From the NCBI GenBank assembly GCA_963851445.1, contig CAWKPH010000001.1, positions 617,363 through 681,362 of the forward strand: a DNA stretch of 64,000 nucleotides, given 5' to 3'. This DNA is from an uncultured bacterium (GTDB taxonomy: Bacteria; Patescibacteriota; Minisyncoccia; Phycocordibacterales; Phycocordibacteraceae). Shown piece by piece: positions 1-64,000 of this stretch. The translations under genes and the position numbers were made by a program. Under the pieces are notes generated by a model. The model searched no databases. It worked only from the letters and a program-made list of their open reading frames with translations, and was not told where the DNA came from. The stretch's first letter is position 1, and every line of letters starts with the position of its first letter.

Positions 1-172
1 CTCCTTACATTCATATACATGGTCTAGTTTAGATAATTTTGGCACCCCTTTAAGTTATAACTCCGATTATTGGTTTAGATTTGTCATCTCACGCTTTTCT
101 TTTTTTGAGCCTGAGCATGTTCTTTATTTCTTTTATGTATTATCTTTTACAGTCTCTAGTTTTTTTACTTAT

Positions 173-1936
173 TTGCTATTTCCGAAAAATCATAAAATCA
201 CAGGCTTTCTAATAGGAGTTGGTGTAGTTATAAACTCAGCGATTTTTTATAATTTCTTTGCTGGTTTCTTTGACTACATTTGCTCATATCTATTTTTTAT
301 AATACTGATCTATTTCCTACTAAAGAAATTTACTGGATCTCTACGCGACTACGTACTGATTGGTGTGCTGATTGGATTAGGAGGAATGGAATTGCAATTC
401 TATGTAATAGATGTGCTGGTTGTGATTATGTATCTGATCGTAAACAGAAAGCTTGCATCAATTAAGGGTTGCATCACTTCTCTTGCCCTCATCGGTTTAT
501 TAAATTTAGTCTGGTTATCAAACTTTCTTGTAGGCGCAAGCAGCCTATCGAGTACAGGTCTATCGGCTTCCATGGTTGCATTCTCCGGGGCCATGATTAC
601 TCAACCTCTGAATATTTTTGATTTTTCCTTTTCTCAAGCAACACAGATATACAGGACATATTCATTTGTGAATCCAATACTCTTTTTATCTTTTTTTGCT
701 TTAGTATTTATATTCCTTTATATCAAAATTCTAAAGAAAGAGCAGCTAGATAAAAATATAATTTTCTTTATCATTAGTTTTTTAATATTTATTTTCCTTG
801 ATACAGGATACTTCAACACACTACAAATCTGGCCTATAGATATTTTTTATCCCGTTTTCCGTGAGTCAGGACATTTTGCAGCTCTTATTGTGTTCTTTTT
901 CCTATCTATATTTGGTTATCTATTAATCTCAATGCCTAGAAGTTTAAAAGTAATAGGCTATTTGGTCCTGGTAATATTTCTTGTAATAAACATTTATCCT
1001 TATGAAACGGAAAACCACGCCTTTAGTTATTCAATGGCAAGGAGTGAATTTCAACCTTATAAAGAATTTATTGATAATAATGTCCAGGATGGAGGAATCG
1101 TCGTGTATCCATTCTGGGAACAATATGCATTTACTAGTATTCCAATTAAATTTTCAACAAATCAATATCCTCTAAACAATACTGGTTGGGACAGTTTTAC
1201 TCCTTATGCCGGGGTCGACTTCTTAAATGACAACGTTCAGCCATACCAAGGCCCTGATTCCATACAATTACAACTTCTTCAAAACTATAATGTAACAACC
1301 TTACAGAAAATGGGGATTACATATATTTTTGATCTCTCAAACATCTACGAATCCTATTGGGATGTGTATGTACCACCAAGTTCTTACGATGATAATCTTA
1401 GTTATGTTAAAAATAATCCAGCTTTTGTAAGCAAGATAATCTCCACAAATGGAAATAATGTTACAAAGATAAACGATCAAATAATTAAGATAAACAACCC
1501 AGCTCCTTTAATCAGTGGGAATAGTTTAATTAGTTATCAGAAGATTAATAATACCAAATACGTTATTACTCTCAATCCTAATGCCACCACAACAGGTCTA
1601 AGTTTCTTACAGAACTATCATCCAGACTGGAAATTATACGAAACCAGCAATACGCCTAACTTTTGGTGGGATGATCTGCTCTTTATCTTCCATCCCGTTT
1701 CAATAAGTAGTCATTCGTATGCGTTTAATAATTTTGGTAATCAATGGACTTTTACTGGAAAACCAGGAGAGACTCGAATAATTCTTTATTTCGAACCTCA
1801 AATCTATCAGAATATTGCGATAGTTATATTCTTCTTGACGATGTTTGTGTGTCTGGGCACAATTTTCAACCTACCTAATGGCTTAAAAAGAGTTCGCAAT
1901 CTCTTGAATAGAAAGAGTTCGGTTGTAAAACACTAA
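173..1936 (+). CDS. large polytopic integral membrane protein (unknown function) encoded in AT-rich segment
   Basis: 587-aa ORF. The N-terminal ~300 aa are a series of hydrophobic helices; the C-terminal part is N/Y/T-rich and probably extracytoplasmic. The region 1-1940 is visibly AT-rich relative to the rest of the window. Confidence 0.5.
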   Translation: MLFPKNHKITGFLIGVGVVINSAIFYNFFAGFFDYICSYLFFIILIYFLLKKFTGSLRDYVLIGVLIGLGGMELQFYVIDVLVVIMYLIVNRKLASIKGCITSLALIGLLNLVWLSNFLVGASSLSSTGLSASMVAFSGAMITQPLNIFDFSFSQATQIYRTYSFVNPILFLSFFALVFIFLYIKILKKEQLDKNIIFFIISFLIFIFLDTGYFNTLQIWPIDIFYPVFRESGHFAALIVFFFLSIFGYLLISMPRSLKVIGYLVLVIFLVINIYPYETENHAFSYSMARSEFQPYKEFIDNNVQDGGIVVYPFWEQYAFTSIPIKFSTNQYPLNNTGWDSFTPYAGVDFLNDNVQPYQGPDSIQLQLLQNYNVTTLQKMGITYIFDLSNIYESYWDVYVPPSSYDDNLSYVKNNPAFVSKIISTNGNNVTKINDQIIKINNPAPLISGNSLISYQKINNTKYVITLNPNATTTGLSFLQNYHPDWKLYETSNTPNFWWDDLLFIFHPVSISSHSYAFNNFGNQWTFTGKPGETRIILYFEPQIYQNIAIVIFFLTMFVCLGTIFNLPNGLKRVRNLLNRKSSVVKH

Positions 1937-3100
1937 CGATTCCATTTTCTCTCCAGGTAGGATACTTATTACTCCTTGTGACAAATCGTTTTGGGTATCT
2001 CCAATTGTGCTTAAATCTTCAACGGGCAATCCATCTATGTACACGCTAATTGAATCTGAATCTTTTACTACAAAGATCTGATGCCATTTGCCATCGGTAA
2101 ATTGTGCATCAGCAGATTTATAAACTTGCTCTTGTATAGTTGGGCTTGTAAACCAGACAAACAGCGCACCAGTTGGTCCTTCGATATTTATGTCTAATCT
2201 ATTAGTCGCAGGATTGAAGAGGGTGACATTCGTTTGTGGGACATTTGGAATCTCAAACCAGAATCCATAAGAAACCGAACTCATCTTACTTATCGGAAGT
2301 ATTTCTGGAAAATTTATTGTCAAAGGATAACTGTAACGGTTATAAATGCATGCTCCAGATTCACAACCTGAACTCGTGTAAAGATCTGATTTAGGCAAAG
2401 TTAAGTCATTTCCATTTCCAGAATGATCCAATGCAACACTTCCGCTATCTCCAAATGTCCAATACCCAATCAGTCCTCTCGCAGATGCCCAAAGAGTTAA
2501 ATTATTTCCTAATTCATAACGAATAGGATCAGTACCATTGTCGGTCTCTGCTTTCTCAGAAACATATTTCTTTGAATCAAAACCAGTGGTAAGTGCATAC
2601 TCTGTACTTGTACCAGTATCATCCATCACAAACGCATAGTAATCCAAAAGACTCGGATTATTTGTCGGGTCAACTGGAATCGTCGAGACAGTCGTCGAAG
2701 AATGCTTATTGAAGTCAATTGGCAGCCAACCCGTGCCGTCAGCATTCTGAAGTGTTGAAGTTGCGACACAGTGATAGGACCAGTTTGGTGCGAGGGTAGG
2801 GAGGTCGAGGTCGCTACAGTCTGATTGCGCTGAAGGCACGGATACATAGACGGTGTCAGGTGCACCAAGGTTTGCCTGGGGATTTGTCTTGAGGATATTC
2901 GCTATTTCAGTATTAAGAGTCGTAAGGTCACTTACGCGTCGCGCATCGAGCTTCTCAAGCTGCCGCTCGTGGAGATAGGGAACACCATACTGAATGTAGG
3001 CGGAGACGAGAATGCCAATGATTCCCAGTACGATAAGGGTTTTTAGGATGGTTTCTTTCCGCACACGTAGCGCGCGGGATTTCTTAGGCGTTTTAGACAT
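1883..3100 (-). CDS. membrane-anchored LamG/concanavalin-like lectin domain protein
   Basis: 405-aa ORF. Basic N-terminus followed by a single TM helix (LKTLIVLGIIGILVSAY). The C-terminal half resembles LamG-type jelly-roll domains (…GYWTFGDSGSVALDHSGNGNDLTL…WHQIFVVKDSDSISVYIDG…). Confidence 0.5.
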   Translation of the reverse strand: MSKTPKKSRALRVRKETILKTLIVLGIIGILVSAYIQYGVPYLHERQLEKLDARRVSDLTTLNTEIANILKTNPQANLGAPDTVYVSVPSAQSDCSDLDLPTLAPNWSYHCVATSTLQNADGTGWLPIDFNKHSSTTVSTIPVDPTNNPSLLDYYAFVMDDTGTSTEYALTTGFDSKKYVSEKAETDNGTDPIRYELGNNLTLWASARGLIGYWTFGDSGSVALDHSGNGNDLTLPKSDLYTSSGCESGACIYNRYSYPLTINFPEILPISKMSSVSYGFWFEIPNVPQTNVTLFNPATNRLDINIEGPTGALFVWFTSPTIQEQVYKSADAQFTDGKWHQIFVVKDSDSISVYIDGLPVEDLSTIGDTQNDLSQGVISILPGEKMESLVFYNRTLSIQEIANSF

Positions 3101-3141
3101 AACCTTTACAGATGCCAGAAACTATAGCATAAATAAGCGTA

Positions 3142-3825
3142 ATGGGAAGCACTGCATATTCTTTAGGGTTGGTCTGGCGAAAGCGCTGGGAAATTCTTCT
3201 ATTTCTCGTGGCTATTGCTTTGACAGCACTCTGGCATCTATCTCTCGCGTGGATAGGTGCAAGTGCAGCGATTCTTGCGCTTATACTAGCTACCTATGAT
3301 TTGCCGGTCGTCTGGCATTCAGCACGAACAGCCCTCCACTTTCTTCAACAGCACGAGCTTGAGCTGCTCTTCCTTATCGTGCTCGCAGTCATCAGCTTCA
3401 TGTGGAGTTTTACTCCTGAAGAGTTGCTTATTGCGGCAATCGGGTATGCGGTAGTGGTGCTTAGCGTGAACGATTCCATAATAAGACAGGGACTCGTGAA
3501 AGGTGCGCAGGATGCACGCCGCGAATCCCTCACGAGTGTACTCCTCATGATCGCTCTTGCGCTCATGTTCATCTGGAACTTCGGCTATACGACAATCTTC
3601 TTTATCTTCGTATTCCTCGCATTTGCGGTATATCGCTGGGATAGCCGAATCATCGCAACAGGCGCAATCCTCTCGCTCGCAAGTTGTCCGGTGCTGCTTA
3701 TCCTGAGCCAAGAATCAACTGCCGAGACGATGGCGGTCTATGCATACTACTTCCTTATCATGACTGTCGCGCTCCAGATCCTCGAATACAAATCTACTGC
3801 GCGAGAAGCAAGTCTTTCCTCGTAA
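3142..3825 (+). CDS. polytopic membrane protein, unknown function
   Basis: 227-aa ORF with about 6 hydrophobic helices and no recognisable catalytic motif. Confidence 0.4.
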   Translation: MGSTAYSLGLVWRKRWEILLFLVAIALTALWHLSLAWIGASAAILALILATYDLPVVWHSARTALHFLQQHELELLFLIVLAVISFMWSFTPEELLIAAIGYAVVVLSVNDSIIRQGLVKGAQDARRESLTSVLLMIALALMFIWNFGYTTIFFIFVFLAFAVYRWDSRIIATGAILSLASCPVLLILSQESTAETMAVYAYYFLIMTVALQILEYKSTAREASLSS

Positions 3826-3842
3826 GGGCATATAGTTAAATT

Positions 3843-5525
3843 ATGGCTTTCCTTAAGAAATTCCATTACGAGATTTTCGCGCTCATAGGCACAATGGTCG
3901 TGCTCTGGCAGATGCTTTTGCCTGGCTACGTGATAGTCCTCGATATGGTGTTCGGACCATATGTACCAATGCCGTCATTTGCGGGATTTTCAGCACCAAC
4001 ATTTCCGCACGAGTACCTGCTTTATCTTCTTCAGTTCATCTTGCCTGGATGGGTGACTGAGAAAGTTGTGCTCGCCGGGCTCTTCTTCTTATTGTTCTAC
4101 CTCCCCTTACATTTCTTTCCTTGGAAAAGCGGCAAGGGCGAGGAATACGTTGTCGCGCTTTTCTTTGCAATAAATCCATTCGTATATGAGCGACTGCTCG
4201 CAGGGCAGTGGGATGTGCTTTTCAGTTATGCATTGCTTTTCCCGTTCATCGCGCTCCTCATACGATTCCTCCAGAACCGTTCTTGGCGCTCTATCCTTTG
4301 GGCAAGCGTCTGGCTCTGGGCTATAAACCTTTTCTCGATACATGTGTTCGTGATGGGCGTGTTCGCGTGGGTGCTTGCGGCAGTTCTCGTACTCGCGTTT
4401 GACCTCGCACATGCCCATATTCCAAGCTTCAGGTTTAAGTTCACAAATACCTTCAAGAAACTCATTGCTGCGGGACTGCTTTTGCTCCTACTTTGTAGTT
4501 ATTGGATCGTACCCATCCTAACGGAGCACCAAGCAACCGCAACGCTTCAGTCCTTCACCCAAGGCGAGTGGCAGAGCTTCCGCACAGCCTCAGATCCTCA
4601 TATAGGCACGCTAGGGAACGTAGCGGCTCTCTACGGCTTCTGGAGCGAGCATGAGCACTCAAATACCTACTATTTCTCTCCAAAGGCTGATATGTGGGCG
4701 TGGGCTTTCTCAGGAATCCTGTTGACGATACTCCTACTCATCGGTCTCTCAAAAGGCTTGCTACATAGAAACACACGCTTGGGACTGCTCTGGCTCGTTG
4801 TACTCGGTATCGTCGCAGGCATCTTTTCCGCAGGAGTTGGTAGCCCGCTCACTGCGCCGATTAGCTGGTGGTTCTACAATCATTTTAGTTTCTGGAGCGG
4901 ATTCCGTGACACGGAAAAGTGGAGTGCTGTACTTGCTGCTGGATACGCACTAATGCTAGGAATCGGTGCTGGGTTCCTGCTCAAACACTCATACTTGAAA
5001 GGGAAGACTCGTCCGCTCCTTCTTGTTGCCCTATGTGCACTACCCGTCATCTACACGCCCACAATGCTTTTTGGTTTTGAAAATCAGTTGCAGCCAGTAT
5101 GGTATCCAGCAGGTTGGGCACCTGCGAATGCGATTCTCAAACAAGATCAATCTTGCGTCGCGGTCTTTCTTCCTTGGCACCAGTACTACACCGCGAACTT
5201 TACACATCGCACCCTCGCTGCGAACCCTTCCTATGATTATTTCAACTGTACCATCATCGGAAGCAACGATGCCGAGCTTGGCGACGTGGGTGAGCAGGTA
5301 AGTAATACTCCTTTCCCGGGCTATCAGCAGATAGATCAGGCCGTGGAATCAAACACAGCGAACCCAGACGCGACCGTAGAGCTCCTCAAGAGCTTAGGCG
5401 TCAAATACGTCATATTTACGCCAGATGAGGTCTTTGAGGACCCCTACCACTACCCGTTCTTGAGCTCCAAGCTGCTGGTCCCTCTTGTGCATAACCCAGC
5501 TATTGCGTTATATCGCATTATGTGA
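3843..5525 (+). CDS. large polytopic membrane protein (possible membrane glycosyltransferase-like), unknown function
   Basis: 560-aa ORF with more than 10 predicted TM helices followed by a C-terminal soluble domain. The architecture resembles GT-C-type or YfhO-like envelope proteins, but no motif was confirmed. Confidence 0.5.
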   Translation: MAFLKKFHYEIFALIGTMVVLWQMLLPGYVIVLDMVFGPYVPMPSFAGFSAPTFPHEYLLYLLQFILPGWVTEKVVLAGLFFLLFYLPLHFFPWKSGKGEEYVVALFFAINPFVYERLLAGQWDVLFSYALLFPFIALLIRFLQNRSWRSILWASVWLWAINLFSIHVFVMGVFAWVLAAVLVLAFDLAHAHIPSFRFKFTNTFKKLIAAGLLLLLLCSYWIVPILTEHQATATLQSFTQGEWQSFRTASDPHIGTLGNVAALYGFWSEHEHSNTYYFSPKADMWAWAFSGILLTILLLIGLSKGLLHRNTRLGLLWLVVLGIVAGIFSAGVGSPLTAPISWWFYNHFSFWSGFRDTEKWSAVLAAGYALMLGIGAGFLLKHSYLKGKTRPLLLVALCALPVIYTPTMLFGFENQLQPVWYPAGWAPANAILKQDQSCVAVFLPWHQYYTANFTHRTLAANPSYDYFNCTIIGSNDAELGDVGEQVSNTPFPGYQQIDQAVESNTANPDATVELLKSLGVKYVIFTPDEVFEDPYHYPFLSSKLLVPLVHNPAIALYRIM

Positions 5526-5607
5526 TATAGATTAGAGCATTCAGGGGAGTTCATAAGTATTTGAGCTTTTCTTTATAATTACTTTATCTAGACCTTAAAC
5601 TCGCTTT

Positions 5608-6195
5608 ATGATTACTAAAATTTCTTCTTTCGGAGCTGTAATAGCGGTTTGCGCTATTGCTCTTGCTATCGCTCCAGCAGCACACGCTGACTTCGGATAC
5701 GGAGGCGGAGGAGGCGGAGGCGGCGGTATTGAGTGTGCTGCAGGCACAACCTACAGCTTCACCACGTTTGCTTGTGTTTCAAACACAACAGCCTCAACTC
5801 CTTCAGTAGGAGCAGGACAGGTGCTCGGTGCGTCCGCATACAACTTTGCTTCTGATCTAACCATCGGTGCACGAGGTGAGGATGCAACCCAGCTTCAGAC
5901 GATTCTTATTGCTGATGGATACCTCAATATTGGAGCTCCAACTGGATGGTTCGGTCCTCTAACGAAGGCTGCAGTCATGAAGTATCAGGCTGACCGTGGT
6001 ATCCCTAGTACTGGCTTCGTAGGTCCGCTTACGCTTGCAGCACTAAATGCTGGTACAACTCCAACATCTGCACAGGAAACTACTTCTATGAGCTCTACTG
6101 CTGGTCTACAGGCTCAGCTTGAAACTCTTGAGGCAGAACTCAAAGCTGCTCTTGGTACTTCAACCACGACTTCTACGACTACAACAAGCATCTAA
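5608..6195 (+). CDS. secreted peptidoglycan-binding domain protein
   Basis: Signal peptide (MITKISSFGAVIAVCAIALAIAPAAHA), a Gly run, then a PG_binding_1-like segment (LQTILIADGYLNIGAPTGWFGPLTKAAVMKYQADRGIPSTGFVGPLTLAAL) and a Ser/Thr-rich tail. Confidence 0.6.
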   Translation: MITKISSFGAVIAVCAIALAIAPAAHADFGYGGGGGGGGGIECAAGTTYSFTTFACVSNTTASTPSVGAGQVLGASAYNFASDLTIGARGEDATQLQTILIADGYLNIGAPTGWFGPLTKAAVMKYQADRGIPSTGFVGPLTLAALNAGTTPTSAQETTSMSSTAGLQAQLETLEAELKAALGTSTTTSTTTTSI

Positions 6196-6287
6196 TAAAC
6201 CACTGGCGAAAGTCATGTTTATCCCGAACACCCGCGCCGAAAGGCGCGGGTGTTCTTGTTCATATGGCATACTAAATATACAAAGCT

Positions 6288-7421
6288 ATGCCTGTTCCGA
6301 CTCCTCCGAAGAAAGCTCGCCCTATAACTCCTCGCAAGAAGAGCCTGCTTCATCATGCACGTCACGCGATACTCCCAATGCGCGCCAACAACCATCATCC
6401 ACACGTACTTAAGAGGGAAGTTGTATTCGCGGTATTGTGTCTAGTCCTCGTCTTAGAAACGGGAGTGCTGGCTCAGGGACTTCTTGTTTTTAAAAGTCCG
6501 AACTACATGGCGAGCGTGCTTCCTGCCGTGGTTTCGGATCTAGTCAATATCCAGCGTACCGATAACGGCCTCCAGGCACTCACCGTGAACCCTCTTTTGA
6601 CTGAAGCGGCGCAGGACAAGGCAAATGATGAAGCGGCAAAGGGTTATTTCGCACACGTAAGCCCAGACGGCACGTTGCCGTGGTACTGGTTCAAGCTCGT
6701 CGGATACAACTACCAATTCGCGGGAGAAAATCTAGCCGTTAATTTTGATGATTCAAATGATGTGGTGAACGCATGGATGAGCTCACCAACGCATAAGGCG
6801 AATATTCTAAAACAGCAATACACAGAGACCGGCATCGGCGTAGCGAGCGGTATGTACGAGGGGCAAGAAACCACCTTCGTGGTGCAGGAATTTGCAAGCC
6901 CAGAACCAGCAGGAGCAGCTCCAGAAACCACCCCTCCACCGGTAGAAACCCCGACCGCTTCTCCGGCTTCGCCTGGATCGGGTCAGGTAGCTATCGCAAA
7001 TACCGTTCCAGCTCCTACGCAACTCATGACGACGAATGTACCTTCTTCCGCATTAGCTTCCACGAAAATAACTGGTCCAGTCGTGCTTGGAGCTGAAACC
7101 ACTGCGCCACCCGCTCCAGTAGTCCCACCAGCACCAGTCGTAAAGCAGCCAAGTGAGATCCAAACACTCCTCGCCTCGCCATTCAGTACAGCAAACGATA
7201 TTTTCGTAGTGATTGCCGCCTTCTTCCTTTCGGTGCTTATTGCGGGTCTGATTTATCGAAAGCGTCTTCCACGAATGACCGCAAGCATTTCTGGTATGGC
7301 TATTGTGGTGGTCGTACTTGGGTTTGCCGTCGTAAACACACACTTTCTTTCAAGCAAGGTGCAAATTGACCAGGTAGGAGCGGCGGCCGTAGTAACGAGT
7401 TTTAATCAAACAGGTTACTAA
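6288..7421 (+). CDS. CAP (SCP/PR-1-like) domain protein with Pro-rich linker and C-terminal TM anchor
   Basis: CAP-domain signature (GYFAHVSPDGTLPWYWF…GENLAVNF…VVNAWMSSPTHKANIL), a Pro/Thr-rich linker, then a C-terminal hydrophobic helix. The true start may be the internal Met near 6378. Confidence 0.6.
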   Translation: MPVPTPPKKARPITPRKKSLLHHARHAILPMRANNHHPHVLKREVVFAVLCLVLVLETGVLAQGLLVFKSPNYMASVLPAVVSDLVNIQRTDNGLQALTVNPLLTEAAQDKANDEAAKGYFAHVSPDGTLPWYWFKLVGYNYQFAGENLAVNFDDSNDVVNAWMSSPTHKANILKQQYTETGIGVASGMYEGQETTFVVQEFASPEPAGAAPETTPPPVETPTASPASPGSGQVAIANTVPAPTQLMTTNVPSSALASTKITGPVVLGAETTAPPAPVVPPAPVVKQPSEIQTLLASPFSTANDIFVVIAAFFLSVLIAGLIYRKRLPRMTASISGMAIVVVVLGFAVVNTHFLSSKVQIDQVGAAAVVTSFNQTGY

Positions 7422-7489
7422 ATACTCTAGTGGCGTGCTCCTTTTAGAAGGCGTAGAATGTTCACAACGCTCACTCGTTCACCGTCAAG

Positions 7490-8899
7490 GTGAACGTCGC
7501 ATGCTTCGTAACTGTTGATTATATGAAAACGACCGCTTATCTACCTGAATGGAAAATCTATCTTTGGAAAAAACTACTCTTGAACAAAGAGGAGTTCGAT
7601 AAAAAAGAACCCATGGTCGTCAGTTTCATGTTCTTTACTGATGAAGATCAAATGCAGTTAATGATGGCAGAGGGACGGCGTACGATTGATTCAATTCAAC
7701 ACACCTACGATACTGCATACAATGCTGCACTGGCTGGTCGTGCACGTACACAGCTTAATACCACTGGCCGCCATCCTATCACTGACGAGTATTACAACAA
7801 CGACCCCATAAGCATCATGGCTGCGCTTGTTGAGCTGATGGATACTAAACCGCAAGTACTTTCGATAACTGCACGCTTGCATAAGCAATACATCGAGCGG
7901 TATCGAGCTAAGAAGAGAGCATACGAAACATTGGAGCACCAAAAGCATCTGGCCAGTCTGGGCATGAGCAGATCAAGCAGCGGTCCCTACAAGCCAAATG
8001 ACAACTATCTGAACGACCCATTTTGTGATCTTGGTGAGAGTATTTATAAAAAGACAGAAGCTGGCCAAGCGCTCTCAGATGACGAGTTCAGAAAGTTGGC
8101 GAGCGCGAGGTATGCCACCTTACACGACTGTCTCGTGATGAAGATAAAAATACACAAACCCGCTCTTCAGGCAAAACTAGACGCGTACATTGATGACTTC
8201 GTGGCGGGGAATCTGGTGGGTCCGCCGGGAGTTCAGTATTTTGCGCCATGGATCCAAATAAGAGACGTGTTCGGGGCTTTACAGGTAATGACCCTCGACT
8301 TCGGTGTAAAAAATCTACTAGTCTCCCCTGAGGCTATTGCGACACATGGTGAATGGGAAGCGGGTCGTGAGAACCGATATCGAATCTTTGAATCACTCTT
8401 TGCTCTAGAAAAGGATCGTCGAGTCACCATTAGCGAGTTACGGAAAAGCGAGGTGATTCTTTCCGTGGTGACGGCAGACGAACGTGCTGCCTTAAGCCCT
8501 GAAAGCGCTTCGGTTGATGTGCCGAAAGAGATAAAGGACTGGGCATCAGAGGTCTACGACGTTGTCAAAGCTCATGCCGATGCTATGCCCAGCGTGAAAG
8601 ACGACATCCTCACAACATTCAGCACGCGTCCAGTCAGAGAGCTATCAGCGGCTGACAAGAAGAAGCTCTGCCTTCTGGAGAAGCTCAAGGAGGAATGGGA
8701 GCTTGTACCTAAGCAAAGTACCGATCCGACAATGGTTTACAAACATCGCGCCGGAGAGACATATATTTCAGGGTCCAGATTTAATGGCTGGATGAATCAG
8801 TGCGGGATAGAGGATTTTCACCAGCTACAAAATATACTTACCATATTCAAGCAAGAGGGACTCATTGAAGAGTTTAGTGTAACTGATGACTCTAGGTAA
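7490..8899 (+). CDS. hypothetical protein (469 aa), first gene of coupled pair
   Basis: Long ORF with protein-like composition and no recognisable motif. Its stop codon abuts the start of the next ORF (TAA-ATG). Confidence 0.5.
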   Translation: MNVACFVTVDYMKTTAYLPEWKIYLWKKLLLNKEEFDKKEPMVVSFMFFTDEDQMQLMMAEGRRTIDSIQHTYDTAYNAALAGRARTQLNTTGRHPITDEYYNNDPISIMAALVELMDTKPQVLSITARLHKQYIERYRAKKRAYETLEHQKHLASLGMSRSSSGPYKPNDNYLNDPFCDLGESIYKKTEAGQALSDDEFRKLASARYATLHDCLVMKIKIHKPALQAKLDAYIDDFVAGNLVGPPGVQYFAPWIQIRDVFGALQVMTLDFGVKNLLVSPEAIATHGEWEAGRENRYRIFESLFALEKDRRVTISELRKSEVILSVVTADERAALSPESASVDVPKEIKDWASEVYDVVKAHADAMPSVKDDILTTFSTRPVRELSAADKKKLCLLEKLKEEWELVPKQSTDPTMVYKHRAGETYISGSRFNGWMNQCGIEDFHQLQNILTIFKQEGLIEEFSVTDDSR

Positions 8900-9451
8900 A
8901 TGCATATGAGTAGCATACTACGGATTCGGTTCCCAAAAGATTTCGAGGAGCGCTACAGAAATTATGTAGCCGCTGTTAAGTCCGTGAGTCCAGAGCCCAT
9001 AAAGCCAGCTGAAGAACCTCGTGCTGAAGCGAGTCAAGATGAGTCAGAAGATACGAAGAAGAAGCCAAGAACCGAAGTTGGAAAAGACGGCCTCGGCTAC
9101 CTCATTTTTCATGACCAAAGAATACCGGTTGGTGACGCATCCAGCGGTAAGTTCAGACTGGCCGAAGTGCTCTGCCTCAATTTTGGAGTAGCTAAAACTA
9201 TCGTGGTTACCTTCGATGCTGCAAAAGTTAAAAGGAATGAAACGGATAATAACCTAGAAAGCTTGTATAGAGGGAACATTCTAAAGCTGAGACTTCTAGA
9301 GGGTCAGGCTAGAGAGATTAACAGGGCGATTACTGATTATGTGGCGCGGAAGAAGCTGAAAGACTTCAGATTCCGCATGGCTCTCAAGGTTGATAACAAA
9401 ACCAATCCCCATAGCGTGTGGCTTGTAGAGCGCGTGGTGCGACGTGGGTAG
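8900..9451 (+). CDS. hypothetical protein (183 aa), second gene of coupled pair
   Basis: Immediately follows 7490..8899. Has an acidic low-complexity N-terminal region. Followed by a hairpin and T-run at 9540-9568. Confidence 0.5.
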   Translation: MHMSSILRIRFPKDFEERYRNYVAAVKSVSPEPIKPAEEPRAEASQDESEDTKKKPRTEVGKDGLGYLIFHDQRIPVGDASSGKFRLAEVLCLNFGVAKTIVVTFDAAKVKRNETDNNLESLYRGNILKLRLLEGQAREINRAITDYVARKKLKDFRFRMALKVDNKTNPHSVWLVERVVRRG

Positions 9452-9539
9452 ATAATCATATATTTTTCATGGGAGACCAAATAATATTTATAAAATAAAG
9501 GTAAAAAAAGCAATAAGTCCCACCAGTTACCACCAGTCC

Positions 9540-9568
9540 ATCGAGGATTGGTGGTTTTGATTTACTCA
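9540..9568 (+). terminator. rho-independent terminator-like hairpin + T-run
   Basis: The hairpin ccaccag…(loop)…ttggtgg is followed by tttt, downstream of ORF 8900..9451. Confidence 0.45.
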
Positions 9569-9869
9569 ATCGCAAGCCCTTTCTGGTTGATGTTGAAAGC
9601 GCTCGAATGCAGTTGTATGCACTCGATGCACTCGAAGCAAACAGGAAGCGGCCTCGCGAATGACCACGACCGCTACCCATCTCAAAGCAAAGAGCATAGA
9701 AGATCTCCAGCAAATAATCCAACGAGATTATGGCGTTGTCCTCAATGACGAAGAAGCCGAAAAGTTCGGTCTCTCTTTGCTAAAAATCACTCGCCTCGCA
9801 ATGACTGCTTTTAACCGGACAGAGGATAAGCACGCCATAACAATTACAAACACAAGCTAACCTTTGTTT

Positions 9870-9921
9870 TCGAGTCGAGCTCCAGTGAAAAGACTTTGCG
9901 GTCGGCACTGGAGCTCGACTC
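9870..9921. promoter_or_regulatory. perfect 17-bp inverted repeat (cgagtcgagctccagtg / cactggagctcgactcg) immediately upstream of prim-pol gene
   Basis: The inverted repeat is seen directly in the sequence. It shares an 11-mer (agtcgagctcc) with the sequence flanking the tRNA att core at 24816-24826. Confidence 0.5.
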
Positions 9922-9938
9922 GGGAACCCGACCGCAAC

Positions 9939-12269
9939 ATGCAAAACGCTATACAGTCATCAATGCTCGCATATTTGGAGAAGGGATTCTCCGTCATTCC
10001 TATTGGCAGCGACAAGAAGCCACTCATTCCAACATGGAAAGAGTATCAATCCAAGCATCCGACCAAGGAAGAAATCACTAAATGGTGCAGTACGCTCAAT
10101 CCAGTGGGTATAGGTATCGTCACAGGCAAGATCTCAGGAATTGCAGTTTTGGATATAGACGTAGGCGCTGATACCAGCAGCCTGGAGTTACCATCAACGC
10201 CGAGCGTCAGAACTGGCGGTGGGGGCTGGCATCATTATTTCAAGTTTCCCTCGGGTGTTCTACTCCAAAGTTCGAATGGTTTCCGTCACAAGATGGATTT
10301 TAAGGCAGAAGGCGGCTACGTCATTGCGCCTCCTTCGCTCCATAAATCAGGGAAGCACTACGAATGGGCTGTCGCTCCCGAGGATGCGGATTATGCAGAG
10401 GTACCGTCCTGGTTGAAAGAAGAAATCGAATCAAGGGGCGGAGCCAAAAAGGATTGGAGCGCAATAACCGCTGGAGTCGCAGAAGGAGGTCGCAATAGCG
10501 CGGCCGCAGCATACATCGGCAAGCTTCTCCACGGCTTGCCTGAAGCCGACTGGGAGAGTATCGGGTGGGTTGGTGCTATTGCTTGGAATAAACAAAACAA
10601 GCCACCACTCCCAGAAAAGGAACTACGCAGCGTCTTTGATTCCATTGCGGCAACGGAAAAGAAGGGTAAGGGAGCGGACCGCGAAGATAACAGCCATGCG
10701 AGTAAGCTTATAAAACTCGTTCTAGCAACCGATGCGCTTCTTTTCCATGACCAATCTGGCGATGCCTATATCGCCTTGAACAACAGTGGCGCGGAAACAT
10801 TGAGATTGAAGTCAAAGCAGTTTAGCCACTGGCTTGCCAAGCTCAGTTGGGAAGAATACAAGAAACCAATTCGTAGTGAAGATATACGCACGGTCCTCGG
10901 GACACTGGCGGGTCTCGCCGTATTTAATGGTGAGGAGCATACACTGTATGTCCGCGTAGCTCTGAGTGGGGACGCGATTTGGTACGACCTCGGCGGCGCT
11001 GCCGTAAAAATATCGAAGGAAGGATGGGAAATCGTCGAAAATCCTCCCGTTCTCTTCCGTCGCTACCCACATCAGGAGGCGCAAGTGAGACCTGAGCGTG
11101 GAGGTTCGCTTGCGAAAATACTTGAGTTCATAAACATCAAAAATGAGTCGGAGCAATTGCTCATCATGGTTTGGTGTGTCGCAGCGATGGTGCCAGGCAT
11201 TCCGCATCCCTTCCCGATATTCCATGGACCGCAGGGGTCTGCAAAGAGTACGTGCGGGTCGGTGTTCAAACAGCTTCTCGATCCATCGCAGCTGCGTCTA
11301 TCCTCTCCTCCTGATAATCTACGTGAATTCATTCAAGTCGGGTCTCACCATTGGTTTCTCCCCATTGATAACCTCAGCAATCTCTACGAATGGCTTTCCG
11401 ATGCACTGTGCCGTGCGTGCACTGGCGAGGGGTTTAGCAAACGCGAACTCTATTCGGACGACGACGATGTCGTGTACTCGTTCCAGAATATTGGAAGCCT
11501 TAACGGCATCAACTTGGTAGTCGAGAAACCAGACCTCATGGAGCGATGTGTGATTTTCGGTCTTGAGAAGGTCGAGAGGGTTCAGAATCTAGCAAGTTTC
11601 AATGAACGCTTCAAGGAGGTTAAGCCCTTCATTCTAGGGGCGATGCTCGATACGCTCGTCGGTGCATTGCAGCGGGTCGATGATATTCCCGTGGAGAACC
11701 AGTTCCGCATGTCTGACTTCGCCCGCTGGGGCTGCGCCATCGCAGAGGCTCTCGGATACGAAGCCAAGGATTTCATCAGCACGTACCAGTCGAATATAGG
11801 GCTCCAGCACCAAGAAGCAGTCGATGCGAGCCCAGTAGCCCAGGCGATTGAGATGCTTATGGAGGCACAGGACGAGTGGCGTGGCACACCTACGGAACTT
11901 TATAACGAGCTTGAAAAGATAGCCGCTGACCAGCATCTCGATAAGAAAGCAAAGACCTGGCCGAATGCAGCAAGCTGGATGTGGCGTCGCATAACGCCCA
12001 TCGCCAGCAATCTTCTTGCGCGAGGAATTAGTATAGGTCGCTCAAGTGGAAAAGAGAGAGTAGTCATTCTCACCAAGGTCGGAGGGAATGCTGTAGATGC
12101 TGTCATTGGCACCGATGGAGCAGAAAACATATGGGAAACCGACGACAGCATCGGTAGCGTTGCTGCCAACTATGCTGACGGCGAAGACCAGCAGGAGCCG
12201 CTTGAGTTCGACAGCACGACAGCATCGACAGCATTTTTGGAGGAAAGTAGCGATGGATGGGGTGATTAA
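9939..12269 (+). CDS. bifunctional DNA primase/polymerase (Prim-Pol) N-terminal domain fused to P-loop (D5/VirE-like) NTPase domain; element replication protein
   Basis: Prim-Pol-like N-terminus (GFSVIPIGSDKKPLIPTWKEY…GIGIVTG…AVLDIDV…GGWHHYFKF…GGYVIAPPSLHKSGKHYEW). Walker A motif GPQGSAKST near residue 450. The start is taken at the Met at 9939, after the inverted repeat. Confidence 0.7.
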   Translation: MQNAIQSSMLAYLEKGFSVIPIGSDKKPLIPTWKEYQSKHPTKEEITKWCSTLNPVGIGIVTGKISGIAVLDIDVGADTSSLELPSTPSVRTGGGGWHHYFKFPSGVLLQSSNGFRHKMDFKAEGGYVIAPPSLHKSGKHYEWAVAPEDADYAEVPSWLKEEIESRGGAKKDWSAITAGVAEGGRNSAAAAYIGKLLHGLPEADWESIGWVGAIAWNKQNKPPLPEKELRSVFDSIAATEKKGKGADREDNSHASKLIKLVLATDALLFHDQSGDAYIALNNSGAETLRLKSKQFSHWLAKLSWEEYKKPIRSEDIRTVLGTLAGLAVFNGEEHTLYVRVALSGDAIWYDLGGAAVKISKEGWEIVENPPVLFRRYPHQEAQVRPERGGSLAKILEFINIKNESEQLLIMVWCVAAMVPGIPHPFPIFHGPQGSAKSTCGSVFKQLLDPSQLRLSSPPDNLREFIQVGSHHWFLPIDNLSNLYEWLSDALCRACTGEGFSKRELYSDDDDVVYSFQNIGSLNGINLVVEKPDLMERCVIFGLEKVERVQNLASFNERFKEVKPFILGAMLDTLVGALQRVDDIPVENQFRMSDFARWGCAIAEALGYEAKDFISTYQSNIGLQHQEAVDASPVAQAIEMLMEAQDEWRGTPTELYNELEKIAADQHLDKKAKTWPNAASWMWRRITPIASNLLARGISIGRSSGKERVVILTKVGGNAVDAVIGTDGAENIWETDDSIGSVAANYADGEDQQEPLEFDSTTASTAFLEESSDGWGD

Positions 12270-12703
12270 TGCCTATGACGAGAATCAACCGCACAGGCAT
12301 CAGCAAGCATATGCCATACACCATAAAAGAACTCACCGGTTTGTTGCATAAAAGCGAAAAGACGCTCGAACGGTGGATGGGCGCTGGCTTGCCAATCGTC
12401 CCTGGCGGTAAAAATCCAATCTTGATACTGGGCGACGACCTCATTGAGTTTCTCAAAAACAAAGATGCGAAACATAAGGTGAAGTTGAAACGAAATGAAT
12501 TTCTTTGCATGAAATGCAAACTACCGCGTCTCGCAAAAAGGGGCACACTCAAGATTCTGAGTGATAGAAAAGAAGGCAACTGCTGTGTCTGTAACAGCAA
12601 AATGAGCAAGCTAATTAAATCTCGTAGGAACCTACTATCTGATACCGCTGTCCCTGATATAAATGTCGGTTTTGACGACCCTCCGCCATCGCCCCTGGTA
12701 TGA
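12269..12703 (+). CDS. small zinc-ribbon/HTH-like protein
   Basis: 144 aa with CMKC…CCVCNSK Cys pairs. Its start overlaps the prim-pol stop (TAATG). Confidence 0.4.
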   Translation: MPMTRINRTGISKHMPYTIKELTGLLHKSEKTLERWMGAGLPIVPGGKNPILILGDDLIEFLKNKDAKHKVKLKRNEFLCMKCKLPRLAKRGTLKILSDRKEGNCCVCNSKMSKLIKSRRNLLSDTAVPDINVGFDDPPPSPLV

Positions 12704-13854
12704 CAAAAACCACCTATCAAAATGAGCAATTAAAGAGAGCCTTCTTCACCTACCTACGAGGTGCGAAGGGCTTTGAGAAAAGCTCTATTCACTCATATGC
12801 AGAAGCAGTCTGGCAATGGCAACTCTTTTCGGACGGCGATGACTTTGCCAGTTTTGATGAGTCAAAGGCATTAGCGTTTAAGGAATGGCTCTCCACTCGA
12901 CCGACCAAGACCAAGGCGGGGCGGCTCAGTCTTGCCACCCAATATAACTATCTCCGTCGCGTGAAGCGCTTTTTCTCATGGCTTTCGGATCGTCCTGGCT
13001 TCAAGAATAAGATACTGAAGGGTGATGTTGAGTTCCTACGCCTATCCAACAAGGACGCTCTTATAGCCCGATCTGGCTCGACCAGAGCCAATCCAACTCT
13101 TGAAGAAGCAAGAAAGCTTATCGAGGGCATTGAAATAAAAAATGAGGTAGACCAGCGGGATAGGGCACTCATCAGCTTTGCCGCAATCACTGGCTGCCGC
13201 ATCTCCGCCCTCATTTCCCTTAGGATGAAGAATTTTGATAAGGAAAAACGCTTGGTGTCCCAAAATCCCGGCGATGGTGTTCATACCAAGGATTCCAAGA
13301 AAATACTCACGCCATTGTATCCAATAGGATGGGACGCGCCTGAGCAGTACTTCATGGAGTGGTTCGAGCATCGTGAGGCAACGGGCTCTCAAGCAGACGA
13401 CCCTATATTCCCAGCAACGGTCGGTGAGATTGGTCGCGTTAAACCAGCTCACGGTAGCGGATTCGTCGGAAATGTTTTTTGGAGCAACCCATCGGGAGCC
13501 CGTAAGGTATTCCAGAAGAGGTGTATGGAAGCGGGCGTGCCGTATTTTCATCCTCACTCGTTTCGACACTTGGCCGTAAGCGTCATGGCAAAAATACCCC
13601 TTACCGAAGAACAGAAGCGTGCCTTTAGCATCACGCTCGGTCATGCCAATGTCACCACCACGTTCGGCTCCTATTGCAGCCGAAACATGAGCAATGAGGA
13701 AGCAGTCCAAATCGTCGAACAGATTAAGGCTTTTGAAGCAAAAGAGGCAGTAAGTGGTCCCACTTTCACGAATGAAGACCGTGCTACTTTAATGGGACTT
13801 TTAGAGAAAATGAAGGCTGCGGAAATCCCCACAACCCCCGATTTGGTCGGTTGA
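12700..13854 (+). CDS. tyrosine site-specific recombinase/integrase (phage integrase family)
   Basis: Catalytic-domain pattern: …TGCRISALISLRMKNF… HPHSFRHLAVSVM… LGHANVTTTFGSY (R…HxxR…Y). Confidence 0.8.
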   Translation: MTKTTYQNEQLKRAFFTYLRGAKGFEKSSIHSYAEAVWQWQLFSDGDDFASFDESKALAFKEWLSTRPTKTKAGRLSLATQYNYLRRVKRFFSWLSDRPGFKNKILKGDVEFLRLSNKDALIARSGSTRANPTLEEARKLIEGIEIKNEVDQRDRALISFAAITGCRISALISLRMKNFDKEKRLVSQNPGDGVHTKDSKKILTPLYPIGWDAPEQYFMEWFEHREATGSQADDPIFPATVGEIGRVKPAHGSGFVGNVFWSNPSGARKVFQKRCMEAGVPYFHPHSFRHLAVSVMAKIPLTEEQKRAFSITLGHANVTTTFGSYCSRNMSNEEAVQIVEQIKAFEAKEAVSGPTFTNEDRATLMGLLEKMKAAEIPTTPDLVG

Positions 13855-13886
13855 CATCTATGTACAACTAGGAGTATGCTTTACGT

Positions 13887-14072
13887 ATGAAATTCTTAAC
13901 GAGAGAAGAAGTAGCCAAGTACCTGCGCGTGCATCCCCGCACCATCGAACGCTGGCTCAAAAGCGGGACCTTGAAGGGATATAAGCTAGGAACCGGAAAG
14001 ACTTCTTTGTGGCGAATATCGGAAGATGAGTTAAAGAAGTTTTTGGAGAAGAATAAAGCTAAACCAATATGA
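13887..14072 (+). CDS. small HTH DNA-binding protein (excisionase/MerR-like)
   Basis: 61 aa (LTREEVAKYLRVHPRTIERWLKSGTLKGYKLG), a typical HTH_17/Xis-like fold. Overlaps the recombinase start. Confidence 0.55.
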   Translation: MKFLTREEVAKYLRVHPRTIERWLKSGTLKGYKLGTGKTSLWRISEDELKKFLEKNKAKPI

Positions 14073-15787
14073 ACCAACCAACAACCATTCGTTATGACGT
14101 GTATCTGCGAAGGTCCAGCAGCGATGCAGAGGATAAGCAGGTTCAATCAATTCCCGACCAGCGACGGGAGCTGAACGAGTACATCGCAAGAAACAACCTC
14201 ACCATCGTCGGAGAGTTCGAGGAATCGCAAAGTGCTCACCATCCCGGCAGACCAGTGTTCAACGAGGTCATGGGGCGTATTGAGAAAGGAGTCTCGAACG
14301 GGTTGCTCGTGTGGCACGCCAATCGTACCTCAAGAAATCCTGTAGACAGCGGCGCTATTATCAACCTTATCGACGAAGGCAAGCTCTTTCATGTCAGAAC
14401 GCCTTCCCACATATACGGCAACACCTCTACAGAAAAGATGATGCTCGCGCTTGAGTGTATGATCGCCAAAAAGGACTCGGACGATAAGAGTGACGCGGTG
14501 AAGCGAGGGCTCCGTGGCCGCTACAAAAAAGGACTCCCGAACGGTGTTGCTCCCATCGGCTTCATTAACGATGTTTCCGTTGAGAAGGGCAATCGTGGCT
14601 GGCTCGTGGATGAGGAGAAGTTCCCGCTCATTGCTCAAGTCTTGGAACTCTTTCACACGGGCAAATATTCGACCAGAGCGTTGCTTCGAATCGCTAACGA
14701 TGAGATGGGACTGCGTACGCCGCAGCACAAGAAACAAGGTGGAAAGAAACTTGTGTATTCGCACTTTATGGAGACCGTGCTCCAGAATCCAGTGTATGCA
14801 GGATTCTTCTTTGCAGATACTGATACGGAAAAAGGTAAAAAGTTTGAACTCGATGCGAGAGTGCCGCGAGCTATCAGCGAGGAGACGTACTGGGAGAATC
14901 AGAAGATACTCGGAAACAAAGGACGAGCGCGACCTTCGAAGAACAAAACATCCTTCGCCTATGTTGGACCGACGACATGCGGCGGGTGCGATGGCGTGGT
15001 GACGGCCGAGCATAAGTACCAGGTCATTTGCGACTGTAAGCTCAAGTTCTATTATATGAATAAAACAGAGTGCCCGGGATGCGGCGTCGCGATAGATAAA
15101 ATGGTAAATCCGCTCTATCTCCACTACGTTTACTACCACTGCACCCGTACCAAAGATCCGACGTGCCGCGAGGGCAGCGTCCAGGAGCTCTACATCGACG
15201 ACACACTCGCTTCGTACTTCAAGGAGAACTTCAAAATCTCACAGTCCTTGCACGACTGGTGCATAGAGAACCTTGAGACCCTCGATATTAAGGATGCAAA
15301 GAATGATGTCGAGAAAACAGCATCGCTGGAGACCACGCTTTCCAAGAAGCAGCATGAGCAGAGGGAACTCGTGCTAATGAAGGCACGCGGACTTCTTGCT
15401 GACGATGCTGAGTTCCTTGAGTTGAAAGGCATCCTGAAGGCAGAAATTGACGTGCTAGAGCAAGCTTTGGCCAAGAATGGAAAACCTATAGACCCAGCGA
15501 AAATCAAGAAGGCTCGCAGAGCGTTTGACCTCTCCCTTGGTATAGAAGAAATCTTCAAAAGTGGTACCCCAGAGGAGAAAAAAGACACCCTACTGGAAAT
15601 CGGATCGAACCTAACTATAAAAGCCAAAACACTCACTGTTTACAACAGCGGAGTGTATAAAAAGATTATAGATGGCCTACTTACCGCCAAGGCGATAAAT
15701 CCTTCGTTCGAACCTGAAAATTGTGAGGCAGATGCTGAACGAAATCCTGTTTTTGCCTCTGTGTTTCCTACTCTGCTCCGCGGGTAG
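14069..15787 (+). CDS. large serine recombinase (resolvase N-domain + recombinase domain + zinc ribbon)
   Basis: Resolvase catalytic N-terminus (YDVYLRRSSSDAED…), then a recombinase domain and Cys-rich zinc ribbon (CGGCDG…CDC…CPGCG), then a coiled-coil tail. The stop codon lies inside the tRNA-derived repeat. Confidence 0.8.
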   Translation: MNQPTTIRYDVYLRRSSSDAEDKQVQSIPDQRRELNEYIARNNLTIVGEFEESQSAHHPGRPVFNEVMGRIEKGVSNGLLVWHANRTSRNPVDSGAIINLIDEGKLFHVRTPSHIYGNTSTEKMMLALECMIAKKDSDDKSDAVKRGLRGRYKKGLPNGVAPIGFINDVSVEKGNRGWLVDEEKFPLIAQVLELFHTGKYSTRALLRIANDEMGLRTPQHKKQGGKKLVYSHFMETVLQNPVYAGFFFADTDTEKGKKFELDARVPRAISEETYWENQKILGNKGRARPSKNKTSFAYVGPTTCGGCDGVVTAEHKYQVICDCKLKFYYMNKTECPGCGVAIDKMVNPLYLHYVYYHCTRTKDPTCREGSVQELYIDDTLASYFKENFKISQSLHDWCIENLETLDIKDAKNDVEKTASLETTLSKKQHEQRELVLMKARGLLADDAEFLELKGILKAEIDVLEQALAKNGKPIDPAKIKKARRAFDLSLGIEEIFKSGTPEEKKDTLLEIGSNLTIKAKTLTVYNSGVYKKIIDGLLTAKAINPSFEPENCEADAERNPVFASVFPTLLRG

Positions 15788-15808
15788 GATTCGAACCTAC
15801 GAACCTAC
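15775..15808 (-). repeat. att-like direct repeat: partial copy of tRNA 3' end (T-arm+acceptor)
   Basis: gctccgcgggtaggattcgaacctacgaacc matches gctccgcgggtagggatcgaacctacgacc at 24822-24851 (about 27/30). It contains the T-loop GGTTCGAATCC on the minus strand. Confidence 0.65.
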
Positions 15809-15937
15809 ATTTTCTGGGAATGGAAATCCATTTAGGAAGTACGGCAAATATCAAGTAAGTGCGAGAGATTATTAGCAAAAGTGCAATTACCACTGATACC
15901 CACACATCATCAAAACTAACCAACTCTTATCACTTCT

Positions 15938-15960
15938 AGGGCAACCCATGGGCAACCATG
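15938..15960. repeat. GGGCAACC tandem repeat (candidate integrase arm-type site), left arm
   Basis: gggcaacccatgggcaaccatgg, about 155 bp from the att core. A near-identical copy (gggcaacccgtgggcaaccactgg) lies at 24688-24712, about 130 bp from the other core. Confidence 0.45.
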
Positions 15961-16107
15961 GACATTACCAACAAAGAGCAGTACATCAGAGTGATAAAAG
16001 TTGAATCTTCAAACGCTGCTTCGCAGTGGTTCTTACTATTGCTGCTGGCTCAAACAATGCTCCCGCCCGGAAGCACGTTCTGTCCCAAGGAGCTATACTT
16101 AGACGTA

Positions 16108-16325
16108 TGAAAATGCACGAACTATTTTCCAAGACAGAGGTAGATGGACGTTTTGAAGCACAAATTGACATGGTTCTTGTGAACGGAAAAGAAATAAAAA
16201 AGGGGCAAAAAGTAGACCTCGATAGCTTAGGTCTTGATTCTTATTTTGACGACGAAGCTTCTGTAGGAGGCCAAATTGCAAATGGAGTGTTTTGTTGGAG
16301 TGGTACCGTACGCAGCGATGTTTGA
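16108..16325 (+). CDS. small hypothetical protein
   Basis: 72-aa ORF from an internal Met of the 16026..16325 ORF. No motif was recognised. Confidence 0.2.
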
Positions 16326-16330
16326 CCGTT

Positions 16331-17482
16331 CTATAATGGCTTTCTTACATCCGGACTTGGAACGTACCCGTAGTGCCTGAGAGCACCATTCAAAGTATTA
16401 AAGAACTCTGGATCAGGCGCAGGGTACTTTGGATGAGGAATAATCACACCCATACTCTCACCTTGCTCTGCCTCGTTCTCGCTCTGATAGTGATAAGAGA
16501 AGTTGGTAAAGAAAGCTGCATTTAAAGGATAGTCACCTGGGTCAAGTCCTTTTAGCTTTTTGGTTACCATCGTCTTTGCTTCTTGAACCCAAGGCTTTTC
16601 ATCCAATGCAACATTTGGAGTAGCAGGTAAGTTTACGTCTATGAAAATTGCGAAAGGAACGTCTTTCGGATTTTGAGTGAGGGCTTCGTTGAAAGTTCTT
16701 CTCATTCGTGCCGAGAGCTCTTCCACGGGGCTTCCTTCTTCGTGTATCACTCCAGCTCTGTGCTTGCTCTTAACCTCCACAGCGAGCGTAAAACCGGTTT
16801 CTCTGTGTTTAGCAACAAACTCACAATGCTTATTCTTACTATTTACATCTGTCCATTCGATGTCACAACCCATCCTTGAGAAAATAGCTGCTATTGCGAT
16901 TTCGTAACGAGCACCTTGATACTCTCGACGTGATTTCAAACGCTGAAGTAATGTCTCTGGCAATATGTTCTTCTGAACGAGACTGCTTACATCAAAAGCG
17001 AGCAAAAGTAATGATTTAACATACCCGTCCGGCATTGCGTTTAAGGGTCCATCTAAAGGTATGTTTCCTATACGTGCTCTCTCACGCAGTATCCACTCAC
17101 CAGTTTTTGCTAGGCATAAAGCGATGTAGTGCCGCTCATTGAGAGGAAGTTTCATTTGTTCTTCCCACCACTCGACTCCCAAGGTGCGTTTCAGCACATC
17201 CACTAAGAACTCATGGAAGGTCTGATTTACATCGTTAGAAGTGTAGATTGCACTTCCAAAAGCCCATACTTTCTTGCCATTAAAGATTACTGGCTCGACG
17301 TAGTGATCAAAGAGACCTGCTTGATGTCGAAGATCTCGTTCCGCTTGTTGTTTCTGGAAAAACTCGATAACTTCTTTGGGTATGGTAGGGGCAGGAGCCG
17401 TATCTTTATTCCAGCAACAATTTTTATACTTTATTCCGCTCCCGCAGTGACACGGAAGATTTCTGTCAGATCCTTTACCCAT
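16331..17482 (-). CDS. SEC-C motif-containing hypothetical protein
   Basis: N-terminal CHCGSGIKYKNCC (SEC-C metal-binding motif). The remaining ~350 aa have no recognisable catalytic motif. Confidence 0.55.
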   Translation of the reverse strand: MGKGSDRNLPCHCGSGIKYKNCCWNKDTAPAPTIPKEVIEFFQKQQAERDLRHQAGLFDHYVEPVIFNGKKVWAFGSAIYTSNDVNQTFHEFLVDVLKRTLGVEWWEEQMKLPLNERHYIALCLAKTGEWILRERARIGNIPLDGPLNAMPDGYVKSLLLLAFDVSSLVQKNILPETLLQRLKSRREYQGARYEIAIAAIFSRMGCDIEWTDVNSKNKHCEFVAKHRETGFTLAVEVKSKHRAGVIHEEGSPVEELSARMRRTFNEALTQNPKDVPFAIFIDVNLPATPNVALDEKPWVQEAKTMVTKKLKGLDPGDYPLNAAFFTNFSYHYQSENEAEQGESMGVIIPHPKYPAPDPEFFNTLNGALRHYGYVPSPDVRKPL

Positions 17483-17662
17483 ACCTACAATTTACTCCTT
17501 TTAACTCTTGATGCTAGGACGGGGAATGGCCTTCACTCCTATTATCTATATGAGAGTGTAGGGCAATCATTTTGTCTGAGAAGATTGTGACAGAACTTGA
17601 CAAAACACCTAAATATGTGTAATATCGTATACGGCTACAAGTCCCTTTACAAAAGGTTCAAC

Positions 17663-17751
17663 CAATCGAGACGAGCTTTTTACGGCTTACCTTCAGTGCG
17701 CAAGTTCTGGACGATTTTTACAACTAGGCCGTAAAAAGCTCGTCTCGATGT
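17663..17751. promoter_or_regulatory. long inverted repeat (21-bp stems: tcgagacgagctttttacggc / gccgtaaaaagctcgtctcga) in divergent intergenic region upstream of DGR target gene
   Basis: Perfect stems separated by about 38 nt. Located between the divergent genes 16331..17482(-) and 17761..18525(+). Confidence 0.45.
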
Positions 17752-17760
17752 GAGACAGAC

Positions 17761-18525
17761 GTGTCCGACGTATTCGGGCTATGGAGACCTTCGATGTCCA
17801 ACATCGACACTCTCGACAAGGCTACCAGTATTCTCGGCACCTGCATCAGGCTGGTGCGCTTGCTCGCTACGGGCGGCGCCACTATCGACCAGCTGCAAGC
17901 GCCCATCAGCATCAAGAGCAAGCGCGAAAACCTGCTGGCCTACCTCGCCGCCGACTGTCCCAAGTTCACGATCGAAGGCGGTGTCGCCATCGCTAAGGCG
18001 CCCAAAGCGCCGAAGCTTCCCGGCAGCGATCGCGTGAAAATCGTCAATAAGACGACCATCAAGGTCAACTGCGGTGCCGATTCCAAGCTCCCGTTCAACG
18101 GAGCCGTGATCGATACCAACTCGGGCGACCGCTGGGTCACGGTCCAAAAGCGCGGCGACGATCTCTATGTCGACGACGTGAAGGTCGACCTGCACCTCGA
18201 CGAAGGCCAGCAAAACGGCAAGGTGTTGCAAGGCCACAAGCTGCGCACCGCCCTCGCTAAGATGACGTCGGTTCATCCGAACGTCATCGACGCCGCCATC
18301 GAACATGGCCTGATGCCGGAAAGCTGGAAAGTGGATGAAAACGGCAAGACCCGCTTCATCTTCTCCTTCGCCGTCATCTTCCGCGACCCGACGCGCGACG
18401 ACCTGTGCGTCCGGTTCTGGTACTGGCGCGAGGGTCGCTGGCAGTCGAACTACCGCTGGCTCTACGATGGCTGGTACGGCATCAGCCCCACGGCCGTGCT
18501 CGGCAAGGTTGAACCTAAGGCCTAA
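17761..18525 (+). CDS. DGR target protein (putative C-type-lectin-fold variable protein) with C-terminal variable repeat
   Basis: The C-terminal ~40 codons (…DPTRDDLCVRFWYWREGRWQSNYRWLYDGWYGISPTAVLG) are homologous to the downstream TR. The region is markedly GC-rich. The real start may be the Met at 17797. Confidence 0.7.
   Translation: MSDVFGLWRPSMSNIDTLDKATSILGTCIRLVRLLATGGATIDQLQAPISIKSKRENLLAYLAADCPKFTIEGGVAIAKAPKAPKLPGSDRVKIVNKTTIKVNCGADSKLPFNGAVIDTNSGDRWVTVQKRGDDLYVDDVKVDLHLDEGQQNGKVLQGHKLRTALAKMTSVHPNVIDAAIEHGLMPESWKVDENGKTRFIFSFAVIFRDPTRDDLCVRFWYWREGRWQSNYRWLYDGWYGISPTAVLGKVEPKA
18379..18506 (+). repeat. DGR variable repeat (VR)
   Basis: 128 bp aligned with the TR at an offset of +521. 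About 16 mismatches, every one at a position where the TR has A. Confidence 0.8.
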
Positions 18526-18579
18526 GCTCCTCGGGTCTCTCAGACTCTTAGGACTTAGTTCTGCATTTTGGGCTCCGCA

Positions 18580-18625
18580 TTTCGTCATCGCGACGGGTGC
18601 GGAGCTTTTCTTTTGCACCACAAGG
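18580..18625 (+). terminator. GC-rich hairpin + T-run downstream of VR/target gene (terminator and/or DGR homing-associated stem-loop)
   Basis: gggctccgca…tgcggagc stem followed by ttttcttttg. It lies about 75 nt after the VR end. Confidence 0.45.
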
Positions 18626-18899
18626 GCATTTCTATTTCTAAATCGCTTCGCTCAAAACAAAATAATGTCATATAGTAGAAACGGTAGTAGGCGAGTACGG
18701 AAGCGATTACGGTTGCTTCCTGCCGAATCCAGTATCCATAGACCGAGAGCGTTTCTGATTACGATTTCAAACGGAGAGGTGTATGTAGAAACTTCAAAAA
18801 TGAAGATACTTGGTGCGAAGCGCTAGGGCATTGCGATGCCGAATACGATTCAACCCGGAGAGTACTCGATGGGTGGTGGCACAGATGGCGCTCCGCACA

Positions 18900-19027
18900 T
18901 TCCGCAACCCGACGAACGACAACCTGTACGTCCGGTACTGGTACTGGAACGAGGGTCGCTGGCAGTCGAACTACAACTGGCTCAACAATGACTGGAACGG
19001 CAACAACCCCACGGCCGTGCTCGGCAA
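18900..19027 (+). repeat. DGR template repeat (TR), non-coding
   Basis: Adenine-rich template (AAC codons in the VR frame). It differs from the VR only at TR adenines. The 3' 21 bp (ccccacggccgtgctcggcaa) are identical in VR and TR. Confidence 0.8.
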
Positions 19028-19033
19028 CTCTCT

Positions 19034-19423
19034 TCATTTCTCTCCCGTACTAACGGGAGAGTTTTGTTTCGTGAGTTGTCCGTTCCATCCGCCGAGCATT
19101 TTTCCAACGTCTTCGAGCGGGACAGACAAGATTGCGTATTTTTTCGTATCAAATGATTTCGTTTCCCAAAGCACCATGAGCAGCACTTTCAGAGTGTCGA
19201 GCTTGCGTATCGCAAGTCGCACGTACGGTTGCTTTTCATTTCGCGCGAGGAAACCAGCACAGGCTATCGCTTCTATGATTTCAATAAAGAGAGTGTCCAC
19301 GCGTTCGCCCGAACTATACCGATGTATCTTCGGAATCGTCTGGTAAAATCCACACCATAGGACATATGTCGATTTCACACGCTCTAACACTGGTAAAAGG
19401 TTCGGGGGGGGGGGTACTTTCAT
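19034..19423 (-). CDS. avd: Avd-like accessory variability determinant (four-helix-bundle protein), encoded on the opposite strand
   Basis: 129 aa. The pattern LERVKSTYVLWCGFYQTIPKIHRYS…LDTLKVLLMVLWE…ILSVPLEDVGKMLGGW resembles bAvd/PF05635 four-helix-bundle proteins. The N-terminal poly-Pro is encoded by a poly-G/C homopolymer. Confidence 0.65.
   Translation of the reverse strand: MKVPPPPNLLPVLERVKSTYVLWCGFYQTIPKIHRYSSGERVDTLFIEIIEAIACAGFLARNEKQPYVRLAIRKLDTLKVLLMVLWETKSFDTKKYAILSVPLEDVGKMLGGWNGQLTKQNSPVSTGEK
19403..19414. repeat. homopolymeric G tract (~10-12 nt) inside the avd start region / upstream of RT
   Basis: tcgggggggggggtac, seen directly. The exact length is ambiguous in my reading (the ORF coordinates imply 11-12 G). 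Confidence 0.6.
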
Positions 19424-19428
19424 AGGTT

Positions 19429-20127
19429 ATGGATTGTATTCAGTATACGGATACATACGAGAATATCATCTCCGTGGAGAATCTCCTTGAAGCGTGGCGG
19501 GAGTTTAAAAGAGGCAAAAAGCATCGCGCTGATGTGCAGCATTTCGAGAGGAACCTGTTATCCCACGTACTGAATCTGCATGAAGACCTGTCCGTTATGC
19601 GATACGTGCATGACGGATACGAAGCATTCCGCATCACCGATCCGAAGCCGCGAGACATACACAAGGCAAGCGTACGGGACAGGCTCCTCCATCATGCAAT
19701 TTATCGAAAGCTCTACCCATTCTTTGACCGCGTGTTCATAAGCGACTCGTATTCATGCAGGAAGGATAAGGGCTCGCATAAGGCGCTCGCGCGCTTCCGT
19801 GCTTATGCCTATAAAGCCTCATCAAACCACATGCGTACCGTATGGATTCTGAAATGTGACATACGAAAGTTCTTCGCTTCGATAGACCATGGAGTGCTAG
19901 TGAATATTCTGAAGCGGTATATCCCCGACGAACGCATCATGTGGCTGTTCGGACAGGTGATCATGAGCTTCAACACTGAGCGGCAGGGAACAGGGCTTCC
20001 GCTAGGCAACCTCACCTCGCAGCTCTTGGTGAATGTGTACATGAACGATTTCGACCAGTTCGCAAAACATAACCGGTATGCTGTTTTTAGTCTTCCTCAT
20101 CACTGTGATATGGCGAGGAATGAATAA
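19429..20127 (+). CDS. DGR-type reverse transcriptase, apparently truncated (fingers/palm motifs 1-4 present; YxDD not found)
   Basis: The RT motifs are present: ILKCDIRKFFASIDH and …GLPLGNLTSQLLVNVYMNDFDQF. The ORF stops about 20 aa later (…KHNRYAVFSLPHHCDMARNE*) without a YADD box, and no continuing frame was found. Confidence 0.65.
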   Translation: MDCIQYTDTYENIISVENLLEAWREFKRGKKHRADVQHFERNLLSHVLNLHEDLSVMRYVHDGYEAFRITDPKPRDIHKASVRDRLLHHAIYRKLYPFFDRVFISDSYSCRKDKGSHKALARFRAYAYKASSNHMRTVWILKCDIRKFFASIDHGVLVNILKRYIPDERIMWLFGQVIMSFNTERQGTGLPLGNLTSQLLVNVYMNDFDQFAKHNRYAVFSLPHHCDMARNE

Positions 20128-20413
20128 CCTAGAAGCACTCTCACCCCTGAATGAGGATGAACTCAAGGGTCCAGAATGGAGGAATCCCAAGTCATTCAGC
20201 AAGGCCAGATGGACCATACCGATACTATGGATCGGGACGCTGGGCATGTTGATACTTGCCTGGGATGGAATTGGAAATGACTTTTCATCGCAACCTGTGA
20301 TTACATGGTCCATTCTCATACTTTTCTTCGGCACTATGTGGTATCGGGGGGCGCATGAATTGCCACCTTTCACCCTTTCAAGCCTATAAAGGCCATTTGT
20401 TATAATAGAAAAT

Positions 20414-21217
20414 ATGCCACTTCCCCTCGATCTCGTCCTCGTCCGCCACGGCCAGTCTGAGGGCAATGCCGCGAAGCGCATGTCTGAGCAGGGAGACAAT
20501 ACTGCATACGACCTCTTGGCTAATCGCCACACGCGAAGCTATCGCCTTTCGGACCTCGGAAGGGACCAGGCCATGAAAGCCGGATTCTGGATCCAGAGGG
20601 AGTTCATTAGGCTTGATAAGAAGCCAATGTTCGACCGCTACATCACTTCTGAATACAACCGCGCGATGGAGACAGCGGCCCTCCTCGATATCCCGAACGC
20701 TGAATGGTTCCGGAACTTCTATTTAACAGAACGCTCATGGGGCGACCTCGAAGACTGTCCTGAAGACGAGCGCCAAGAGAAGTTTGGTGCTGCTCTCAAG
20801 ATGCGGGTTATCGAGCCTTTCTTTTGGCGACCTCCCAACGGCGAATCCTTCGCTGAGCTCTGCTTGCGCCTTGATCGCGTCCTCGACACCCTCCATCGGG
20901 AAAACAGCGATCAACGGGTTATCATCGTCTGTCATGGCGAAGTGATGCGCGCTTTCCGTGTTCTGCTTGAGCGCATGCCGCAGCAGAAGTTTAAGGAACA
21001 ATACCTTTCCAAGGAGAAGGACGATGCCATCTTCAACTGCGAGATCTTTCACTACACACGCAAGGATCCGAAGACGGGCGAAATTGCGGACCATGCCAAC
21101 TGGATGCGGCGTGTACGCCCTAATGAGGCACCTGTATGGGATACGGGATGGCAGACGATCAAACGTCCGCGTTATTCCAATGAGGAATTGCTGGATATCG
21201 CAAGAAAGATAGGATAG
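20414..21217 (+). CDS. histidine phosphatase superfamily (phosphoglycerate-mutase-like) protein
   Basis: N-terminal LVLVRHGQSEGN signature (the RHG motif). 267 aa. Confidence 0.7.
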   Translation: MPLPLDLVLVRHGQSEGNAAKRMSEQGDNTAYDLLANRHTRSYRLSDLGRDQAMKAGFWIQREFIRLDKKPMFDRYITSEYNRAMETAALLDIPNAEWFRNFYLTERSWGDLEDCPEDERQEKFGAALKMRVIEPFFWRPPNGESFAELCLRLDRVLDTLHRENSDQRVIIVCHGEVMRAFRVLLERMPQQKFKEQYLSKEKDDAIFNCEIFHYTRKDPKTGEIADHANWMRRVRPNEAPVWDTGWQTIKRPRYSNEELLDIARKIG

Positions 21218-21240
21218 GATTCCCAGACTAATCCGATGCC

Positions 21241-22035
21241 ATGAATGCAAGGCCTAATCCTGAGATACATATTCCCGAGTTTAAAATACTTGAGAACATT
21301 AATGAAAATGAGGTTAGCAACGCTCTTAATGAGCTTATTGAACTAGGAGGAAACATCACTAACTACAGTCAGAAGTACATTGCAGATGCACATGTCAGCA
21401 TTAATCCATATTTCTACGACGACCTCAGACAATTTTTCATATCTTGGCGAGGTTGCGCAAGGCGAATCCTGAGAAATGCAGGAGAGGCCTTTATGGACGA
21501 AAGTGAGGTCATGGATGAATCAGACAGCATTCCTTTTTTCTCAGTGATAGATGAGAAGCGAGATTCTTACTCAGTAGATACTCAAGAATTGATCTCTGGT
21601 ATACAGCGCGAAACCTCTCGACGACTGGAAACACTACATAAAGCAAGGGGAAAAATCATTGAACAGGAAAATGAGAAAGTTAAGACTAATACACCTATAG
21701 CTTACAATCATTTAACGAGTGAGTTATATGTACGTGGTATTCCCGTACTTATTAATGCGAGAATGACATTAGGAAGTTCAGGGAATAAAGAAACAGAGAT
21801 GCTGGCGATTCTTTTCAACCAGCCAACGAAATCAATGCCTTGTGATGATTTCTGGATGGAGTGGCAGTCTTTTGAAAATAAAGAGGCATATGAGCAAAAA
21901 GCAAAGAAAAACTGGACATCGATATATCAAGCAGCAAATAGGATTAATAAGAAAGTTAGCTATCTCACAAGCAGGAAAAAGCTTATAGATGTGACAAAAT
22001 ATCAGGTTTCGATTCATGTAGAATACCAATCTTAG
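21241..22035 (+). CDS. hypothetical protein
   Basis: 264-aa ORF with no recognisable motif. Located within element B. Confidence 0.45.
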   Translation: MNARPNPEIHIPEFKILENINENEVSNALNELIELGGNITNYSQKYIADAHVSINPYFYDDLRQFFISWRGCARRILRNAGEAFMDESEVMDESDSIPFFSVIDEKRDSYSVDTQELISGIQRETSRRLETLHKARGKIIEQENEKVKTNTPIAYNHLTSELYVRGIPVLINARMTLGSSGNKETEMLAILFNQPTKSMPCDDFWMEWQSFENKEAYEQKAKKNWTSIYQAANRINKKVSYLTSRKKLIDVTKYQVSIHVEYQS

Positions 22036-22078
22036 TTAGCTAACTCTTCGTAACTAGTTTTCTATACGATGGCTCACA

Positions 22079-23374
22079 ATGAGTCAGGAGAAACCATATT
22101 CGCCAAATATCTCTATCGACCCTCTTATTTCGATAGATCCTCGCACTGTTAACCCCTTCAAGCTACCTGATGATTTAGGGTGGGTAGAGGAGTTAGGAAA
22201 GAGTCGGGAGGTTGTACAAGAGATCTCTCATGACGATAAAAAATCACAAGCAGTTCTCACGCGTCTTTCAGATATAACCTCAAGGGCGGTTAGCTGGCTT
22301 TGGCATGAGCGTATCGCGCTTGGGAAGCTCACTATTATCTCTGGGGATCCTGGCCTCGGAAAGAGCTTGTTGACCGCGACAATGGCGGCGATTGTTTCAA
22401 AGGGCGGCTCGTGGCCGCTTGAAGAAACCCCATGTCCAATTGGAAGCGTCGTATTACTTTCTGCTGAAGATGATCCAGCAGACACTATCAAGCCTCGTTT
22501 GGAAGCTGTAAGCGCTGATTGCGAACGCATTCACATACTGCAAGCCATTAAGGACATTGATTCAGCAGGAAATCCCACAGAACGCATGTTTTCACTTAAG
22601 CGTGATATTGCTCTGCTCGAAGACTTACTCCTTTCCTTGCCAGATTGTCGCCTCATCGTTATTGATCCAATCTCAGCGTATCTAGAAGGTGCAGATAGTC
22701 ATAAGAACAGCGACGTTCGAGGACTGCTAGCTCCACTTGCCAAGTTCGCGTCAAATCATAATGTTGCAGTCGTTTTAGTTCAACACTTAAACAAAAACAG
22801 CGGAGGAAGCGCTATGTATCGCTCGATGGGTTCTGTGGCGTTCGTTGCTGCCGTACGAGCTGCATACGTCGTTATTAAAGATCAGAATGACCCCGAGCGA
22901 CGGCTCGTGATGCCGGTCAAGAATAATCTCGCAACAGACAATACTGGTTTGGCTTACTCGGTTCATAACGCAGATAATGGTGCACCAGTCATCGCATGGG
23001 AGAACGAAGCGATAACCATAACAGCAGATGAGGCACTTACTCCGTTAGATTCTAATGTGGAGAAAACAGACACTGATTGGGCCATAGATTTTTTGGAAGG
23101 TGAGCTTTCTGACGGTCCTGTACCAGTTGCTGAAATCAACAAAAGTGCAAAGCAAGTTGGTGTGTCACCAAAATGTCTAAGACGTGCAGCAGAAAAGCTC
23201 GGAATCAAGAGGAAGAAAGATGGCTTCAATAAAGGCTGGGTATGGTCGTTGCCTAGGCACGAAGATGCCCAAGAATACGAAGATGCCCACCTTCAAAACG
23301 AGGGCATCTTGGGAGCAGAAGGGCATCTTCGAAAGGAGATAGGAGATTTAATCGTAAAGGAGGGTTTGGTATGA
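22079..23374 (+). CDS. RepA-like RecA-fold ATPase (AAA_25-type) replication/primase-helicase loader protein of mobile element
   Basis: Walker A motif ISGDPGLGKSLLTATMAA, Walker-B-like RLIVIDPISAYL, then a C-terminal winged-helix-like region. Typical of ICE/plasmid RepA proteins. Confidence 0.65.
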   Translation: MSQEKPYSPNISIDPLISIDPRTVNPFKLPDDLGWVEELGKSREVVQEISHDDKKSQAVLTRLSDITSRAVSWLWHERIALGKLTIISGDPGLGKSLLTATMAAIVSKGGSWPLEETPCPIGSVVLLSAEDDPADTIKPRLEAVSADCERIHILQAIKDIDSAGNPTERMFSLKRDIALLEDLLLSLPDCRLIVIDPISAYLEGADSHKNSDVRGLLAPLAKFASNHNVAVVLVQHLNKNSGGSAMYRSMGSVAFVAAVRAAYVVIKDQNDPERRLVMPVKNNLATDNTGLAYSVHNADNGAPVIAWENEAITITADEALTPLDSNVEKTDTDWAIDFLEGELSDGPVPVAEINKSAKQVGVSPKCLRRAAEKLGIKRKKDGFNKGWVWSLPRHEDAQEYEDAHLQNEGILGAEGHLRKEIGDLIVKEGLV

Positions 23375-23616
23375 TTAAGGTACCCGTCGGTGCTGCCGAT
23401 GATGTACTGCACTTTGAAAACAATTTCGAAGGTTTCTCTCTCACGCTGTTGACCATACCTGAAGTAGCGAAGTTTCTTAGAATCTCATCTACTGGAGTGA
23501 GACGCTTACAAGAACGGCGAATTATTCCCTTCATCAAGGTTGGTGGCAGTGTGCGCTTTCTCAAAGAAGACATTCTTTCTTATTTGCGAAGGCAGCGAGT
23601 GGAATCCATCGAGTAA
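23371..23616 (+). CDS. excisionase/HTH DNA-binding protein
   Basis: 81 aa (LTIPEVAKFLRISSTGVRRLQERRIIPFIKVGGSVRF), a helix-turn-helix of the Xis/MerR type. Sits directly upstream of the integrase. Confidence 0.55.
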   Translation: MIKVPVGAADDVLHFENNFEGFSLTLLTIPEVAKFLRISSTGVRRLQERRIIPFIKVGGSVRFLKEDILSYLRRQRVESIE

Positions 23617-23626
23617 TAGATGATAT

Positions 23627-24769
23627 ATGGCAGTACGAATGATTAAAAAATCGTGGTGGGTGGACATACGCTTCAATCACAGACGATATCGAAAGCGAAG
23701 TCCTGAAAACTCAAAGGCAGGCGCTCAGGCCTATGAAGCTGTCTTGCGACAGAAACTGGCACGAGGAGAGGAAATAGAGAAAACCCAGCTCGTCTTATCG
23801 AAAGAAGAATCGTTTGAGACCTTTGCTTGGAAGTGGTATGACGAATACGTTATACCAAACAACAAGTACTCGACGCAGCAAATGAAGAAGTACATTCTGG
23901 CTGGCTCCCTGATTCCTTTCTTCGGAAAGATACCTGTCCGAAAGATTACCTCGCACCATATAGATCAATTCAAGGCACATTGCCTTAAAAAGGATTCGAG
24001 CCATAAAACAGTGAATAATCATCTTGGGATATTGAGTAAGCTCCTCATGACTGCATATGAATGGATGGAACTTGAATCTGTACCTCCTAAAATAAAACCA
24101 CTCAAATGCCTACCGCCTAGGACAGACTATCTCTCGGCAGAGGAATGTCAGCTGCTCCTATCACACTCGCAAGGTGTGATTCATGAGATGATTCTCACCG
24201 CGTTGCGGACAGGAATGCGACAAGGTGAACTGAAAGGTCTTCAGTGGACTTCAATTGAGTGGGAAAATCGCAATGTGGTGGTGCGACATTCCCAAGATGA
24301 TTATCGCAAGGTACTTGGCACGCCAAAAAGCAACCGAGAACGCAATATCCCTCTAGATATTGATGTATACGAAACGTTCCTGAAGAAAAAAGCTACAGTT
24401 GGGTACGTATTCCTAACTGCTAAAGGAAAACTCTTCACCCATGACCGTATGACAGTCGCAATAGCTCGAGTATGCAAAAAGGTTGGACTACGAAAAATTG
24501 GCTGGCACACGTTACGCCACACCTTCGCAACTCAGCTCGCCACGAAAGGCGTTCCGTTAACAACAATTCAATCACTTCTAGGCCACTCAAGCATCTCTAC
24601 CACCATGAGATACGCGCATGTTGCGCCTTCAACAATGCGGTCAGCAATAGATCTCTTGAGCCCGAGAACGGCCATCCCGATGGATTTTGGGCAACCCGTG
24701 GGCAACCACTGGCTTGCGTCGCTCGACAAAGAAGCGGAAGAGAAAACCCTTAAGGCTAAAAACCCATGA
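23627..24769 (+). CDS. int: tyrosine integrase (phage integrase family) adjacent to tRNA att site
   Basis: …LTALRTGMRQGELKGLQW… GWHTLRHTFATQLATKG… LGHSSISTTMRYAHV (R…HxxR…Y catalytic pattern). Ends 55 bp from the tRNA 3' end. Confidence 0.8.
   Translation: MAVRMIKKSWWVDIRFNHRRYRKRSPENSKAGAQAYEAVLRQKLARGEEIEKTQLVLSKEESFETFAWKWYDEYVIPNNKYSTQQMKKYILAGSLIPFFGKIPVRKITSHHIDQFKAHCLKKDSSHKTVNNHLGILSKLLMTAYEWMELESVPPKIKPLKCLPPRTDYLSAEECQLLLSHSQGVIHEMILTALRTGMRQGELKGLQWTSIEWENRNVVVRHSQDDYRKVLGTPKSNRERNIPLDIDVYETFLKKKATVGYVFLTAKGKLFTHDRMTVAIARVCKKVGLRKIGWHTLRHTFATQLATKGVPLTTIQSLLGHSSISTTMRYAHVAPSTMRSAIDLLSPRTAIPMDFGQPVGNHWLASLDKEAEEKTLKAKNP
24688..24712. repeat. GGGCAACC tandem repeat (candidate arm-type site), right arm, inside int 3' end
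   Basis: gggcaacccgtgggcaaccactgg. Matches 15938-15960 at 22/24 positions. Confidence 0.45.
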
Positions 24770-24862
24770 GTTTACTTGGTGAAAACGACAAACACCACGT
24801 AATGTGGTGTTTGTCAAGTCGAGCTCCGCGGGTAGGGATCGAACCTACGACCAACTCGTTAC

Positions 24863-25415
24863 ATCGCTCCTCTCGTTACCGTGAGGGATGGACTATATCA
24901 TCATCGGTTCTCGATGCGAGGCGCTTCCCAAATCGCCATTGCGATTAAGTACTCCCTTACGGGATAGTCTCTACACCTTCCGAGATTTTGATCTCGGCTT
25001 GGCTCGGGATCGCCCATCCTTCGATATTCGACGGATTAGGGTTTCCCCGAATTCACCTCGTTTTTCATCCAGAATTCCTTCTGAAAGCTGCGTGATGCCA
25101 TCGTGTACTTCGGCGTGACAATTTGCGCAAAGTAATACGCATTTTTCCAATTCAGCCAGCATCTTTCCCCACGACCTTGTAAGGCCCCTCACCGAAAGAC
25201 CGAAATCTTTCTTTGAAGGATCTAGGTGATGGAATACCATTGCTCGTCTAGATCGGTCATATCCGCATAAAATGCACTTGCCTCCACCGTATTCGAGAGC
25301 CATATCGCGAAGTTTTTTACGCCTTGCAGAAACAGCTTTCTTCAAATATTCGGCACGATCAGCATAGGTTCGCCTTTCTGGCATATACACATGAATATAC
25401 CATTGGGCTTGTCCA
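24863..25415 (-). other. ~550-nt intervening sequence in tRNA anticodon loop (putative self-splicing group I-type intron) carrying an HNH homing-endonuclease ORF
   Basis: The inferred exon/intron junctions obey group I rules (5' exon ends in U, insert ends in G). The intron class was not verified structurally. Confidence 0.45.
24971..25390 (-). CDS. HNH endonuclease (homing-endonuclease-like) inside tRNA intron
   Basis: CILCGYDRS…FHHLDPSKKDF…LLCANCHAEVH (Cys pairs plus HNH catalytic histidines). A basic C-terminal tail. Confidence 0.7.
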   Translation of the reverse strand: MYMPERRTYADRAEYLKKAVSARRKKLRDMALEYGGGKCILCGYDRSRRAMVFHHLDPSKKDFGLSVRGLTRSWGKMLAELEKCVLLCANCHAEVHDGITQLSEGILDEKRGEFGETLIRRISKDGRSRAKPRSKSRKV

Positions 25416-25456
25416 CAGCGAGCCGCTCTACCACTGAGCTACCGCGGAATACTATT

Positions 25457-25482
25457 GCCGAGCTTTTGTGGCTCGGCAAACC
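25457..25482. promoter_or_regulatory. perfect 9-bp stem hairpin (ttgccgagc…gctcggcaa) just upstream of the tRNA 5' end
   Basis: Seen directly in the sequence. Function unknown. Confidence 0.3.
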
Positions 25483-25633
25483 TCATTCTAACGGAAATCG
25501 TAGGTTCGGCAATGGGAGAAAATGAGATTATTGAAGTTAAAGGGAAATCGAACAAGAATCAATATCCCCAATCACAATCTCTTTAGACAAGGTTGCTATA
25601 CTGCAGTTATACCCGTAACCACAGTTTTATTCT

Positions 25634-25870
25634 ATGCTCACACTCTATGTAAAAACGGGATGTCCCTTTTGCGCTAAGGTTCTTCATGCAGGTGAAGAAT
25701 TAAAAGTGAGTTTTACCGAAAAGAATATTGCTGACTCCAATATTGCTAGCGAGCTCATTGAGCGTGGTGGTAAAAGACAAGTGCCGTATCTCATCGACGA
25801 CGGAAATGATACGGAAATGTATGAGTCGGATGCGATCATTAACTACCTCAATGAACAGTATGGAAATTAA
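25634..25870 (+). CDS. glutaredoxin-like protein
   Basis: CPFC active site (LYVKTGCPFCAKV…). 78 aa. Confidence 0.7.
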   Translation: MLTLYVKTGCPFCAKVLHAGEELKVSFTEKNIADSNIASELIERGGKRQVPYLIDDGNDTEMYESDAIINYLNEQYGN

Positions 25871-26231
25871 TTTCACAAATACTCATTCTGTCGAGAATAT
25901 AGAACCAGAGATTAGTGCTTTGGCGGAGAAAAAAGTACGTGCGCTCAAGAAATATCTACGCAAGGGGAGTGCGGTAAGTCAGGTGTACGTGGAGTTTGGC
26001 AAAGTTAGTGAAGCTCACCAAAAAGGTAATATATGGCGAACGCAGATAAATCTCGACCATGATGGCAGGCGCTATCATGCCGACGCGACGCGAGAAACTA
26101 TTCAGGAATCAATTGGGACCTCAGTTAGAGAACTCGAGCACGAACTTCAGAAAGCCAAACAGCAACGGGAGAATATCATCAAGCGGGGAGGAGCAGCACT
26201 GAAGTCGATCATGAAGGGATTCAAATCTTGA
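25862..26231 (+). CDS. hpf: ribosome hibernation promoting factor / RaiA (YfiA) family
   Basis: MEINFTNTH…SALAEKKVRALKKYL…AEATI…DMYAAID-like pattern (…HADATRETIQESIGTSVRELEHELQKAKQQRE). Overlaps the glutaredoxin stop. The listed 25728 ORF is an out-of-frame extension. Confidence 0.6.
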
Positions 26232-27057
26232 AATCCTGCTCCGATTTCCCCTCAATGATGATGCGTTCAACCGTGAATGTATCATCAGAATAAGATGCTT
26301 TGGTAATCTTCACGCGCTGATTCTTGCCCCCTTTTTGTATGAAGAAAAATGTTCCGGGCCAACCTTCGTAGGCGAGATATTTAAGGTAATTCAAATGCGC
26401 AGATCCTGATAGATCAAGTAGGCCCTCTGATTTCTCAATCTTTTTAGTATAGGTTGCTCGGGTTTCATCCTGAGGTTTTGGTTTACACAAACCAAAAACA
26501 TACGGAGCGATAGTCTCTGCAGCTAGTTTTCCACTCTCCTTGGCCAAAAGCTCGGTCAGTGCTATTTTGCCGATCGGCCATCCAGGAATCAGCACTTCGC
26601 GCTGCGCGATGATTGGTCCATGATCCATTTCTTCGTCAAGAAGAATAATAGAGACACCGACAGGCTGCTCGTTTGCAAGGATCTGGCTCTCAATTGGTGA
26701 GGCGCCACGAAACCTTGGAAGAAGCGAGGGGTGAAGGTTCAAACATCCGTGAGCAGGAAGTGAAAGTATCGTAGGACGTAGTATTTTTCCATATGCCGCA
26801 ACGACGAATACATCGTATGACTTCTGAGTTAATTCAGGAGGTATTGTTTTTAGAGATTCGGGCTGTATAAAAGGAACCCCGTGCAGGACGGCCCATTTTT
26901 TCACAGCTGGTTCATAAGGTTCGAGGCCCCGCCCCGCGGGCTTGTCGGGTGCGGTTACGATGAGTTCAGGTACAAGACCTGCCTCATACAGTTCATCAAG
27001 CGCAAGTGCGGCAAAGTGAGGCGTGCCGAAGAATACAAATGATGGTTTCTCGTTCAT
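26221..27057 (-). CDS. fmt: methionyl-tRNA formyltransferase
   Basis: Formyl-transferase N-domain (FFGTPHFAALALDEL…IVTAPDKPAGRG…HPSLLPRFRGASPI). ATGA overlap with def. Confidence 0.8.
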   Translation of the reverse strand: MNEKPSFVFFGTPHFAALALDELYEAGLVPELIVTAPDKPAGRGLEPYEPAVKKWAVLHGVPFIQPESLKTIPPELTQKSYDVFVVAAYGKILRPTILSLPAHGCLNLHPSLLPRFRGASPIESQILANEQPVGVSIILLDEEMDHGPIIAQREVLIPGWPIGKIALTELLAKESGKLAAETIAPYVFGLCKPKPQDETRATYTKKIEKSEGLLDLSGSAHLNYLKYLAYEGWPGTFFFIQKGGKNQRVKITKASYSDDTFTVERIIIEGKSEQDFKI

Positions 27058-27665
27058 AGGATCTCAGATCGTATATCAGGCGTTCCCTTGCTCTCAATAA
27101 TTTCTCTCGATGATTCAGAGCCATCTTCGTTCTTGATGACCTTAACGAGACTTAGTGCATGATCGGTAAACAATATGCCATTCAGGTGATCGGTCTCGTG
27201 TTGGTATATTTGAGCTACAAGTCCACCTCCTCCGCGTTCAAATACCTTTCCCTTTGGGTCGTAGGCACGAATGGTTGCTCGTTCATGGCGCAGTGTTTGT
27301 CCGTATACGCCCCTCACCGAAAGGCATCCCTCATCAACTTCAACGCGTCGACGAGAACTCTTTACAAATTCGGGATTGATGAACACGCCAACTTCCGGGT
27401 CGAGCTCTGGCTTCTCCCTAGTCTTCACGGAGGGTTCTTCTTCTCGGGATTCCGGGATCGCGCGATCGAAGCGAACGATGAATATGCGGTAAGGAATTCC
27501 TATCTGGGGAGCAGCGAGTGCGACCCCATCTGGTTCCTGGTTAAGTGCTTCCTCCATATCCTTGAGCATCTCTTTAAGCTCATCGCTCCCGAAAAGGCCT
27601 CCGGGCATTGGCTGCATAACCTCATGCAGTAAGGGTTCGCCGCTCTGGAGTATAGGTTTTGGCAT
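27054..27665 (-). CDS. def: peptide deformylase
   Basis: Motifs G(V)ALAAPQIG, EGCLS and HETDHLNG. The start is taken at MPKPIL; the 127-aa upstream extension of the ORF is rejected. Confidence 0.8.
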   Translation of the reverse strand: MPKPILQSGEPLLHEVMQPMPGGLFGSDELKEMLKDMEEALNQEPDGVALAAPQIGIPYRIFIVRFDRAIPESREEEPSVKTREKPELDPEVGVFINPEFVKSSRRRVEVDEGCLSVRGVYGQTLRHERATIRAYDPKGKVFERGGGGLVAQIYQHETDHLNGILFTDHALSLVKVIKNEDGSESSREIIESKGTPDIRSEIL

Positions 27666-27705
27666 GCAAAGACTATAGCAAATAAAACCAAGAGCGGATG
27701 AACTC

Positions 27706-29580
27706 CTACCAAAGTGTCTCTGAATTAATATGCACGCGAACAGAGGGTGGCAGGCAAGACAGTTTCTCAGAAAGCGCTGGATTAGGCCATACGATTTCCG
27801 TAAGGTGAAGCACACTCGTACTGCGCCAGCGCGAGGGCGAAAGTGCTCGCGGGGGAAGCATTTGAGGCACATACGGAGCACATGCGGCGAGTATACGCGG
27901 CTGCATTTGTGCAATAAGTGTCGTACTTCCCTCGATATGAAAAACGATGAGTGTTCCAAATGGTGGATAATGAAGAATTTTACGTAGCGACACTTCCTCC
28001 TTCCAGAACGAAGTATCGTCCAGGGTTGCTGCAGTCGTTTTTGCACTCATAAGTGTCTGGAGCGCAGCATCTTCAGGATGACGTGTTGCAATAATCAAAC
28101 GCTGCGCTCGTTCAGCGAGCATAAGGCTTATACGTACCAGTCGCTCGCGTGCTCGCCAAAAGGGAAGCGCAAGGAGCGAGTCCGCAGAAGCGACAACCGC
28201 AAGCTCTAGCTGCATAAAAGGATTAAGCCACGGCAACATGAGTTCCGTCCCGACGAGTATTGCGCCTGGTTCGCTCTGTGCTACCTTCACGATGGTACGA
28301 AGTTTTGCAGAACTGGTGTCCTGATCAATACGAATTACCGTTCCTTTTGGAAATGCGCTCCGCAACTCTTCTTCTACTCGTTCACTTCCAACACCAAGTG
28401 GTACAAGATTCCAACTGCCACATAATTTGCAAAGAGTCTTGGCACTTTCGATACTTGCTCCATCCGCCGAGCGTAAAATGCGTGCGTTGTTCTCGCTTGC
28501 AAGCGAGAGTGCACGACCATACGCATCGGTCACCGGTGTCTCGCAATCGCGACACACCACTGCAGGGGCGTAGCCACGCCTAACCGCAAGCACCACTACC
28601 TGGCCTCCTCCTTGATGGACCGTACGAATTTCTCGCAGAATCGGTTCAGGAATCGCATGCCACTTCGTCCTTTCCTCCTTAATTCCCTTCGGGATTCTCA
28701 CATCAACAACTCGAATATTTTTAGGTATACCTCCCGTAAGTGCTGAATCCGGTTTCGGACGATACTCAAGTGGTAGTGGGTAATCACCATAGGTGATCGA
28801 TACATTTCTGGCACGGGCAAGCGCTTGAAGTGCTACGCGTATGTCAATATAGGGACGCTTGGGGAGGGAATAACTTCCCGCGCTCACCCGATCGATAATG
28901 ATCCCTGCCAATTCCTTGATCGGAATCCATACGAAACCCGGCGTAACAATAACGAGCCTTGTGGAATCATACGCTTTCGAGAAAACTGTCCCCCGACGCT
29001 TTTCTGAAATGCTTCCCGTAATCACCACTGGTTTAAATTCCTTAAAATATTCACCAAAGGTTCGCGCTTCGGCTTCGGTTGGCACGACAATAAGTAGTGT
29101 TCCAGAGTGAGTTTTAGAAGTTACGAGGGATTCGTAGTCCCGAAGTCTTGAAAGAAGAGGAGCCTCCTTATGGACAACGCTAGCCGTTTCTCCTCTTTTT
29201 TTATTTGCTCCGCGCACATTACTGCGCAAGGTGATTTTTAGTTCGACTTCACCACCTGCGAGTATCGGAATGAGGAGCGACGAGAGTACACTACCGAATG
29301 TACTGGCATGATACAGGGCCGTGGCTTTGGCAGCTTCCACATAGGCCCTGGGCAAGCGGCCATGCGTTTTGGAGGTACTTTTCAGGAGCAAGAATGAAGC
29401 GTTCTTGAGCTCAGCTTTCGCCTCTCGTACGGGAATGCTCTCTACCACCACTGCCGGTAGGAGTTTTCGACGAAGCGGTACGGTGACAATTGTTCCGGGG
29501 GTGAGCTTTTTAGAACTTCTGTATGAGAGCGCCTGTGCGGGAGCTGTTCGTGAAAGAGGGATGACGTCGATGACAAACAT
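27706..29580 (-). CDS. priA: primosomal protein N' (PriA)-like, with degenerate helicase motifs
   Basis: N-terminal 3'-DNA-binding-like region, Cys4 zinc-binding insert (CRDCETP…CKLCGS) and a PriA-like RecA-fold layout. GxGKT is replaced by SKTHSGT and DEEH by DRVS. Confidence 0.65.
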   Translation of the reverse strand: MFVIDVIPLSRTAPAQALSYRSSKKLTPGTIVTVPLRRKLLPAVVVESIPVREAKAELKNASFLLLKSTSKTHGRLPRAYVEAAKATALYHASTFGSVLSSLLIPILAGGEVELKITLRSNVRGANKKRGETASVVHKEAPLLSRLRDYESLVTSKTHSGTLLIVVPTEAEARTFGEYFKEFKPVVITGSISEKRRGTVFSKAYDSTRLVIVTPGFVWIPIKELAGIIIDRVSAGSYSLPKRPYIDIRVALQALARARNVSITYGDYPLPLEYRPKPDSALTGGIPKNIRVVDVRIPKGIKEERTKWHAIPEPILREIRTVHQGGGQVVVLAVRRGYAPAVVCRDCETPVTDAYGRALSLASENNARILRSADGASIESAKTLCKLCGSWNLVPLGVGSERVEEELRSAFPKGTVIRIDQDTSSAKLRTIVKVAQSEPGAILVGTELMLPWLNPFMQLELAVVASADSLLALPFWRARERLVRISLMLAERAQRLIIATRHPEDAALQTLMSAKTTAATLDDTSFWKEEVSLRKILHYPPFGTLIVFHIEGSTTLIAQMQPRILAACAPYVPQMLPPRALSPSRWRSTSVLHLTEIVWPNPALSEKLSCLPPSVRVHINSETLW

Positions 29581-29606
29581 TCCTCCAGTGTACCCTTAAT
29601 CAGAGA

Positions 29607-30419
29607 TTATAATGAAAGGCTAAATACTGACTTTTGTTCGTGTGCGACTATCGTTCCATTCGGGAGTTGTCCAAAGGTGGGGGGAGCAACAGCGCCAACA
29701 ATAGGCGCAAAGAATTGAGGGCTTCGAGGGTCAAGTGCTATGACATAGAGTGAATTACCAAGCCCCACAAGAAGCGCATCTTGCCGGCCAGGATATTGAA
29801 GCACGGCGGTAAGAGAATTCGTTGGTGCGAATATAATAGTCGGTGCACACTTGCCGACAAGACAAAGATAGGAAGGGGTTGTGCAGCCCCTCGCAGATGT
29901 GGCACTAGCGAGAACTTGGTTATTCTCGACATATACAAGAGCACAGCCGTTCTCAAGTTTGAGCGGATGAGAGAATGTAGGAAGCGTTGTTGAAGCGATT
30001 GTGGCAAGAGCTGTGGTCTCCGCACTCCCACTTAGCAGCTGAACCTTAGTAGAAGTACTTACCAGGATAGGATCAACCGTTTGATTTTCGCCCGAAGAAA
30101 TGTCAACGATGGCACTCCAGGGAAAATCTGAAGGGTTAGCAACGATAACTACATGATTGCCTGCGACAAGGTCGAACGTCATATTGCCCGCCTTTTCTGC
30201 GGTGCCTCTGAGGGCCGTATCTGTGTATACGGAGGCGCCTTTTGAAAGATTGAGGAGTGTAAGTGTACCAACTCGTGAAAGGGTTACCCCCGGGCCAACG
30301 CGATATCCAAGTTCATATGCGCTCGCTAAAATGGCAACAAGTATGAGCGCAATGATAAGAAGACTGAATTTCTTTAGGTACCGTATAAATTGTTTCATGG
30401 ATGATGCAGTATATGACAC
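29607..30419 (-). CDS. hypothetical secreted/membrane-anchored protein
   Basis: N-terminal TM/signal helix (LIIALILVAILASAY), then a Thr/Ser/Ala-rich, beta-rich domain. Confidence 0.45.
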   Translation of the reverse strand: MSYTASSMKQFIRYLKKFSLLIIALILVAILASAYELGYRVGPGVTLSRVGTLTLLNLSKGASVYTDTALRGTAEKAGNMTFDLVAGNHVVIVANPSDFPWSAIVDISSGENQTVDPILVSTSTKVQLLSGSAETTALATIASTTLPTFSHPLKLENGCALVYVENNQVLASATSARGCTTPSYLCLVGKCAPTIIFAPTNSLTAVLQYPGRQDALLVGLGNSLYVIALDPRSPQFFAPIVGAVAPPTFGQLPNGTIVAHEQKSVFSLSL

Positions 30420-30428
30420 TAGGATACA

Positions 30429-31742
30429 TTAATCCATTGTTTCTATCTCTGCACCTATCGCCTTGAGACGCAGTACAAGATCTTCGTACCCTCGATTGAT
30501 GCTGTAAATATTGCGAAGTATAGAACGGCCCTGGGCCGCAAGCATCCCAATGAGAAGGATTGTTGCAGGGCGCAGAGCCGGAGGGCAAATCATTTCCGCA
30601 GCGCGTAGGTGGCGCGGTCCCAGTATCTGGATACGGTGCGGGTCGAGAAGTATAGTTTCTGCACCCAATCGATCTAGTTCGGTGTAGTAGATAGCGCGTT
30701 TCTCGTATACCCAGTCGTGAATCATCGTCGTGCCTTCTGCTTGCGTTGCGATAACTGCGAAGAATGGAAGATTATCGATATTGAGCGCAGGATAAGGACG
30801 CGCATGAATTTTCTCAGGAAGGGCAGTCAGTTTTGAGGGCTCAATCGTAATATCGGCAAGCTTGGTGATACCATTTTCTGAGGTTCCGGCGTTACGTACC
30901 GAATACCTGAGGCCCATTTTTCCAAGTACAAATAATTCGATCTCAAGAAAATCAATGGGTGCGCGCAGGATCGTAAGTTCTGAGTTGGTTGTCGCAGCAG
31001 CGGCAATGAAGAACATGGCGTCAGTCGGATCTTCAGCGATTGTGTACGAAACATTCAGATCTATCTCAGGAACACCCGTTATCGTCATTGTAGTTGTACC
31101 AATACCCTCAATCCCAACGCCAAGCAGTTTAAGAAAACCGCATACTTCCTGCACCTGATAGTTTGCAGAGGCGCCCTTTACGACACTTACTCCGGGTATA
31201 TGTGACGCGGTAAGAAGGGCATTGATGGTTGCGGTGTCGCTTGCTTCATAGAAGATAATCGTTTCAGGATGAAGTTTCGTATGTGTTACGTGGTAGTGAT
31301 CACTTTCAGTTGCGATTTCAACACCAAACGGCTCAAGCGCCCAGAGATGGGGACGCACAGAACGTAGACCAAGTGTGCAACCTCCCGATTGAGGAATGTC
31401 GAACGATTTGAAGTAATGCAGAAGAGGGCCGATAAACATGAGAATACTTCGGGTGCGCGTGGCGGCGATGCGGTCGATGGTATCAAGAGTGAGTTTCGAA
31501 GGTGGCGTTATGACAAGGTCATGGTCGCGCCACTCTACATGGACACCGATCGAACGGAGCACTTCGATTAAGCGATGAACCTCTTCGATCTTTGGCACCT
31601 TGAGAAGTGTCGTCGTGCCTTTATTAAGAAGTGATGCGGCCAGAAGAGCGACGGCACCATTCTTTGAGCGATTGGTTTCTACTGATCCGGATAGCTTTTT
31701 ACCACCCTCAACAACAAAATTCTTCTCCTCATTTTGTGGCAT
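30429..31742 (-). CDS. murA: UDP-N-acetylglucosamine 1-carboxyvinyltransferase
   Basis: EPSP-synthase-fold MurA pattern (…VEGGKKLSGSVETNRSKNGAVALLAASLL…). 437 aa. Confidence 0.85.
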   Translation of the reverse strand: MPQNEEKNFVVEGGKKLSGSVETNRSKNGAVALLAASLLNKGTTTLLKVPKIEEVHRLIEVLRSIGVHVEWRDHDLVITPPSKLTLDTIDRIAATRTRSILMFIGPLLHYFKSFDIPQSGGCTLGLRSVRPHLWALEPFGVEIATESDHYHVTHTKLHPETIIFYEASDTATINALLTASHIPGVSVVKGASANYQVQEVCGFLKLLGVGIEGIGTTTMTITGVPEIDLNVSYTIAEDPTDAMFFIAAAATTNSELTILRAPIDFLEIELFVLGKMGLRYSVRNAGTSENGITKLADITIEPSKLTALPEKIHARPYPALNIDNLPFFAVIATQAEGTTMIHDWVYEKRAIYYTELDRLGAETILLDPHRIQILGPRHLRAAEMICPPALRPATILLIGMLAAQGRSILRNIYSINRGYEDLVLRLKAIGAEIETMD

Positions 31743-31815
31743 CTACAAAGTATAGCAGAGCGAAATTTTGCTGAATTTGAACTTATATAAAGAAACGCGG
31801 TATACTGAGCTCTAA

Positions 31816-32829
31816 ATGGCTGCTTTTTCACCAAAACTAGGCATAGACCTAGGTACGACGAACGTGCTCGTTTTTGTACCCGGCAAGGGCATCGTACTCA
31901 ATGAACCCTCTGTAGTTGCCGTATCTACCGAGAACAATAAGGTTTTGGCGATTGGTGTTGAGGCTAAGCAAATGATCGGTCGCACCCCAGACTCCATTAC
32001 TGCCTATCGTCCAATGAAGGACGGCGTGATCGCTGATTATCGCGTAACAGAGGCAATGCTTCGCTATTTCATACGTAAATCTCTTGGCCGGTACAATATG
32101 TTTAAGCCGACGGTACTCATTTCTGTTCCTGCGGGCGTTACCTCAACTGAGAAACGAGCGGTGATTGAAGCTGCCGTAAAGGCTGGTGCGCGTGATGCGT
32201 TTGTGGTGAAGGAACCGATCTTGGCTGCCATAGGCGCAGGTATCCCAATCCATGAACCAATGGGCCGCATGGTTGCGGATTTAGGGGGTGGAACTATTGA
32301 TGTTGCCGTAATCTCGCTTGGAGGCATTGTCGCTTCAACCTCGGTTAAGTGTGCCGGCAATAAACTGGACCGGGCAATTATTGATTATGTGAAGAAGCAA
32401 TATAATCTGGCGATCGGTGATAAGACCGCAGAGGACATAAAGATTCAGATAGGTTCAGCAGTGCCGGTGACCGAGGAATTAATGATGAATGTAAAGGGTA
32501 GGGATCTCGTATCAGGATTACCACGCACGGTCGAACTCAAGACCAATGAGGTTGTCGAGGCCATGCATCGTGAACTTCGTGAGATGATGGGTGCGATACG
32601 CAGAGTACTGCAGGACACGCCGCCTGAGCTTGCGAGTGACATTATAGATAATGGGATCATGCTCACGGGCGGTACATCGCAATTGCGCAATCTTCCGGAA
32701 TTAGTGTATCGCCGTACGGGTGTCAGCGCGGACCTCGCGCAGGATGCGTATTTCTGTGTCGCGCGCGGCACAGGCATTGCACTTCGCCACCTCGACCAAT
32801 ACAAGAAAAGCATCATCTCAAAAAAATAA
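31816..32829 (+). CDS. mreB: MreB/Mbl actin-like protein (paralogue 1, orphan)
   Basis: LGIDLGTTNVLVFV…EPSVVAV…, 337 aa. Confidence 0.8.
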   Translation: MAAFSPKLGIDLGTTNVLVFVPGKGIVLNEPSVVAVSTENNKVLAIGVEAKQMIGRTPDSITAYRPMKDGVIADYRVTEAMLRYFIRKSLGRYNMFKPTVLISVPAGVTSTEKRAVIEAAVKAGARDAFVVKEPILAAIGAGIPIHEPMGRMVADLGGGTIDVAVISLGGIVASTSVKCAGNKLDRAIIDYVKKQYNLAIGDKTAEDIKIQIGSAVPVTEELMMNVKGRDLVSGLPRTVELKTNEVVEAMHRELREMMGAIRRVLQDTPPELASDIIDNGIMLTGGTSQLRNLPELVYRRTGVSADLAQDAYFCVARGTGIALRHLDQYKKSIISKK

Positions 32830-32861
32830 TTTCCAGAATTCCGACAGGATATACTAAGGGA

Positions 32862-33560
32862 ATGGCGCATCACGCGTATTACGTCAGCAATGAGACCGAG
32901 AAGGGAATAGCAAGTGCGCTTGCCTTTATCGAGCATGAACTTGGCCTTGAAATAAATAACAATCCCGATGTTATCGTTTTGCGTTACGGCCTCTTGTCAG
33001 TAGACGATGCACGCACTATCCGTGCATTTGGCAATCTTTCCCCAGCCGCAGGTAATGTAAAAGTTCTCATAATCTCCACGAGCCGCTTCTTTCACGAAGC
33101 GCAAAACGCGCTTCTCAAGCTTTTTGAGGAACCACCTGAGGGTACGTATCTTGTACTGGTCATTCCGGCAGAGGGCATGCTCTTGCCAACTCTACGATCG
33201 CGACTCATGCCACTGCCAGCTGAGAAAGCTCCCGAACTACGCCTCCCAATTTCACTTGAGACGCAGGAATTCCTTGCGGCGCCTAGGACTGAGCGTGAGA
33301 AGCTCATCGGAAAACTTCTCGATAGGGCACGCTCAGATAAGGATGAAGAAAAGCAAGCAGGGCGACTGGCTGCCGTTCGGTTGGTGGAGGGTTTGACGCA
33401 GGCAGTCTATCAAAAGTGGCAGATTGAAAAAAACAGCGCACAGCGCAAAAATGCTCAGTTATTCCTAGAGGATTTAAATCACTTCTTACCAATCCTGCAC
33501 GAGCGCTCAGCCCCCCTTAAACTCATTTTCGAGCATATTCTCATCGTGTCTCCTCTATAA
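32862..33560 (+). CDS. holB: DNA polymerase III delta' subunit-like (short)
   Basis: HAYYV motif, LKLFEEPP and TLRSRL (the SRC-like box). Only 232 aa. Confidence 0.55.
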   Translation: MAHHAYYVSNETEKGIASALAFIEHELGLEINNNPDVIVLRYGLLSVDDARTIRAFGNLSPAAGNVKVLIISTSRFFHEAQNALLKLFEEPPEGTYLVLVIPAEGMLLPTLRSRLMPLPAEKAPELRLPISLETQEFLAAPRTEREKLIGKLLDRARSDKDEEKQAGRLAAVRLVEGLTQAVYQKWQIEKNSAQRKNAQLFLEDLNHFLPILHERSAPLKLIFEHILIVSPL

Positions 33561-33644
33561 ATCGATATCAGACATAGTAAAAGTTCGTGCTCAGTTACCT
33601 TCTCATTTGGTCAATCGCTATAATTTGCTACACTACGAATATCT

Positions 33645-34187
33645 ATGGCCTACGACTTTGGTCCCCTCGATGCGCAAATAAAGGAAACAGAGCAGTGGCT
33701 CGCACACGAGTTTTCGAGCATTCGTACCGGTCGGGCCTCTCCTGCGCTTCTTGATACGATTAAGGTAGATGCGTACACCTCGCATACTCCCCTTAGCCAG
33801 ATTGCTTCGGTAACCATTGAGGATGCTCGTACGCTGCGTATTACCCCGTGGGACAAGAGCCTCATAAAAGCAATCGAAAAGGCAATTATGGAATCGGACC
33901 TGGGTATTTCAGCATCGCCAGACGAGGTGGGTCTACGCGTTTCGTTTCCTGAACTCACCGCTGAACGCCGCACACTCCTTCTCAAGCTCGCAAACGAACG
34001 ACACGAGCAGGCGAAGATAACGCTTCGTGGATATCGTGCAGAGACAATTAAATCTTTAGAATCATCTGAAGGTGTGGGGAAGGATGAAATCTTTCGTCTC
34101 AAAGAGGAGATTCAGAAGCGCATAGATAGCGGTGTTGCAGCACTCGATGCGCTCGAGAAGAAGAAGCAGGACGAAATCACACAATAA
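33645..34187 (+). CDS. frr: ribosome recycling factor
   Basis: …FSSIRTGRASPALLDTIKVDAYTSHTPLSQIASV…, 180 aa. Confidence 0.85.
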   Translation: MAYDFGPLDAQIKETEQWLAHEFSSIRTGRASPALLDTIKVDAYTSHTPLSQIASVTIEDARTLRITPWDKSLIKAIEKAIMESDLGISASPDEVGLRVSFPELTAERRTLLLKLANERHEQAKITLRGYRAETIKSLESSEGVGKDEIFRLKEEIQKRIDSGVAALDALEKKKQDEITQ

Positions 34188-34190
34188 AAT

Positions 34191-35345
34191 ATGGGAATCA
34201 TTACAGAAATACTAATTTTCCTTGTTGTAATCGTTGTACTCATTCTTGTGCACGAGCTTGGACACTTTATCGTGGCAAAAATCTGTGGCATGCGCGTCGA
34301 CGAATTCGGCATCGGCTATCCACCGCGAGCACTTACCATCGCGAAGATTGGGGAGACAGAGTATACCCTTAACTGGCTGCCCTTTGGCGGCTTTGTACGT
34401 ATCTATGGCGAGGATGGTAATGATGAAGCGAAAAAAGAGAATGGATCAATCGAAGGGGATACGCTTCCGAAGCGTCGTTCATTTACTGCCAAACCACGCA
34501 TACTGCAGGCACTTACTCTTATTGCAGGCATCGCGATGAATTGGATTTTTGCATTTATTCTTATCACTATAACGCTCGTGATTGGTACGCCGCAACCTAT
34601 TTCTGCGCAGCAGGTTCCGCTCGCAACGAACGTATATCTTGCCGTCGACTCTGTTAATCCAGGGTCGCCAGCAGTTAAAGATGGATTCCAAGAAGGGGAC
34701 GAAATAAAGAATTCGACCATACTGAATAGTACGCTCAGGATAAGCTACAACGGCACCAACCCGAGTGCTCTGAGCACACTCATCGCTTCTGATGCCAGTA
34801 GTTCGCCGATGGCGTTTGTGATCGAGCGAAATGGCAAGACGATAACTATTACCGCGGCACCTGTCAAAGGAGCAGTAGTAGGCGATCCCTCTCGCGTAGG
34901 GTTCGGCTTTGCGCTTGCATCAGTTGGCACTATTAAGACCGCAATCGGTAAAGCACCACTCCAAGGTCTCGAGCTCACCTGGAATGCAACTGAACGCACT
35001 GCCCAAGGCCTCTGGACGCTACTAAAGGGTCTGGTGACATTCTCGGCTAATCTTTCGCAAGTTGCAGGACCGGTGGGTATTGCGGGTGCGATCGGACAGG
35101 CCTCAGCACAAGGACTGTCAGCGCTACTATCACTTTCCGCTCTGATCTCAATCAATCTCGCGATTGTGAACCTGATACCAATCCCTGCGCTTGATGGTGG
35201 CAGACTTCTTTTTGTCATAATCGAATCGATCACTCGAAAGCCTATACCATCTCGAATCTCAGAACGTGTGAACGCCATAGGCTTTGCGCTACTCATTCTC
35301 CTCATGGTCATTATTACAGGTCACGATATTTGGAATTTGTTCTGA
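34191..35345 (+). CDS. rseP: RIP metalloprotease RseP (site-2 protease, M50)
   Basis: HELGHF zinc motif in TM1, a PDZ-like middle region and LDGG in the last TM. Confidence 0.8.
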   Translation: MGIITEILIFLVVIVVLILVHELGHFIVAKICGMRVDEFGIGYPPRALTIAKIGETEYTLNWLPFGGFVRIYGEDGNDEAKKENGSIEGDTLPKRRSFTAKPRILQALTLIAGIAMNWIFAFILITITLVIGTPQPISAQQVPLATNVYLAVDSVNPGSPAVKDGFQEGDEIKNSTILNSTLRISYNGTNPSALSTLIASDASSSPMAFVIERNGKTITITAAPVKGAVVGDPSRVGFGFALASVGTIKTAIGKAPLQGLELTWNATERTAQGLWTLLKGLVTFSANLSQVAGPVGIAGAIGQASAQGLSALLSLSALISINLAIVNLIPIPALDGGRLLFVIIESITRKPIPSRISERVNAIGFALLILLMVIITGHDIWNLF

Positions 35346-35394
35346 TCAGAAGTGTGAGTCATAAAAATCAAAAGAAAATAAAAAACCGCCTTCC

Positions 35395-36000
35395 TCAAGA
35401 AGCGGCTTCGAGAAACCTGTGGATGTGGCTCATAGCTCTCAGAATAGCCTCATCAATATGCCCAGTGTTGAAGATAAATTTGAAATCGGCCGGGTGATGC
35501 GTACGGGCAGCCAAGTCCCAGGTCTTCTCATTCTCGCGCCGCTCTTTTGAGGCAGCACTGTTAGGGTCACCACCGCGTTCGCACTCACGACGCAAGAGAT
35601 CTTCTTCTCGTGCAAACACATAGAGAGGCAGAAATGTTCTTGATAGGTTGCATGTATGCGCTTCGATAAAGTGCTCAAGTATTGGTAGCACCCGGGGAAC
35701 AAGAACCATAAGCCCGATGGCTTCTGGCTCGTCGAGCACCTGTGCAACGGCGCTTCGGGGAGTAGCGTACAGATTTCCCCCTTTCCACCTTTCTTCCCAA
35801 AGGAAGGGGCCGTGTCTACCCATGGCGGCAGGATCGACAAACACATACTCACAGTGGGGATTTCCCACTTCACCTGGCCGCGCGCTACGGGTTGTCACAC
35901 TCATGACTGGCCGAGCGAGCCGGAGCTTTTTATATATTCCAGCCGCTATGGCTGACTTTCCCGCACACGAGCGGCCGGTAAGAGTTACGATCATGCCCAT
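35395..36000 (-). CDS. gmk: guanylate kinase-like P-loop kinase
   Basis: P-loop LTGRSCAGKS, then TTRSARPGEV…Y.FVD…FLWEERWKGGNLYATP, a pattern typical of Gmk. Confidence 0.55.
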   Translation of the reverse strand: MGMIVTLTGRSCAGKSAIAAGIYKKLRLARPVMSVTTRSARPGEVGNPHCEYVFVDPAAMGRHGPFLWEERWKGGNLYATPRSAVAQVLDEPEAIGLMVLVPRVLPILEHFIEAHTCNLSRTFLPLYVFAREEDLLRRECERGGDPNSAASKERRENEKTWDLAARTHHPADFKFIFNTGHIDEAILRAMSHIHRFLEAAS

Positions 36001-36125
36001 TGAACAATCCTTCGTGGTTCATCTCAATTTACCTTATGATGCTTGTGGGATTTGTCAATTTGCTCCCAAAATTAAAGTGAGATGACTATTTTGCGGTTCA
36101 CAACTTCGCAACGTATACTGAACGA

Positions 36126-37460
36126 ATGCGACAATCGGCTCTGTTTACGAAGACTAGGCGCGAAGCACCGGCGGACGAGGTTTCTAAGAATGCACAGCTA
36201 CTTATTCGTGCCGGCTATATACATAAGGAGATGGCAGGCGTATACGCCTACCTGCCGCTTGGCCTACGTGTTATTGAGAACATAAAAAAGATAGTGCGTG
36301 AGGAAATGAACAGCATTGGTGGTCAAGAAATGATCATGACGGCCTTGCAGCGCAAGGAACTTTGGGAGATAACCGATCGATGGGATGACGACAAGGTCGA
36401 CGTGTGGTTCAAATCAACGTTCAAGAATGGTATGGAAGTAGGATTCGGATGGTCACATGAAGAACCGATTACCGAAATGATGAAGAATTTCATTTCAAGC
36501 TATCGTGATATGCCTGCGTACGTGTATCAATTTCAAACAAAACTACGCAACGAGCTCCGTGCGAAATCCGGTATTATGCGGGGGCGCGAATTTATTATGA
36601 AGGATATGTACTCATATTCGATCGACGAAGAGTCGCATAAGAAATTTTATGACACGGTCACTGCCGCATATTTGCGAATATTCGAACGTGTTGGCCTTGG
36701 TAATCGCACCTTCCTCACATTCGCTTCTGGCGGAGCGTTCACACAATTCAGCCATGAATTTCAGACACTTTCAGAGGTAGGAGAGGATTCAATTTTTGTT
36801 GATAAGGGGAAAAATATCGCTATCAACAAAGAGGTGCTAACCCCAGAAGTGTTAACCCAGCTTGGCGTAAGTAGCGGAGAACTTGAGGAAATGAAATCCA
36901 TAGAAGTAGGGAACATATTTAGCTTCGGCGACGTAAAATCGAAGCAGCTTGGGCTTTTATACCGCGACGAAGAGGGGAGTGAAAAGCCTGTGATACTTGG
37001 TTCCTATGGGATTGGCATCACACGTCTTATGGGCACGGTTGTCGAAATATTTGCGGATGATAAGGGAATTGTTTGGCCTATTGAAATAGCGCCGTTTAGA
37101 CTCCACGTGGTCAGTGCTCTCCCGAATGATCCGGAGGTCGTAGCAGCAGCCGATGAGCTTTACAACATACTCAGTGTCCGCGGCGCAAACGTGCTCTATG
37201 ATGATCGTGATCTACGTGCGGGGGAGAAATTCACGGATAGTGATTTACTAGGTATTCCCTATCGTATTATCGTCGGGAAGGAAGCAGTGGCGGGGAATCC
37301 GTATGAAGTTGTAAATCGCGCAACAGGCGAAGTGCGTCGTTACGAACTCGAAGAATTGCTGCATCAATTCGCAAACTCACCCATGCCAGCTGCTATCGCT
37401 ACACCCGATGAACCTGTGGAAGCAGAAAGCGAAGAAGGAGGAAATTCTGACATAAAATAA
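36126..37460 (+). CDS. proS: proline--tRNA ligase (short form without large editing insertion)
   Basis: Class II ProRS N-terminus (TRREAPADEVSKNAQLLIRAGYI…GVYAYLPLGLRV) and an anticodon-binding C-terminus. 444 aa. Confidence 0.85.
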   Translation: MRQSALFTKTRREAPADEVSKNAQLLIRAGYIHKEMAGVYAYLPLGLRVIENIKKIVREEMNSIGGQEMIMTALQRKELWEITDRWDDDKVDVWFKSTFKNGMEVGFGWSHEEPITEMMKNFISSYRDMPAYVYQFQTKLRNELRAKSGIMRGREFIMKDMYSYSIDEESHKKFYDTVTAAYLRIFERVGLGNRTFLTFASGGAFTQFSHEFQTLSEVGEDSIFVDKGKNIAINKEVLTPEVLTQLGVSSGELEEMKSIEVGNIFSFGDVKSKQLGLLYRDEEGSEKPVILGSYGIGITRLMGTVVEIFADDKGIVWPIEIAPFRLHVVSALPNDPEVVAAADELYNILSVRGANVLYDDRDLRAGEKFTDSDLLGIPYRIIVGKEAVAGNPYEVVNRATGEVRRYELEELLHQFANSPMPAAIATPDEPVEAESEEGGNSDIK

Positions 37461-37462
37461 GT

Positions 37463-38518
37463 ATGGCACTCAAAATCTCTCGAAGTTCAATTTTCTCTAG
37501 CGATATCGGCATCGATCTGGGTACGGCGAACACCCTTGTATATGTACGAGGTCGCGGAGTTGTAATGAACGAACCGTCCGTCGTCGCGGTCAATACAAAA
37601 ACGGGACAGGTAGTAGCAGTCGGCAAAGAGGCAAAAGTCATGCTTGGTAAAACACCACCTCATATTCGTGCAGTGCGACCACTTTCCCATGGTGTGATTT
37701 CCGACTTCGAAGTGACACAAGAGCTTCTTGCCTATCTTATTAATAAGGCACAAGGCGGGCGCACAAGACTTCTTGGTCCTCGCATTGTAATTGGTGTGCC
37801 TACGGGTGTGACAAATGTCGAAAGCCGCGCAGTACGCGATGCAGCGATGACTTCAGGCGCCCGTGAGGTTTACATACTCGAAGAACCAATGGCGGGAGCC
37901 ATTGGTGCCAAGCTTCCTATCATCGATCCGGTCGGTACGATGGTGCTTGATATAGGAGGCGGCACGACAGACATCGCTGTCATTTCACTCGGTGGCGCCG
38001 TATCCTCGCGGAGCTCACACGTGGCGGGAGATCGATTTAATGAGAATATCAGCGATTTTGTACGAAGCGAATTCCAGCTTGCAATTGGTGAGCGCACTGC
38101 TGAAGATGTCAAAATTGATATTGGCGCAGTGATGCCTCTTGATGAAGCGCTTGAGCGACCGGTTCGTGGACGAGATCTTGCAACCGGGCTTCCGCGCGAA
38201 ATCATGCTTACCGATTCGCATATCAGAGAGGCCCTCGCGCCGTCACTCGATTCACTTATGGAATCGATGAAGGAGGTTATCGAAAATACACCACCTGAAT
38301 TGCTGTCAGATGTGCTCCAGCAAGGTGTAACGGTTTTCGGTGGAGGCGCGCTTTTGCGAGGTCTTCCTGAGCTCCTTGCGAAAATGCTTGGGGTGCCAGT
38401 GAATGTAGCGCTTGATCCACTTACTGCAGTCGTACGTGGAACGGGCATTGTAATTGAAGATCCTCGTAAATGGGGCGACACCTTCCTCTATGAAGAGGCC
38501 ATACTCGCACAAGCCTAG
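37463..38518 (+). CDS. mreB: rod shape-determining protein MreB (paralogue 2, in mreBCD cluster)
   Basis: IGIDLGTANTLVYV…EPSVVAV…, 351 aa, followed by mreC/mreD/mrdA. Confidence 0.85.
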   Translation: MALKISRSSIFSSDIGIDLGTANTLVYVRGRGVVMNEPSVVAVNTKTGQVVAVGKEAKVMLGKTPPHIRAVRPLSHGVISDFEVTQELLAYLINKAQGGRTRLLGPRIVIGVPTGVTNVESRAVRDAAMTSGAREVYILEEPMAGAIGAKLPIIDPVGTMVLDIGGGTTDIAVISLGGAVSSRSSHVAGDRFNENISDFVRSEFQLAIGERTAEDVKIDIGAVMPLDEALERPVRGRDLATGLPREIMLTDSHIREALAPSLDSLMESMKEVIENTPPELLSDVLQQGVTVFGGGALLRGLPELLAKMLGVPVNVALDPLTAVVRGTGIVIEDPRKWGDTFLYEEAILAQA

Positions 38519-39293
38519 CGCGCCGCAAGCGCTCTGGGCCTTTGGCCTAGTCGTTCTGGTACTACTTATCGTTCTCGTAAGCTGGGTTTTTATGCCTGGA
38601 GTGGTACTCACGATAGCTTCACCGTTTTGGAAAGTGGGGAACTCATTTGATACATCGATCGCAAATATGGTATCAGGATTTGAGAACAAGGAAGTTTTGG
38701 CAAAGAATAATTCAATGCTCATCGCTCAAAATACGCTACTCACCCAAGAGAATGCAGTACTAACCACTCGTTCACAAGACCTCATAGCGCTACTGGGGGG
38801 GCAGGTTGCAACGGGTACTGCGGCAAGTAATTCGCAAAGCTCTCAAAATGGAATTCCTGCGGGTGTTCTGGCCCGCCCGCCCGAGTCGCCGTATGACACG
38901 CTCGTGGTTGCTGCAGGAACTGATAATGGAGTTGCCGTTGGCGCTCAAGTGTTTAGCCAAGGCGGCATACCAATCGGCACCATAAAGCACGAGACCCAAG
39001 GGATAGCTCAAGTGAGCTTGTATTCAAGTCCAGGACGCGCGACTGACGGATGGGTAGGAGAGAATCGTACACCACTCACGCTTACGGGTACGGGTGGGGG
39101 AACGTTCTCATCGATTCTCCCGAAAACCACCCCAGTAAGCGTAGGGGACACGGTATATTTCCCCGGACCTGGCGCCATTCCAATCGGGACTGTAACGGGT
39201 ATTGATAGCCCTGATTCCTCAACCAATGTAGTCCTTCATATCGAACCTCTCGTCAACCTCTTCTCGGTTACGTGGGTTTTGATCGCACGCTAA
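38454..39293 (+). CDS. mreC: rod shape-determining protein MreC
   Basis: Single N-terminal TM helix, coiled-coil, beta-rich C-domain, positioned after mreB. The true start is probably downstream of 38454 (it overlaps the mreB end). Confidence 0.6.
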   Translation: MKILVNGATPSSMKRPYSHKPSAPQALWAFGLVVLVLLIVLVSWVFMPGVVLTIASPFWKVGNSFDTSIANMVSGFENKEVLAKNNSMLIAQNTLLTQENAVLTTRSQDLIALLGGQVATGTAASNSQSSQNGIPAGVLARPPESPYDTLVVAAGTDNGVAVGAQVFSQGGIPIGTIKHETQGIAQVSLYSSPGRATDGWVGENRTPLTLTGTGGGTFSSILPKTTPVSVGDTVYFPGPGAIPIGTVTGIDSPDSSTNVVLHIEPLVNLFSVTWVLIAR

Positions 39294-39565
39294 ACCCCAT
39301 GACTCTACGCCTACCGGGTATGCTCCAAATCATAGCGACAATACTCGCTCTACTGGGTCCCTTTTTCTTTCCCTGGCAGTTCGCACTCATTATTGCATGC
39401 ATAATTGCTTTCTTTATTCCTCCGGTGATTCTTATCGTAGGCTTTCTTTTAGATGTTCTCTATTTTAGTGGTCCGGAGTTGCCATACTTTACTCTGATAG
39501 GAATTTTAGGTGCGATTATAACGTATTTCGTGCACCAATTTGTGAAAACGCGTATCATGGGCTGA
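39272..39565 (+). CDS. mreD: rod shape-determining protein MreD-like small membrane protein
   Basis: 97 aa, several TM helices, positioned between mreC and mrdA. Confidence 0.5.
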   Translation: MGFDRTLNPMTLRLPGMLQIIATILALLGPFFFPWQFALIIACIIAFFIPPVILIVGFLLDVLYFSGPELPYFTLIGILGAIITYFVHQFVKTRIMG

Positions 39566-41241
39566 TGTTTGGCAGGAACCGTCGTTTTAAGGATTCGGAA
39601 ATCTCTCCAGATGAAATTTTTCTAGATTCATATAATCTTCCTGATTTCAATCAAAATAGTCTTGAAGGAAGGCTCGAACAACCACTTCCCCGTGGCGCGT
39701 ATCTAGGTATTTTCGTTGGGATTGTTCTTATTTTCCTTGCGCTCGGTGCACGTGCTGCGGACCTTGAGATTATTAAAGGCGCTGCCTATGCAACACGTAG
39801 TGAAGATAACCTTCTTCGTCCGGAAGTTCTATTCGCTGATCGCGGTGTCATCTACGATCGCAACGGAGTGCCGCTTGTCACAAATCAAGCGTCAAGTGAT
39901 GGTACGGTCGAGCGTGTCTATACTTCTCTCCCTGGATTTTCATCTCTCCTCGGGTACGTTTCATATCCAAAGAAGGATAGTTCAGGTCAATACTATGATA
40001 CTAACATCAATGGTCTGGCGGGTGTCGAGGAGTCTTTCAACAGCCAACTTTCCGGTACTAATGGTACGTTACTTGTTGAACAAGATGCGCTTGGGCGCAC
40101 CGTCTCGCAGGGGAGCAGTATTCCAACACAAAATGGCCAGGACCTTACACTTTCAATCGATTCGCGGGCGCAGACTGCGATGTATACGGCGATCCAACAA
40201 CTTGCCGACCGTATTCCTTTCACGGGTGGCGCCGGCATTCTCATGAATGTCCAAACGGGCGAGGTTTTAGCACTCGTGTCCTACCCCGAGTACGACTCGA
40301 ATGTCATGTCTGCAGGTGCGCCTGCAAGTACAATCGCAGGGTATAGTACCGATCCGCGCTTGCCCTACCTAAATCGTCCTACCCAGGGCCTCTATACACC
40401 AGGATCCGTTGTGAAGCCTGTAGAAGCAAGCGGCGCGCTTACCGATGGAGTCATTACACCAAGCACCTCCATTTACGATCCAGGCTATATTCTGGTACCC
40501 AATCCGTTTGATCCGAGTCATCCTACAAAATTTGTCGATTGGAAAGCGATTGGACAGGAGGATCTGCGTAGAGCTATCGCTTTTTCCTCAGACGTTTATT
40601 TTTATATGGTGAGTGGTGGGTATGGTGGCGTGAAAGGACTTGGAATTACGAGACTTGATTACTGGTTTGATACGTTTGGCTTTGAGTCGAAGACCAGCAT
40701 CCAGATGCCTGGCGAAGCGACAGGCTTTGTTTCAAATCCTGCCTGGAAACTTAAGACCTTCCACCAGGCATGGAATCTAGGCGATACGTACCACACAGGG
40801 ATCGGCCAATACTCGACACAGATAACACCGATCGAAGAAGCGCGCGCCATTGCAGCAGTCGCCAACGGCGGTGAATTGGTGACGCCAACACTCCTCAAAG
40901 GTCAGCCTGTGCGGGAAACAAAACTACCAGTAAGCGCGGCTGACCTCGAAGTCGTTCGCGAAGGTATGCATGAAGGATTCGAGGAGGGGACTTCAGTGGG
41001 ACTCTACCCACTTTCGACTTTTGTCGATATCGGCGGCAAGACGGGTACCGCACAGGTGGGGCCCAACAATAAATTCTTTAACTCATGGGCGGTGGGTTTT
41101 TGGCCGTTTTCTGACCCCAAATATGTCTATGTCGTTACCATGGAGCACGGACCATCAACCGACGACATTGGTGGTGTCTACGTGATGTACCAGGTACTAA
41201 GCCAACTGCACGAAACAGCACCTGAGTATTTTCAGCAATAA
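39565..41241 (+). CDS. mrdA: penicillin-binding protein 2 (elongasome transpeptidase)
   Basis: SxxK (GSVVKP), SxD/N (FSSDVYF) and KTG (GGKTGTAQ) motifs, with an N-terminal TM helix. Confidence 0.8.
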   Translation: MFGRNRRFKDSEISPDEIFLDSYNLPDFNQNSLEGRLEQPLPRGAYLGIFVGIVLIFLALGARAADLEIIKGAAYATRSEDNLLRPEVLFADRGVIYDRNGVPLVTNQASSDGTVERVYTSLPGFSSLLGYVSYPKKDSSGQYYDTNINGLAGVEESFNSQLSGTNGTLLVEQDALGRTVSQGSSIPTQNGQDLTLSIDSRAQTAMYTAIQQLADRIPFTGGAGILMNVQTGEVLALVSYPEYDSNVMSAGAPASTIAGYSTDPRLPYLNRPTQGLYTPGSVVKPVEASGALTDGVITPSTSIYDPGYILVPNPFDPSHPTKFVDWKAIGQEDLRRAIAFSSDVYFYMVSGGYGGVKGLGITRLDYWFDTFGFESKTSIQMPGEATGFVSNPAWKLKTFHQAWNLGDTYHTGIGQYSTQITPIEEARAIAAVANGGELVTPTLLKGQPVRETKLPVSAADLEVVREGMHEGFEEGTSVGLYPLSTFVDIGGKTGTAQVGPNNKFFNSWAVGFWPFSDPKYVYVVTMEHGPSTDDIGGVYVMYQVLSQLHETAPEYFQQ

Positions 41242-41280
41242 GATTTCTTAGGCAAGTGTCGCATGTACGTAGGCACGTTG

Positions 41281-41318
41281 ACGGTAATTCCAGGTAACGT
41301 ACAATACCTGGAATTACA
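41281..41318. promoter_or_regulatory. perfect 13-bp inverted repeat (gtaattccaggta…tacctggaattac) upstream of greA
   Basis: Seen directly in the sequence. Lies between the mrdA stop and the greA start. Confidence 0.45.
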
Positions 41319-41343
41319 AGATTTATTAGGTAGTACGTTCCCA

Positions 41344-41814
41344 ATGACCGAGCAAGAGACAGTCGTAAGCCAAGAAAAATTTGACGAGATGGTCAAAGAG
41401 CTTGAAACCTTGAAGACCGTACGCCGCACCGAGATTGCCAAAAATCTCGAATACGCTCGTTCCCTCGGAGATCTCTCAGAGAATGCGGAATACCAGGAAG
41501 CCAGGGAACTTCAAGCCGCAACCGAAGAGCGTATCAGAAAGCTCGAGGAGCTCGTAAAGCGTGCCCAAATCATGACCGAAGGTCGCAATAAAAATCTCAT
41601 CGGTTTTGGTTCGGTAGTGAGTATCAAGAAAGAAGATAGTCCTGAAATACACGAATACACAATCGTAGGTTCGGAAGAAGCTGACATGCGTGCTCGTAAG
41701 CTCTCACACGTATCACCGCTTGGTGCTGCCATAATGGGTAAAAAGAAAGGTGATGTGTTCACGTTTGAAACGCCAAACGGCAAGCAGACCTATACCATCG
41801 AAAAGGTAGCGTAA
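41344..41814 (+). CDS. greA: transcription elongation factor GreA
   Basis: …RSLGDLSENAEYQEARELQA… Start taken at MTEQET. The upstream part of the 41263 ORF spans the hairpin and is rejected. Confidence 0.8.
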   Translation: MTEQETVVSQEKFDEMVKELETLKTVRRTEIAKNLEYARSLGDLSENAEYQEARELQAATEERIRKLEELVKRAQIMTEGRNKNLIGFGSVVSIKKEDSPEIHEYTIVGSEEADMRARKLSHVSPLGAAIMGKKKGDVFTFETPNGKQTYTIEKVA

Positions 41815-41838
41815 TTGGTGACGTGCTAGGATTCTAGT

Positions 41839-43299
41839 ATGTCCTTAGAAACGATTCGGGCTGAACGACTCGCAAAATTAGATCGCTTACGTCTCGAGGG
41901 AATCAATCCCTACCCAGCGCATACCGATCGAACGCATACCATCGAGAAGTTTCTTAAAGAGCATGCCTCTCTCGAAAAAAGTGCTACCCGGCTTACACTT
42001 GCCGGCCGAATCACCTCCATCCGTGAACACGGTGCGCTTACATTTCTTGATCTATTCGACGGAACAGGCAAGGGCCAAGTTATTTTAGAAAAGGAGTCTG
42101 TCGACAAGAATTCCTTCGACCTCTTCCGAGCGACCATCGATACAAGCGACATACTTGAAGTATCGGGCACTGCGTTTACGACAAAACGTGGCATGCCGTC
42201 TCTCAAGGTGGATTCCTGGCATATTCTTGCAAAATCACTCCGTCAGGTTCCTGATGAATGGTTTGGAATCAAGGACGAGGATGAACGGTATCGCAAGCGC
42301 TACCTCGATATATTGCTTTCTCCTGAGATCGCAGACCGAATAAAGCGTCGCTCACTATTTTGGAATACCATCCGCTCGTATCTTCTCGATAAGGGTTTTA
42401 TTGAAGTTGAGACCCCTGTTCTTGAAACTACTACCGGGGGTGCTGACGCACGTCCTTTTATTACACACCACAATGCGCTCGATATCGACGTATTCCTGCG
42501 AATCTCAGCAGGTGAATTGTGGCAAAAACGGCTCATGGTTGCAGGACTGCCAAAAGTCTTTGAAATAGGGCGCATTTTCCGCAATGAAGGCATGTCCTTT
42601 GAGCATTTACAGGATTATACGCAGATGGAATTCTACGAAGCCTTTAAGGACTATGAGGCGGGTATGGAAATGATCACCGATCTCTATCGCACCATTGCTA
42701 CGAAGGTCTACGATACGCAGATCTTTATGGTAAAGGATTTTACAATTGATTTAGGTAAGAACTGGGAGTTGTATGACTACTGTACCCTCATCAATAAAGA
42801 ATTTGGTATTGATCCTTTGGAAACCACTGCTGAAGAAGTGCGGGGAATTCTTGAAAGCCACTCCATTTCCTATGACTCAAATGGATTCAATATAGAACGT
42901 GGGGTAGACTTGCTTTGGAAGCAGATACGCAAGTCGCTCGGAGGTCCCGGATTTTTACTCGGTGTTCCCGCATACCTCGAACCTCTTGCCAAACGCAGCG
43001 ACAAGAATCCAAAAATCGTCGAGCGTTTCCAAGTCATCCTCGGAGGCTCAGAGAATGGTAAGGGATATAGCGAGCTCAACGATCCAATAGATCAAGCTGA
43101 ACGGTTCGGACACCAACAAACGCTCCGAGAACAAGGAGATGAAGAAGCCCAGATGAACGACACGTCATATATAGAGGCACTTGAGTATGGGATGCCTCCG
43201 ACTTTTGGCTTCGGGGTTTCAGAAAGACTGTTTAGCTATTTTGAGGGAATATCGGGCCGTGAAGCACAGATTTTTCCATTAATGCGTCCGAAAGTGTAG
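41839..43299 (+). CDS. lysS: lysine--tRNA ligase (class II)
   Basis: 486 aa. OB-fold N-terminus and class II core (…GRIFRNEGMSFEH…). Confidence 0.85.
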   Translation: MSLETIRAERLAKLDRLRLEGINPYPAHTDRTHTIEKFLKEHASLEKSATRLTLAGRITSIREHGALTFLDLFDGTGKGQVILEKESVDKNSFDLFRATIDTSDILEVSGTAFTTKRGMPSLKVDSWHILAKSLRQVPDEWFGIKDEDERYRKRYLDILLSPEIADRIKRRSLFWNTIRSYLLDKGFIEVETPVLETTTGGADARPFITHHNALDIDVFLRISAGELWQKRLMVAGLPKVFEIGRIFRNEGMSFEHLQDYTQMEFYEAFKDYEAGMEMITDLYRTIATKVYDTQIFMVKDFTIDLGKNWELYDYCTLINKEFGIDPLETTAEEVRGILESHSISYDSNGFNIERGVDLLWKQIRKSLGGPGFLLGVPAYLEPLAKRSDKNPKIVERFQVILGGSENGKGYSELNDPIDQAERFGHQQTLREQGDEEAQMNDTSYIEALEYGMPPTFGFGVSERLFSYFEGISGREAQIFPLMRPKV

Positions 43300-43602
43300 G
43301 GATCCTATAGAACCCCAAAGTTAACCCCAAGCAGGTTATTTTATCTAGAAGCAGTCTCGATTGAAACAGTAACCGGCTGAAGGCGGGTCAGCATTACAGT
43401 ATAGAGCAGTCGAAGAAATGTACTCATGAGTAGAGTATGGATTTTATTAGTCAAATCTCAAGGGGCTCATTAGACTTTTCTGTGGATAACATAGCGTAAG
43501 TGGGAGAGAGTGGCATATACTCACCTCTAGGTGGGATGAAGTGGGAATAGGGAAGTCGACCTCCCAAAGCCCTCATCTTACCGAAAAAATCTTGCCAACC
43601 AC

Positions 43603-44037
43603 ATGTTTATCGGAGAATACCGTCATACCTTCGATGCGAAAAATCGCATCTCACTTCCGTCAAAGTTTCGGAAGGAGCTCGGTACTTCGGTGATCGTGAC
43701 ACGTGGACTTGATCATTGCCTATTCTTATATACCCGGGCTTCGTGGAAGAAAGAAGCTGCACGTATCGCCCTTCATTCAACGGGAAGCGCTGCAGGCCGA
43801 GGACTTTCGCGTCTCATACTCGCAGGAGCATCAGAGGCGGATATCGATAGTGCCGGGCGCATACTCATTCCGGATTACCTCAAGACATTCGCTGGACTAA
43901 CCTCCAAGACTGTCATTGCAGGAGTTTCTGATCGCGTAGAGGTTTGGGACGAGAATGCATGGGTCAAGTACACAAAGGGCATTGAGCGTGACGCAGATCA
44001 GTTTGCTGAAAAGCTTGGGGATGGAGTGGCCCATTAG
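43603..44037 (+). CDS. mraZ: transcriptional regulator MraZ
   Basis: MFIGEYRHTFDAKNRISLPSKFR…, 144 aa. Confidence 0.85.
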   Translation: MFIGEYRHTFDAKNRISLPSKFRKELGTSVIVTRGLDHCLFLYTRASWKKEAARIALHSTGSAAGRGLSRLILAGASEADIDSAGRILIPDYLKTFAGLTSKTVIAGVSDRVEVWDENAWVKYTKGIERDADQFAEKLGDGVAH

Positions 44038-44044
44038 TTCTCGC

Positions 44045-44953
44045 ATGTCAGGAGGTCATGAGAGTGTGCTACAGGAAGAAACTCTTGAAAGCCTCGCTAT
44101 AGCGCCCGATGATGTTGTGGTAGATGCGACTGTTGGCGGTGCAGGCCATTTTGGCGCCATTTTGAAAAAGCTTGGACCTAAGGGTACGCTCATTGGCATT
44201 GATGCTGACCGAGATGCTAGTCTCAGGGCCCAGCAGGTAGTGTCAGAGGTTTCAGATTCTGATAGGCCGGACGTAGAGCTTATAACGGACAATTTCCGGA
44301 ATCTCAAGGAAATATTCGACAAACGCCAAATCAAAGAGATAGACAAATTTTTGTTTGATCTCGGGTGGAGTGGTTATCAGCTCTCAAACGGACGTGGGTT
44401 TTCGTTCCAAACCGATGAGCCACTTCTTATGACCTATGGCGATTCGCGGGAGGGTACATCTGTAGCTGAGCTGGTGAACTCAGCCACAGAGGAAAATCTC
44501 GCGAACATTCTGTATGAATTTGGCGAAGAAAAATTCTCTCGAGGGATTGCTAAAGCAATAGTCCTAATGCGTCAGAAGGAACGGATATTGACTACCAATC
44601 AGCTCGTGGCCGCTATAAAGAACGGAACGCCCGAGTGGTACCAAAAACGGCGATTACATCCTGCAACCAAGACTTTTCAGGCTCTGCGTATCTATGTAAA
44701 CGACGAATTCGGAGCGCTTCGGGAGGGACTAATAGCGGCACTCGCTCGACTTGCCCCTTCAGGAAGAATTGCGGTTATAACCTTTCATAGCAGTGAAGAT
44801 CGGATCGTGAAAACCATGTTTCGAGAAGCGGTGAATGAAAGAATAGGAACTCTTCTTACGAAGAAACCAATTATCCCAACGCGTAGAGAACTTTCTCAGA
44901 ATCCTCGTTCGCGTAGCGCTAAATTGCGGGTGTTTATAAAAAGCGAATCCTAG
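44045..44953 (+). CDS. rsmH: 16S rRNA (cytosine1402-N4)-methyltransferase RsmH/MraW
   Basis: …HESVLQEETLESLA…VDATVGGAGH… Start at the internal Met MSGGH. Confidence 0.85.
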   Translation: MSGGHESVLQEETLESLAIAPDDVVVDATVGGAGHFGAILKKLGPKGTLIGIDADRDASLRAQQVVSEVSDSDRPDVELITDNFRNLKEIFDKRQIKEIDKFLFDLGWSGYQLSNGRGFSFQTDEPLLMTYGDSREGTSVAELVNSATEENLANILYEFGEEKFSRGIAKAIVLMRQKERILTTNQLVAAIKNGTPEWYQKRRLHPATKTFQALRIYVNDEFGALREGLIAALARLAPSGRIAVITFHSSEDRIVKTMFREAVNERIGTLLTKKPIIPTRRELSQNPRSRSAKLRVFIKSES

Positions 44954-44978
44954 AATCTTATCAAATATTGCTCTTTGT

Positions 44979-45269
44979 ATGTCAGATCGTCTCATACCTG
45001 TACTTAGTATTTCATGCGGTGCCCTAACGCTCTCGTATCTCTTTTTGATGATCACGACAATATTTTTTGCGTCCTACCAGACCGAAGCACTAAATTCAGT
45101 GCGCAATAATGAAAGCATCATCGCAACTCTCGAGTCGACGTACTATTCTGATACGAATCGCATCAATTCTCTTGATCCAAGTACACTCGGGTATGTTATG
45201 CCAAGCAATGTGCAATACGTGGCTGAATCTAATAATGCAGGCTCAAACCTCACCTTCAACGGCAATTAA
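44979..45269 (+). CDS. ftsL: small bitopic membrane protein, FtsL-like by position
   Basis: 96 aa with a single TM helix, between rsmH and ftsI. The assignment rests on synteny only. Confidence 0.4.
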   Translation: MSDRLIPVLSISCGALTLSYLFLMITTIFFASYQTEALNSVRNNESIIATLESTYYSDTNRINSLDPSTLGYVMPSNVQYVAESNNAGSNLTFNGN

Positions 45270-45286
45270 TATGGGAGAATAGGGAT

Positions 45287-47037
45287 ATGCGCCGCGCATT
45301 CCGTTTTCGATTACGCATACTCGCTGGGCTCGTCGTTCTTTTCGCACTCCTCGTCATCGCTCGACTATATTTTATACAGATCATAGAAGGGGACTACTAT
45401 GCAGCGCAGGGGCAAGCGCAGTACGAAAGTTCGAACCAGGAACTCTACGATCGCGGAAATATCTACTTCACTCGTAAAGATGGAACTCTCATTTCAGCCG
45501 CAACTCTTGCAACAGGCTTCCTTATTGCAATAGATCCTGAGGAACTCAAGAACCCATCGTTGGTATACGGACAAATCAATGCCATCACGCCAATTGACCA
45601 ACAAACCTTTGCCGGCGCTGCAGCAAAGACCAATGATCCGTACGAAGTACTCCTACAACATGTTTCCGATGCACAAGGCAATGCCGTCTCAGCTCTTAAT
45701 ATTCCTGGGGTATTAGTGGTGCGTGAACGTTGGCGTGTGTATCCTGCAGGTACCGAAGCAGCACAGACGCTTGGTTTCGTTGCTTATGATAATGATAATA
45801 ATCTTGAGGGGCGCGCGGGTCTCGAGGAATACTATAATGATGTCCTTGAGCGTCCAAATGAAGGACTTTCTGATAATTTCTTCGCGCAGCTTTTTGCGAA
45901 TATTGATAATACGATTATCGATGCCAATAGCGCTCGTGAGGGGGATCTCGTAACCTCAATCGAGCCGACGGTGCAGCAACGTCTCGACCAGGATCTTGAA
46001 GCAGTGACCAAAAAATACAGCAGCACTGAATCGGGTGGTATTATTATGAACCCACATACGGGAGCCATTATTGCCATAGGTAGTTATCCAACCTTTGATC
46101 CCAATGATTTTGAGAACGAGAATCCACAGTACTTTGGTAACCCGATTGTACAAAGTGAGTACGAATTTGGCTCCATTCAAAAGTCCCTAACTATGGCGTC
46201 AGGACTTGATTCTGGTGCCATTACTCCCGATGAGACCTACGACGATACGGGATGTATCTATCCAGATGGTGACAAGGTCTGTAACTTTGATCTAGTTGCA
46301 CGCGGCGTTATTCCGATGATCCAGATCCTTGATCAATCGCTCAACGTGGGTGCATCCTTCATCGCAGGGCAGATGGGCCATGCCACTCAGCGTAAATATG
46401 ATATAGAACTTGGTCTTGGTTCGAAGACAGGCATTGATCTTCCGAGCGAGATTGCTGGTGACATTCGAAACCTCAATACAAATGAGGATGTTGACTTTGA
46501 CACCGCAGCATTTGGACAGGGTATTGCCGTAACACCAATTGAGATGATTCGGGCTGTCGATGCACTTGCAAATAACGGTGCCATCGTAACACCCCACGTC
46601 GGGTACAGCGATTCTACTTAAATGACGGCACCACTGAGCAACTTACATATCCGCCCCCAGTTCAGATATTCAAGCCGGCAACAACGGCTATCGTAACAAA
46701 TATGCTCGTAACCGTGTTTCCTCCAGATGCAAAAATCGCTATGCAGTCTGACTCTTCGCTAGTACTTCCAAAAGTACTCATAGCTGCAAAGACCGGAACC
46801 GCACAGGTAGTGGACCCTCACGGGGGGCTATTACCGGACGGTTTTCTTCCACTCATTCTACGGCTACTTTCCTGCCCATGACCCCCAATTTATTGTCCTG
46901 CTCTATACGAATCGGCCGCAAGGTGTAGAGTATGCCTCTGGAACCCTCACGGGGACATTCATAGATTTGACCAATTTTCTCGCGAATTACTACAATATCC
47001 CACCCGATCCAACGGTATATGATGCGACGAATCCTTA
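45287..47037 (+). pseudogene. ftsI: penicillin-binding protein FtsI-like transpeptidase interrupted by two frameshifts
   Basis: Frame A (45287..46621) carries the N-terminal TM, SxxK (FGSIQKS) and SxN (DQSLNVG) motifs. The KTG box (AAKTGTAQ) lies in a second frame (~46625-46850). The C-terminal end (…FYGYFPAHDPQFIVLLY…) lies in a third frame ending at 47037. The frame shifts fall next to C6 and G7 homopolymer runs. Confidence 0.55.
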
Positions 47038-48320
47038 GAAATATTCTATCAAGTATCCTCGGTATGCTCTCACGGAGCATTATTCGCAAATACCGCCCCA
47101 CCGTTGTTATGGTGACAGGGAGCGTGGGGAAGACCTCCACTAAGGATGCCATTGCTGCAGCGCTTGGGCAGAAATTTCCGCTCCGTAAAAGTGAAAAAAG
47201 CTTTAATAGCGAAATCGGAGTGCCACTTACGATAATTGGTGTAGAGAATCCGTGGTCGAATGTGGGAGCATGGCTCAAAGTCTTTAAACGAGCATTCTCG
47301 CTGCTTTTCCTAACAAAAGAGTATCCGAAGCTTCTCGTACTAGAGGTCGGTGCTGATAGACCTGGAGACCTGGTGAAGATTTGCAAGATCGTAAAGCCGA
47401 GTGTAGTTGTCGTAACCTTTCTACCGTCTGTACCCGTGCACGTGGAAGCATATGAGACACCCGAAGCAGTACGCGAAGAAGAGTTCTCGCCTGCATCGAT
47501 GCTTCCTGCAGGAGCGCCACTCATTATTTGTGCCGACGACGAGTATGCCGTTATCTATGCGGCCCGGCTTCCACATGCTGCACTCCATACATTCGGCTAT
47601 ACAGATGCTGCAGAAGTTCGGATCACGAAGCCGCACATCTGGAGCGAGGATCACCCTGGGCATGGTATACCCCAAGGCATGCAAGGAAGTCTTCAGGTTG
47701 GTGGGAAGGCGTATCCATTTAAGGTAGTGAATTCTTTCGGCAAGTCGCAACTCTATGCCCCTGCAGCAGCTCTCGCTACCGCGCTCTCACTTGGCATGAC
47801 AGCGAATGAGGCAATGGAAGGTTTGCGTTCCTATGTTCTACCTCCAGGACGCGGACACTTTCTCGCAGGAATTCGAGGAACGACACTAATTGACGATTCA
47901 TACAATTCTTCCCCGGTTGCAACAGAGGAGTCGCTGCGTTCGTTGCCGCTTCTGAAGCCGCTTCGTACTGTAGTAGTTCTCGGCGATATGCTTGAACTCG
48001 GACGCCACTCCATCCCCGAACATGAGCGTATTGGACATATCGCGCGTGAATACGCTAACGTCATTGTGACAGTCGGTTCCCGAGCCAGAGGAATAGCAGA
48101 CGCAGCACGAGCTGACGGTATGCCCGAAGAATCCATTCATTCATATGAGACTTCTGTTGCCGCATCTAAAGCTCTTCCTGCTCTCCTTCAAGAAGGGGAC
48201 ACTATCCTTGTAAAAGGATCACAAAGCATTCGAATGGAACGCATTGTCCGTGTGCTTCTTGCAAGTGCAGAGGACAGTTCAAAACTTGTTCGGCAGGATG
48301 CCGAATGGCAGAAGCGATAG
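47019..48320 (+). CDS. murF: UDP-N-acetylmuramoyl-tripeptide--D-alanyl-D-alanine ligase
   Basis: Mur-ligase P-loop VVMVTGSVGKTSTKD and the NSEIGVPLT motif. Located after ftsI in the dcw cluster. Confidence 0.75.
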   Translation: MMRRILRNILSSILGMLSRSIIRKYRPTVVMVTGSVGKTSTKDAIAAALGQKFPLRKSEKSFNSEIGVPLTIIGVENPWSNVGAWLKVFKRAFSLLFLTKEYPKLLVLEVGADRPGDLVKICKIVKPSVVVVTFLPSVPVHVEAYETPEAVREEEFSPASMLPAGAPLIICADDEYAVIYAARLPHAALHTFGYTDAAEVRITKPHIWSEDHPGHGIPQGMQGSLQVGGKAYPFKVVNSFGKSQLYAPAAALATALSLGMTANEAMEGLRSYVLPPGRGHFLAGIRGTTLIDDSYNSSPVATEESLRSLPLLKPLRTVVVLGDMLELGRHSIPEHERIGHIAREYANVIVTVGSRARGIADAARADGMPEESIHSYETSVAASKALPALLQEGDTILVKGSQSIRMERIVRVLLASAEDSSKLVRQDAEWQKR

Positions 48321-48356
48321 CGAAAAACAAGAAAATTCGCTACAGTACAGATTATT

Positions 48357-48428
48357 GGCCCTATCGTCTATCGGTTAGGACACATCCTTCTCAAGGATGG
48401 AAGCGGGGTTCGACTCCCCGTAGGGTCA
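48357..48428 (+). tRNA. tRNA-Glu (anticodon CUC)
   Basis: GGCCCTA acceptor, D-arm GTCT…GGAC, anticodon stem CATCC/GGATG with loop TTCTCAA, T-arm CGGGG-TTCGACT-CCCCG, 3' acceptor TAGGGTC plus discriminator A. CCA is not encoded. Confidence 0.8.
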
Positions 48429-48466
48429 CAAAGTGATTAGGATCGCCAGTTTCCCTGGTGACATAT

Positions 48467-48507
48467 AAGATAGCGCCGCCTCTACTCACCAGAGACGGCG
48501 CTATCTT
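48467..48507. terminator. hairpin (12-bp stem aagatagcgccg…cggcgctatctt) between tRNA-Glu and convergent FN3 gene
   Basis: Stem-loop seen directly. The flanking T-run is weak. Confidence 0.3.
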
Positions 48508-48552
48508 ATTCCTTATAATTCAGATGGAATAAGTTATTTCGTTCCTTTCTAG

Positions 48553-49668
48553 TTAGTTGTTTCCTTTTCCATTCTTAAATCCTTGAAAGAATTTCTGGAA
48601 GAAATTTTGGAAACCATTTGGTGTGTTTTCCTTGTTATTCCATGCACCGTTTCCATTTCCATATCCGGAAGTATGGTTTTGAGAACGCGGATTCACGATG
48701 CTGTAATTCCTCACAATTTGTCCCTGGATCACCATCGGCGAACTTGCCGAGATTGTCCCCTCCACACCAATCTGATCACCAACTTGAATCTGACTCGAGT
48801 TGAATGATGCTGCATTACCTCCGCGAAGCAGGAATTTGAAGGCTCCCGAAGTCGTCGAGGGACTGTAGTTCACTGTGTAGGTGATACCCCACACGGTACC
48901 CGTAAAGGTATTCGTACCGACACTCGTCACCGTTAGACCATGAATCAGGATGCTGCCGTTCGCACCGATCTGAATCGTTGGGGCTATCGTATATGAGCTT
49001 GGTGTTGTTACGGTCGTTCCTGAGGCAAGTGTCGTTGCACTTACGCTCGTTGATTGACCAGAGTTATTTCCTGCGCCATCAAAGGCTGCTACGGTATAGG
49101 TGTACCCGGTCGAAGCAGCAAGACCTGTATCTGAGTAAGAGGTCGCTGCAGTGGTTCCGACTTCGGTGCCGTTTCGATAGATATCATATCCTGTGACCCC
49201 GGCGCTATCTGTTGACGCAGCCCACGAGAGATTTATCTGAGACGCAGAAACTGCTGTTGCTACGAGCTCGGTCGGAATTGTAGGTGATGCTGTGTTTGCA
49301 AGTGTCGTTGCTGAAACACTCGTAGATTGCGTGGAGAGATTGCCCGCTGCATCGAACGCGTCTACCGTATACGAGTAGGTGGTATCCGCGGCGAGTCCGC
49401 TGTCGGAATATGAAGTTGCCGAAGTTGTTCCAACTTCAGTCCCATTTCGATAGATATCGTAGCCTGTAACGCCGACGTTATCCGTTGAGGCGGTCCATGT
49501 GAGATTTACTTGTGAAGTGGAGACGGACGTAGCTACAAGCCCAATTGGTGTTGTTGGAGGTGTCGTATCTGCGCTTGCAAATGCAAGAGATGCAGATGCC
49601 ATAGCTAGGCCTATGCCAAGAACACTGCTGGCAAGGAGTATTTTTTTTGAGAGTTTAGCTGAATTCAT
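48553..49668 (-). CDS. secreted protein with two tandem fibronectin type III-like repeats
   Basis: Signal peptide (…LAMASASLAFASA). Two ~95-aa repeats (PIGLVATSVSTSQVNLTWTASTDNVGVTGYDIYRNGTEVGTT…) at roughly 75% identity, then a Thr-rich beta domain and a Gly/Asn tail. Confidence 0.65.
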   Translation of the reverse strand: MNSAKLSKKILLASSVLGIGLAMASASLAFASADTTPPTTPIGLVATSVSTSQVNLTWTASTDNVGVTGYDIYRNGTEVGTTSATSYSDSGLAADTTYSYTVDAFDAAGNLSTQSTSVSATTLANTASPTIPTELVATAVSASQINLSWAASTDSAGVTGYDIYRNGTEVGTTAATSYSDTGLAASTGYTYTVAAFDGAGNNSGQSTSVSATTLASGTTVTTPSSYTIAPTIQIGANGSILIHGLTVTSVGTNTFTGTVWGITYTVNYSPSTTSGAFKFLLRGGNAASFNSSQIQVGDQIGVEGTISASSPMVIQGQIVRNYSIVNPRSQNHTSGYGNGNGAWNNKENTPNGFQNFFQKFFQGFKNGKGNN

Positions 49669-49848
49669 AAATTTATAGTTTGTTTAATGAGTACTGATAA
49701 TTATGTCGTAAAGACCTACTATAATCTTTAGGTTCGGTCCTACAGCAGAAGACGGTGGCGTACTCGTTTTCTTACAAACTTTTATAAAATAATTCTGATA
49801 ACAAACCCTACTTTAGCGACGTCTCAGACGCCTGCTATACTACCCCAT

Positions 49849-51465
49849 ATGCTAAAACGTGAGGAAGAGAACCTCCTTGACTTCATACACACCGAGCACA
49901 AGAAAGGCTACACCAAGAAGGAGATACGAGAAGCACTTATAGCTAATGACTTCTCTCCTAAGGACATAGACCCTTCTCTCAACAAGGTATTTAAAAGAAA
50001 GAGAAGACACCATACACAAAAACTCCTCGTACCCCTCACACTCCTTCTCTTTGTCCTCATAGCAGGCTGGTGGCTCTACACCCACCATGCGTCATCCAGT
50101 GACACACAGAATACTCTGGGATCTACACTTGCTACCCCTGAGGGGAACAACCCATCCTCTAGTCCTGCCTCATTCACCCAGTCTTCAGAAGGCATTACAC
50201 TACCGCCCGACACCACCAACGGTATTCATCTTGGGCAAGCCTTTGACTCTCGTATTGGTGGCCCTACTGATCCAACGCATACCCTCGCTGATGAGATTGG
50301 CCTCATCGACTTTGTATGGGGAGCCTCTGGGCCTGCGCCGAAAGGGGTGTACACGACGTTTTATGATCCCTTACAAGAAAATCCAGATCCAACTTCTGGT
50401 CTAGTTTCTGTAAATGATACACACACCCTCTCCTGGTTCAAAGCTAATCATCCCGACTGGATTGAATACACCTGCGCCGCATCCTCCTACCCAAACCAAG
50501 CAAGTGTCCCTGACTCTGATATTGCGTGGGAGTTTGGCGAGGCTAAAGATGGGGGGCAGTGGACACCTATTGATATCAGCAATCCAGCAGTCTTGCCGTA
50601 TCTTGTAAATACGTATTTTGAGCCTGCTATTAAGGATGGATTTGAAGGCATTGCTGTTGATAACGTAAATCTAAGCAACGAATGGAAACGATGCGGACAC
50701 TTTGCATCGAATAATGGAGGCTGGGTTCAACAATATAGTGGGGCACCTTACGATCCTGAATATATTAGCAACATAGTTTCTTATATAGAAGCCCTCTACC
50801 CTGCCATACATGCTATAGGCGGAAGCGTGACCATGAATTTTTCTTACGATTTTGAATTGCCAATTCAGTATGATCAGGATCTTAAAATAATTGCAAAAAA
50901 TCTTGATATAGCTATGCCAGAAGGAGATGTGATTTCTATTGGAAAGGGTACAGGAGACTCAAGTGTTGCTGATTGGCTTACCATCATGAATTTTGAGCAA
51001 TACGAGCAATCTATTGGAAAGGGGCTTTTCCTTCTTGACTACTATGTTTATTCCAGTCGCCTCAGTTATACAAATACTAACCCGCGCGATACTCTTCAGT
51101 GGGCGCTTTCCAATTATCTTCTCATTAAGGGTAACCATACCTATTTCTCATTGGTTGATGAGTATACGGCACCCAATAGTCCCCCAAGTGTTATTGAAAC
51201 CAACAATCCGCGCTCTACTCTCGCTTGGCTACACCCTGAGTATTTCACCTCCATCGGATCACCAATCGACACCATGTATAAATCTCAAGGTGTTTATATG
51301 CGGGATTACTCCAATGGCTTAGCAATTGTGAATCCTGATCCAGATAATTCATATACCATTACTGTTCCGGCTAACACGTATGAAGATTTATATGGAAATA
51401 TTGTAGGTCCAAATATCGTTATATCTCGGCAATCGGGAATAGTATTGCTTGATAATAAAACTTGA
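49849..51465 (+). CDS. membrane-anchored extracytoplasmic protein, possibly glycoside-hydrolase-like (TIM-barrel) domain
   Basis: Cytoplasmic N-terminal ~60 aa, one TM helix (LLVPLTLLLFVLIAGWWLY), and a large external domain with a GIAVDNVNL-type motif. The functional call is weak. Confidence 0.45.
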   Translation: MLKREEENLLDFIHTEHKKGYTKKEIREALIANDFSPKDIDPSLNKVFKRKRRHHTQKLLVPLTLLLFVLIAGWWLYTHHASSSDTQNTLGSTLATPEGNNPSSSPASFTQSSEGITLPPDTTNGIHLGQAFDSRIGGPTDPTHTLADEIGLIDFVWGASGPAPKGVYTTFYDPLQENPDPTSGLVSVNDTHTLSWFKANHPDWIEYTCAASSYPNQASVPDSDIAWEFGEAKDGGQWTPIDISNPAVLPYLVNTYFEPAIKDGFEGIAVDNVNLSNEWKRCGHFASNNGGWVQQYSGAPYDPEYISNIVSYIEALYPAIHAIGGSVTMNFSYDFELPIQYDQDLKIIAKNLDIAMPEGDVISIGKGTGDSSVADWLTIMNFEQYEQSIGKGLFLLDYYVYSSRLSYTNTNPRDTLQWALSNYLLIKGNHTYFSLVDEYTAPNSPPSVIETNNPRSTLAWLHPEYFTSIGSPIDTMYKSQGVYMRDYSNGLAIVNPDPDNSYTITVPANTYEDLYGNIVGPNIVISRQSGIVLLDNKT

Positions 51466-51486
51466 GTATCGACCTTGTTATACAAA

Positions 51487-51521
51487 ATAAAAAAGCAGCA
51501 AGCGGTGGCCGGCTGCTTCAC
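51487..51521 (-). terminator. rho-independent terminator for minus-strand gene 51539..51847
   Basis: On the minus strand, the hairpin aagcagc…gctgctt is followed by TTTTTTATTTT. Confidence 0.5.
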
Positions 51522-51538
51522 AATGGGAATTAGTTCAT

Positions 51539-51847
51539 TTACCAGGTCGCGATGAGGCCAAACTCACTCTCTAGGACTCTTTTGAGTTTAAGGGTTTGGG
51601 ACAACATGCCTCCGGTTGTACATACGAGCGTCTTTTCCGAAGTGAAAAGGATTTTTCCGTCACCAACGCGCTCGGCCTGATATTTACCTACATAGGTGGC
51701 ATTGAATTTCATCAGCATGTCGTCACTGATCTGATCACCATACCCTCCGAGAGGAAGGGCTTGGAGCTGGAGCTCATATCCGCGACGTAACTCCTCGAAA
51801 GATACGGGTGGCCGCACTATCATTGCGGTAAAGGTACTGTCATTCAT
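51539..51847 (-). CDS. hypothetical protein
   Basis: 102-aa ORF followed by a terminator. No motif recognised. Confidence 0.35.
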   Translation of the reverse strand: MNDSTFTAMIVRPPVSFEELRRGYELQLQALPLGGYGDQISDDMLMKFNATYVGKYQAERVGDGKILFTSEKTLVCTTGGMLSQTLKLKRVLESEFGLIATW

Positions 51848-52000
51848 GTCGGTGCATTTCCTGAGAAAGGTTATGTCCTTCCTTCAAAGGCGCCCAAATT
51901 ACCGACTGTGACACTGTAGCAGATATTTTGCTTAAGCAAAACAATTTTCTATTTCATGGGGACTAAGCTCGGATATAAAAAAGACGATCGATTAGATCGT

Positions 52001-52480
52001 CTAGCCTTCAAGAACCAAGATTGTAGCAGGGCGTGGTCTGCGTGGCCGCTGCTTTACTCTGGGTGGGACTGGGTGATCTTTACGCTGCAATCTCATAAAT
52101 TCCCGCCGGTCCCTATAAAACTGCATGATCGATTGGCGATATGCCTTTGCTCTACCGCTACCCAAGTTCAGCGCCGTGCAGAGGAAATTGACACGCTCCT
52201 CGACAATCTGGTGAAGATCTTCCTCGATGTTTTTCTCCCGTAGCTCATCCCGCTTTAGTTCAACTTCACGTAAGAGCATTAGAACGGAATCAATCGCAAT
52301 GACATTTAGAGCGTTCTTAGCCTCGATCAACACAATTCCCTTACCGTTGGGACTTGCGGCAGCGGATCGGATTGCTCGGTCTACATTCGCACGACTAATC
52401 GGGTAAGGGGGCGTCAAGTTCACCGGCACTCCTCCGCATCTGAAAGATTTCAAAGGCTCGCTGGTCTTCTCTATGTTCAC
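52001..52480 (-). CDS. hypothetical protein, weak ZapA-like pattern
   Basis: The segment VNLTPPYPIS…DRAIRSAA…LNVIAIDSVLMLLREVELKRDELREK loosely fits the ZapA profile. It overlaps the upstream ORF in another frame. Confidence 0.25.
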   Translation of the reverse strand: MNIEKTSEPLKSFRCGGVPVNLTPPYPISRANVDRAIRSAAASPNGKGIVLIEAKNALNVIAIDSVLMLLREVELKRDELREKNIEEDLHQIVEERVNFLCTALNLGSGRAKAYRQSIMQFYRDRREFMRLQRKDHPVPPRVKQRPRRPRPATILVLEG

Positions 52481-52643
52481 TCATGATTGCGTCTTCCACA
52501 GCAATCTGAGCAGCACGCTCTTTCAATTCTTCCTGGCGTCGGTGGCGCGCACGTGCTCCAACTTTACCGAGAGTCGATAATTTATCGACATCATTTTTGT
52601 CTATTGCTCGTTGCACTTGTTTAGGTTTTTCAAAAGGTGAGGG
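52395..52643 (-). CDS. small hypothetical protein (basic/acidic)
   Basis: 83 aa from MPSPFEK. Overlaps the 5' end of the 52001..52480 ORF by about 85 nt, so a frameshift or two overlapping genes are both possible. Confidence 0.25.
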   Translation of the reverse strand, partial: PSPFEKPKQVQRAIDKNDVDKLSTLGKVGARARHRRQEELKERAAQIAVEDAIMSEHREDQRAFEIFQMRRSAGELDAPLPD

Positions 52644-52745
52644 CATAGTAGTACAAATCTCCAAGCTCCGTAGATATTTAACCGATATCCACACAATTTG
52701 TCAAACTGCTCTGTTCCTTGAAAATGGGTTAAATACAAAAACAGT

Positions 52746-53222
52746 CTAAGCACTTACCAGTGAATTTACAATTTCCTTCACAAGTTCTCCATCTGCCTGA
52801 CCCTTTAAATCACGCATTAGCGCACCAATAAACTTTCCGACATCTTCTTTTTTTAAAATGCCCAGCTCTTCAATTTTTGCTCGAGCAAGTCTCTCGATCT
52901 CTTCGCGATTCATTTGCGCGGGCAGATATGACTCAAGGATCACAAGTTCAGCGTTTTCAGGCACAGCGAGTTCAGGACGACCCCCTTTCTCGAATTGTTC
53001 TATAGAATCCTTACGCTGATTAGCAGCTCGCTTTATAACTGCTAACGCTTCCTCATCGCTAAGAAGTTGATCGGGTTTACGCTTCTTGGCAACGACTTCG
53101 TTGGTCATTGCGGTTGAAAGGGAGCGAAGTGTTCGAAGACGCGTCTCGTCACGTGCCTTTAGGGCCTCAGGAATACCGCCCTTAATGGATTCATGAATGG
53201 TCATATGCCTATAGTTTATCAC
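52746..53222 (-). CDS. yqeY: GatB/YqeY domain protein
   Basis: …LKARDETRLRTLRSL…EALAVIKRAANQRKDSIEQFEKGGRPELAV…EIERL…, a typical YqeY pattern. Confidence 0.7.
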   Translation of the reverse strand: MINYRHMTIHESIKGGIPEALKARDETRLRTLRSLSTAMTNEVVAKKRKPDQLLSDEEALAVIKRAANQRKDSIEQFEKGGRPELAVPENAELVILESYLPAQMNREEIERLARAKIEELGILKKEDVGKFIGALMRDLKGQADGELVKEIVNSLVSA

Positions 53223-53238
53223 GCGTTATAATCAGCTT

Positions 53239-54351
53239 ATGCAAGTCACCTTTATCATACTCATACTCCTAACGCTCTTTGTTCTGCAGGGTCTCGCGCT
53301 TTGGTGGATATTCCGCAAGCTCCAAATGCCAGGGAGCCCTCTTTCAGGAGATACGATACAGGAGAATACGGCTTCGGTACTGCTGCTTCAGCGTCTTGAT
53401 GGACTTGAGAGAGCGCTTGATTCGCGAATGTCGGAATCATCACGACAGGTACATGAGACGATGAAAACGCAGAATGAATCAACACGATCGCAAGCAAACG
53501 AAACCGCGCGTCTTATTCGCGAGATCACTCAGGAGATCACTTCCGTAAAGGAGATAGGGCGACAGACACAGAGTTTCGCGGAGCAGCTTCAGTCGCTCCA
53601 GGATGTGCTGAAGAATCCTAAACAACGAGGTATTCTCGGCGAATACTATCTTGAGACCGTGTTAAAGAACGTTCTTCCGCCCGGCATGTACAGGATGCAG
53701 TATCCATTCAAAAACGGTGAGATTGTCGATGCGGCAGTATTCATCAACGACAAAATCGTACCAATTGATTCTAAATTTTCTCTTGATAACTATAATCGTT
53801 ATGCGTCATCACGTGACGATGCCGAACGCGCTCTCCACGAGAAGGCTTTCGTGAATGATCTTAAACTTCGTATTTCAGAAACCGCGAAATATATTCGCCC
53901 TGAAGAAGGCACCATGGATTTTGCGTTCATGTTCATTCCTTCCGAAGGAATCTATTACGAACTACTGGTGAATACCATTGGGAGCGGAGGTCTCGATGGG
54001 GAAGACGAAAATCTTATACAGCGTGCTGCATCAAAATACAAGGTCATCATTGTTTCGCCGACCTCGTTCCTTGCATATTTGCAGACCGTTATGCAAGGGC
54101 TTAAGGCAATGGAAATTGAACAAAAGGCTGAAATTATTCAAAAACGCGTGGGTGAACTTGGTAAGCATTTGGGTGCGTACGAGGATTACTATCGGAGGCT
54201 CGGCTCATCGCTCGGCACGACCGTTTCCCACTACAACAGCGCATACAAAGAGTTAGGCAAGATTGATAAGGATGTATATCGTATTGCTGAAATGCATACG
54301 GGAATCGAACCCGTGTTGGTTGAAAAACCAGCCACCCTTGAGCTCGAATAG
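53239..54351 (+). CDS. rmuC: DNA recombination protein RmuC
   Basis: N-terminal TM and coiled coil, then the C-terminal RmuC nuclease-like core (…FAFMFIPSEGIYYEL…VIIVSPTSFLAYLQ…). Confidence 0.75.
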   Translation: MQVTFIILILLTLFVLQGLALWWIFRKLQMPGSPLSGDTIQENTASVLLLQRLDGLERALDSRMSESSRQVHETMKTQNESTRSQANETARLIREITQEITSVKEIGRQTQSFAEQLQSLQDVLKNPKQRGILGEYYLETVLKNVLPPGMYRMQYPFKNGEIVDAAVFINDKIVPIDSKFSLDNYNRYASSRDDAERALHEKAFVNDLKLRISETAKYIRPEEGTMDFAFMFIPSEGIYYELLVNTIGSGGLDGEDENLIQRAASKYKVIIVSPTSFLAYLQTVMQGLKAMEIEQKAEIIQKRVGELGKHLGAYEDYYRRLGSSLGTTVSHYNSAYKELGKIDKDVYRIAEMHTGIEPVLVEKPATLELE

Positions 54352-54396
54352 GGCCCAATTTGCTTTTTAGACAGAAAAAGCTAGAATATACCCAAC

Positions 54397-54729
54397 ATGA
54401 CCTACGCAGTGATCAAAACAGGCGGCAAACAATATGTGGTCGCCCCTGGAGCAACTCTCACCATCGAAAAGCTCGGACGGGGTATAAATACCCAGGACCT
54501 TAAGAAAGGGGACTCGGTTACTTTTTCCGAGATTCTTATGACCGATAATGGATCCGCAGCTACCATTGGTACTCCAACTGTTTCTGGCGCTTCCGTCAAG
54601 GCAACCGTACAATCTGTTGGTCGTGCGAAAAAGGTGGAAGTAGTTAAATATAAAGCCAAAAGCCGCTATCTCAAGCGCAATGGCCATCGCCAACCATTTG
54701 TGCAAGTTAGGATTGACACCATCTCCTAA
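54397..54729 (+). CDS. rplU: 50S ribosomal protein L21
   Basis: MTYAVIKTGGKQYVVAPG…KVEVVKYKAKSRYLKRNGHRQPFVQVRI. Confidence 0.9.
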   Translation: MTYAVIKTGGKQYVVAPGATLTIEKLGRGINTQDLKKGDSVTFSEILMTDNGSAATIGTPTVSGASVKATVQSVGRAKKVEVVKYKAKSRYLKRNGHRQPFVQVRIDTIS

Positions 54730-54749
54730 TCCTAAAAAAATAGAATTAG

Positions 54750-54777
54750 AAAAAGCCCTCAAATGGGCTTTTTCTTT
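54750..54777. terminator. bidirectional rho-independent terminator between rplU (+) and recR (-)
   Basis: The hairpin aaaaagccc tcaaat gggcttttt is flanked by A and T runs on both sides. Confidence 0.6.
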
Positions 54778-55379
54778 TAGGTTTCTTTGCGATTCTGAAG
54801 TGCCCCTGAGAGAGTTGGCGCGTCTGCGTATTCCAATTCGGAACCGGTTGCGAGGCCTCGGCCAAGTGTCGAAAGCTTTACATGGTCTCGTAGCGGTGTG
54901 AGTACGTCGCGCACTCGATCAGCGGTGTGCTCACCTTCGCTGGTCGCTGAAAGAGCGAGCACTATTTCAGTGAGTCCCTGTGACAGCCACCTGTCGACTG
55001 CGGCTACTAACTCCTGTTCACGAATATGTCCCTTGCCCGAAAGAGTAAGAACACCTCCGAGAACGAAATATCTGCCGCGATACGCATTTGCTCGCTCAAC
55101 TGCGAGAAGGTCCTGATCTTTCTCAAGTACCATGAGAATGCTGCTGTCGCGCGACGAGTCGCTGCAATAATTGCAAATTGTCCCTGAGCCATCGAAGAAC
55201 CTGAAACAGCTCGTACATTGTTGCACTTCAGCAGCGATATTCGATATAAGTTCTGCCAAACGGTTGCGTTCAGCTTGTGGCGCCGAAAGAAGATGATAGA
55301 CAAAACGGCGCGCCTGACGTGGACCGATACCCGGGAATCTCGAGAACGCACCTGATAGATCCTCAACGCGATCACTCAT
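54777..55379 (-). CDS. recR: recombination protein RecR
   Basis: …LSGAFSRFPGIGPRQARRFVYHLL (HhH), C4 zinc finger (CTSCF…CNYC) and a Toprim region. Start taken at MSDRVED; the longer ORF overlapping dnaB is rejected. Confidence 0.8.
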   Translation of the reverse strand: MSDRVEDLSGAFSRFPGIGPRQARRFVYHLLSAPQAERNRLAELISNIAAEVQQCTSCFRFFDGSGTICNYCSDSSRDSSILMVLEKDQDLLAVERANAYRGRYFVLGGVLTLSGKGHIREQELVAAVDRWLSQGLTEIVLALSATSEGEHTADRVRDVLTPLRDHVKLSTLGRGLATGSELEYADAPTLSGALQNRKET

Positions 55380-55380
55380 A

Positions 55381-56742
55381 CTAAAATTCGCCTCCAAGGT
55401 CGCCGTAACCGGTCTTATCGACTGATTGGAAGGTTGTTCGTTTTTCGTCAAAAATAAGTTCAACTCTCCCGGTCGGTCCATTGCGGTGTTTTTCGATAAG
55501 AATTTCGGCAACATTCTGACGATCACTATCTGGATTATTTTTTTCCTCGCGGTGAATAAACATAACGACATCAGCATCCTGCTCAATCGATCCCGAATCT
55601 CGCAGGTCAGAAAGTCGCGGTTTACCACCACGCTGCTCGACCGCACGAGAAAGCTGTGAGAGTGCAAGTACAGGTACCTCAAGTTCGCGCGCCAGCGATT
55701 TGAGCGAGCGCGATATCTCAGTTACCTGCTGCACCATTGAATCAGAAGCTTTGCTACTCGTTGGTGCCATGAGCTGAAGGTAATCGACAATTATAAGACC
55801 AATACCTTGCTCGCGCTTAAGACGTCTTGCAACGGCACGCATCGCAAGGATGTCATTTCCTGGCTTATCGTCGATAAAGATTGGAGCTTTTGAAAGACTC
55901 TCGAGTGCATCTCTGATACGTCCGAAGTCCTCTTCGTCGTGAATAGCGCCTGTACGAAGTTTCCATGAGTTTACGTATGATTCAGCTGCGAGCATACGGT
56001 CAATAATTTGTTCTGTACTCATTTCGAGTGAGAATATGCCAACCGGCACGTTGTTGCGTACGGCTGCATTTCGAGCGATATCAAGCGCAAGGGATGTCTT
56101 ACCAACGGATGGTCGTGCTGCGAGAATAATCAGATCAGATGGATGGAGCCCGGAAAGGAGGTTATCGAGCTCTGCAAACCCAGTCGGCGTCCCACGTATT
56201 GCGCCATGGTTTTTTGACATTGACTCAATACGTTCCCATGCGTCGTCAAGTTTGTCCGCAATAGCAACAAATTTATGTGCTGAAGAGGCATTTCCGATTG
56301 CATAAATTGTTTTTTCAGCCTGATCGAGCACTTCGGCCGTCTCACGACCTTCGTCATACGCCGCTTCAGTTATTTCATAGGATGCTTCAATCAGGGAACG
56401 CATCATGTGCTTGCGTTGTACAAGCTCGGCATAGTAGTTGAAATTACCCGGCGTGGGGGCACTGCTCGCAAGCTCAACCACGTATGCGCGACCACCGACA
56501 CGCTCCAGATGCCCCTTATCGCCGAGCCGCTGACACACAGAGAGCATATCAATTGGTTCGCCTCGCTCGGTAAGTTCTCGCATGCATTCATAAATAAGTC
56601 GATGCTTTTCAGCATAAAAAGATTCAGCGCGCACAAGATCTGAAATGTCGTGAATGGCATCAGGTTTGAGGAGAAGGGCACCAAGAAGTCCACGTTCAGA
56701 TTCAAGGCTCTGAGGCGGTATGCGAAGGCTAGAATCGCTCAT
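55381..56742 (-). CDS. dnaB: replicative DNA helicase DnaB
   Basis: N-terminal domain (…ESERGLLGALLL…), Walker A ARPSVGKTSLAL, and the C-terminal RecA-fold. Confidence 0.85.
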   Translation of the reverse strand: MSDSSLRIPPQSLESERGLLGALLLKPDAIHDISDLVRAESFYAEKHRLIYECMRELTERGEPIDMLSVCQRLGDKGHLERVGGRAYVVELASSAPTPGNFNYYAELVQRKHMMRSLIEASYEITEAAYDEGRETAEVLDQAEKTIYAIGNASSAHKFVAIADKLDDAWERIESMSKNHGAIRGTPTGFAELDNLLSGLHPSDLIILAARPSVGKTSLALDIARNAAVRNNVPVGIFSLEMSTEQIIDRMLAAESYVNSWKLRTGAIHDEEDFGRIRDALESLSKAPIFIDDKPGNDILAMRAVARRLKREQGIGLIIVDYLQLMAPTSSKASDSMVQQVTEISRSLKSLARELEVPVLALSQLSRAVEQRGGKPRLSDLRDSGSIEQDADVVMFIHREEKNNPDSDRQNVAEILIEKHRNGPTGRVELIFDEKRTTFQSVDKTGYGDLGGEF

Positions 56743-56754
56743 CGCCTCATTCTA

Positions 56755-58287
56755 TCATTTTGGCAGTATGGTGAGCAGAGGTCCGGAAGGCCCGTCTTCC
56801 ACAAGATATCCCCTGTTGCGTAATTTCTCTCGAAGGGTATCTGCTTTTTCAAAATCATGTGCAAGGCGTGCTTTTTCCCGATCTCTGGTGAGCTGCTCAA
56901 TATCATCAGGAAGTTCATTAACTGTTCGCCTGCGTGCCGATTCGGGAGGATCAAGAAGCGAGAGCCCGAGTATTGGATCTGCTGCCTCAATAATGCCTCG
57001 TTGTTGCCTACGGGGTATATCATCGTCACGTAGGCACTCCCAAAGGTACGCAAGTGCTTGGGGCGTGCCAAGATCATCATGGAGGAGGGTGAGAATCTTC
57101 CTTTGCATATCACTGGGTACACTTTCACCTTTCGAGTCGAGCTCGATTGTCAAACAGAGTCTCCAAAGTCGCCCGAGTGCCTCATTACTTCCCATGAGTG
57201 CATCCCATGAAAAGGAAAGTGGGGAACGATAATGCGCCTGGAGAAAGAAATACCGGAGCGCTAGTGGATGTATGCCTCGAGAAGCAAGATCAGAAACATA
57301 AAAATCATTCTTAAGTGACTTTGATATTTTCTCGCCTTCGATGTTTAAGAATGCGCCATGCATCCAGTAGTGCACGAAGGGTTCCCCAAAAAGACTTTCA
57401 GATTGGGCTATCTCGTTATTGTGATGAATAGGAATTAGATCTATGCCGCCTGTATGAATATCAATTTTTTTACCTAGAAGTGCGCGTATCATCGCTGAGC
57501 ATTCGATGTGCCAGCCTGGGAATCCGAGCCCCCATGGACTCGACCATTCTTGTTGACGCTGTCCGGTGAGGGGTGAGAATTTCCAGAGAGCAAAATCCGC
57601 AGGATGCCGTTTCTCTTTGTTCTCGGCGATACGTCGTCCAGCATCAACAATGGCGCGTTCCTTAGATGATGCGGCATCGTGTGTCTTAAGCTCTGCTTCA
57701 TGTATGCCCCCCAATTTGCCATACCCGTGGAATTTGCTTGTATCGAAATAGACGCCGTCATGGATGCGGTACGTAAAGCCTTTTTTCTCAAGTTCTTTCA
57801 CCATAGCAATTTGCTCTTGGATATACTCTGTTGCTCGTGGGAAAAGAATCTCTTTAGTTGAAAGATTTAATTGACCAATGTCCTCTATAAATTGTTTGGC
57901 ATACATGCTTGCAATGGTTTCGGCCTTTTGACCTTCTTCCTTAGCAATCTTTTCTATTTTGTCCTCGCCCTCATCGCCGTCACCAATCAAATGTCCGACA
58001 TCGGTAATATTGATAACTTGGCGTACATGAAGTCCCGAGGCGCGTAGCGTTCGTGCGATAAGGTCCGCAAATACGTAGGCGCGCATGTTTCCTACATGTG
58101 CACGGCTGTAGACGGTTGGGCCGCATGAATACATCGTTACAAATCCGGGCTTGATGGGAATAAAGCTTTCCTTTTTCCCTGAGAGCGTATTCGTAAAAAA
58201 AATAGGTTGACCACTGGACGCGGGAATACTTCTTGCTTTTTGGGCTGGAGATGTTTTCTTGGTAAAGAAAGGCCACATACTTGCCAT
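56755..58287 (-). CDS. cysS: cysteine--tRNA ligase
   Basis: …MYSCGPTVYSRAHVGN (HIGH-type) and KISKSLKN (KMSKS). The start is uncertain; Met at 58287 or 58314. Confidence 0.85.
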   Translation of the reverse strand: MASMWPFFTKKTSPAQKARSIPASSGQPIFFTNTLSGKKESFIPIKPGFVTMYSCGPTVYSRAHVGNMRAYVFADLIARTLRASGLHVRQVINITDVGHLIGDGDEGEDKIEKIAKEEGQKAETIASMYAKQFIEDIGQLNLSTKEILFPRATEYIQEQIAMVKELEKKGFTYRIHDGVYFDTSKFHGYGKLGGIHEAELKTHDAASSKERAIVDAGRRIAENKEKRHPADFALWKFSPLTGQRQQEWSSPWGLGFPGWHIECSAMIRALLGKKIDIHTGGIDLIPIHHNNEIAQSESLFGEPFVHYWMHGAFLNIEGEKISKSLKNDFYVSDLASRGIHPLALRYFFLQAHYRSPLSFSWDALMGSNEALGRLWRLCLTIELDSKGESVPSDMQRKILTLLHDDLGTPQALAYLWECLRDDDIPRRQQRGIIEAADPILGLSLLDPPESARRRTVNELPDDIEQLTRDREKARLAHDFEKADTLREKLRNRGYLVEDGPSGPLLTILPK

Positions 58288-58497
58288 CTTAGCTTTCAAT
58301 GGTGGGGAGTACAAGCGTTGATGCCAATCTTATTTCTGCGGATTGTATGAAACTAGAGAGCCTCTAGAATCTAGGGATCTCAGACCTGCCAATATGAAGA
58401 CGTCTATGGCAACTAGGCCATTTTTGTGTTTAAATCCCTTTGGAATCCTTACAGAGCCACGTGCTCATTAGCGAAACAATAATCGGGGAGGGAATAG

Positions 58498-58803
58498 TTG
58501 ATAAATCAATCAGAGAGCGAGGCCAAGAGGGCTGAACGACATAAGAGCCTGATGAATCGCTTCCATCTTTCACAAGATGGAGTTGAGCTCCTTTTGCGAG
58601 AGGTGCATAGGCGTTTAACGGCCGGAGAAATAGATCTGAGCAGATTTTTCTGTCTGTATTACGGAAGATCTGGATCTAAATGTTTCCCTTTTGTGCAGAT
58701 TTGTTCTGTAATGAGAATCAGTCGTCGCACGGCTCAGAACTACAAAGATTCAATTATGAGGACAATTCAGAAAATTTGCACTCCCAACGAATCTCGGACC
58801 TGA
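58498..58803 (+). CDS. small hypothetical protein, possible HTH
   Basis: 101 aa. The C-terminal segment (MRISRRTAQNYKDSIMRTIQ) resembles a sigma-region-4-type HTH. Weak. Confidence 0.3.
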   Translation: MINQSESEAKRAERHKSLMNRFHLSQDGVELLLREVHRRLTAGEIDLSRFFCLYYGRSGSKCFPFVQICSVMRISRRTAQNYKDSIMRTIQKICTPNESRT

Positions 58804-59330
58804 TTGGATACAGACGATCGTTTCTCGTCTCTTTTACAGCTTTTACAAGAGCTGTTTTTCTTTTTGCGTTGCCTTTTATACGACTTTCGGATTTTTATAT
58901 AAAAGAAAAGATCGCTCACCCAGTGGCAAGCGATCAAGTAAATCTAATTTTGTAGACGCGGATAAATTGGTGATGAGCTACCCTCCCGGTAGATGCCTCT
59001 TCCACCCTCAAATTCAAATTCTCCTTGAACGAGAGGATATGAGATTTCAAGATACTCCGCAACATGTATGCGCGCTTCAGTATCTGAGGCAGCGAAAAAA
59101 AGATACGGTTTACGAGCCCTACTCTGGAACTCTAATCGATGAGTCGGATCGCGTTCCAGCAAATCCGAGACACCTGGCGGCGGTTGCTTGGCATTATGCT
59201 CAAGCACAGCTATTTCTTGATGAGGCATAAGCCCTCCGTGTAAATGTCTCGAGTGACTTTACTTCTTAGAATGAATTTGTCTAGGTCTTGTCTGCGACAC
59301 ACCCGCATCTAATCGGGTATACTTTTTCAT

Positions 59331-59645
59331 ATGGATAATCCAGTTCACATTCCTGCTCGAGGATTCTATGTCCACTACAAACACGATCCTAATGGGGATT
59401 TGCACAACTACATGTATGAAGTCATTGGTATTGGACGAAATACTGAAGAGAAAACCTATACTGTCTTATATAGACCGCTTTATAAAAATGATTGGATGGC
59501 TCCTGCTGACTACCAATCCAGACCCCTCGATATGTTTATGGAAAACGTTCTTAAAGAAGGGGTTTCCATACCACGATTTACTCTCATTACTGATCCTGAG
59601 CTAATATCAGAGCTTGAGACGGTAAAAGCCCAACTGTACGGATAG
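59331..59645 (+). CDS. DUF1653-like protein
   Basis: GFYVHYKH…YEVIGIGRNTEE…YRPLY…RPLDMFMENV…RFTLI fits the DUF1653 pattern. Confidence 0.5.
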   Translation: MDNPVHIPARGFYVHYKHDPNGDLHNYMYEVIGIGRNTEEKTYTVLYRPLYKNDWMAPADYQSRPLDMFMENVLKEGVSIPRFTLITDPELISELETVKAQLYG

Positions 59646-59776
59646 TAAGGGAAAGTTCGATGCTCCGTCCGTGCATGAAGTGGGAACATCTTTGGCATAA
59701 ACTTCACAAATTGCAGACCTCTCTCAAAGAGAGTATTGTTCTCTTGGAATCAACCCCAGATGAGGAATAGTTCTAC

Positions 59777-60172
59777 ATGTATACGAAGGAACAAGTGAAA
59801 GCTGGTATCCTCGGTCTTTGCACTCCCGATTCGCAGGATCTACGAACGGCCATCAGCTACGAGCTTCTTCTGACGGCCACTCCCGCAGTCGCCACAGAAC
59901 CTGCAGTTCGTGAGATTCTCGACAGAGCCGAAACTATTCGAGCCTATGTTATCGAGGACCCGACGAATCATGTCCACTTCGGTTCCTTCTACGACCCCCA
60001 AGGTCCTGAGCCGCAGTGTGATGTCTATATCGTGGGTAACCACGATCTCTCTCTACTCGGCGGCTTCGACGAGACGGGCAAAGCCTATCTTCTTCCTAAT
60101 CAAGTTCCCAGCGAGGAATTGCTGACTCTTGTCGGACAGGTGGACGAGAATCTCAAACGCGCCATGGCCTAA
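59777..60172 (+). CDS. hypothetical protein
   Basis: 131-aa ORF with protein-like composition and no motif. Confidence 0.4.
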   Translation: MYTKEQVKAGILGLCTPDSQDLRTAISYELLLTATPAVATEPAVREILDRAETIRAYVIEDPTNHVHFGSFYDPQGPEPQCDVYIVGNHDLSLLGGFDETGKAYLLPNQVPSEELLTLVGQVDENLKRAMA

Positions 60173-60362
60173 AACAACGACACAGCATACCGTACCCGGC
60201 AAGGTGCGGTTCTTTCTTTTTATATGGAGTTCACACATTCACTGGCTCTGCCTTGCGTTTGAGGTCAGAAGCCCTCAAATACTGCATCTTAGCTTGAATC
60301 GAATTTTTATACTTATCCCCACAGCACGATAATGTTATCTAGATTGATGCTACATTAACTTT

Positions 60363-60989
60363 ATGAAAAGAAACACGAAGAAAAATTCGAATTTGTCCCT
60401 CACCATTACATTGGTTGTTGTCGGAGTGATCCTTACTACAGGCTCGGCATATGCTTTAAGTGGCACGCTGCCACGATTGAATCTGGCTGCGGCTGCGGCT
60501 TCGAGTCTCCCCACCACAACAGCAACCGCTCCCACCACTGCTACGACCCCTTCATACCACTCCTTCTCATATTTAGGTCTTGATAAAGGAGCATATGGAC
60601 CAGAGCAGGACGTGAGCGCTCAAACATCAGGAGGGAATATCACAATTACGGTATATTCGAATCAGGCAGAAATAGCTCGACTTGTGAAATATGTAAATGC
60701 AAATTCAAATGGAGGTGCGCCAGCCTACCTAAATTACTACATCATTCCTGGTGTGGTTAAACAGGGTCAAGCATTTCGCGTTGAGTTCGATTCTCCTGGA
60801 GAGACATGGATGGAGCCAAAAAACAACAACTTGGTTACGACACTAACTCCAGACTTCACGCAATATCTCTTACCAACTGGTTATTACACAGTTTTACTCG
60901 ATGTCAGAGCTGCCGATTCGAGCTTCAATCTATCCGATTATATTTACATCAAAATAAACAATACAGCCGAATGTGTCCTAAAGGGATAA
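60363..60989 (+). CDS. secreted hypothetical protein
   Basis: Signal peptide (LSLTITLVVVGVILTTGSAYA), a Thr/Ala-rich linker and a beta-rich domain. Confidence 0.5.
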   Translation: MKRNTKKNSNLSLTITLVVVGVILTTGSAYALSGTLPRLNLAAAAASSLPTTTATAPTTATTPSYHSFSYLGLDKGAYGPEQDVSAQTSGGNITITVYSNQAEIARLVKYVNANSNGGAPAYLNYYIIPGVVKQGQAFRVEFDSPGETWMEPKNNNLVTTLTPDFTQYLLPTGYYTVLLDVRAADSSFNLSDYIYIKINNTAECVLKG

Positions 60990-61658
60990 GCCCTCATTTA
61001 GGCCCCGCACGATAATAGAGGACGTTAGAACGTGTATACGAATATAAAAAAGTAGACCCCGCGATTGCTCGCAGGGCCCGGTGCGGTCTAGACCGCAAAT
61101 TCGTTTATGGTGCCGATTACTTTCCAGCGGCCTTTACGACCACTGACTCGGCGATCGACGATGTACCAGAAGCTCGTTTGAACATTCTCGCTCAGTGTCT
61201 GAGTGGGTTGAATCTCGAGCCCGGGGCATTGGCGCCTCAAGAGGCGTTGTCCGAAGTCAATGCTCCTCCCGTGCCAGTGCTTCAATCTTCGTTCCCGCGA
61301 GTAGCTCACACTCTCTAGTGTCTTGTACTGATCAGGTTCGACCTGATGACGGAAGTAGCTGAGGATTTCAGTGATTCGATAGTCAAACGTTTGCATCGCA
61401 AGCTCCTTTCAAGATGTTGCAAGAAAGTTGCTCACGCCCCTCTCAAAGTACTTTCACCTCCTTTCTATAAGCGTTCGGGGAGGGTAACCCCTTACCTAGT
61501 AAAACTGCTAGGAATGTATAATATATTAAATCAATATCGGTATTTGTCAAGTATGCTCCATCTCATGTATGAGGTTAGAACCTGTACCCATATATACAAA
61601 GCTTGACTCCTTATGCTTGTGTATTATTATTTATGTTCCGAACTATAAGGAGGCTCTT

Positions 61659-61883
61659 ATGGCCGAAGTCGTGAATATCAGCGCTGGCTCTGCGCGGAAG
61701 CGCTTCCGTAAAAGGCTTAGCAGGTGTGATCGTCTCTGGGAATCTTTCTTGTGGTGGTGTTCTTTTTCTTCCGTCAAGCACATCAAGCCAGTTGGCTTGT
61801 ACGGCGCTCGACACTACGGACGTCTTTCGGGGAAGTATGGTAATCCTGACGAGGAACTCGTCCGGGTTCCTCTGTACTCGTAG
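61659..61883 (+). CDS. small basic hypothetical protein
   Basis: 75-aa ORF preceded by TTGACT-N16-TATTAT-like promoter elements and a taaggagg RBS 7 nt upstream of the ATG. Confidence 0.3.
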   Translation: MAEVVNISAGSARKRFRKRLSRCDRLWESFLWWCSFSSVKHIKPVGLYGARHYGRLSGKYGNPDEELVRVPLYS

Positions 61884-62046
61884 CGCTAGCATTCGCTTAC
61901 TTCAAGCACAAGAAGGCCGAAAACCCACACGGGGGAGTAGGCTTTTTTCTTTGTCTGAAGGTCAAAACCTCTACATGTTCAACGCTCCGCCTGATAGAGG
62001 ACGCTAGAACATGGGTGGTATGAGGAAACTCATACCAAATAACAAA

Positions 62047-62763
62047 TTACAGAGTACTCAGCGGTTGCAGTGGTTGGGAGGGTAGAGCGACATCTGCACA
62101 ATCGGTCCCTGTAGCAGTGCCTAGGGGATATGGATTACCCCAACAGTACACATGGTTTTTGTCACTCGCTTTAGAATAGTATCCTGGGGCTTCCGTAAAA
62201 GTCGCTATGTCAGCGCCGGGTATAACGGACCCATCCCAATACGCTGCGTGCGCATCAAGCGCATAATCTCCCTCGATTAAGTCTTGAAATGTCATTGGAT
62301 CCGCATTGGGAATAACCACTCCAAGATAATAAACATAATTTTTATCTAACGCATACCCCTCTGCATCTGTTGCCGAAGGAAGATCAATAAATGTAGCCGG
62401 GTCCGCCATCGGTAGGCTGTGAGCCATTTCATGCTCAACATAGAAAATTGAAGAGCCGTCATAGTAGTACGCGAATTTTATTCTAGAAAAGAAATCACTA
62501 GATCGACTTGTGGTCGGCTGCGAAGCTAGAAGAGTGCCAGAAGCTATGGGGTGGAAGGATGCAGAAGCCGTCTGGGCAGTAGAATGATTTGTGCTAACAG
62601 TGGTGGCAGCAGGTGCTGGCGTTGTTGTCGGCGAAGTTGTGGCTACTGTCACCGCACTTGGTGTGTTTGCAGATTGAGTAAAGTACCAGTACGCACCCCC
62701 ACCCACAATTACAACTACCAATACTATGACGAGCACAGAAAGCAAGCTTTTGGAATTAGACAT
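62047..62763 (-). CDS. secreted protein with HExxH motif and DKNYY-type repeats
   Basis: N-terminal TM/signal (LLSVLVIVLVVVIVGGGAYWY), a Thr/Pro/Ala linker, HEMAH, then repeats DKNYVYYLG…ADPMTF / DKNHVYCWG. Confidence 0.5.
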   Translation of the reverse strand: MSNSKSLLSVLVIVLVVVIVGGGAYWYFTQSANTPSAVTVATTSPTTTPAPAATTVSTNHSTAQTASASFHPIASGTLLASQPTTSRSSDFFSRIKFAYYYDGSSIFYVEHEMAHSLPMADPATFIDLPSATDAEGYALDKNYVYYLGVVIPNADPMTFQDLIEGDYALDAHAAYWDGSVIPGADIATFTEAPGYYSKASDKNHVYCWGNPYPLGTATGTDCADVALPSQPLQPLSTL

Positions 62764-62943
62764 GTTGCGAGGCTATATGTATAGATTTGAAAATACAATA
62801 AAGTATTAGATGTGTCCAGGATGCATTGGGTATATTACATTCTTATTGCTCCACATGATGGAGACCTTGGAACCTGTTTGGTATGAAAATGAAGAAGTCC
62901 CGTCGAGGCAGAACCTCTTCGGGACTTAGAGCGCTGCTTAGGT

Positions 62944-63168
62944 TCAGGCGACGACACGGTCCTTGAGCCAGGGGTAGGCGGCTGGGAGTAGGTCGACGAG
63001 CTTGAACTCCGGGTCCCAGTCGACCTGATTCCGATCAGCTTCCGTAAACCTGACGGTGACGTCGGGGTCCGCTTCGGCCAGACACGCAGGACAGGGAACT
63101 TCTGGAATGCCATGCTTTACGCATGCCCCTTCCTTGTGAAACCAGTGGGGACTGTCGAGTTCGGGCAT
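62944..63168 (-). CDS. small hypothetical protein (Cys-containing)
   Basis: 74-aa ORF in a locally GC-rich stretch, with CxxC…CPAC cysteines. Confidence 0.3.
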   Translation of the reverse strand: MPELDSPHWFHKEGACVKHGIPEVPCPACLAEADPDVTVRFTEADRNQVDWDPEFKLVDLLPAAYPWLKDRVVA

Positions 63169-63284
63169 AAGCCTCTCCTTGAGCTAAAATGAATGGGTAC
63201 AAACGGATTTAGATCCGAAGGTTCTCTTTATCTATATCATTTAAATATATTTTGTCAACCCTGTTCTGCATGCCGGAATCGAAA

Positions 63285-64000
63285 CTATAGCCAGTGTCTT
63301 CGCTTTGCAAAGAAAATTAGAAAACCAGTGATAAAAGCAATGAGAAGAATGACAATCCAAAACGCATCAGGTGTATGTGCGAAGGGCACTCCAGGAATAG
63401 ACATTTGGAAAAGCGCAACAACAAGCGAGAGAGGCAAGATGATGAACATAACAGCAGTGAGATTCTTCATCACTTCATTCTGCGAGGCGCTGAGAAGAGA
63501 GTCATTTGTTATACGTAACTCAGTTGCGACGTCCCTATACGATCCAATAAGCGTAGCGACATGCTCGCGTTCGGCATCGATGTGTGCGCTCCGCTTAGCA
63601 AAGCTCTTTCCAAAGAATGCCGGCTCCGACAGTTCAGCCAAAAGAGAGGAAAGCGATTCCGAGTGCCGTCCGATAGTTGTATCGAACCGGAGCAGAATGC
63701 GATTCATATTTGAAATAGTTCTCACCGTCGAACGTTCCTTGCCATTGAAAATATCTTCTTCAATGTAATCGAGTTTTTTACGAATTGAATCAACCTCCTC
63801 TCGAAGAGCTCCATAGAGGCGTCGAAGAATACGCTCAAGAAGAACATCAGCCGTGCTAGACGCTACTGGAAGCCCCAGGAGTTCTTCAGCTTCAAATACT
63901 TTATGAAGGCCGTGGATGCTCCCGATTGATTCATAGCGAGCAGTAATGACAAAGTTCTTGCCTATGACAAAATCAATCTCCTGAGTTCTTGCTTCTCCAG
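63285..64000 (-). CDS. corA: CorA-family divalent cation transporter-like protein (5' end beyond window), with non-canonical selectivity motif
   Basis: The C-terminal two-TM region (…LTAVMFIILPLSLVVALFQMSIPG…WIVILLIAFITGFLIFFAKRRHWL) aligns with CorA TM1-loop-TM2, with QMS in the place of GMN. The reading frame stays open upstream of 63725 to the window edge (…FVIGKNFVITARYESIG…). Confidence 0.55.
   Translation of the reverse strand, partial: GEARTQEIDFVIGKNFVITARYESIGSIHGLHKVFEAEELLGLPVASSTADVLLERILRRLYGALREEVDSIRKKLDYIEEDIFNGKERSTVRTISNMNRILLRFDTTIGRHSESLSSLLAELSEPAFFGKSFAKRSAHIDAEREHVATLIGSYRDVATELRITNDSLLSASQNEVMKNLTAVMFIILPLSLVVALFQMSIPGVPFAHTPDAFWIVILLIAFITGFLIFFAKRRHWL

What the first reader, a model, noticed from the sequence alone, without database searches (positions are those of the whole stretch)
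19429..20400. DGR reverse transcriptase appears truncated before the catalytic YxDD motif
The RT ORF carries motifs 1-4 but terminates about 20 aa after motif 4 (…KHNRYAVFSLPHHCDMARNE*). No downstream frame continues with YADD or thumb sequence. The local string RYA-VFSL sits where RYADDFVL would be expected, which suggests a small deletion. This would make the DGR a decaying cassette, or the assembly is erroneous.
Basis: seen in the sequence. Interest (0 to 1): 0.55.

Follow-up and report, generated by a model that had tools for sequence, protein, structure and literature searches.

The report
DGR reverse transcriptase cut by deletion
The reverse transcriptase gene of this hypermutation cassette really has lost its catalytic half, but to a break of several kilobases inside a mobile element inserted next to a tRNA gene, not to a small indel, and an otherwise identical copy with the complete gene exists in another assembly, so this is ordinary gene loss or a mis-joined assembly.

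Summary
ORF 19429..20127 (232 aa) is a DGR-type reverse transcriptase (RT) that stops after motif 4. No YxDD or thumb sequence exists anywhere in the 64-kb window.

The proposed cause, a small deletion at "RYA-VFSL", is wrong. A Logan contig from run ERR11630394 (L001) matches window 15770-20074 with no mismatches and only a 2-nt poly-G length difference. It encodes the full 328-aa RT (RYADDF at residues 223-228). Identity stops exactly after base 20074, and beyond that point the two sequences are unrelated. L001 runs on through the rest of the RT and at least 5.3 kb more, ending in a small terminase gene. The window instead runs into a module with a histidine phosphatase, an AAA_25 protein, an HTH_17 protein and a tyrosine integrase, which abuts tRNA-Asn.

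A related genome with an empty site (L009) shows that window 15803-24838 is one island integrated into tRNA-Asn. The DGR sits at its left end and the integrase at its right. The window's copy lacks the island's interior, from RT codon 216 onwards.

The rest of the DGR is pristine: all 16 TR/VR mismatches fall at TR adenines, and avd is intact. The event is therefore very recent, or it is a chimeric join in the assembly.

My estimates are about 0.6 for a real deletion, about 0.3 for an assembly artefact and under 0.02 for a small indel. The finding is ordinary and of low interest.

The parts
15775..15802 (-). attL: a relic of the tRNA-Asn 3' end. The 12-nt crossover core TCGAACCTACGA lies at 15791-15802, and the island's left arm starts at 15803.
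   Evidence: Pattern search found this second tRNA T-arm copy with 3 mismatches. In the three-way alignment with the empty-site relative L009, its left flank matches L009 and its right flank is island sequence. Logan contigs L005 and L001 overlap here by 30 nt.
16107..16325 (+). 72-aa ORF of unknown function. In the intact island (L001) a paralog 80% identical at DNA level sits just after the RT stop codon, so the DGR is bracketed by a 234-bp direct repeat.
   Evidence: blastn places L001 4647-4879 on window 16087-16320 at 79.9% identity. The gene is called in L001. It has no Pfam or PHROG match.
16331..17482 (-). 383-aa protein with an N-terminal SEC-C metal-binding motif. It is island cargo next to the DGR.
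   Evidence: Pfam SEC-C, E=2e-6. The identical protein is on L001.
17761..18525 (+). DGR target gene (254 aa; the start codon is uncertain) with the variable region at its C-terminus.
   Evidence: ORF list. The VR lies in the last 49 codons, and the TR reads in frame with AAC/Asn at the variable positions. No Pfam, NCBIfam or PHROG family matched.
18379..18506 (+). Variable region (VR).
   Evidence: 128-nt direct repeat of the TR at 87.5-88% identity. All 16 differences fall at TR adenines. The VR is identical in L001, since there are 0 mismatches across 15770-20074.
18900..19027 (+). Template region (TR), followed by a terminator-like hairpin at 19040-19061.
   Evidence: The TR has only one VR partner in the window.
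19034..19423 (-). avd accessory gene, oriented divergently from the RT. Its N-terminus depends on the length of the poly-G tract at 19404-19414.
   Evidence: NCBIfam DivGenRetAVD E=1.8e-14 (53.9 bits, curated cut-off 80). Pfam bAvd E=1.2e-7 (32.6 bits, cut-off 40). The window has 11 G and L001 has 13 G.
19429..20074 (+). RT remnant: codons 1-215 plus the first base of codon 216 (fingers and palm motifs 1-4, including LPLGNLTSQ). It is 100% identical to the intact ortholog.
20075..20127 (+). Foreign read-through tail of the RT ORF (residues 216-232, RYAVFSLPHHCDMARNE, then stop). The breakpoint is 20074|20075.
   Evidence: Alignment with L001. Similarity to the RT C-terminus does not exceed chance.
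20078..20389 (+). 103-aa hydrophobic ORFan. It is the first ORF to the right of the junction and starts 3 nt after it.
   Evidence: It has no homolog except itself among 5.8 billion proteins. Logan contig L002 starts inside it, and L002 base 1 is T where the window has c at 20092. That would be a synonymous GTC/GTT change in this frame if the two preceding bases, which L002 does not cover, are the same.
20414..23374 (+). Right-arm genes of the island: histidine phosphatase 20414..21217, unknown 264-aa protein 21241..22035, and an AAA_25 protein resembling the ATPase part of phage primase/helicases at 22079..23374.
   Evidence: Pfam His_Phos_1 E=5e-27 and AAA_25 E=8.8e-33. PHROG DNA primase/helicase and polymerase/primase families, about 1e-16. 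100% identical to Logan contig L002.
23371..24769 (+). Excisionase-like HTH_17 protein (23371..23616) and tyrosine integrase (23627..24769).
   Evidence: Pfam HTH_17 E=1.7e-13. Phage_integrase E=3.1e-29. PHROG integrase E=6.8e-62 and an excisionase family E=4.4e-7.
24823..25448 (-). tRNA-Asn(GTT), the integration target (attR core at 24839-24850). A 553-nt group I intron (24861..25413) in the anticodon loop carries an HNH endonuclease ORF (24971..25390).
   Evidence: ARAGORN run with introns allowed. Rfam RF00028 scores 65.5 bits against a gathering score of 50. PHROG HNH E=2e-26. attR structure.

Best explanation
Window 15803-24838 is a mobile island integrated into the 3' end of tRNA-Asn. 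A complete-looking DGR (target with VR, TR, avd, RT) is cargo at its left end. A replication, excision and integration module (AAA_25, HTH_17, tyrosine integrase) forms its right end. In an independent assembly of an essentially identical population, the left end continues through a full 328-aa RT and at least 5.3 kb of further genes up to a small terminase, so the intact island is probably a prophage or phage-like element.

In the genome of this window, one deletion or illegitimate recombination joined RT codon 216 (base 20074) to a point 3 nt upstream of the first right-arm ORF (base 20075). That removed the RT's catalytic YADD motif, palm motifs 6-7, the thumb and the island's interior. The remaining 215-residue fragment with its 17-residue foreign tail lacks two of the three catalytic aspartates, so by established RT biochemistry it cannot polymerise. 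The cassette can no longer diversify its target unless another RT acts in trans, and the VR is frozen.

The event is very recent. The rest of the cassette shows no decay and is base-for-base identical to the intact allele.

Shown: the breakpoint, the intact allele, the att structure and the integrity of TR, VR and avd. Inferred: that the junction exists in real DNA, that it arose by deletion, and that the left and right arms belong to one element rather than two tandem ones.
For: The breakpoint is exact. L001 1-4307 matches window 15770-20074 with 0 mismatches and one 2-nt poly-G length difference. After that, similarity is no better than chance.

An intact allele exists. P0121 (328 aa) has RYADDF and matches RVT_1 positions 10-203 of 205.

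No RT C-terminus occurs anywhere in the 64 kb.

The island boundaries are clear. The empty-site relative L009 has the serine recombinase directly followed by tRNA-Asn, then grx, hpf, fmt and def. The window's attL and attR are the reciprocal hybrids around the core TCGAACCTACGA.

Both island ends occur 100% identical in ERR11630394 as contigs L001 and L002. L001 adjoins the left flank contig L005 through a 30-nt overlap.

L001's right end encodes a small terminase (Pfam GP3_package E=3.7e-8; PHROG small terminase E=7.5e-5).

The join is not repeat-driven. L001 and L002 share no 15-mer. L001 is unbranched at the breakpoint in a graph whose contigs overlap by 30 nt. 18 nt of unique sequence (20075-20092) lie in frame with ORF 20078..20389.

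The loss is recent. All 16 TR/VR mismatches are at TR adenines, avd is intact, and RT codons 1-215 are unchanged.
Against: The truncated 232-aa protein is on record only on the source contig.

The only independent assembly of the same sequence carries the intact RT and passes the breakpoint without a branch. The junction is therefore absent or rare in that run.

L002's first base (T) differs from the window's c at 20092.

The Logan contigs break at 15770-15799, 20092/3, 24852 and 25415. This points to strain heterogeneity at the locus, which is the setting in which metagenome-assembled genomes become chimeric.

The native sequence to the left of the right arm could not be obtained, so the deletion's right endpoint is not verified.

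No reads were available.
Confidence: 0.6

Rival explanations
1. Assembly chimera. The organism carries the intact island, as in L001 ... L002, and the 688-kb contig was mis-joined across a strain-variable island. It would have skipped from the middle of the RT to the right arm, or taken a rare or chimeric read path. In that case the DGR is functional in vivo.
For: The truncated ORF exists only on the source contig. Logan contig L001, from a run with a 100% identical flank, has the full RT and no branch at the breakpoint. The locus is fragmented at several branch points in that run, which signals co-existing structural variants. L002's base 1 differs from the window.
Against: L001 and L002 share no 15-mer, and no repeat of 30 nt or more exists at the breakpoint that could mislead a graph or overlap assembler. 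The junction carries 18 nt of unique sequence that continues the downstream ORF in frame. A mis-join would not normally create such sequence. A single 688-kb contig suggests long-read or curated assembly, but this is an inference and was not verified.
Confidence: 0.3
2. Insertion rather than deletion. The integrase-bearing right-arm module (20075-24838) is a separate small element that inserted into the RT gene. The RT 3' part and the rest of the DGR-bearing island would then have been displaced elsewhere in the genome or lost later.
For: The right arm is a self-contained module of replication, excisionase and integrase genes, and it assembles as its own 4.76-kb contig. A second element with the same module order (PrimPol, HTH_17, integrase) lies just to the left, so accretion of elements at this tRNA is real.
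Against: tRNA-Asn and core genes follow directly to the right of the module. There is no RT 3' part anywhere in the remaining 39 kb. There is no copy of the att core or tRNA fragment at 20075. Only 'AACC' is shared with the core at the junction, which is not beyond chance.
Confidence: 0.06
3. One reading: a small in-gene deletion or frameshift (RYA[DDF]V-FSL), leaving the C-terminal domain decayed just downstream.
For: Only the chance occurrence of the tripeptide RYA a few residues before the position where RYADDF is expected.
Against: The identical ortholog diverges completely at 20074|20075. The window's RYA codons lie in the unrelated sequence. Local DNA and protein alignments downstream score within the shuffle distribution. 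tblastn finds no thumb remnant.
Confidence: 0.01
4. The 215-residue fragment is a functional, naturally short or split RT whose catalytic half is supplied from another locus.
For: No direct evidence. The N-terminal part is intact, and avd and TR are preserved.
Against: All 120 listed homologs but three (224, 257 and 291 aa, each on a contig under 3 kb) are 312-383 aa. A ≥90%-identical, full-length version exists. The ORF ends in 17 residues read out of frame from a neighbouring ORF. No partner ORF is in the window. No split DGR RT is known to me; this rests on my own knowledge.
Confidence: 0.02

Closest known systems
Diversity-generating retroelements of Candidate Phyla Radiation / Patescibacteria genomes (surveyed e.g. 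in PMC8144416, which I read; the link to an earlier CPR/DPANN survey rests on my own knowledge)
   Same: The RT N-terminal 215 residues are 61-72% identical to hundreds of 325-345-aa RTs from Parcubacteria-type metagenome genomes. The motif-4 signature LGNLTSQ is present. There is a TR/VR pair with adenine-only mismatches, an Avd gene, and a VR at the C-terminus of a small target protein.
   Different: The RT lacks motif 5 (YADD), motifs 6-7 and the thumb. avd lies on the opposite strand between the TR and the RT. The target matches no Pfam, NCBIfam or PHROG family.
Bordetella phage BPP-1 DGR (mtd-avd-TR-brt), the prototype (from my own knowledge)
   Same: It has the same four components and the same adenine-specific TR-to-VR information flow. 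It is carried by a temperate phage-like element that integrates in the host chromosome.
   Different: In BPP-1 all parts are co-oriented and the RT is complete. Mutation of the YMDD box abolishes homing in BPP-1, which is the basis for calling the window's copy dead. Sequence identity to BPP-1 was not measured here.
DGRs scored 'inactive' in metagenome surveys (PMC8144416 classifies DGRs as active or inactive from VR single-nucleotide variants)
   Same: A cassette whose VR would no longer diversify.
   Different: Here the cause is visible as a precise structural lesion in the RT, and the intact allele is at hand for comparison. That survey inferred inactivity from population data, not from RT lesions.
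tRNA-targeting integrative elements and prophage remnants with integrase, AlpA/HTH_17 excisionase and primase-helicase modules (P4-like satellites, integrative mobilisable elements; from my own knowledge)
   Same: A tyrosine integrase lies next to a tRNA 3' end. The hybrid attL/attR sites carry a 12-nt core. An HTH_17 excisionase-like gene and an AAA_25 or PrimPol replication gene are present. Elements are accreted in tandem at one tRNA.
   Different: No sequence-level relationship to P4 or any named element was shown. The closest IMG/VR relative of the AAA_25 protein is 32% identical. Excision or mobility was not tested.

Membership tests
Diversity-generating retroelement (DGR) | TR/VR repeat pair whose differences are confined to adenines of the TR | tested here: met
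   128-nt repeat (18900-19027 and 18379-18506) with 16 mismatches, all at TR adenines and none elsewhere.
Diversity-generating retroelement (DGR) | RT of the DGR type (motif 4 with the [I/L]GxxxSQ signature) adjacent to the TR | tested here: met
   LPLGNLTSQ lies at residues 190-198. RVT_1 E=2.2e-10. The RT starts 402 nt downstream of the TR. Best homologs are full-length RTs from CPR genomes. No DGR-specific RT profile was available; NCBIfam gave only sub-threshold matches to group II intron, retron and Drt models.
Diversity-generating retroelement (DGR) | Catalytically complete RT (motif 5 YxDD, motifs 6-7, thumb) | tested here: not met
   The RVT_1 match ends at profile position 143 of 205. 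There is no YxDD or thumb in any frame of the window. The ortholog P0121 does meet this feature. The window therefore holds an inactivated DGR, not a working one.
Diversity-generating retroelement (DGR) | Accessory variability determinant (Avd) | tested here: met
   NCBIfam DivGenRetAVD E=1.8e-14 covering 102 of 104 profile positions, and Pfam bAvd E=1.2e-7. Both fall below the curated cut-offs (53.9 vs 80 bits; 32.6 vs 40 bits), so this is a divergent member.
Diversity-generating retroelement (DGR) | VR at the C-terminus of a target protein with a C-type-lectin or similar variable fold | tested here: inconclusive
   The VR occupies the last 49 codons of ORF 17761..18525. No family matched. 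No structure prediction was run.
Diversity-generating retroelement (DGR) | Ongoing mutagenic homing (VR diversity within the population) | not testable with these tools
   This needs reads. The VR is identical between the window and L001, which says only that the two are very close.
tRNA-integrating mobile element (tyrosine-integrase island or prophage) | Tyrosine integrase adjacent to one end | tested here: met
   Phage_integrase E=3.1e-29 and PHROG integrase E=6.8e-62. The gene ends 53 nt before the tRNA 3' end.
tRNA-integrating mobile element (tyrosine-integrase island or prophage) | Hybrid attL/attR sites flanking the element, and an empty site in a relative | tested here: met
   L009 has the serine recombinase followed directly by intact tRNA-Asn. 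The window's attL and attR are the reciprocal recombinants around the core TCGAACCTACGA.
tRNA-integrating mobile element (tyrosine-integrase island or prophage) | Virion genes (needed to call it a prophage) | tested here: inconclusive
   The window's copy has none. The intact allele L001 ends in a partial small terminase (GP3_package E=3.7e-8; PHROG E=7.5e-5). The rest of the island could not be retrieved.

The most novel reading that the evidence does not exclude
The intact and the RT-deleted islands co-exist in one natural Patescibacteria population with identical VRs. Deletion within a mobile island would then act as a naturally occurring, heritable off-switch that freezes a DGR-diversified surface protein in part of the population. 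This would give a rare matched pair for measuring what DGR activity costs or gains in the wild.
Probability: 0.3. Interest if true: 0.35.

Novelty: new member of a known kind. Interest (0 to 1): 0.25.

Why it matters
For annotation, this DGR should be recorded as RT-defective, or the contig flagged at 20074|20075, and not counted among active hypermutation systems. Whether the lineage has actually lost targeted hypermutation depends on whether the junction is real.

The case also shows a useful general check. A truncated retroelement gene in a metagenome-assembled genome can be resolved to a single-base breakpoint by finding the intact allele in an independent assembly.

If both alleles truly co-exist, the pair would allow a direct population-level comparison of DGR-on and DGR-off lineages. 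Otherwise this is routine decay of mobile-element cargo.

Tried and rejected
1. A search for the missing RT half in the window found only chance hits. I used a regex for YxDD and a tblastn with ten full-length homologs at E<=10. A recurrent 15-residue match at 21816-21860 on the minus strand had E of about 1 and came from related queries, so I rejected it.

2. A small deletion or frameshift was rejected on the alignment with L001 and on shuffle-controlled local alignments.

3. I searched the GTDB species genomes for the RT 3' part with the 24-mer ACTACATACGTTATGCAGATGATT. It hit only an unrelated DGR (L003, 64-66% DNA identity) that shares the conserved motif. That used the single genome-contig scan, so I could not check whether the source genome is in that collection.

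4. I tried to recover the native left flank of the right arm. An exact 37-mer search in JGI metagenomes gave 0 hits. The 103-aa ORF has no homolog. The JGI histidine phosphatase from the same 90%-identity cluster sits 35 nt from its contig's end, and no DNA was served.

6. IMG/VR relatives of the AAA_25 protein and of the RT were only 32% and 34% identical, which was uninformative.

7. I looked for an att core or microhomology at the junction. Only 'AACC' is shared with the core, which is not beyond chance. The 18-mer 20075-20092 occurs nowhere else.

8. Exact look-up of P0001 and of the hpf-like ORF returned nothing on record.

Full report
**1. What is in the sequence**

The ORF at 19429..20127 (+) encodes 232 aa and ends ...NDFDQFAKHNRYAVFSLPHHCDMARNE*. 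Pfam RVT_1 matches residues 75-214, which correspond to profile positions 10-143 of 205 (E=2.2e-10).

A search of 5.8 billion proteins returned thousands of relatives. The 120 best are nearly all 325-345 aa, 61-72% identical, and come from Parcubacteria/Patescibacteria metagenome genomes. In a multiple alignment, the window protein follows them up to ...FDQFAKHN. The relatives then continue LKAxYYIRYADDFVILS plus about 100 more residues.

Neither a six-frame motif scan nor a tblastn of ten full-length relatives against all 64 kb at E<=10 found the missing part.

**2. The DGR context is real and otherwise intact**

- A 128-nt direct repeat links 18379-18506, at the C-terminal end of ORF 17761..18525, with 18900-19027.
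- The two copies differ at 16 positions, and every one is an adenine in the second copy. That makes the second copy the TR and the first the VR.
- In frame, the TR reads AAC/Asn at the variable positions.
- An Avd gene lies on the minus strand between the TR and the RT, at 19034..19423. NCBIfam DivGenRetAVD gives E=1.8e-14 and Pfam bAvd gives E=1.2e-7. Both are below the curated cut-offs.
- The TR has no second VR partner in the window.

**3. The intact allele and the exact breakpoint**

The 90%-identity cluster that holds the 232-aa protein has one other member, P0121. It is 328 aa and comes from Logan contig ERR11630394_2641898, fetched as L001 (9,598 bp).

P0121 is identical to the window protein through N215. 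It then reads LKAEYYIRYADDFTFLS... to residue 328, and it matches RVT_1 positions 10-203 of 205.

At DNA level, L001 1-4307 equals window 15770-20074 with no mismatch. The only difference is the length of a poly-G tract, 13 G in L001 against 11 G in the window. Identity ends exactly after base 20074:

- window: ...AAAACATAACC|GGTATGCTGTTTT
- L001...AAAACATAACC|TGAAAGCGGAATACTACATACGTTATGCAGATGAT

Downstream of that point, local DNA and protein alignments score within the range of shuffled controls. The DNA score is 12 against 12.4 ± 1.7 for shuffles, and the upstream control scores 400.

The tripeptide RYA in the window's tail is therefore a coincidence. It lies in unrelated sequence that is read out of frame from the next ORF.

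**4. What lies on the other side of the break**

Window 20093-24852 is 100% identical to a second Logan contig from the same run, L002 (4,761 bp). It carries:

- a 103-aa hydrophobic ORFan, which has no homolog in the protein database;
- a histidine phosphatase and a 264-aa protein of unknown function;
- an AAA_25 protein resembling the ATPase part of phage primase/helicases;
- an HTH_17 excisionase-like protein;
- a tyrosine integrase.

It ends in the last 30 nt of a tRNA gene. ARAGORN run with introns allowed identifies this as tRNA-Asn(GTT), at 24823..25448 on the minus strand. A 553-nt group I intron splits its anticodon loop (Rfam RF00028, 65.5 bits) and encodes an HNH endonuclease. To the right of the tRNA lie core genes: hpf, fmt, def, priA, murA and mreB.

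A second, slightly different copy of the tRNA 3' end sits at 15775-15802. This is exactly where L001 begins, directly after a serine recombinase. To its left lies another element with PrimPol, HTH_17 and a tyrosine integrase.

**5. The island and its att sites**

An ENA contig from a related species, L009, carries that same left-hand element at 85% DNA identity. In L009 the serine recombinase is followed directly by an intact, intron-less tRNA-Asn and then by grx, hpf, fmt and def. L009 is thus an "empty site".

The three-way alignment gives these results:

- The window's attL consists of the L009 left flank, the core TCGAACCTACGA (15791-15802) and island sequence.
- The window's attR consists of island sequence, the same core (24839-24850) and the L009 tRNA.
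- Window 15803-24838, about 9.0 kb, is therefore an island integrated into tRNA-Asn. The DGR is at its left end and the integrase module at its right end.

In ERR11630394 both ends are present and identical to the window. The left-flank contig L005 ends at window 15799 and overlaps L001 by 30 nt, which indicates a k=31 graph. There, however, the left arm continues through the complete RT and at least 5.3 kb more. That stretch holds a 73-aa paralog of ORF 16107..16325, a DUF4238 protein, further ORFs of unknown function, and a partial small terminase. None of it is in the window.

The simplest reading is that the window holds the same island minus its interior. I could not decide whether the intact island is one phage-like element or two elements in tandem.

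**6. How the RT was lost, and how sure this is**

For a real deletion or illegitimate recombination:

- L001 and L002 share no 15-mer.
- L001 is unbranched at the breakpoint in a k=31 graph, so there is no repeat of 30 nt or more that could mislead an assembler or drive homologous recombination.
- The junction contains 18 nt found nowhere else. These 18 nt continue ORF 20078..20389 in frame.
- The single c/T difference from L002 at 20092 would be a synonymous third-position change in that ORF.
- Three recombinase genes and several element boundaries crowd the locus.

For an artefact:

- The truncated protein is on record only on the 687,765-bp source contig.
- The only independent assembly has the intact gene and no trace of the junction.
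- The Logan contigs break at 15770-15799, 20092/3, 24852 and 25415. This shows co-existing structural variants, which is the typical setting for chimeric contigs.

Without reads, I put a real deletion at about 0.6, a chimeric join at about 0.3, and insertion with displacement at about 0.06. A small indel or a functional split RT gets about 0.03 together.

**7. Consequence**

The fragment keeps the fingers and palm motifs 1-4 but lacks the YADD box, which supplies two of the three catalytic aspartates. It also lacks the thumb. From established RT biochemistry, and from the BPP-1 DGR where YMDD mutants abolish homing (my own knowledge), it cannot synthesise cDNA. If the junction is real, mutagenic homing in this genome has stopped unless another RT acts in trans.

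The TR/VR pair has no non-adenine mismatches, avd is intact, and RT codons 1-215 are unchanged. The 4.3 kb, including the VR, is base-for-base identical to the intact allele. All of this dates the event as very recent.

**8. Comparison with what is known, and novelty**

The cassette belongs to the DGRs common in Patescibacteria (surveys such as PMC8144416). It meets the TR/VR, Avd and RT-type criteria and fails the criterion of a complete RT.

Loss of cargo genes by deletion inside integrated elements, and accretion of integrase elements at a tRNA, are both well known. This is a new instance of a known kind. Its main value is for annotation and quality control, with modest extra interest if both alleles really co-exist in one population.

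Noticed in passing
window 24823..25448 (-); intron 24861..25413; ORF 24971..25390 (-): tRNA-Asn(GTT) is interrupted in the anticodon loop by a 553-nt group I intron that encodes an HNH endonuclease. The default tRNA scan missed the gene. The related genome L009 has the same tRNA without an intron. Logan contig L006 ends at window 25415, one base from the exon/intron boundary (25413|25414), so the intron may be polymorphic in that sample.
   Followed up: partly
window 19404-19414: A poly-G tract lies between the divergent avd and RT starts. It is 11 G in the window and 13 G in the otherwise identical L001. This changes the apparent Avd N-terminus (129 aa against 118 aa as called). It could be sequencing error or phase-variable length.
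   Followed up: partly
window 9864..15802: A second integrative element lies directly to the left of the DGR island. It carries PrimPol (9864..12269), an HTH_17 protein (12269..12703), a tyrosine integrase (12700..13854) and a large serine recombinase (14069..15787), and it ends at the tRNA relic. Elements have therefore accreted in tandem at tRNA-Asn. An 85%-identical copy sits next to the same tRNA in another species (L009).
   Followed up: partly
window 16087-16320 and L001 4647-4879: In the intact island, the DGR plus the SEC-C gene is bracketed by a 234-bp direct repeat (80% identity). The repeat encodes paralogous ORFs of 72 and 73 aa with unknown function. The window retains only the left copy.
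   Followed up: no
L001 4943..9597: Genes downstream of the intact RT include a DUF4238 protein, an ORF with a weak precomputed PycTM hit that my Pfam scan did not reproduce, and a partial small terminase. This suggests the DGR rides at the edge of a prophage that also carries defence-like cargo.
   Followed up: partly
window 19040-19061: A strong hairpin of 9 base pairs followed by a T-run lies immediately after the TR. It overlaps the stop-codon end of avd on the other strand. The TR would therefore not be co-transcribed with the RT on the plus strand, which is an unusual layout for a DGR.
   Followed up: no
window 1-3000: G+C content is 32-35% in the first 2 kb, against about 47-50% in the rest of the window. 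ORFs there include a Laminin_G_3/concanavalin-like protein (1883..3100, minus strand). This may mark another horizontally acquired segment.
   Followed up: no
window 17779..18621 (-): A long antisense ORF (280 aa) overlaps the DGR target gene. The gene caller on L001 chose that strand (269 aa). The plus-strand reading is supported by the VR/TR codon pattern, so public annotations of this locus may have the target on the wrong strand.
   Followed up: no

What the first reader, a model, noticed from the sequence alone, without database searches (positions are those of the whole stretch)
24824..25448. tRNA (probably Asn-GUU) split by ~550-nt intervening sequence encoding an HNH endonuclease
The two halves of a canonical tRNA lie 553 nt apart. 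The 5' half has the acceptor, D-arm and anticodon stem plus CTGT. The 3' half has TAA, the anticodon stem, the T-arm and the acceptor. Joined at CTGT|TAA they give the loop CUGUUAA (anticodon GUU); U1-A72 and G73 match tRNA-Asn. The inferred junctions follow group I rules: the 5' exon ends in U and the insert ends in G. The insert carries a 139-aa HNH endonuclease ORF. The same tRNA serves as the att site for two mobile elements.
Basis: partly seen in the sequence, partly recalled or inferred. Interest (0 to 1): 0.75.

Follow-up and report, generated by a model that had tools for sequence, protein, structure and literature searches.

The report
Self-splicing intron inside tRNA-Asn gene
The asparagine tRNA gene of this candidate-phyla-radiation bacterium is split by a 553-base self-splicing group I intron that carries its own HNH homing-endonuclease gene; the reading is correct, but this class of intron was described and shown to splice in 2025-26, so this is a further example.

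Summary
On the minus strand, 25448-25415 and 24861-24824 are the two halves of tRNA-Asn(GUU), separated by 553 nt inserted between anticodon-loop positions 35 and 36.

- **Intron:** the insert scores 65.5 bits against Rfam RF00028 (threshold 50). It has U-1, omega-G and a complete P1-P9 core.
- **Conservation of the fold:** across 40 homologues, 92% of cells are paired and 44 of 62 pairs show compensatory changes.
- **Endonuclease gene:** the 137/139-aa HNH ORF lies in the P1 loop. Its codons T-Q-L spell the internal guide sequence GCAGC, and its tail reads through P2-P6.
- **Possible own promoter:** a conserved TGGTATAyT box sits 8-12 nt upstream of the ATG. This is an inference.
- **Intron-less alleles:** 35 metagenome contigs carry an uninterrupted tRNA-Asn gene 70/72 identical to the predicted ligated exons, some in the same gene neighbourhood.
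- **Host:** a Patescibacteria bacterium, probably Paceibacteria-like.

Williams (2020) listed this class as 'Asn.4Ug'. Nakagawa et al. (mSystems 2026) described it, showed self-splicing in vitro for ORF-less members, and reported four HNH-bearing copies. This one is a new member of a known kind.

Side findings: two mobile islands sit in tandem at the tRNA's 3' end, one carrying a diversity-generating retroelement. Free-standing relatives of the HNH gene lie next to tRNA-Asn genes in other bacteria and in phage tRNA arrays.

The parts
25415..25448 (-). tRNA-Asn 5' exon (positions 1-35; ends ...GCUCG CUGU; U35 = U-1 of the intron)
   Evidence: ARAGORN on joined halves and with -i
24862..25414 (-). 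group I intron, 553 nt, inserted between anticodon-loop positions 35 and 36; omega-G at 24862
   Evidence: (RF00028 65.5 bits over 25146-24869)
24824..24861 (-). tRNA-Asn 3' exon (U36 A37 A38, anticodon stem, variable loop, T arm, acceptor, discriminator G73; no CCA encoded)
24971..25390 (-). HNH homing-endonuclease ORF: 139 aa from GTG 25390, 137 aa from ATG 25384, stop TAG 24973-24971. About residues 1-100 are the HNH protein; the last ~40 aa are a read-through of ribozyme helices P2-P6.
25394..25402 (-). TGGTATATT, an extended -10-like box 9 nt upstream of the ATG. Proposed own promoter of the endonuclease gene, giving a near-leaderless mRNA (inference).
   Evidence: present in 29 of 32 intron-borne homologues; also upstream of free-standing copies
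25087..25091 (-). internal guide sequence GCAGC. It pairs with exon GCUGU (25419-25415) to form P1, with the U35.G wobble at the splice site. It is also read as codons aCG-CAG-Cuu (T-Q-L) of the ORF. The P1 loop is therefore 25414-25092 (323 nt) and holds the ORF.
   Evidence: ACGCAGCUU conserved in all aligned homologues, and placed 5-24 nt after the 5' splice site in ORF-less introns; published ORF-less introns
25069..25084 (-). P2 hairpin UCAGAA-GGAA-UUCUGG
   Evidence: (6 of 6 pairs covary)
24917..25060 (-). P3 (25060-25054 with 24923-24917). It encloses P4 (25050-25045 / 25009-25004), P5/P5a (25041-25013), P6/P6a (25003-24975), the P7 5' strand (24969-24965), P7.1 (24964-24953) and P7.2 (24946-24931).
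24869..24916 (-). P8 (24916-24902), J8/7, P7 3' strand UAGUC (24895-24891), P9 (24886-24869)
15775..15804 (-). displaced copy of the tRNA-Asn 3' end (T arm and acceptor). Its T loop, GGTTCGAATCC, is the version found in uninterrupted alleles elsewhere. It marks the far att border of the integrase island.
23627..24769 (+). tyrosine integrase of the island inserted at the tRNA 3' end (context, not part of the intron)

Best explanation
This is the tRNA-Asn(GUU) gene of a Patescibacteria bacterium, interrupted between anticodon-loop nucleotides U35 and U36 by a mobile group I intron.

**Splicing (inferred from structure and from experiments on homologues).** The gene is transcribed as a roughly 625-nt precursor. 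The ribozyme folds so that the exon end, G31-C32-U33-G34-U35, pairs with the internal guide GCAGC located 323 nt downstream. That makes P1 a helix with a very long loop and a U.G wobble at the splice site. Free guanosine attacks after U35. The terminal G (24862) then docks in the P7 pocket and the exons are ligated, giving the loop CUGUUAA and a normal tRNA-Asn.

**Mobility (inferred).** The P1 loop carries a 137-aa HNH (zinc-finger beta-beta-alpha-Me) endonuclease gene. It probably has its own extended -10 promoter and an almost leaderless mRNA. The protein most likely cuts uninterrupted tRNA-Asn genes near the anticodon-loop sequence. Repair from the intron-bearing copy then spreads the intron and ORF together, which is homing.

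**Overlap of gene and ribozyme.** The last conserved codons of the ORF are also the guide sequence, and the ORF tail runs through P2-P6. Translation of the ORF and folding of the ribozyme on a single RNA molecule should therefore exclude each other.

**Shown here:** exon and intron boundaries, the group I fold and its covariation, intact HNH motifs, existence of intron-less alleles, and host lineage.

**Inferred:** splicing of this copy, endonuclease activity and its target, and the promoter.
For: - **tRNA:** ARAGORN calls tRNA-Asn(GTT) on the joined halves, and tRNA-Asn i(35,553) on the genomic stretch.
- **Rfam:** RF00028 scores 65.5 bits against a gathering score of 50, E 2e-14.
- **Helices:** P2-P9 were assigned by hand and mapped to coordinates. 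The MFE fold reproduces them independently, z = -3.5.
- **Covariation:** on a MAFFT alignment of 40 homologous ribozymes, 92.3% of cells are paired, 44 of 62 pairs change on both sides, and 0 of 500 shuffles reach the observed covariation score. Slid controls pair only 35-46%.
- **Guide sequence:** ACGCAGCUU is conserved in every aligned homologue. In ORF-less introns it lies just after the 5' splice site, so the ORF is an insertion into L1.
- **HNH family:** 1758 clusters at E<=1e-3. All 29 invariant residues are present in the window protein, including C39, C42, H54, H55, C88, N90, C91, H92 and H96. A profile of the family hits the HNH (En) domain of a group II maturase, 6me0.
- **Location of homologues:** at least 521 loci in species-representative genomes. 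In about 70 of the 80 kept, the ORF sits inside a split tRNA-Asn.
- **Intron-less alleles:** 85 metagenome stretches contain the uninterrupted gene with the exact ligated junction. Thirty-five of them are 70/72 identical to the predicted tRNA. L123 and L151 are collinear with the window on the Grx-fmt-MurA-MreB side.
- **Published homologues:** the window ribozyme is 67% identical to the GCA_016700035.1 intron, which self-splices precisely at 35/36 in vitro (PMC13011429).
- **Host:** DnaB is 80-84% identical to Paceibacteria/Patescibacteria proteins.
Against: - No RNA data exist for this organism. In vitro splicing has been shown only for ORF-less members (234-nt introns), not for a copy with a 323-nt P1 loop.
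- P1 has only 4-5 base pairs, and I found no convincing P10.
- The window protein alone falls below Pfam's HNH gathering score (17 vs 21.4 bits).
- The ORF's last ~40 codons overlap the catalytic core. This could impair either function.
- Only 64 kb are visible, so a second, uninterrupted tRNA-Asn gene elsewhere in the genome cannot be excluded.
- The promoter call rests on motif conservation alone.
Confidence: 0.9

Rival explanations
1. The intron is a decayed relic. The ribozyme or the endonuclease no longer works, the split gene is a pseudogene, and a second intact tRNA-Asn gene elsewhere in the genome supplies the cell.
For: Only 64 kb of a ~688-kb contig are visible. P1 is short and its loop very long. 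The ORF tail runs into the ribozyme core. The 3' end of the gene has been swapped by an integrating island.
Against: Every core helix is intact in this copy, and the invariant core nucleotides match the family. All invariant HNH residues are present. [quoted passage not shown] No other tRNA-Asn is in the window.
Confidence: 0.06
2. The gene is tRNA-Thr(UGU) with the intron at 33/34. This is the reading ARAGORN and tFind give for many homologues.
For: ARAGORN calls about 40 of the 80 homologous loci tRNA-Thr(tgt) i(33). The window sequence also allows CU|gu...ga|UGUAA.
Against: That junction would end the intron in A rather than G and would break the register of the CUGU/GCAG P1. U1-A72 and G73 fit Asn (own knowledge of AsnRS identity elements). 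Uninterrupted genes 70/72 identical carry CUGUUAA. Sequencing of spliced products from homologues showed 35/36 (PMC13011429).
Confidence: 0.01
3. The ribozyme splices, but the HNH protein no longer acts as a homing enzyme. It might serve as a maturase-like splicing helper or have another host function, or be expressed only as a fusion with the core read-through tail.
For: The ORF overlaps the guide sequence and P2-P6. Close homologues keep a similar long tail. No activity data exist.
Against: Most family members stop soon after the guide sequence, at 104-112 aa, so the tail is dispensable. Tail 'conservation' follows the conserved RNA: GEFGET corresponds to GGUGAAUUCGGGGAAACC. Free-standing relatives sit beside tRNA-Asn genes in bacteria and phages, which is the pattern expected of homing enzymes. 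The intron is patchily present among syntenic relatives.
Confidence: 0.03

Closest known systems
Group I introns at position 35/36 of tRNA-Asn(GUU) in Patescibacteria (Nakagawa et al., mSystems 2026, PMC13011429; listed as 'Asn.4Ug' by Williams 2020, bioRxiv 10.1101/2020.01.27.920355)
   Same: Same host phylum, tRNA, insertion site, U-1/omega-G and guide sequence GCAGC. The core is the same and includes P7.1/P7.2 hairpins (IA-type). The window ribozyme is 67-74% identical to published ORF-less members, and the HNH protein is 54% identical to the GCA_016699425.1 intron ORF.
   Different: This sequence is not in their Table S3. Their splicing assays used ORF-less introns. They did not describe the ORF's position in L1, its overlap with the guide sequence, the conserved -10 box, or free-standing relatives. 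They counted only 4 HNH-bearing copies in complete genomes, whereas at least 521 loci turn up in species-representative genomes.
Classical bacterial tRNA group I introns: cyanobacterial tRNA-Leu(UAA) 34/35, tRNA-fMet 33/34, Azoarcus tRNA-Ile and Agrobacterium tRNA-Arg 36/37
   Same: Self-splicing group I intron in the anticodon loop, with P1 formed from anticodon-loop nucleotides.
   Different: Those are mostly subgroup IC3 and about 200-250 nt, usually without an ORF. This one is IA-like, sits at 35/36, and carries an HNH gene (PMC13011429).
Phage HNH-intron pairs and free-standing homing endonucleases (I-HmuI/I-TevIII type intron ORFs; T4 mobE 'trans/collaborative homing', PMC2790892, PMC3984707; T4 SegB in the tRNA gene cluster, PMC2330249)
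   Same: An HNH enzyme is associated with a group I intron. Relatives occur both inside the intron and free-standing beside the target gene. Phage relatives sit in tRNA arrays.
   Different: The target gene here is a bacterial tRNA rather than a phage protein gene. SegB belongs to the GIY-YIG family, not HNH. No activity has been measured for this family.

Membership tests
Group I intron (Rfam RF00028) | Covariance-model score at or above the curated gathering score | tested here: met
   65.5 bits against 50, E 2.2e-14, model positions 1-253. The model's first hairpin is misplaced inside the ORF; the true P1/P2 were assigned.
Group I intron (Rfam RF00028) | U at -1 forming a U.G wobble with an internal guide sequence (P1), and G at the intron's 3' end | tested here: met
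   Exon GCUGU (25419-25415) pairs with GCAGC (25091-25087). Omega-G is at 24862. The guide is conserved in all aligned homologues, but P1 itself shows no covariation because both strands are invariant.
Group I intron (Rfam RF00028) | Conserved core P3-P4-P6 and P7-P3-P8 with the P3/P7 pseudoknot, supported by covariation | tested here: met
   92.3% of cells paired and 44 of 62 pairs compensatory, against 35-46% in slid controls. P7 and P6 are invariant; P2, P3, P4, P5, P6a, P7.1, P7.2, P8 and P9 covary.
Group I intron (Rfam RF00028) | Guanosine-dependent self-splicing | not testable with these tools
   Shown in vitro for an ORF-less homologue that is 67% identical (PMC13011429).
Patescibacteria tRNA-Asn 35/36 intron class (Asn.4Ug; subgroup IA) | Insertion between positions 35 and 36 of tRNA-Asn(GUU) | tested here: met
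   ARAGORN i(35,553). Uninterrupted alleles carry exactly the ligated sequence.
Patescibacteria tRNA-Asn 35/36 intron class (Asn.4Ug; subgroup IA) | Host belongs to Patescibacteria | tested here: met
   DnaB is 80-84% identical to Paceibacteria/Parcubacteria/Patescibacteria proteins. HNH relatives come almost entirely from Patescibacteria MAGs.
Patescibacteria tRNA-Asn 35/36 intron class (Asn.4Ug; subgroup IA) | Subgroup IA architecture (extra P7.1/P7.2 between P7 and P3') | tested here: inconclusive
   Two covarying hairpins lie between P7 and P3' (24964-24953 and 24946-24931), as expected for IA. The subgroup-specific covariance models used in the paper were not available here.
HNH endonuclease (Pfam PF01844) | Pfam score at or above the gathering threshold | tested here: not met
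   The window protein scores 17.0 bits against 21.4. Many homologues at 60-78% identity do carry a precomputed PF01844 hit.
HNH endonuclease (Pfam PF01844) | Catalytic and zinc motif: CxxC ... HH ... N ... CxxC-H ... H | tested here: met
   C39, C42, H54, H55, C88, N90, C91, H92 and H96 are invariant in 33 sequences, the window's included. The family profile aligns to the HNH domain of the group II maturase 6me0, E 2.5e-4.
Homing endonuclease (functional class) | Cleaves the intron-less allele and drives gene conversion | not testable with these tools
   Indirect evidence only: presence/absence polymorphism among syntenic relatives, and free-standing relatives beside tRNA-Asn genes.
tRNA-Asn | Cloverleaf with anticodon GUU after exon ligation, with U1-A72 and G73 | tested here: met
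   ARAGORN on the joined halves. 70/72 identity to 35 uninterrupted tRNA-Asn genes.

The most novel reading that the evidence does not exclude
This HNH lineage may be a homing endonuclease specific to tRNA-Asn genes, caught at every stage of its association with the intron:

- free-standing beside tRNA-Asn in phage tRNA arrays;
- free-standing beside a bacterial tRNA-Asn that carries an ORF-less intron;
- lodged in the intron's P1 loop with its own promoter, as in this window.

In the third form, its last conserved codons (T-Q-L) have become the ribozyme's guide sequence. Translation and splicing of one RNA molecule would then exclude each other. That would make the family a natural series for studying how a selfish nuclease and a ribozyme fuse into one mobile element. 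It would also suggest that phages carry the nuclease between hosts.
Probability: 0.3. Interest if true: 0.5.

Novelty: new member of a known kind. Interest (0 to 1): 0.3.

Why it matters
**For annotation.** Default tRNA finders miss this gene, so the genome would appear to lack tRNA-Asn and would score as less complete. Nakagawa et al. already made this point.

**For biology.** The window adds one well-resolved, ORF-bearing example. It shows four things:
- where the endonuclease gene sits in the ribozyme (the P1 loop);
- that the gene overlaps the guide sequence;
- that HNH-bearing copies are far more common in draft genomes than the four reported from complete genomes;
- that the same tRNA gene is also a hot spot for integrating islands.

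None of this overturns current understanding.

Tried and rejected
- **Rfam's P1/P2 placement.** The model put its first hairpin at 25146-25120, inside the HNH coding region. I rejected this in favour of GCAGC at 25091 plus the P2 hairpin, because both are conserved or covary in all homologues and in ORF-less introns.
- **Covariation in P1.** I looked for the guide's fifth base to covary with tRNA position 31 (G, A or C in different hosts). It does not; the guide stays GCAGC. P1 is therefore 4 conserved pairs, plus a fifth only when position 31 is G, as it is here.
- **P10.** I found no convincing pairing between the 3' exon and the bases 5' of the guide.
- **Other host tRNAs.** ARAGORN's tRNA-Thr, tRNA-His and tRNA-Ser calls among the homologues would have meant several host tRNAs. 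Re-reading the junctions shows they are all tRNA-Asn 35/36 with omega-G.
- **Third att repeat.** None was found for the second island, even allowing 3 mismatches.
- **Source genome.** An exact look-up of the 137-aa protein found no record. Cluster look-up gave no accession or name. The sequence is not in Table S3 of PMC13011429.
- **Promoter and terminator scan around the gene.** One weak sigma-70-like site was found upstream of the tRNA (25512-25485), which is no more than chance.

Full report

Yes. Read on the minus strand, 25448-25415 is UCCGCGG-UA-GCUC-AGUGGUA-GAGC-G-GCUCG-CUGU. That is the acceptor 5' strand, the D arm, the anticodon-stem 5' strand and the first four loop bases. 24861-24824 is UAA-CGAGU-UGGUC-GUAGG-UUCGAUC-CCUAC-CCGCGGA-G, the rest of the tRNA. 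Exactly 553 nt (25414-24862) lie between them.

ARAGORN calls the joined halves a tRNA-Asn(GTT). With introns allowed, it calls the genomic stretch tRNA-Asn with a 553-nt intron at position 35. Default ARAGORN and the Rfam tRNA model find only a tRNA-Glu in the window, so standard annotation would miss this gene.

**2. What is the insert?**

Rfam's Intron_gpI model matches 25146-24869 on the minus strand at 65.5 bits (gathering score 50, E 2e-14). I assigned the helices by comparison with homologues and with the ORF-less introns printed in Table S3 of Nakagawa et al..

- **P1:** exon GCUGU (25419-25415) pairs with the internal guide GCAGC (25091-25087), with U35.G at the splice site.
- **Other helices:** P2 at 25084-25069. 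P3 at 25060-25054 with 24923-24917. P4 at 25050-25045 with 25009-25004. P5/P5a, P6/P6a. P7 at 24969-24965 with 24895-24891. Two hairpins between P7 and P3' (P7.1 and P7.2, the IA hallmark). P8, P9. Omega-G at 24862.
- **Independent folding:** a plain thermodynamic fold of 25091-24862 recovers P2, P3, P4, P5, P6a, P7.1, P7.2, P8 and P9, with z = -3.5 against shuffles.
- **Covariation:** on a MAFFT alignment of 40 homologous ribozymes (A2), the structure pairs 92.3% of cells. Forty-four of 62 pairs show changes on both sides, and 0 of 500 shuffles reach the covariation score. Sliding the 3' partners by 1-3 columns drops pairing to 35-46%.

The fold is therefore under selection across the family, and every helix is intact in the window's copy.

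**3. The ORF and where it sits**

The ORF (25390 or 25384 to 24971) has 1758 relatives at E<=1e-3. Nearly all come from Patescibacteria. The window protein alone is below Pfam's HNH threshold (17 vs 21.4 bits).

The family alignment nevertheless shows invariant C39, C42, H54, H55, C88, N90, C91, H92 and H96. Its profile matches the HNH domain of a group II intron maturase, 6me0.

In ORF-less introns the guide GCAGC lies 5-24 nt after the 5' splice site. In ORF-bearing ones it lies about 320 nt downstream, always as ...ACGCAGCUU... followed directly by P2. The ORF is therefore an insertion into the loop of P1.

Its conserved C-terminal 'ITQL(P)' is the guide sequence and the P2 5' strand read as codons. 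Free-standing relatives, which have no ribozyme to serve, lack this motif.

In the window the frame stays open through P2-P6 and stops at the UAG in J6/7. Most relatives stop about 35 codons earlier. The apparent conservation of the tail ('GEFGET', 'GQSRAKP') tracks the conserved RNA.

A box TGGTATAyT lies 8-12 nt upstream of the ATG in 29 of 32 intron-borne copies, and also upstream of the free-standing copies. In the window it is at 25402-25394. I read it as an extended -10 promoter giving a nearly leaderless mRNA. This is inference only.

**4. Relatives and intron-less alleles**

Of the 80 kept, ARAGORN places the ORF inside a split tRNA in most, labelled Asn, Thr, His or Ser. Re-reading the junctions shows they are all tRNA-Asn with CUGU|...G|UAA. 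The Thr(UGU) 33/34 label is the two-base mis-registration that Nakagawa et al. describe.

A metagenome scan for the predicted ligated junction returned 85 uninterrupted tRNA-Asn genes. Thirty-five are 70/72 identical to the window's spliced product. L123 and L151 are collinear with the window across glutaredoxin, fmt, def, MurA and MreB. The intron is thus present or absent among relatives with the same gene neighbourhood, as expected of a mobile intron.

**5. Host**

The window's DnaB is 80-84% identical to proteins named Paceibacteria, Parcubacteria or Patescibacteria, and lies on the same 687,765-bp contig as the HNH protein.

**6. What is known**

- Williams (2020, bioRxiv 10.1101/2020.01.27.920355) mapped new tRNA group I intron classes, including Asn.4Ug.
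- Nakagawa et al. [quoted passage not shown]
- They showed precise self-splicing in vitro for two ORF-less examples.
- They classified the introns as IA.
- They noted four tRNA-Asn introns with HNH genes.

The window's ribozyme is 67% identical to their spliced intron and 74% identical to a Paceibacteria one. Its HNH protein is 54% identical to one of their intron ORFs. The window sequence itself is not in their Table S3.

This is therefore a new member of a known kind. Details added here:
- the L1 position of the ORF;
- the overlap with the guide sequence;
- the putative promoter;
- the abundance of ORF-bearing copies in draft genomes.

**7. The att-site clause**

A 28-30-nt copy of the tRNA's 3' end lies at 15775-15804. 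Between it and the gene are a tyrosine integrase (23627-24769), an AAA_25 protein, a reverse transcriptase and others.

The distal copy has the T loop GGTTCGAATCC found in uninterrupted alleles elsewhere, whereas the functional gene has GGTTCGATCCC. The island therefore appears to have replaced the gene's last ~28 nt with its own version, which is the usual outcome of integration into a tRNA 3' end.

To the left of the distal copy lie a serine recombinase whose ORF ends inside the copy, a second tyrosine integrase, an HTH protein and a Prim-Pol. A homologous serine recombinase also sits beside an uninterrupted tRNA-Asn in L099.

Two tandem elements are therefore likely. The outer border of the second was not found.

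**8. Verdict**

The feature is real and well supported, and it most likely works as a self-splicing, homing-competent group I intron. Because the class is already published with experimental support, I score interest at 0.3.

Noticed in passing
window 17761-20127 (VR 18379-18506, TR 18900-19027, RT ORF 19429-20127): The integrase island carries a diversity-generating retroelement. Two 128-nt repeats are 88% identical, and all 16 mismatches are an A in the second copy (template) against G, T or C in the first, which forms the 3' end of ORF 17761-18525. A reverse transcriptase (RVT_1) gene follows.
   Followed up: partly
window 9864-15804 and 15805-24822: Two mobile elements lie in tandem at the tRNA-Asn 3' end. 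The inner island has a tyrosine integrase and the DGR. The outer element has Prim-Pol, HTH_17, a second tyrosine integrase, and a serine recombinase whose ORF ends inside the displaced tRNA 3' fragment. The displaced fragment, not the live gene, carries the T-loop sequence seen in uninterrupted alleles.
   Followed up: partly
L027, L049, L077, L065 (same strand, ~55-60 nt upstream of the tRNA); L034, L036, L012, L051 (divergent, ~30-115 nt from the tRNA 5' end): In 8 of 80 related genome loci the HNH homologue (about 60-70% identical) is free-standing, right next to a tRNA-Asn whose 35/36 intron is short (175-331 nt) and has no ORF. These copies lack the ITQL motif that encodes the guide sequence in intron-borne copies. 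The arrangement resembles 'collaborative homing', or an intermediate in the capture of a nuclease gene by an intron.
   Followed up: partly
viral loci L167-L246 (e.g. L167, L171, L173, L176, L180, L186): 490 viral contigs encode more distant relatives of the HNH protein (up to 60% identity). Of the 78 loci analysed, 73 have tRNA genes within the 1.5-kb flanks, and 34 have tRNA-Asn(GTT) as the immediate neighbour, although Asn makes up only 55 of the 433 tRNAs in those loci. One viral contig (L168) has the ORF inside an intron-split tRNA-Asn.
   Followed up: partly
L164 (metagenome contig), HNH-like ORF 2508-2260 beside tRNA-Asn starting at about 2688: A more distant HNH relative (48% identity over 83 aa) lies divergently next to an uninterrupted tRNA-Asn gene 70/72 identical to the window's. 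If this enzyme family targets that gene, the neighbouring copy must somehow be immune.
   Followed up: no
window 41839-43299 (+): A class II aminoacyl-tRNA synthetase of the Asp/Lys/Asn type (tRNA-synt_2 plus an OB anticodon-binding domain) lies 16 kb from the split tRNA-Asn gene. Which of the three amino acids it serves was not determined.
   Followed up: no
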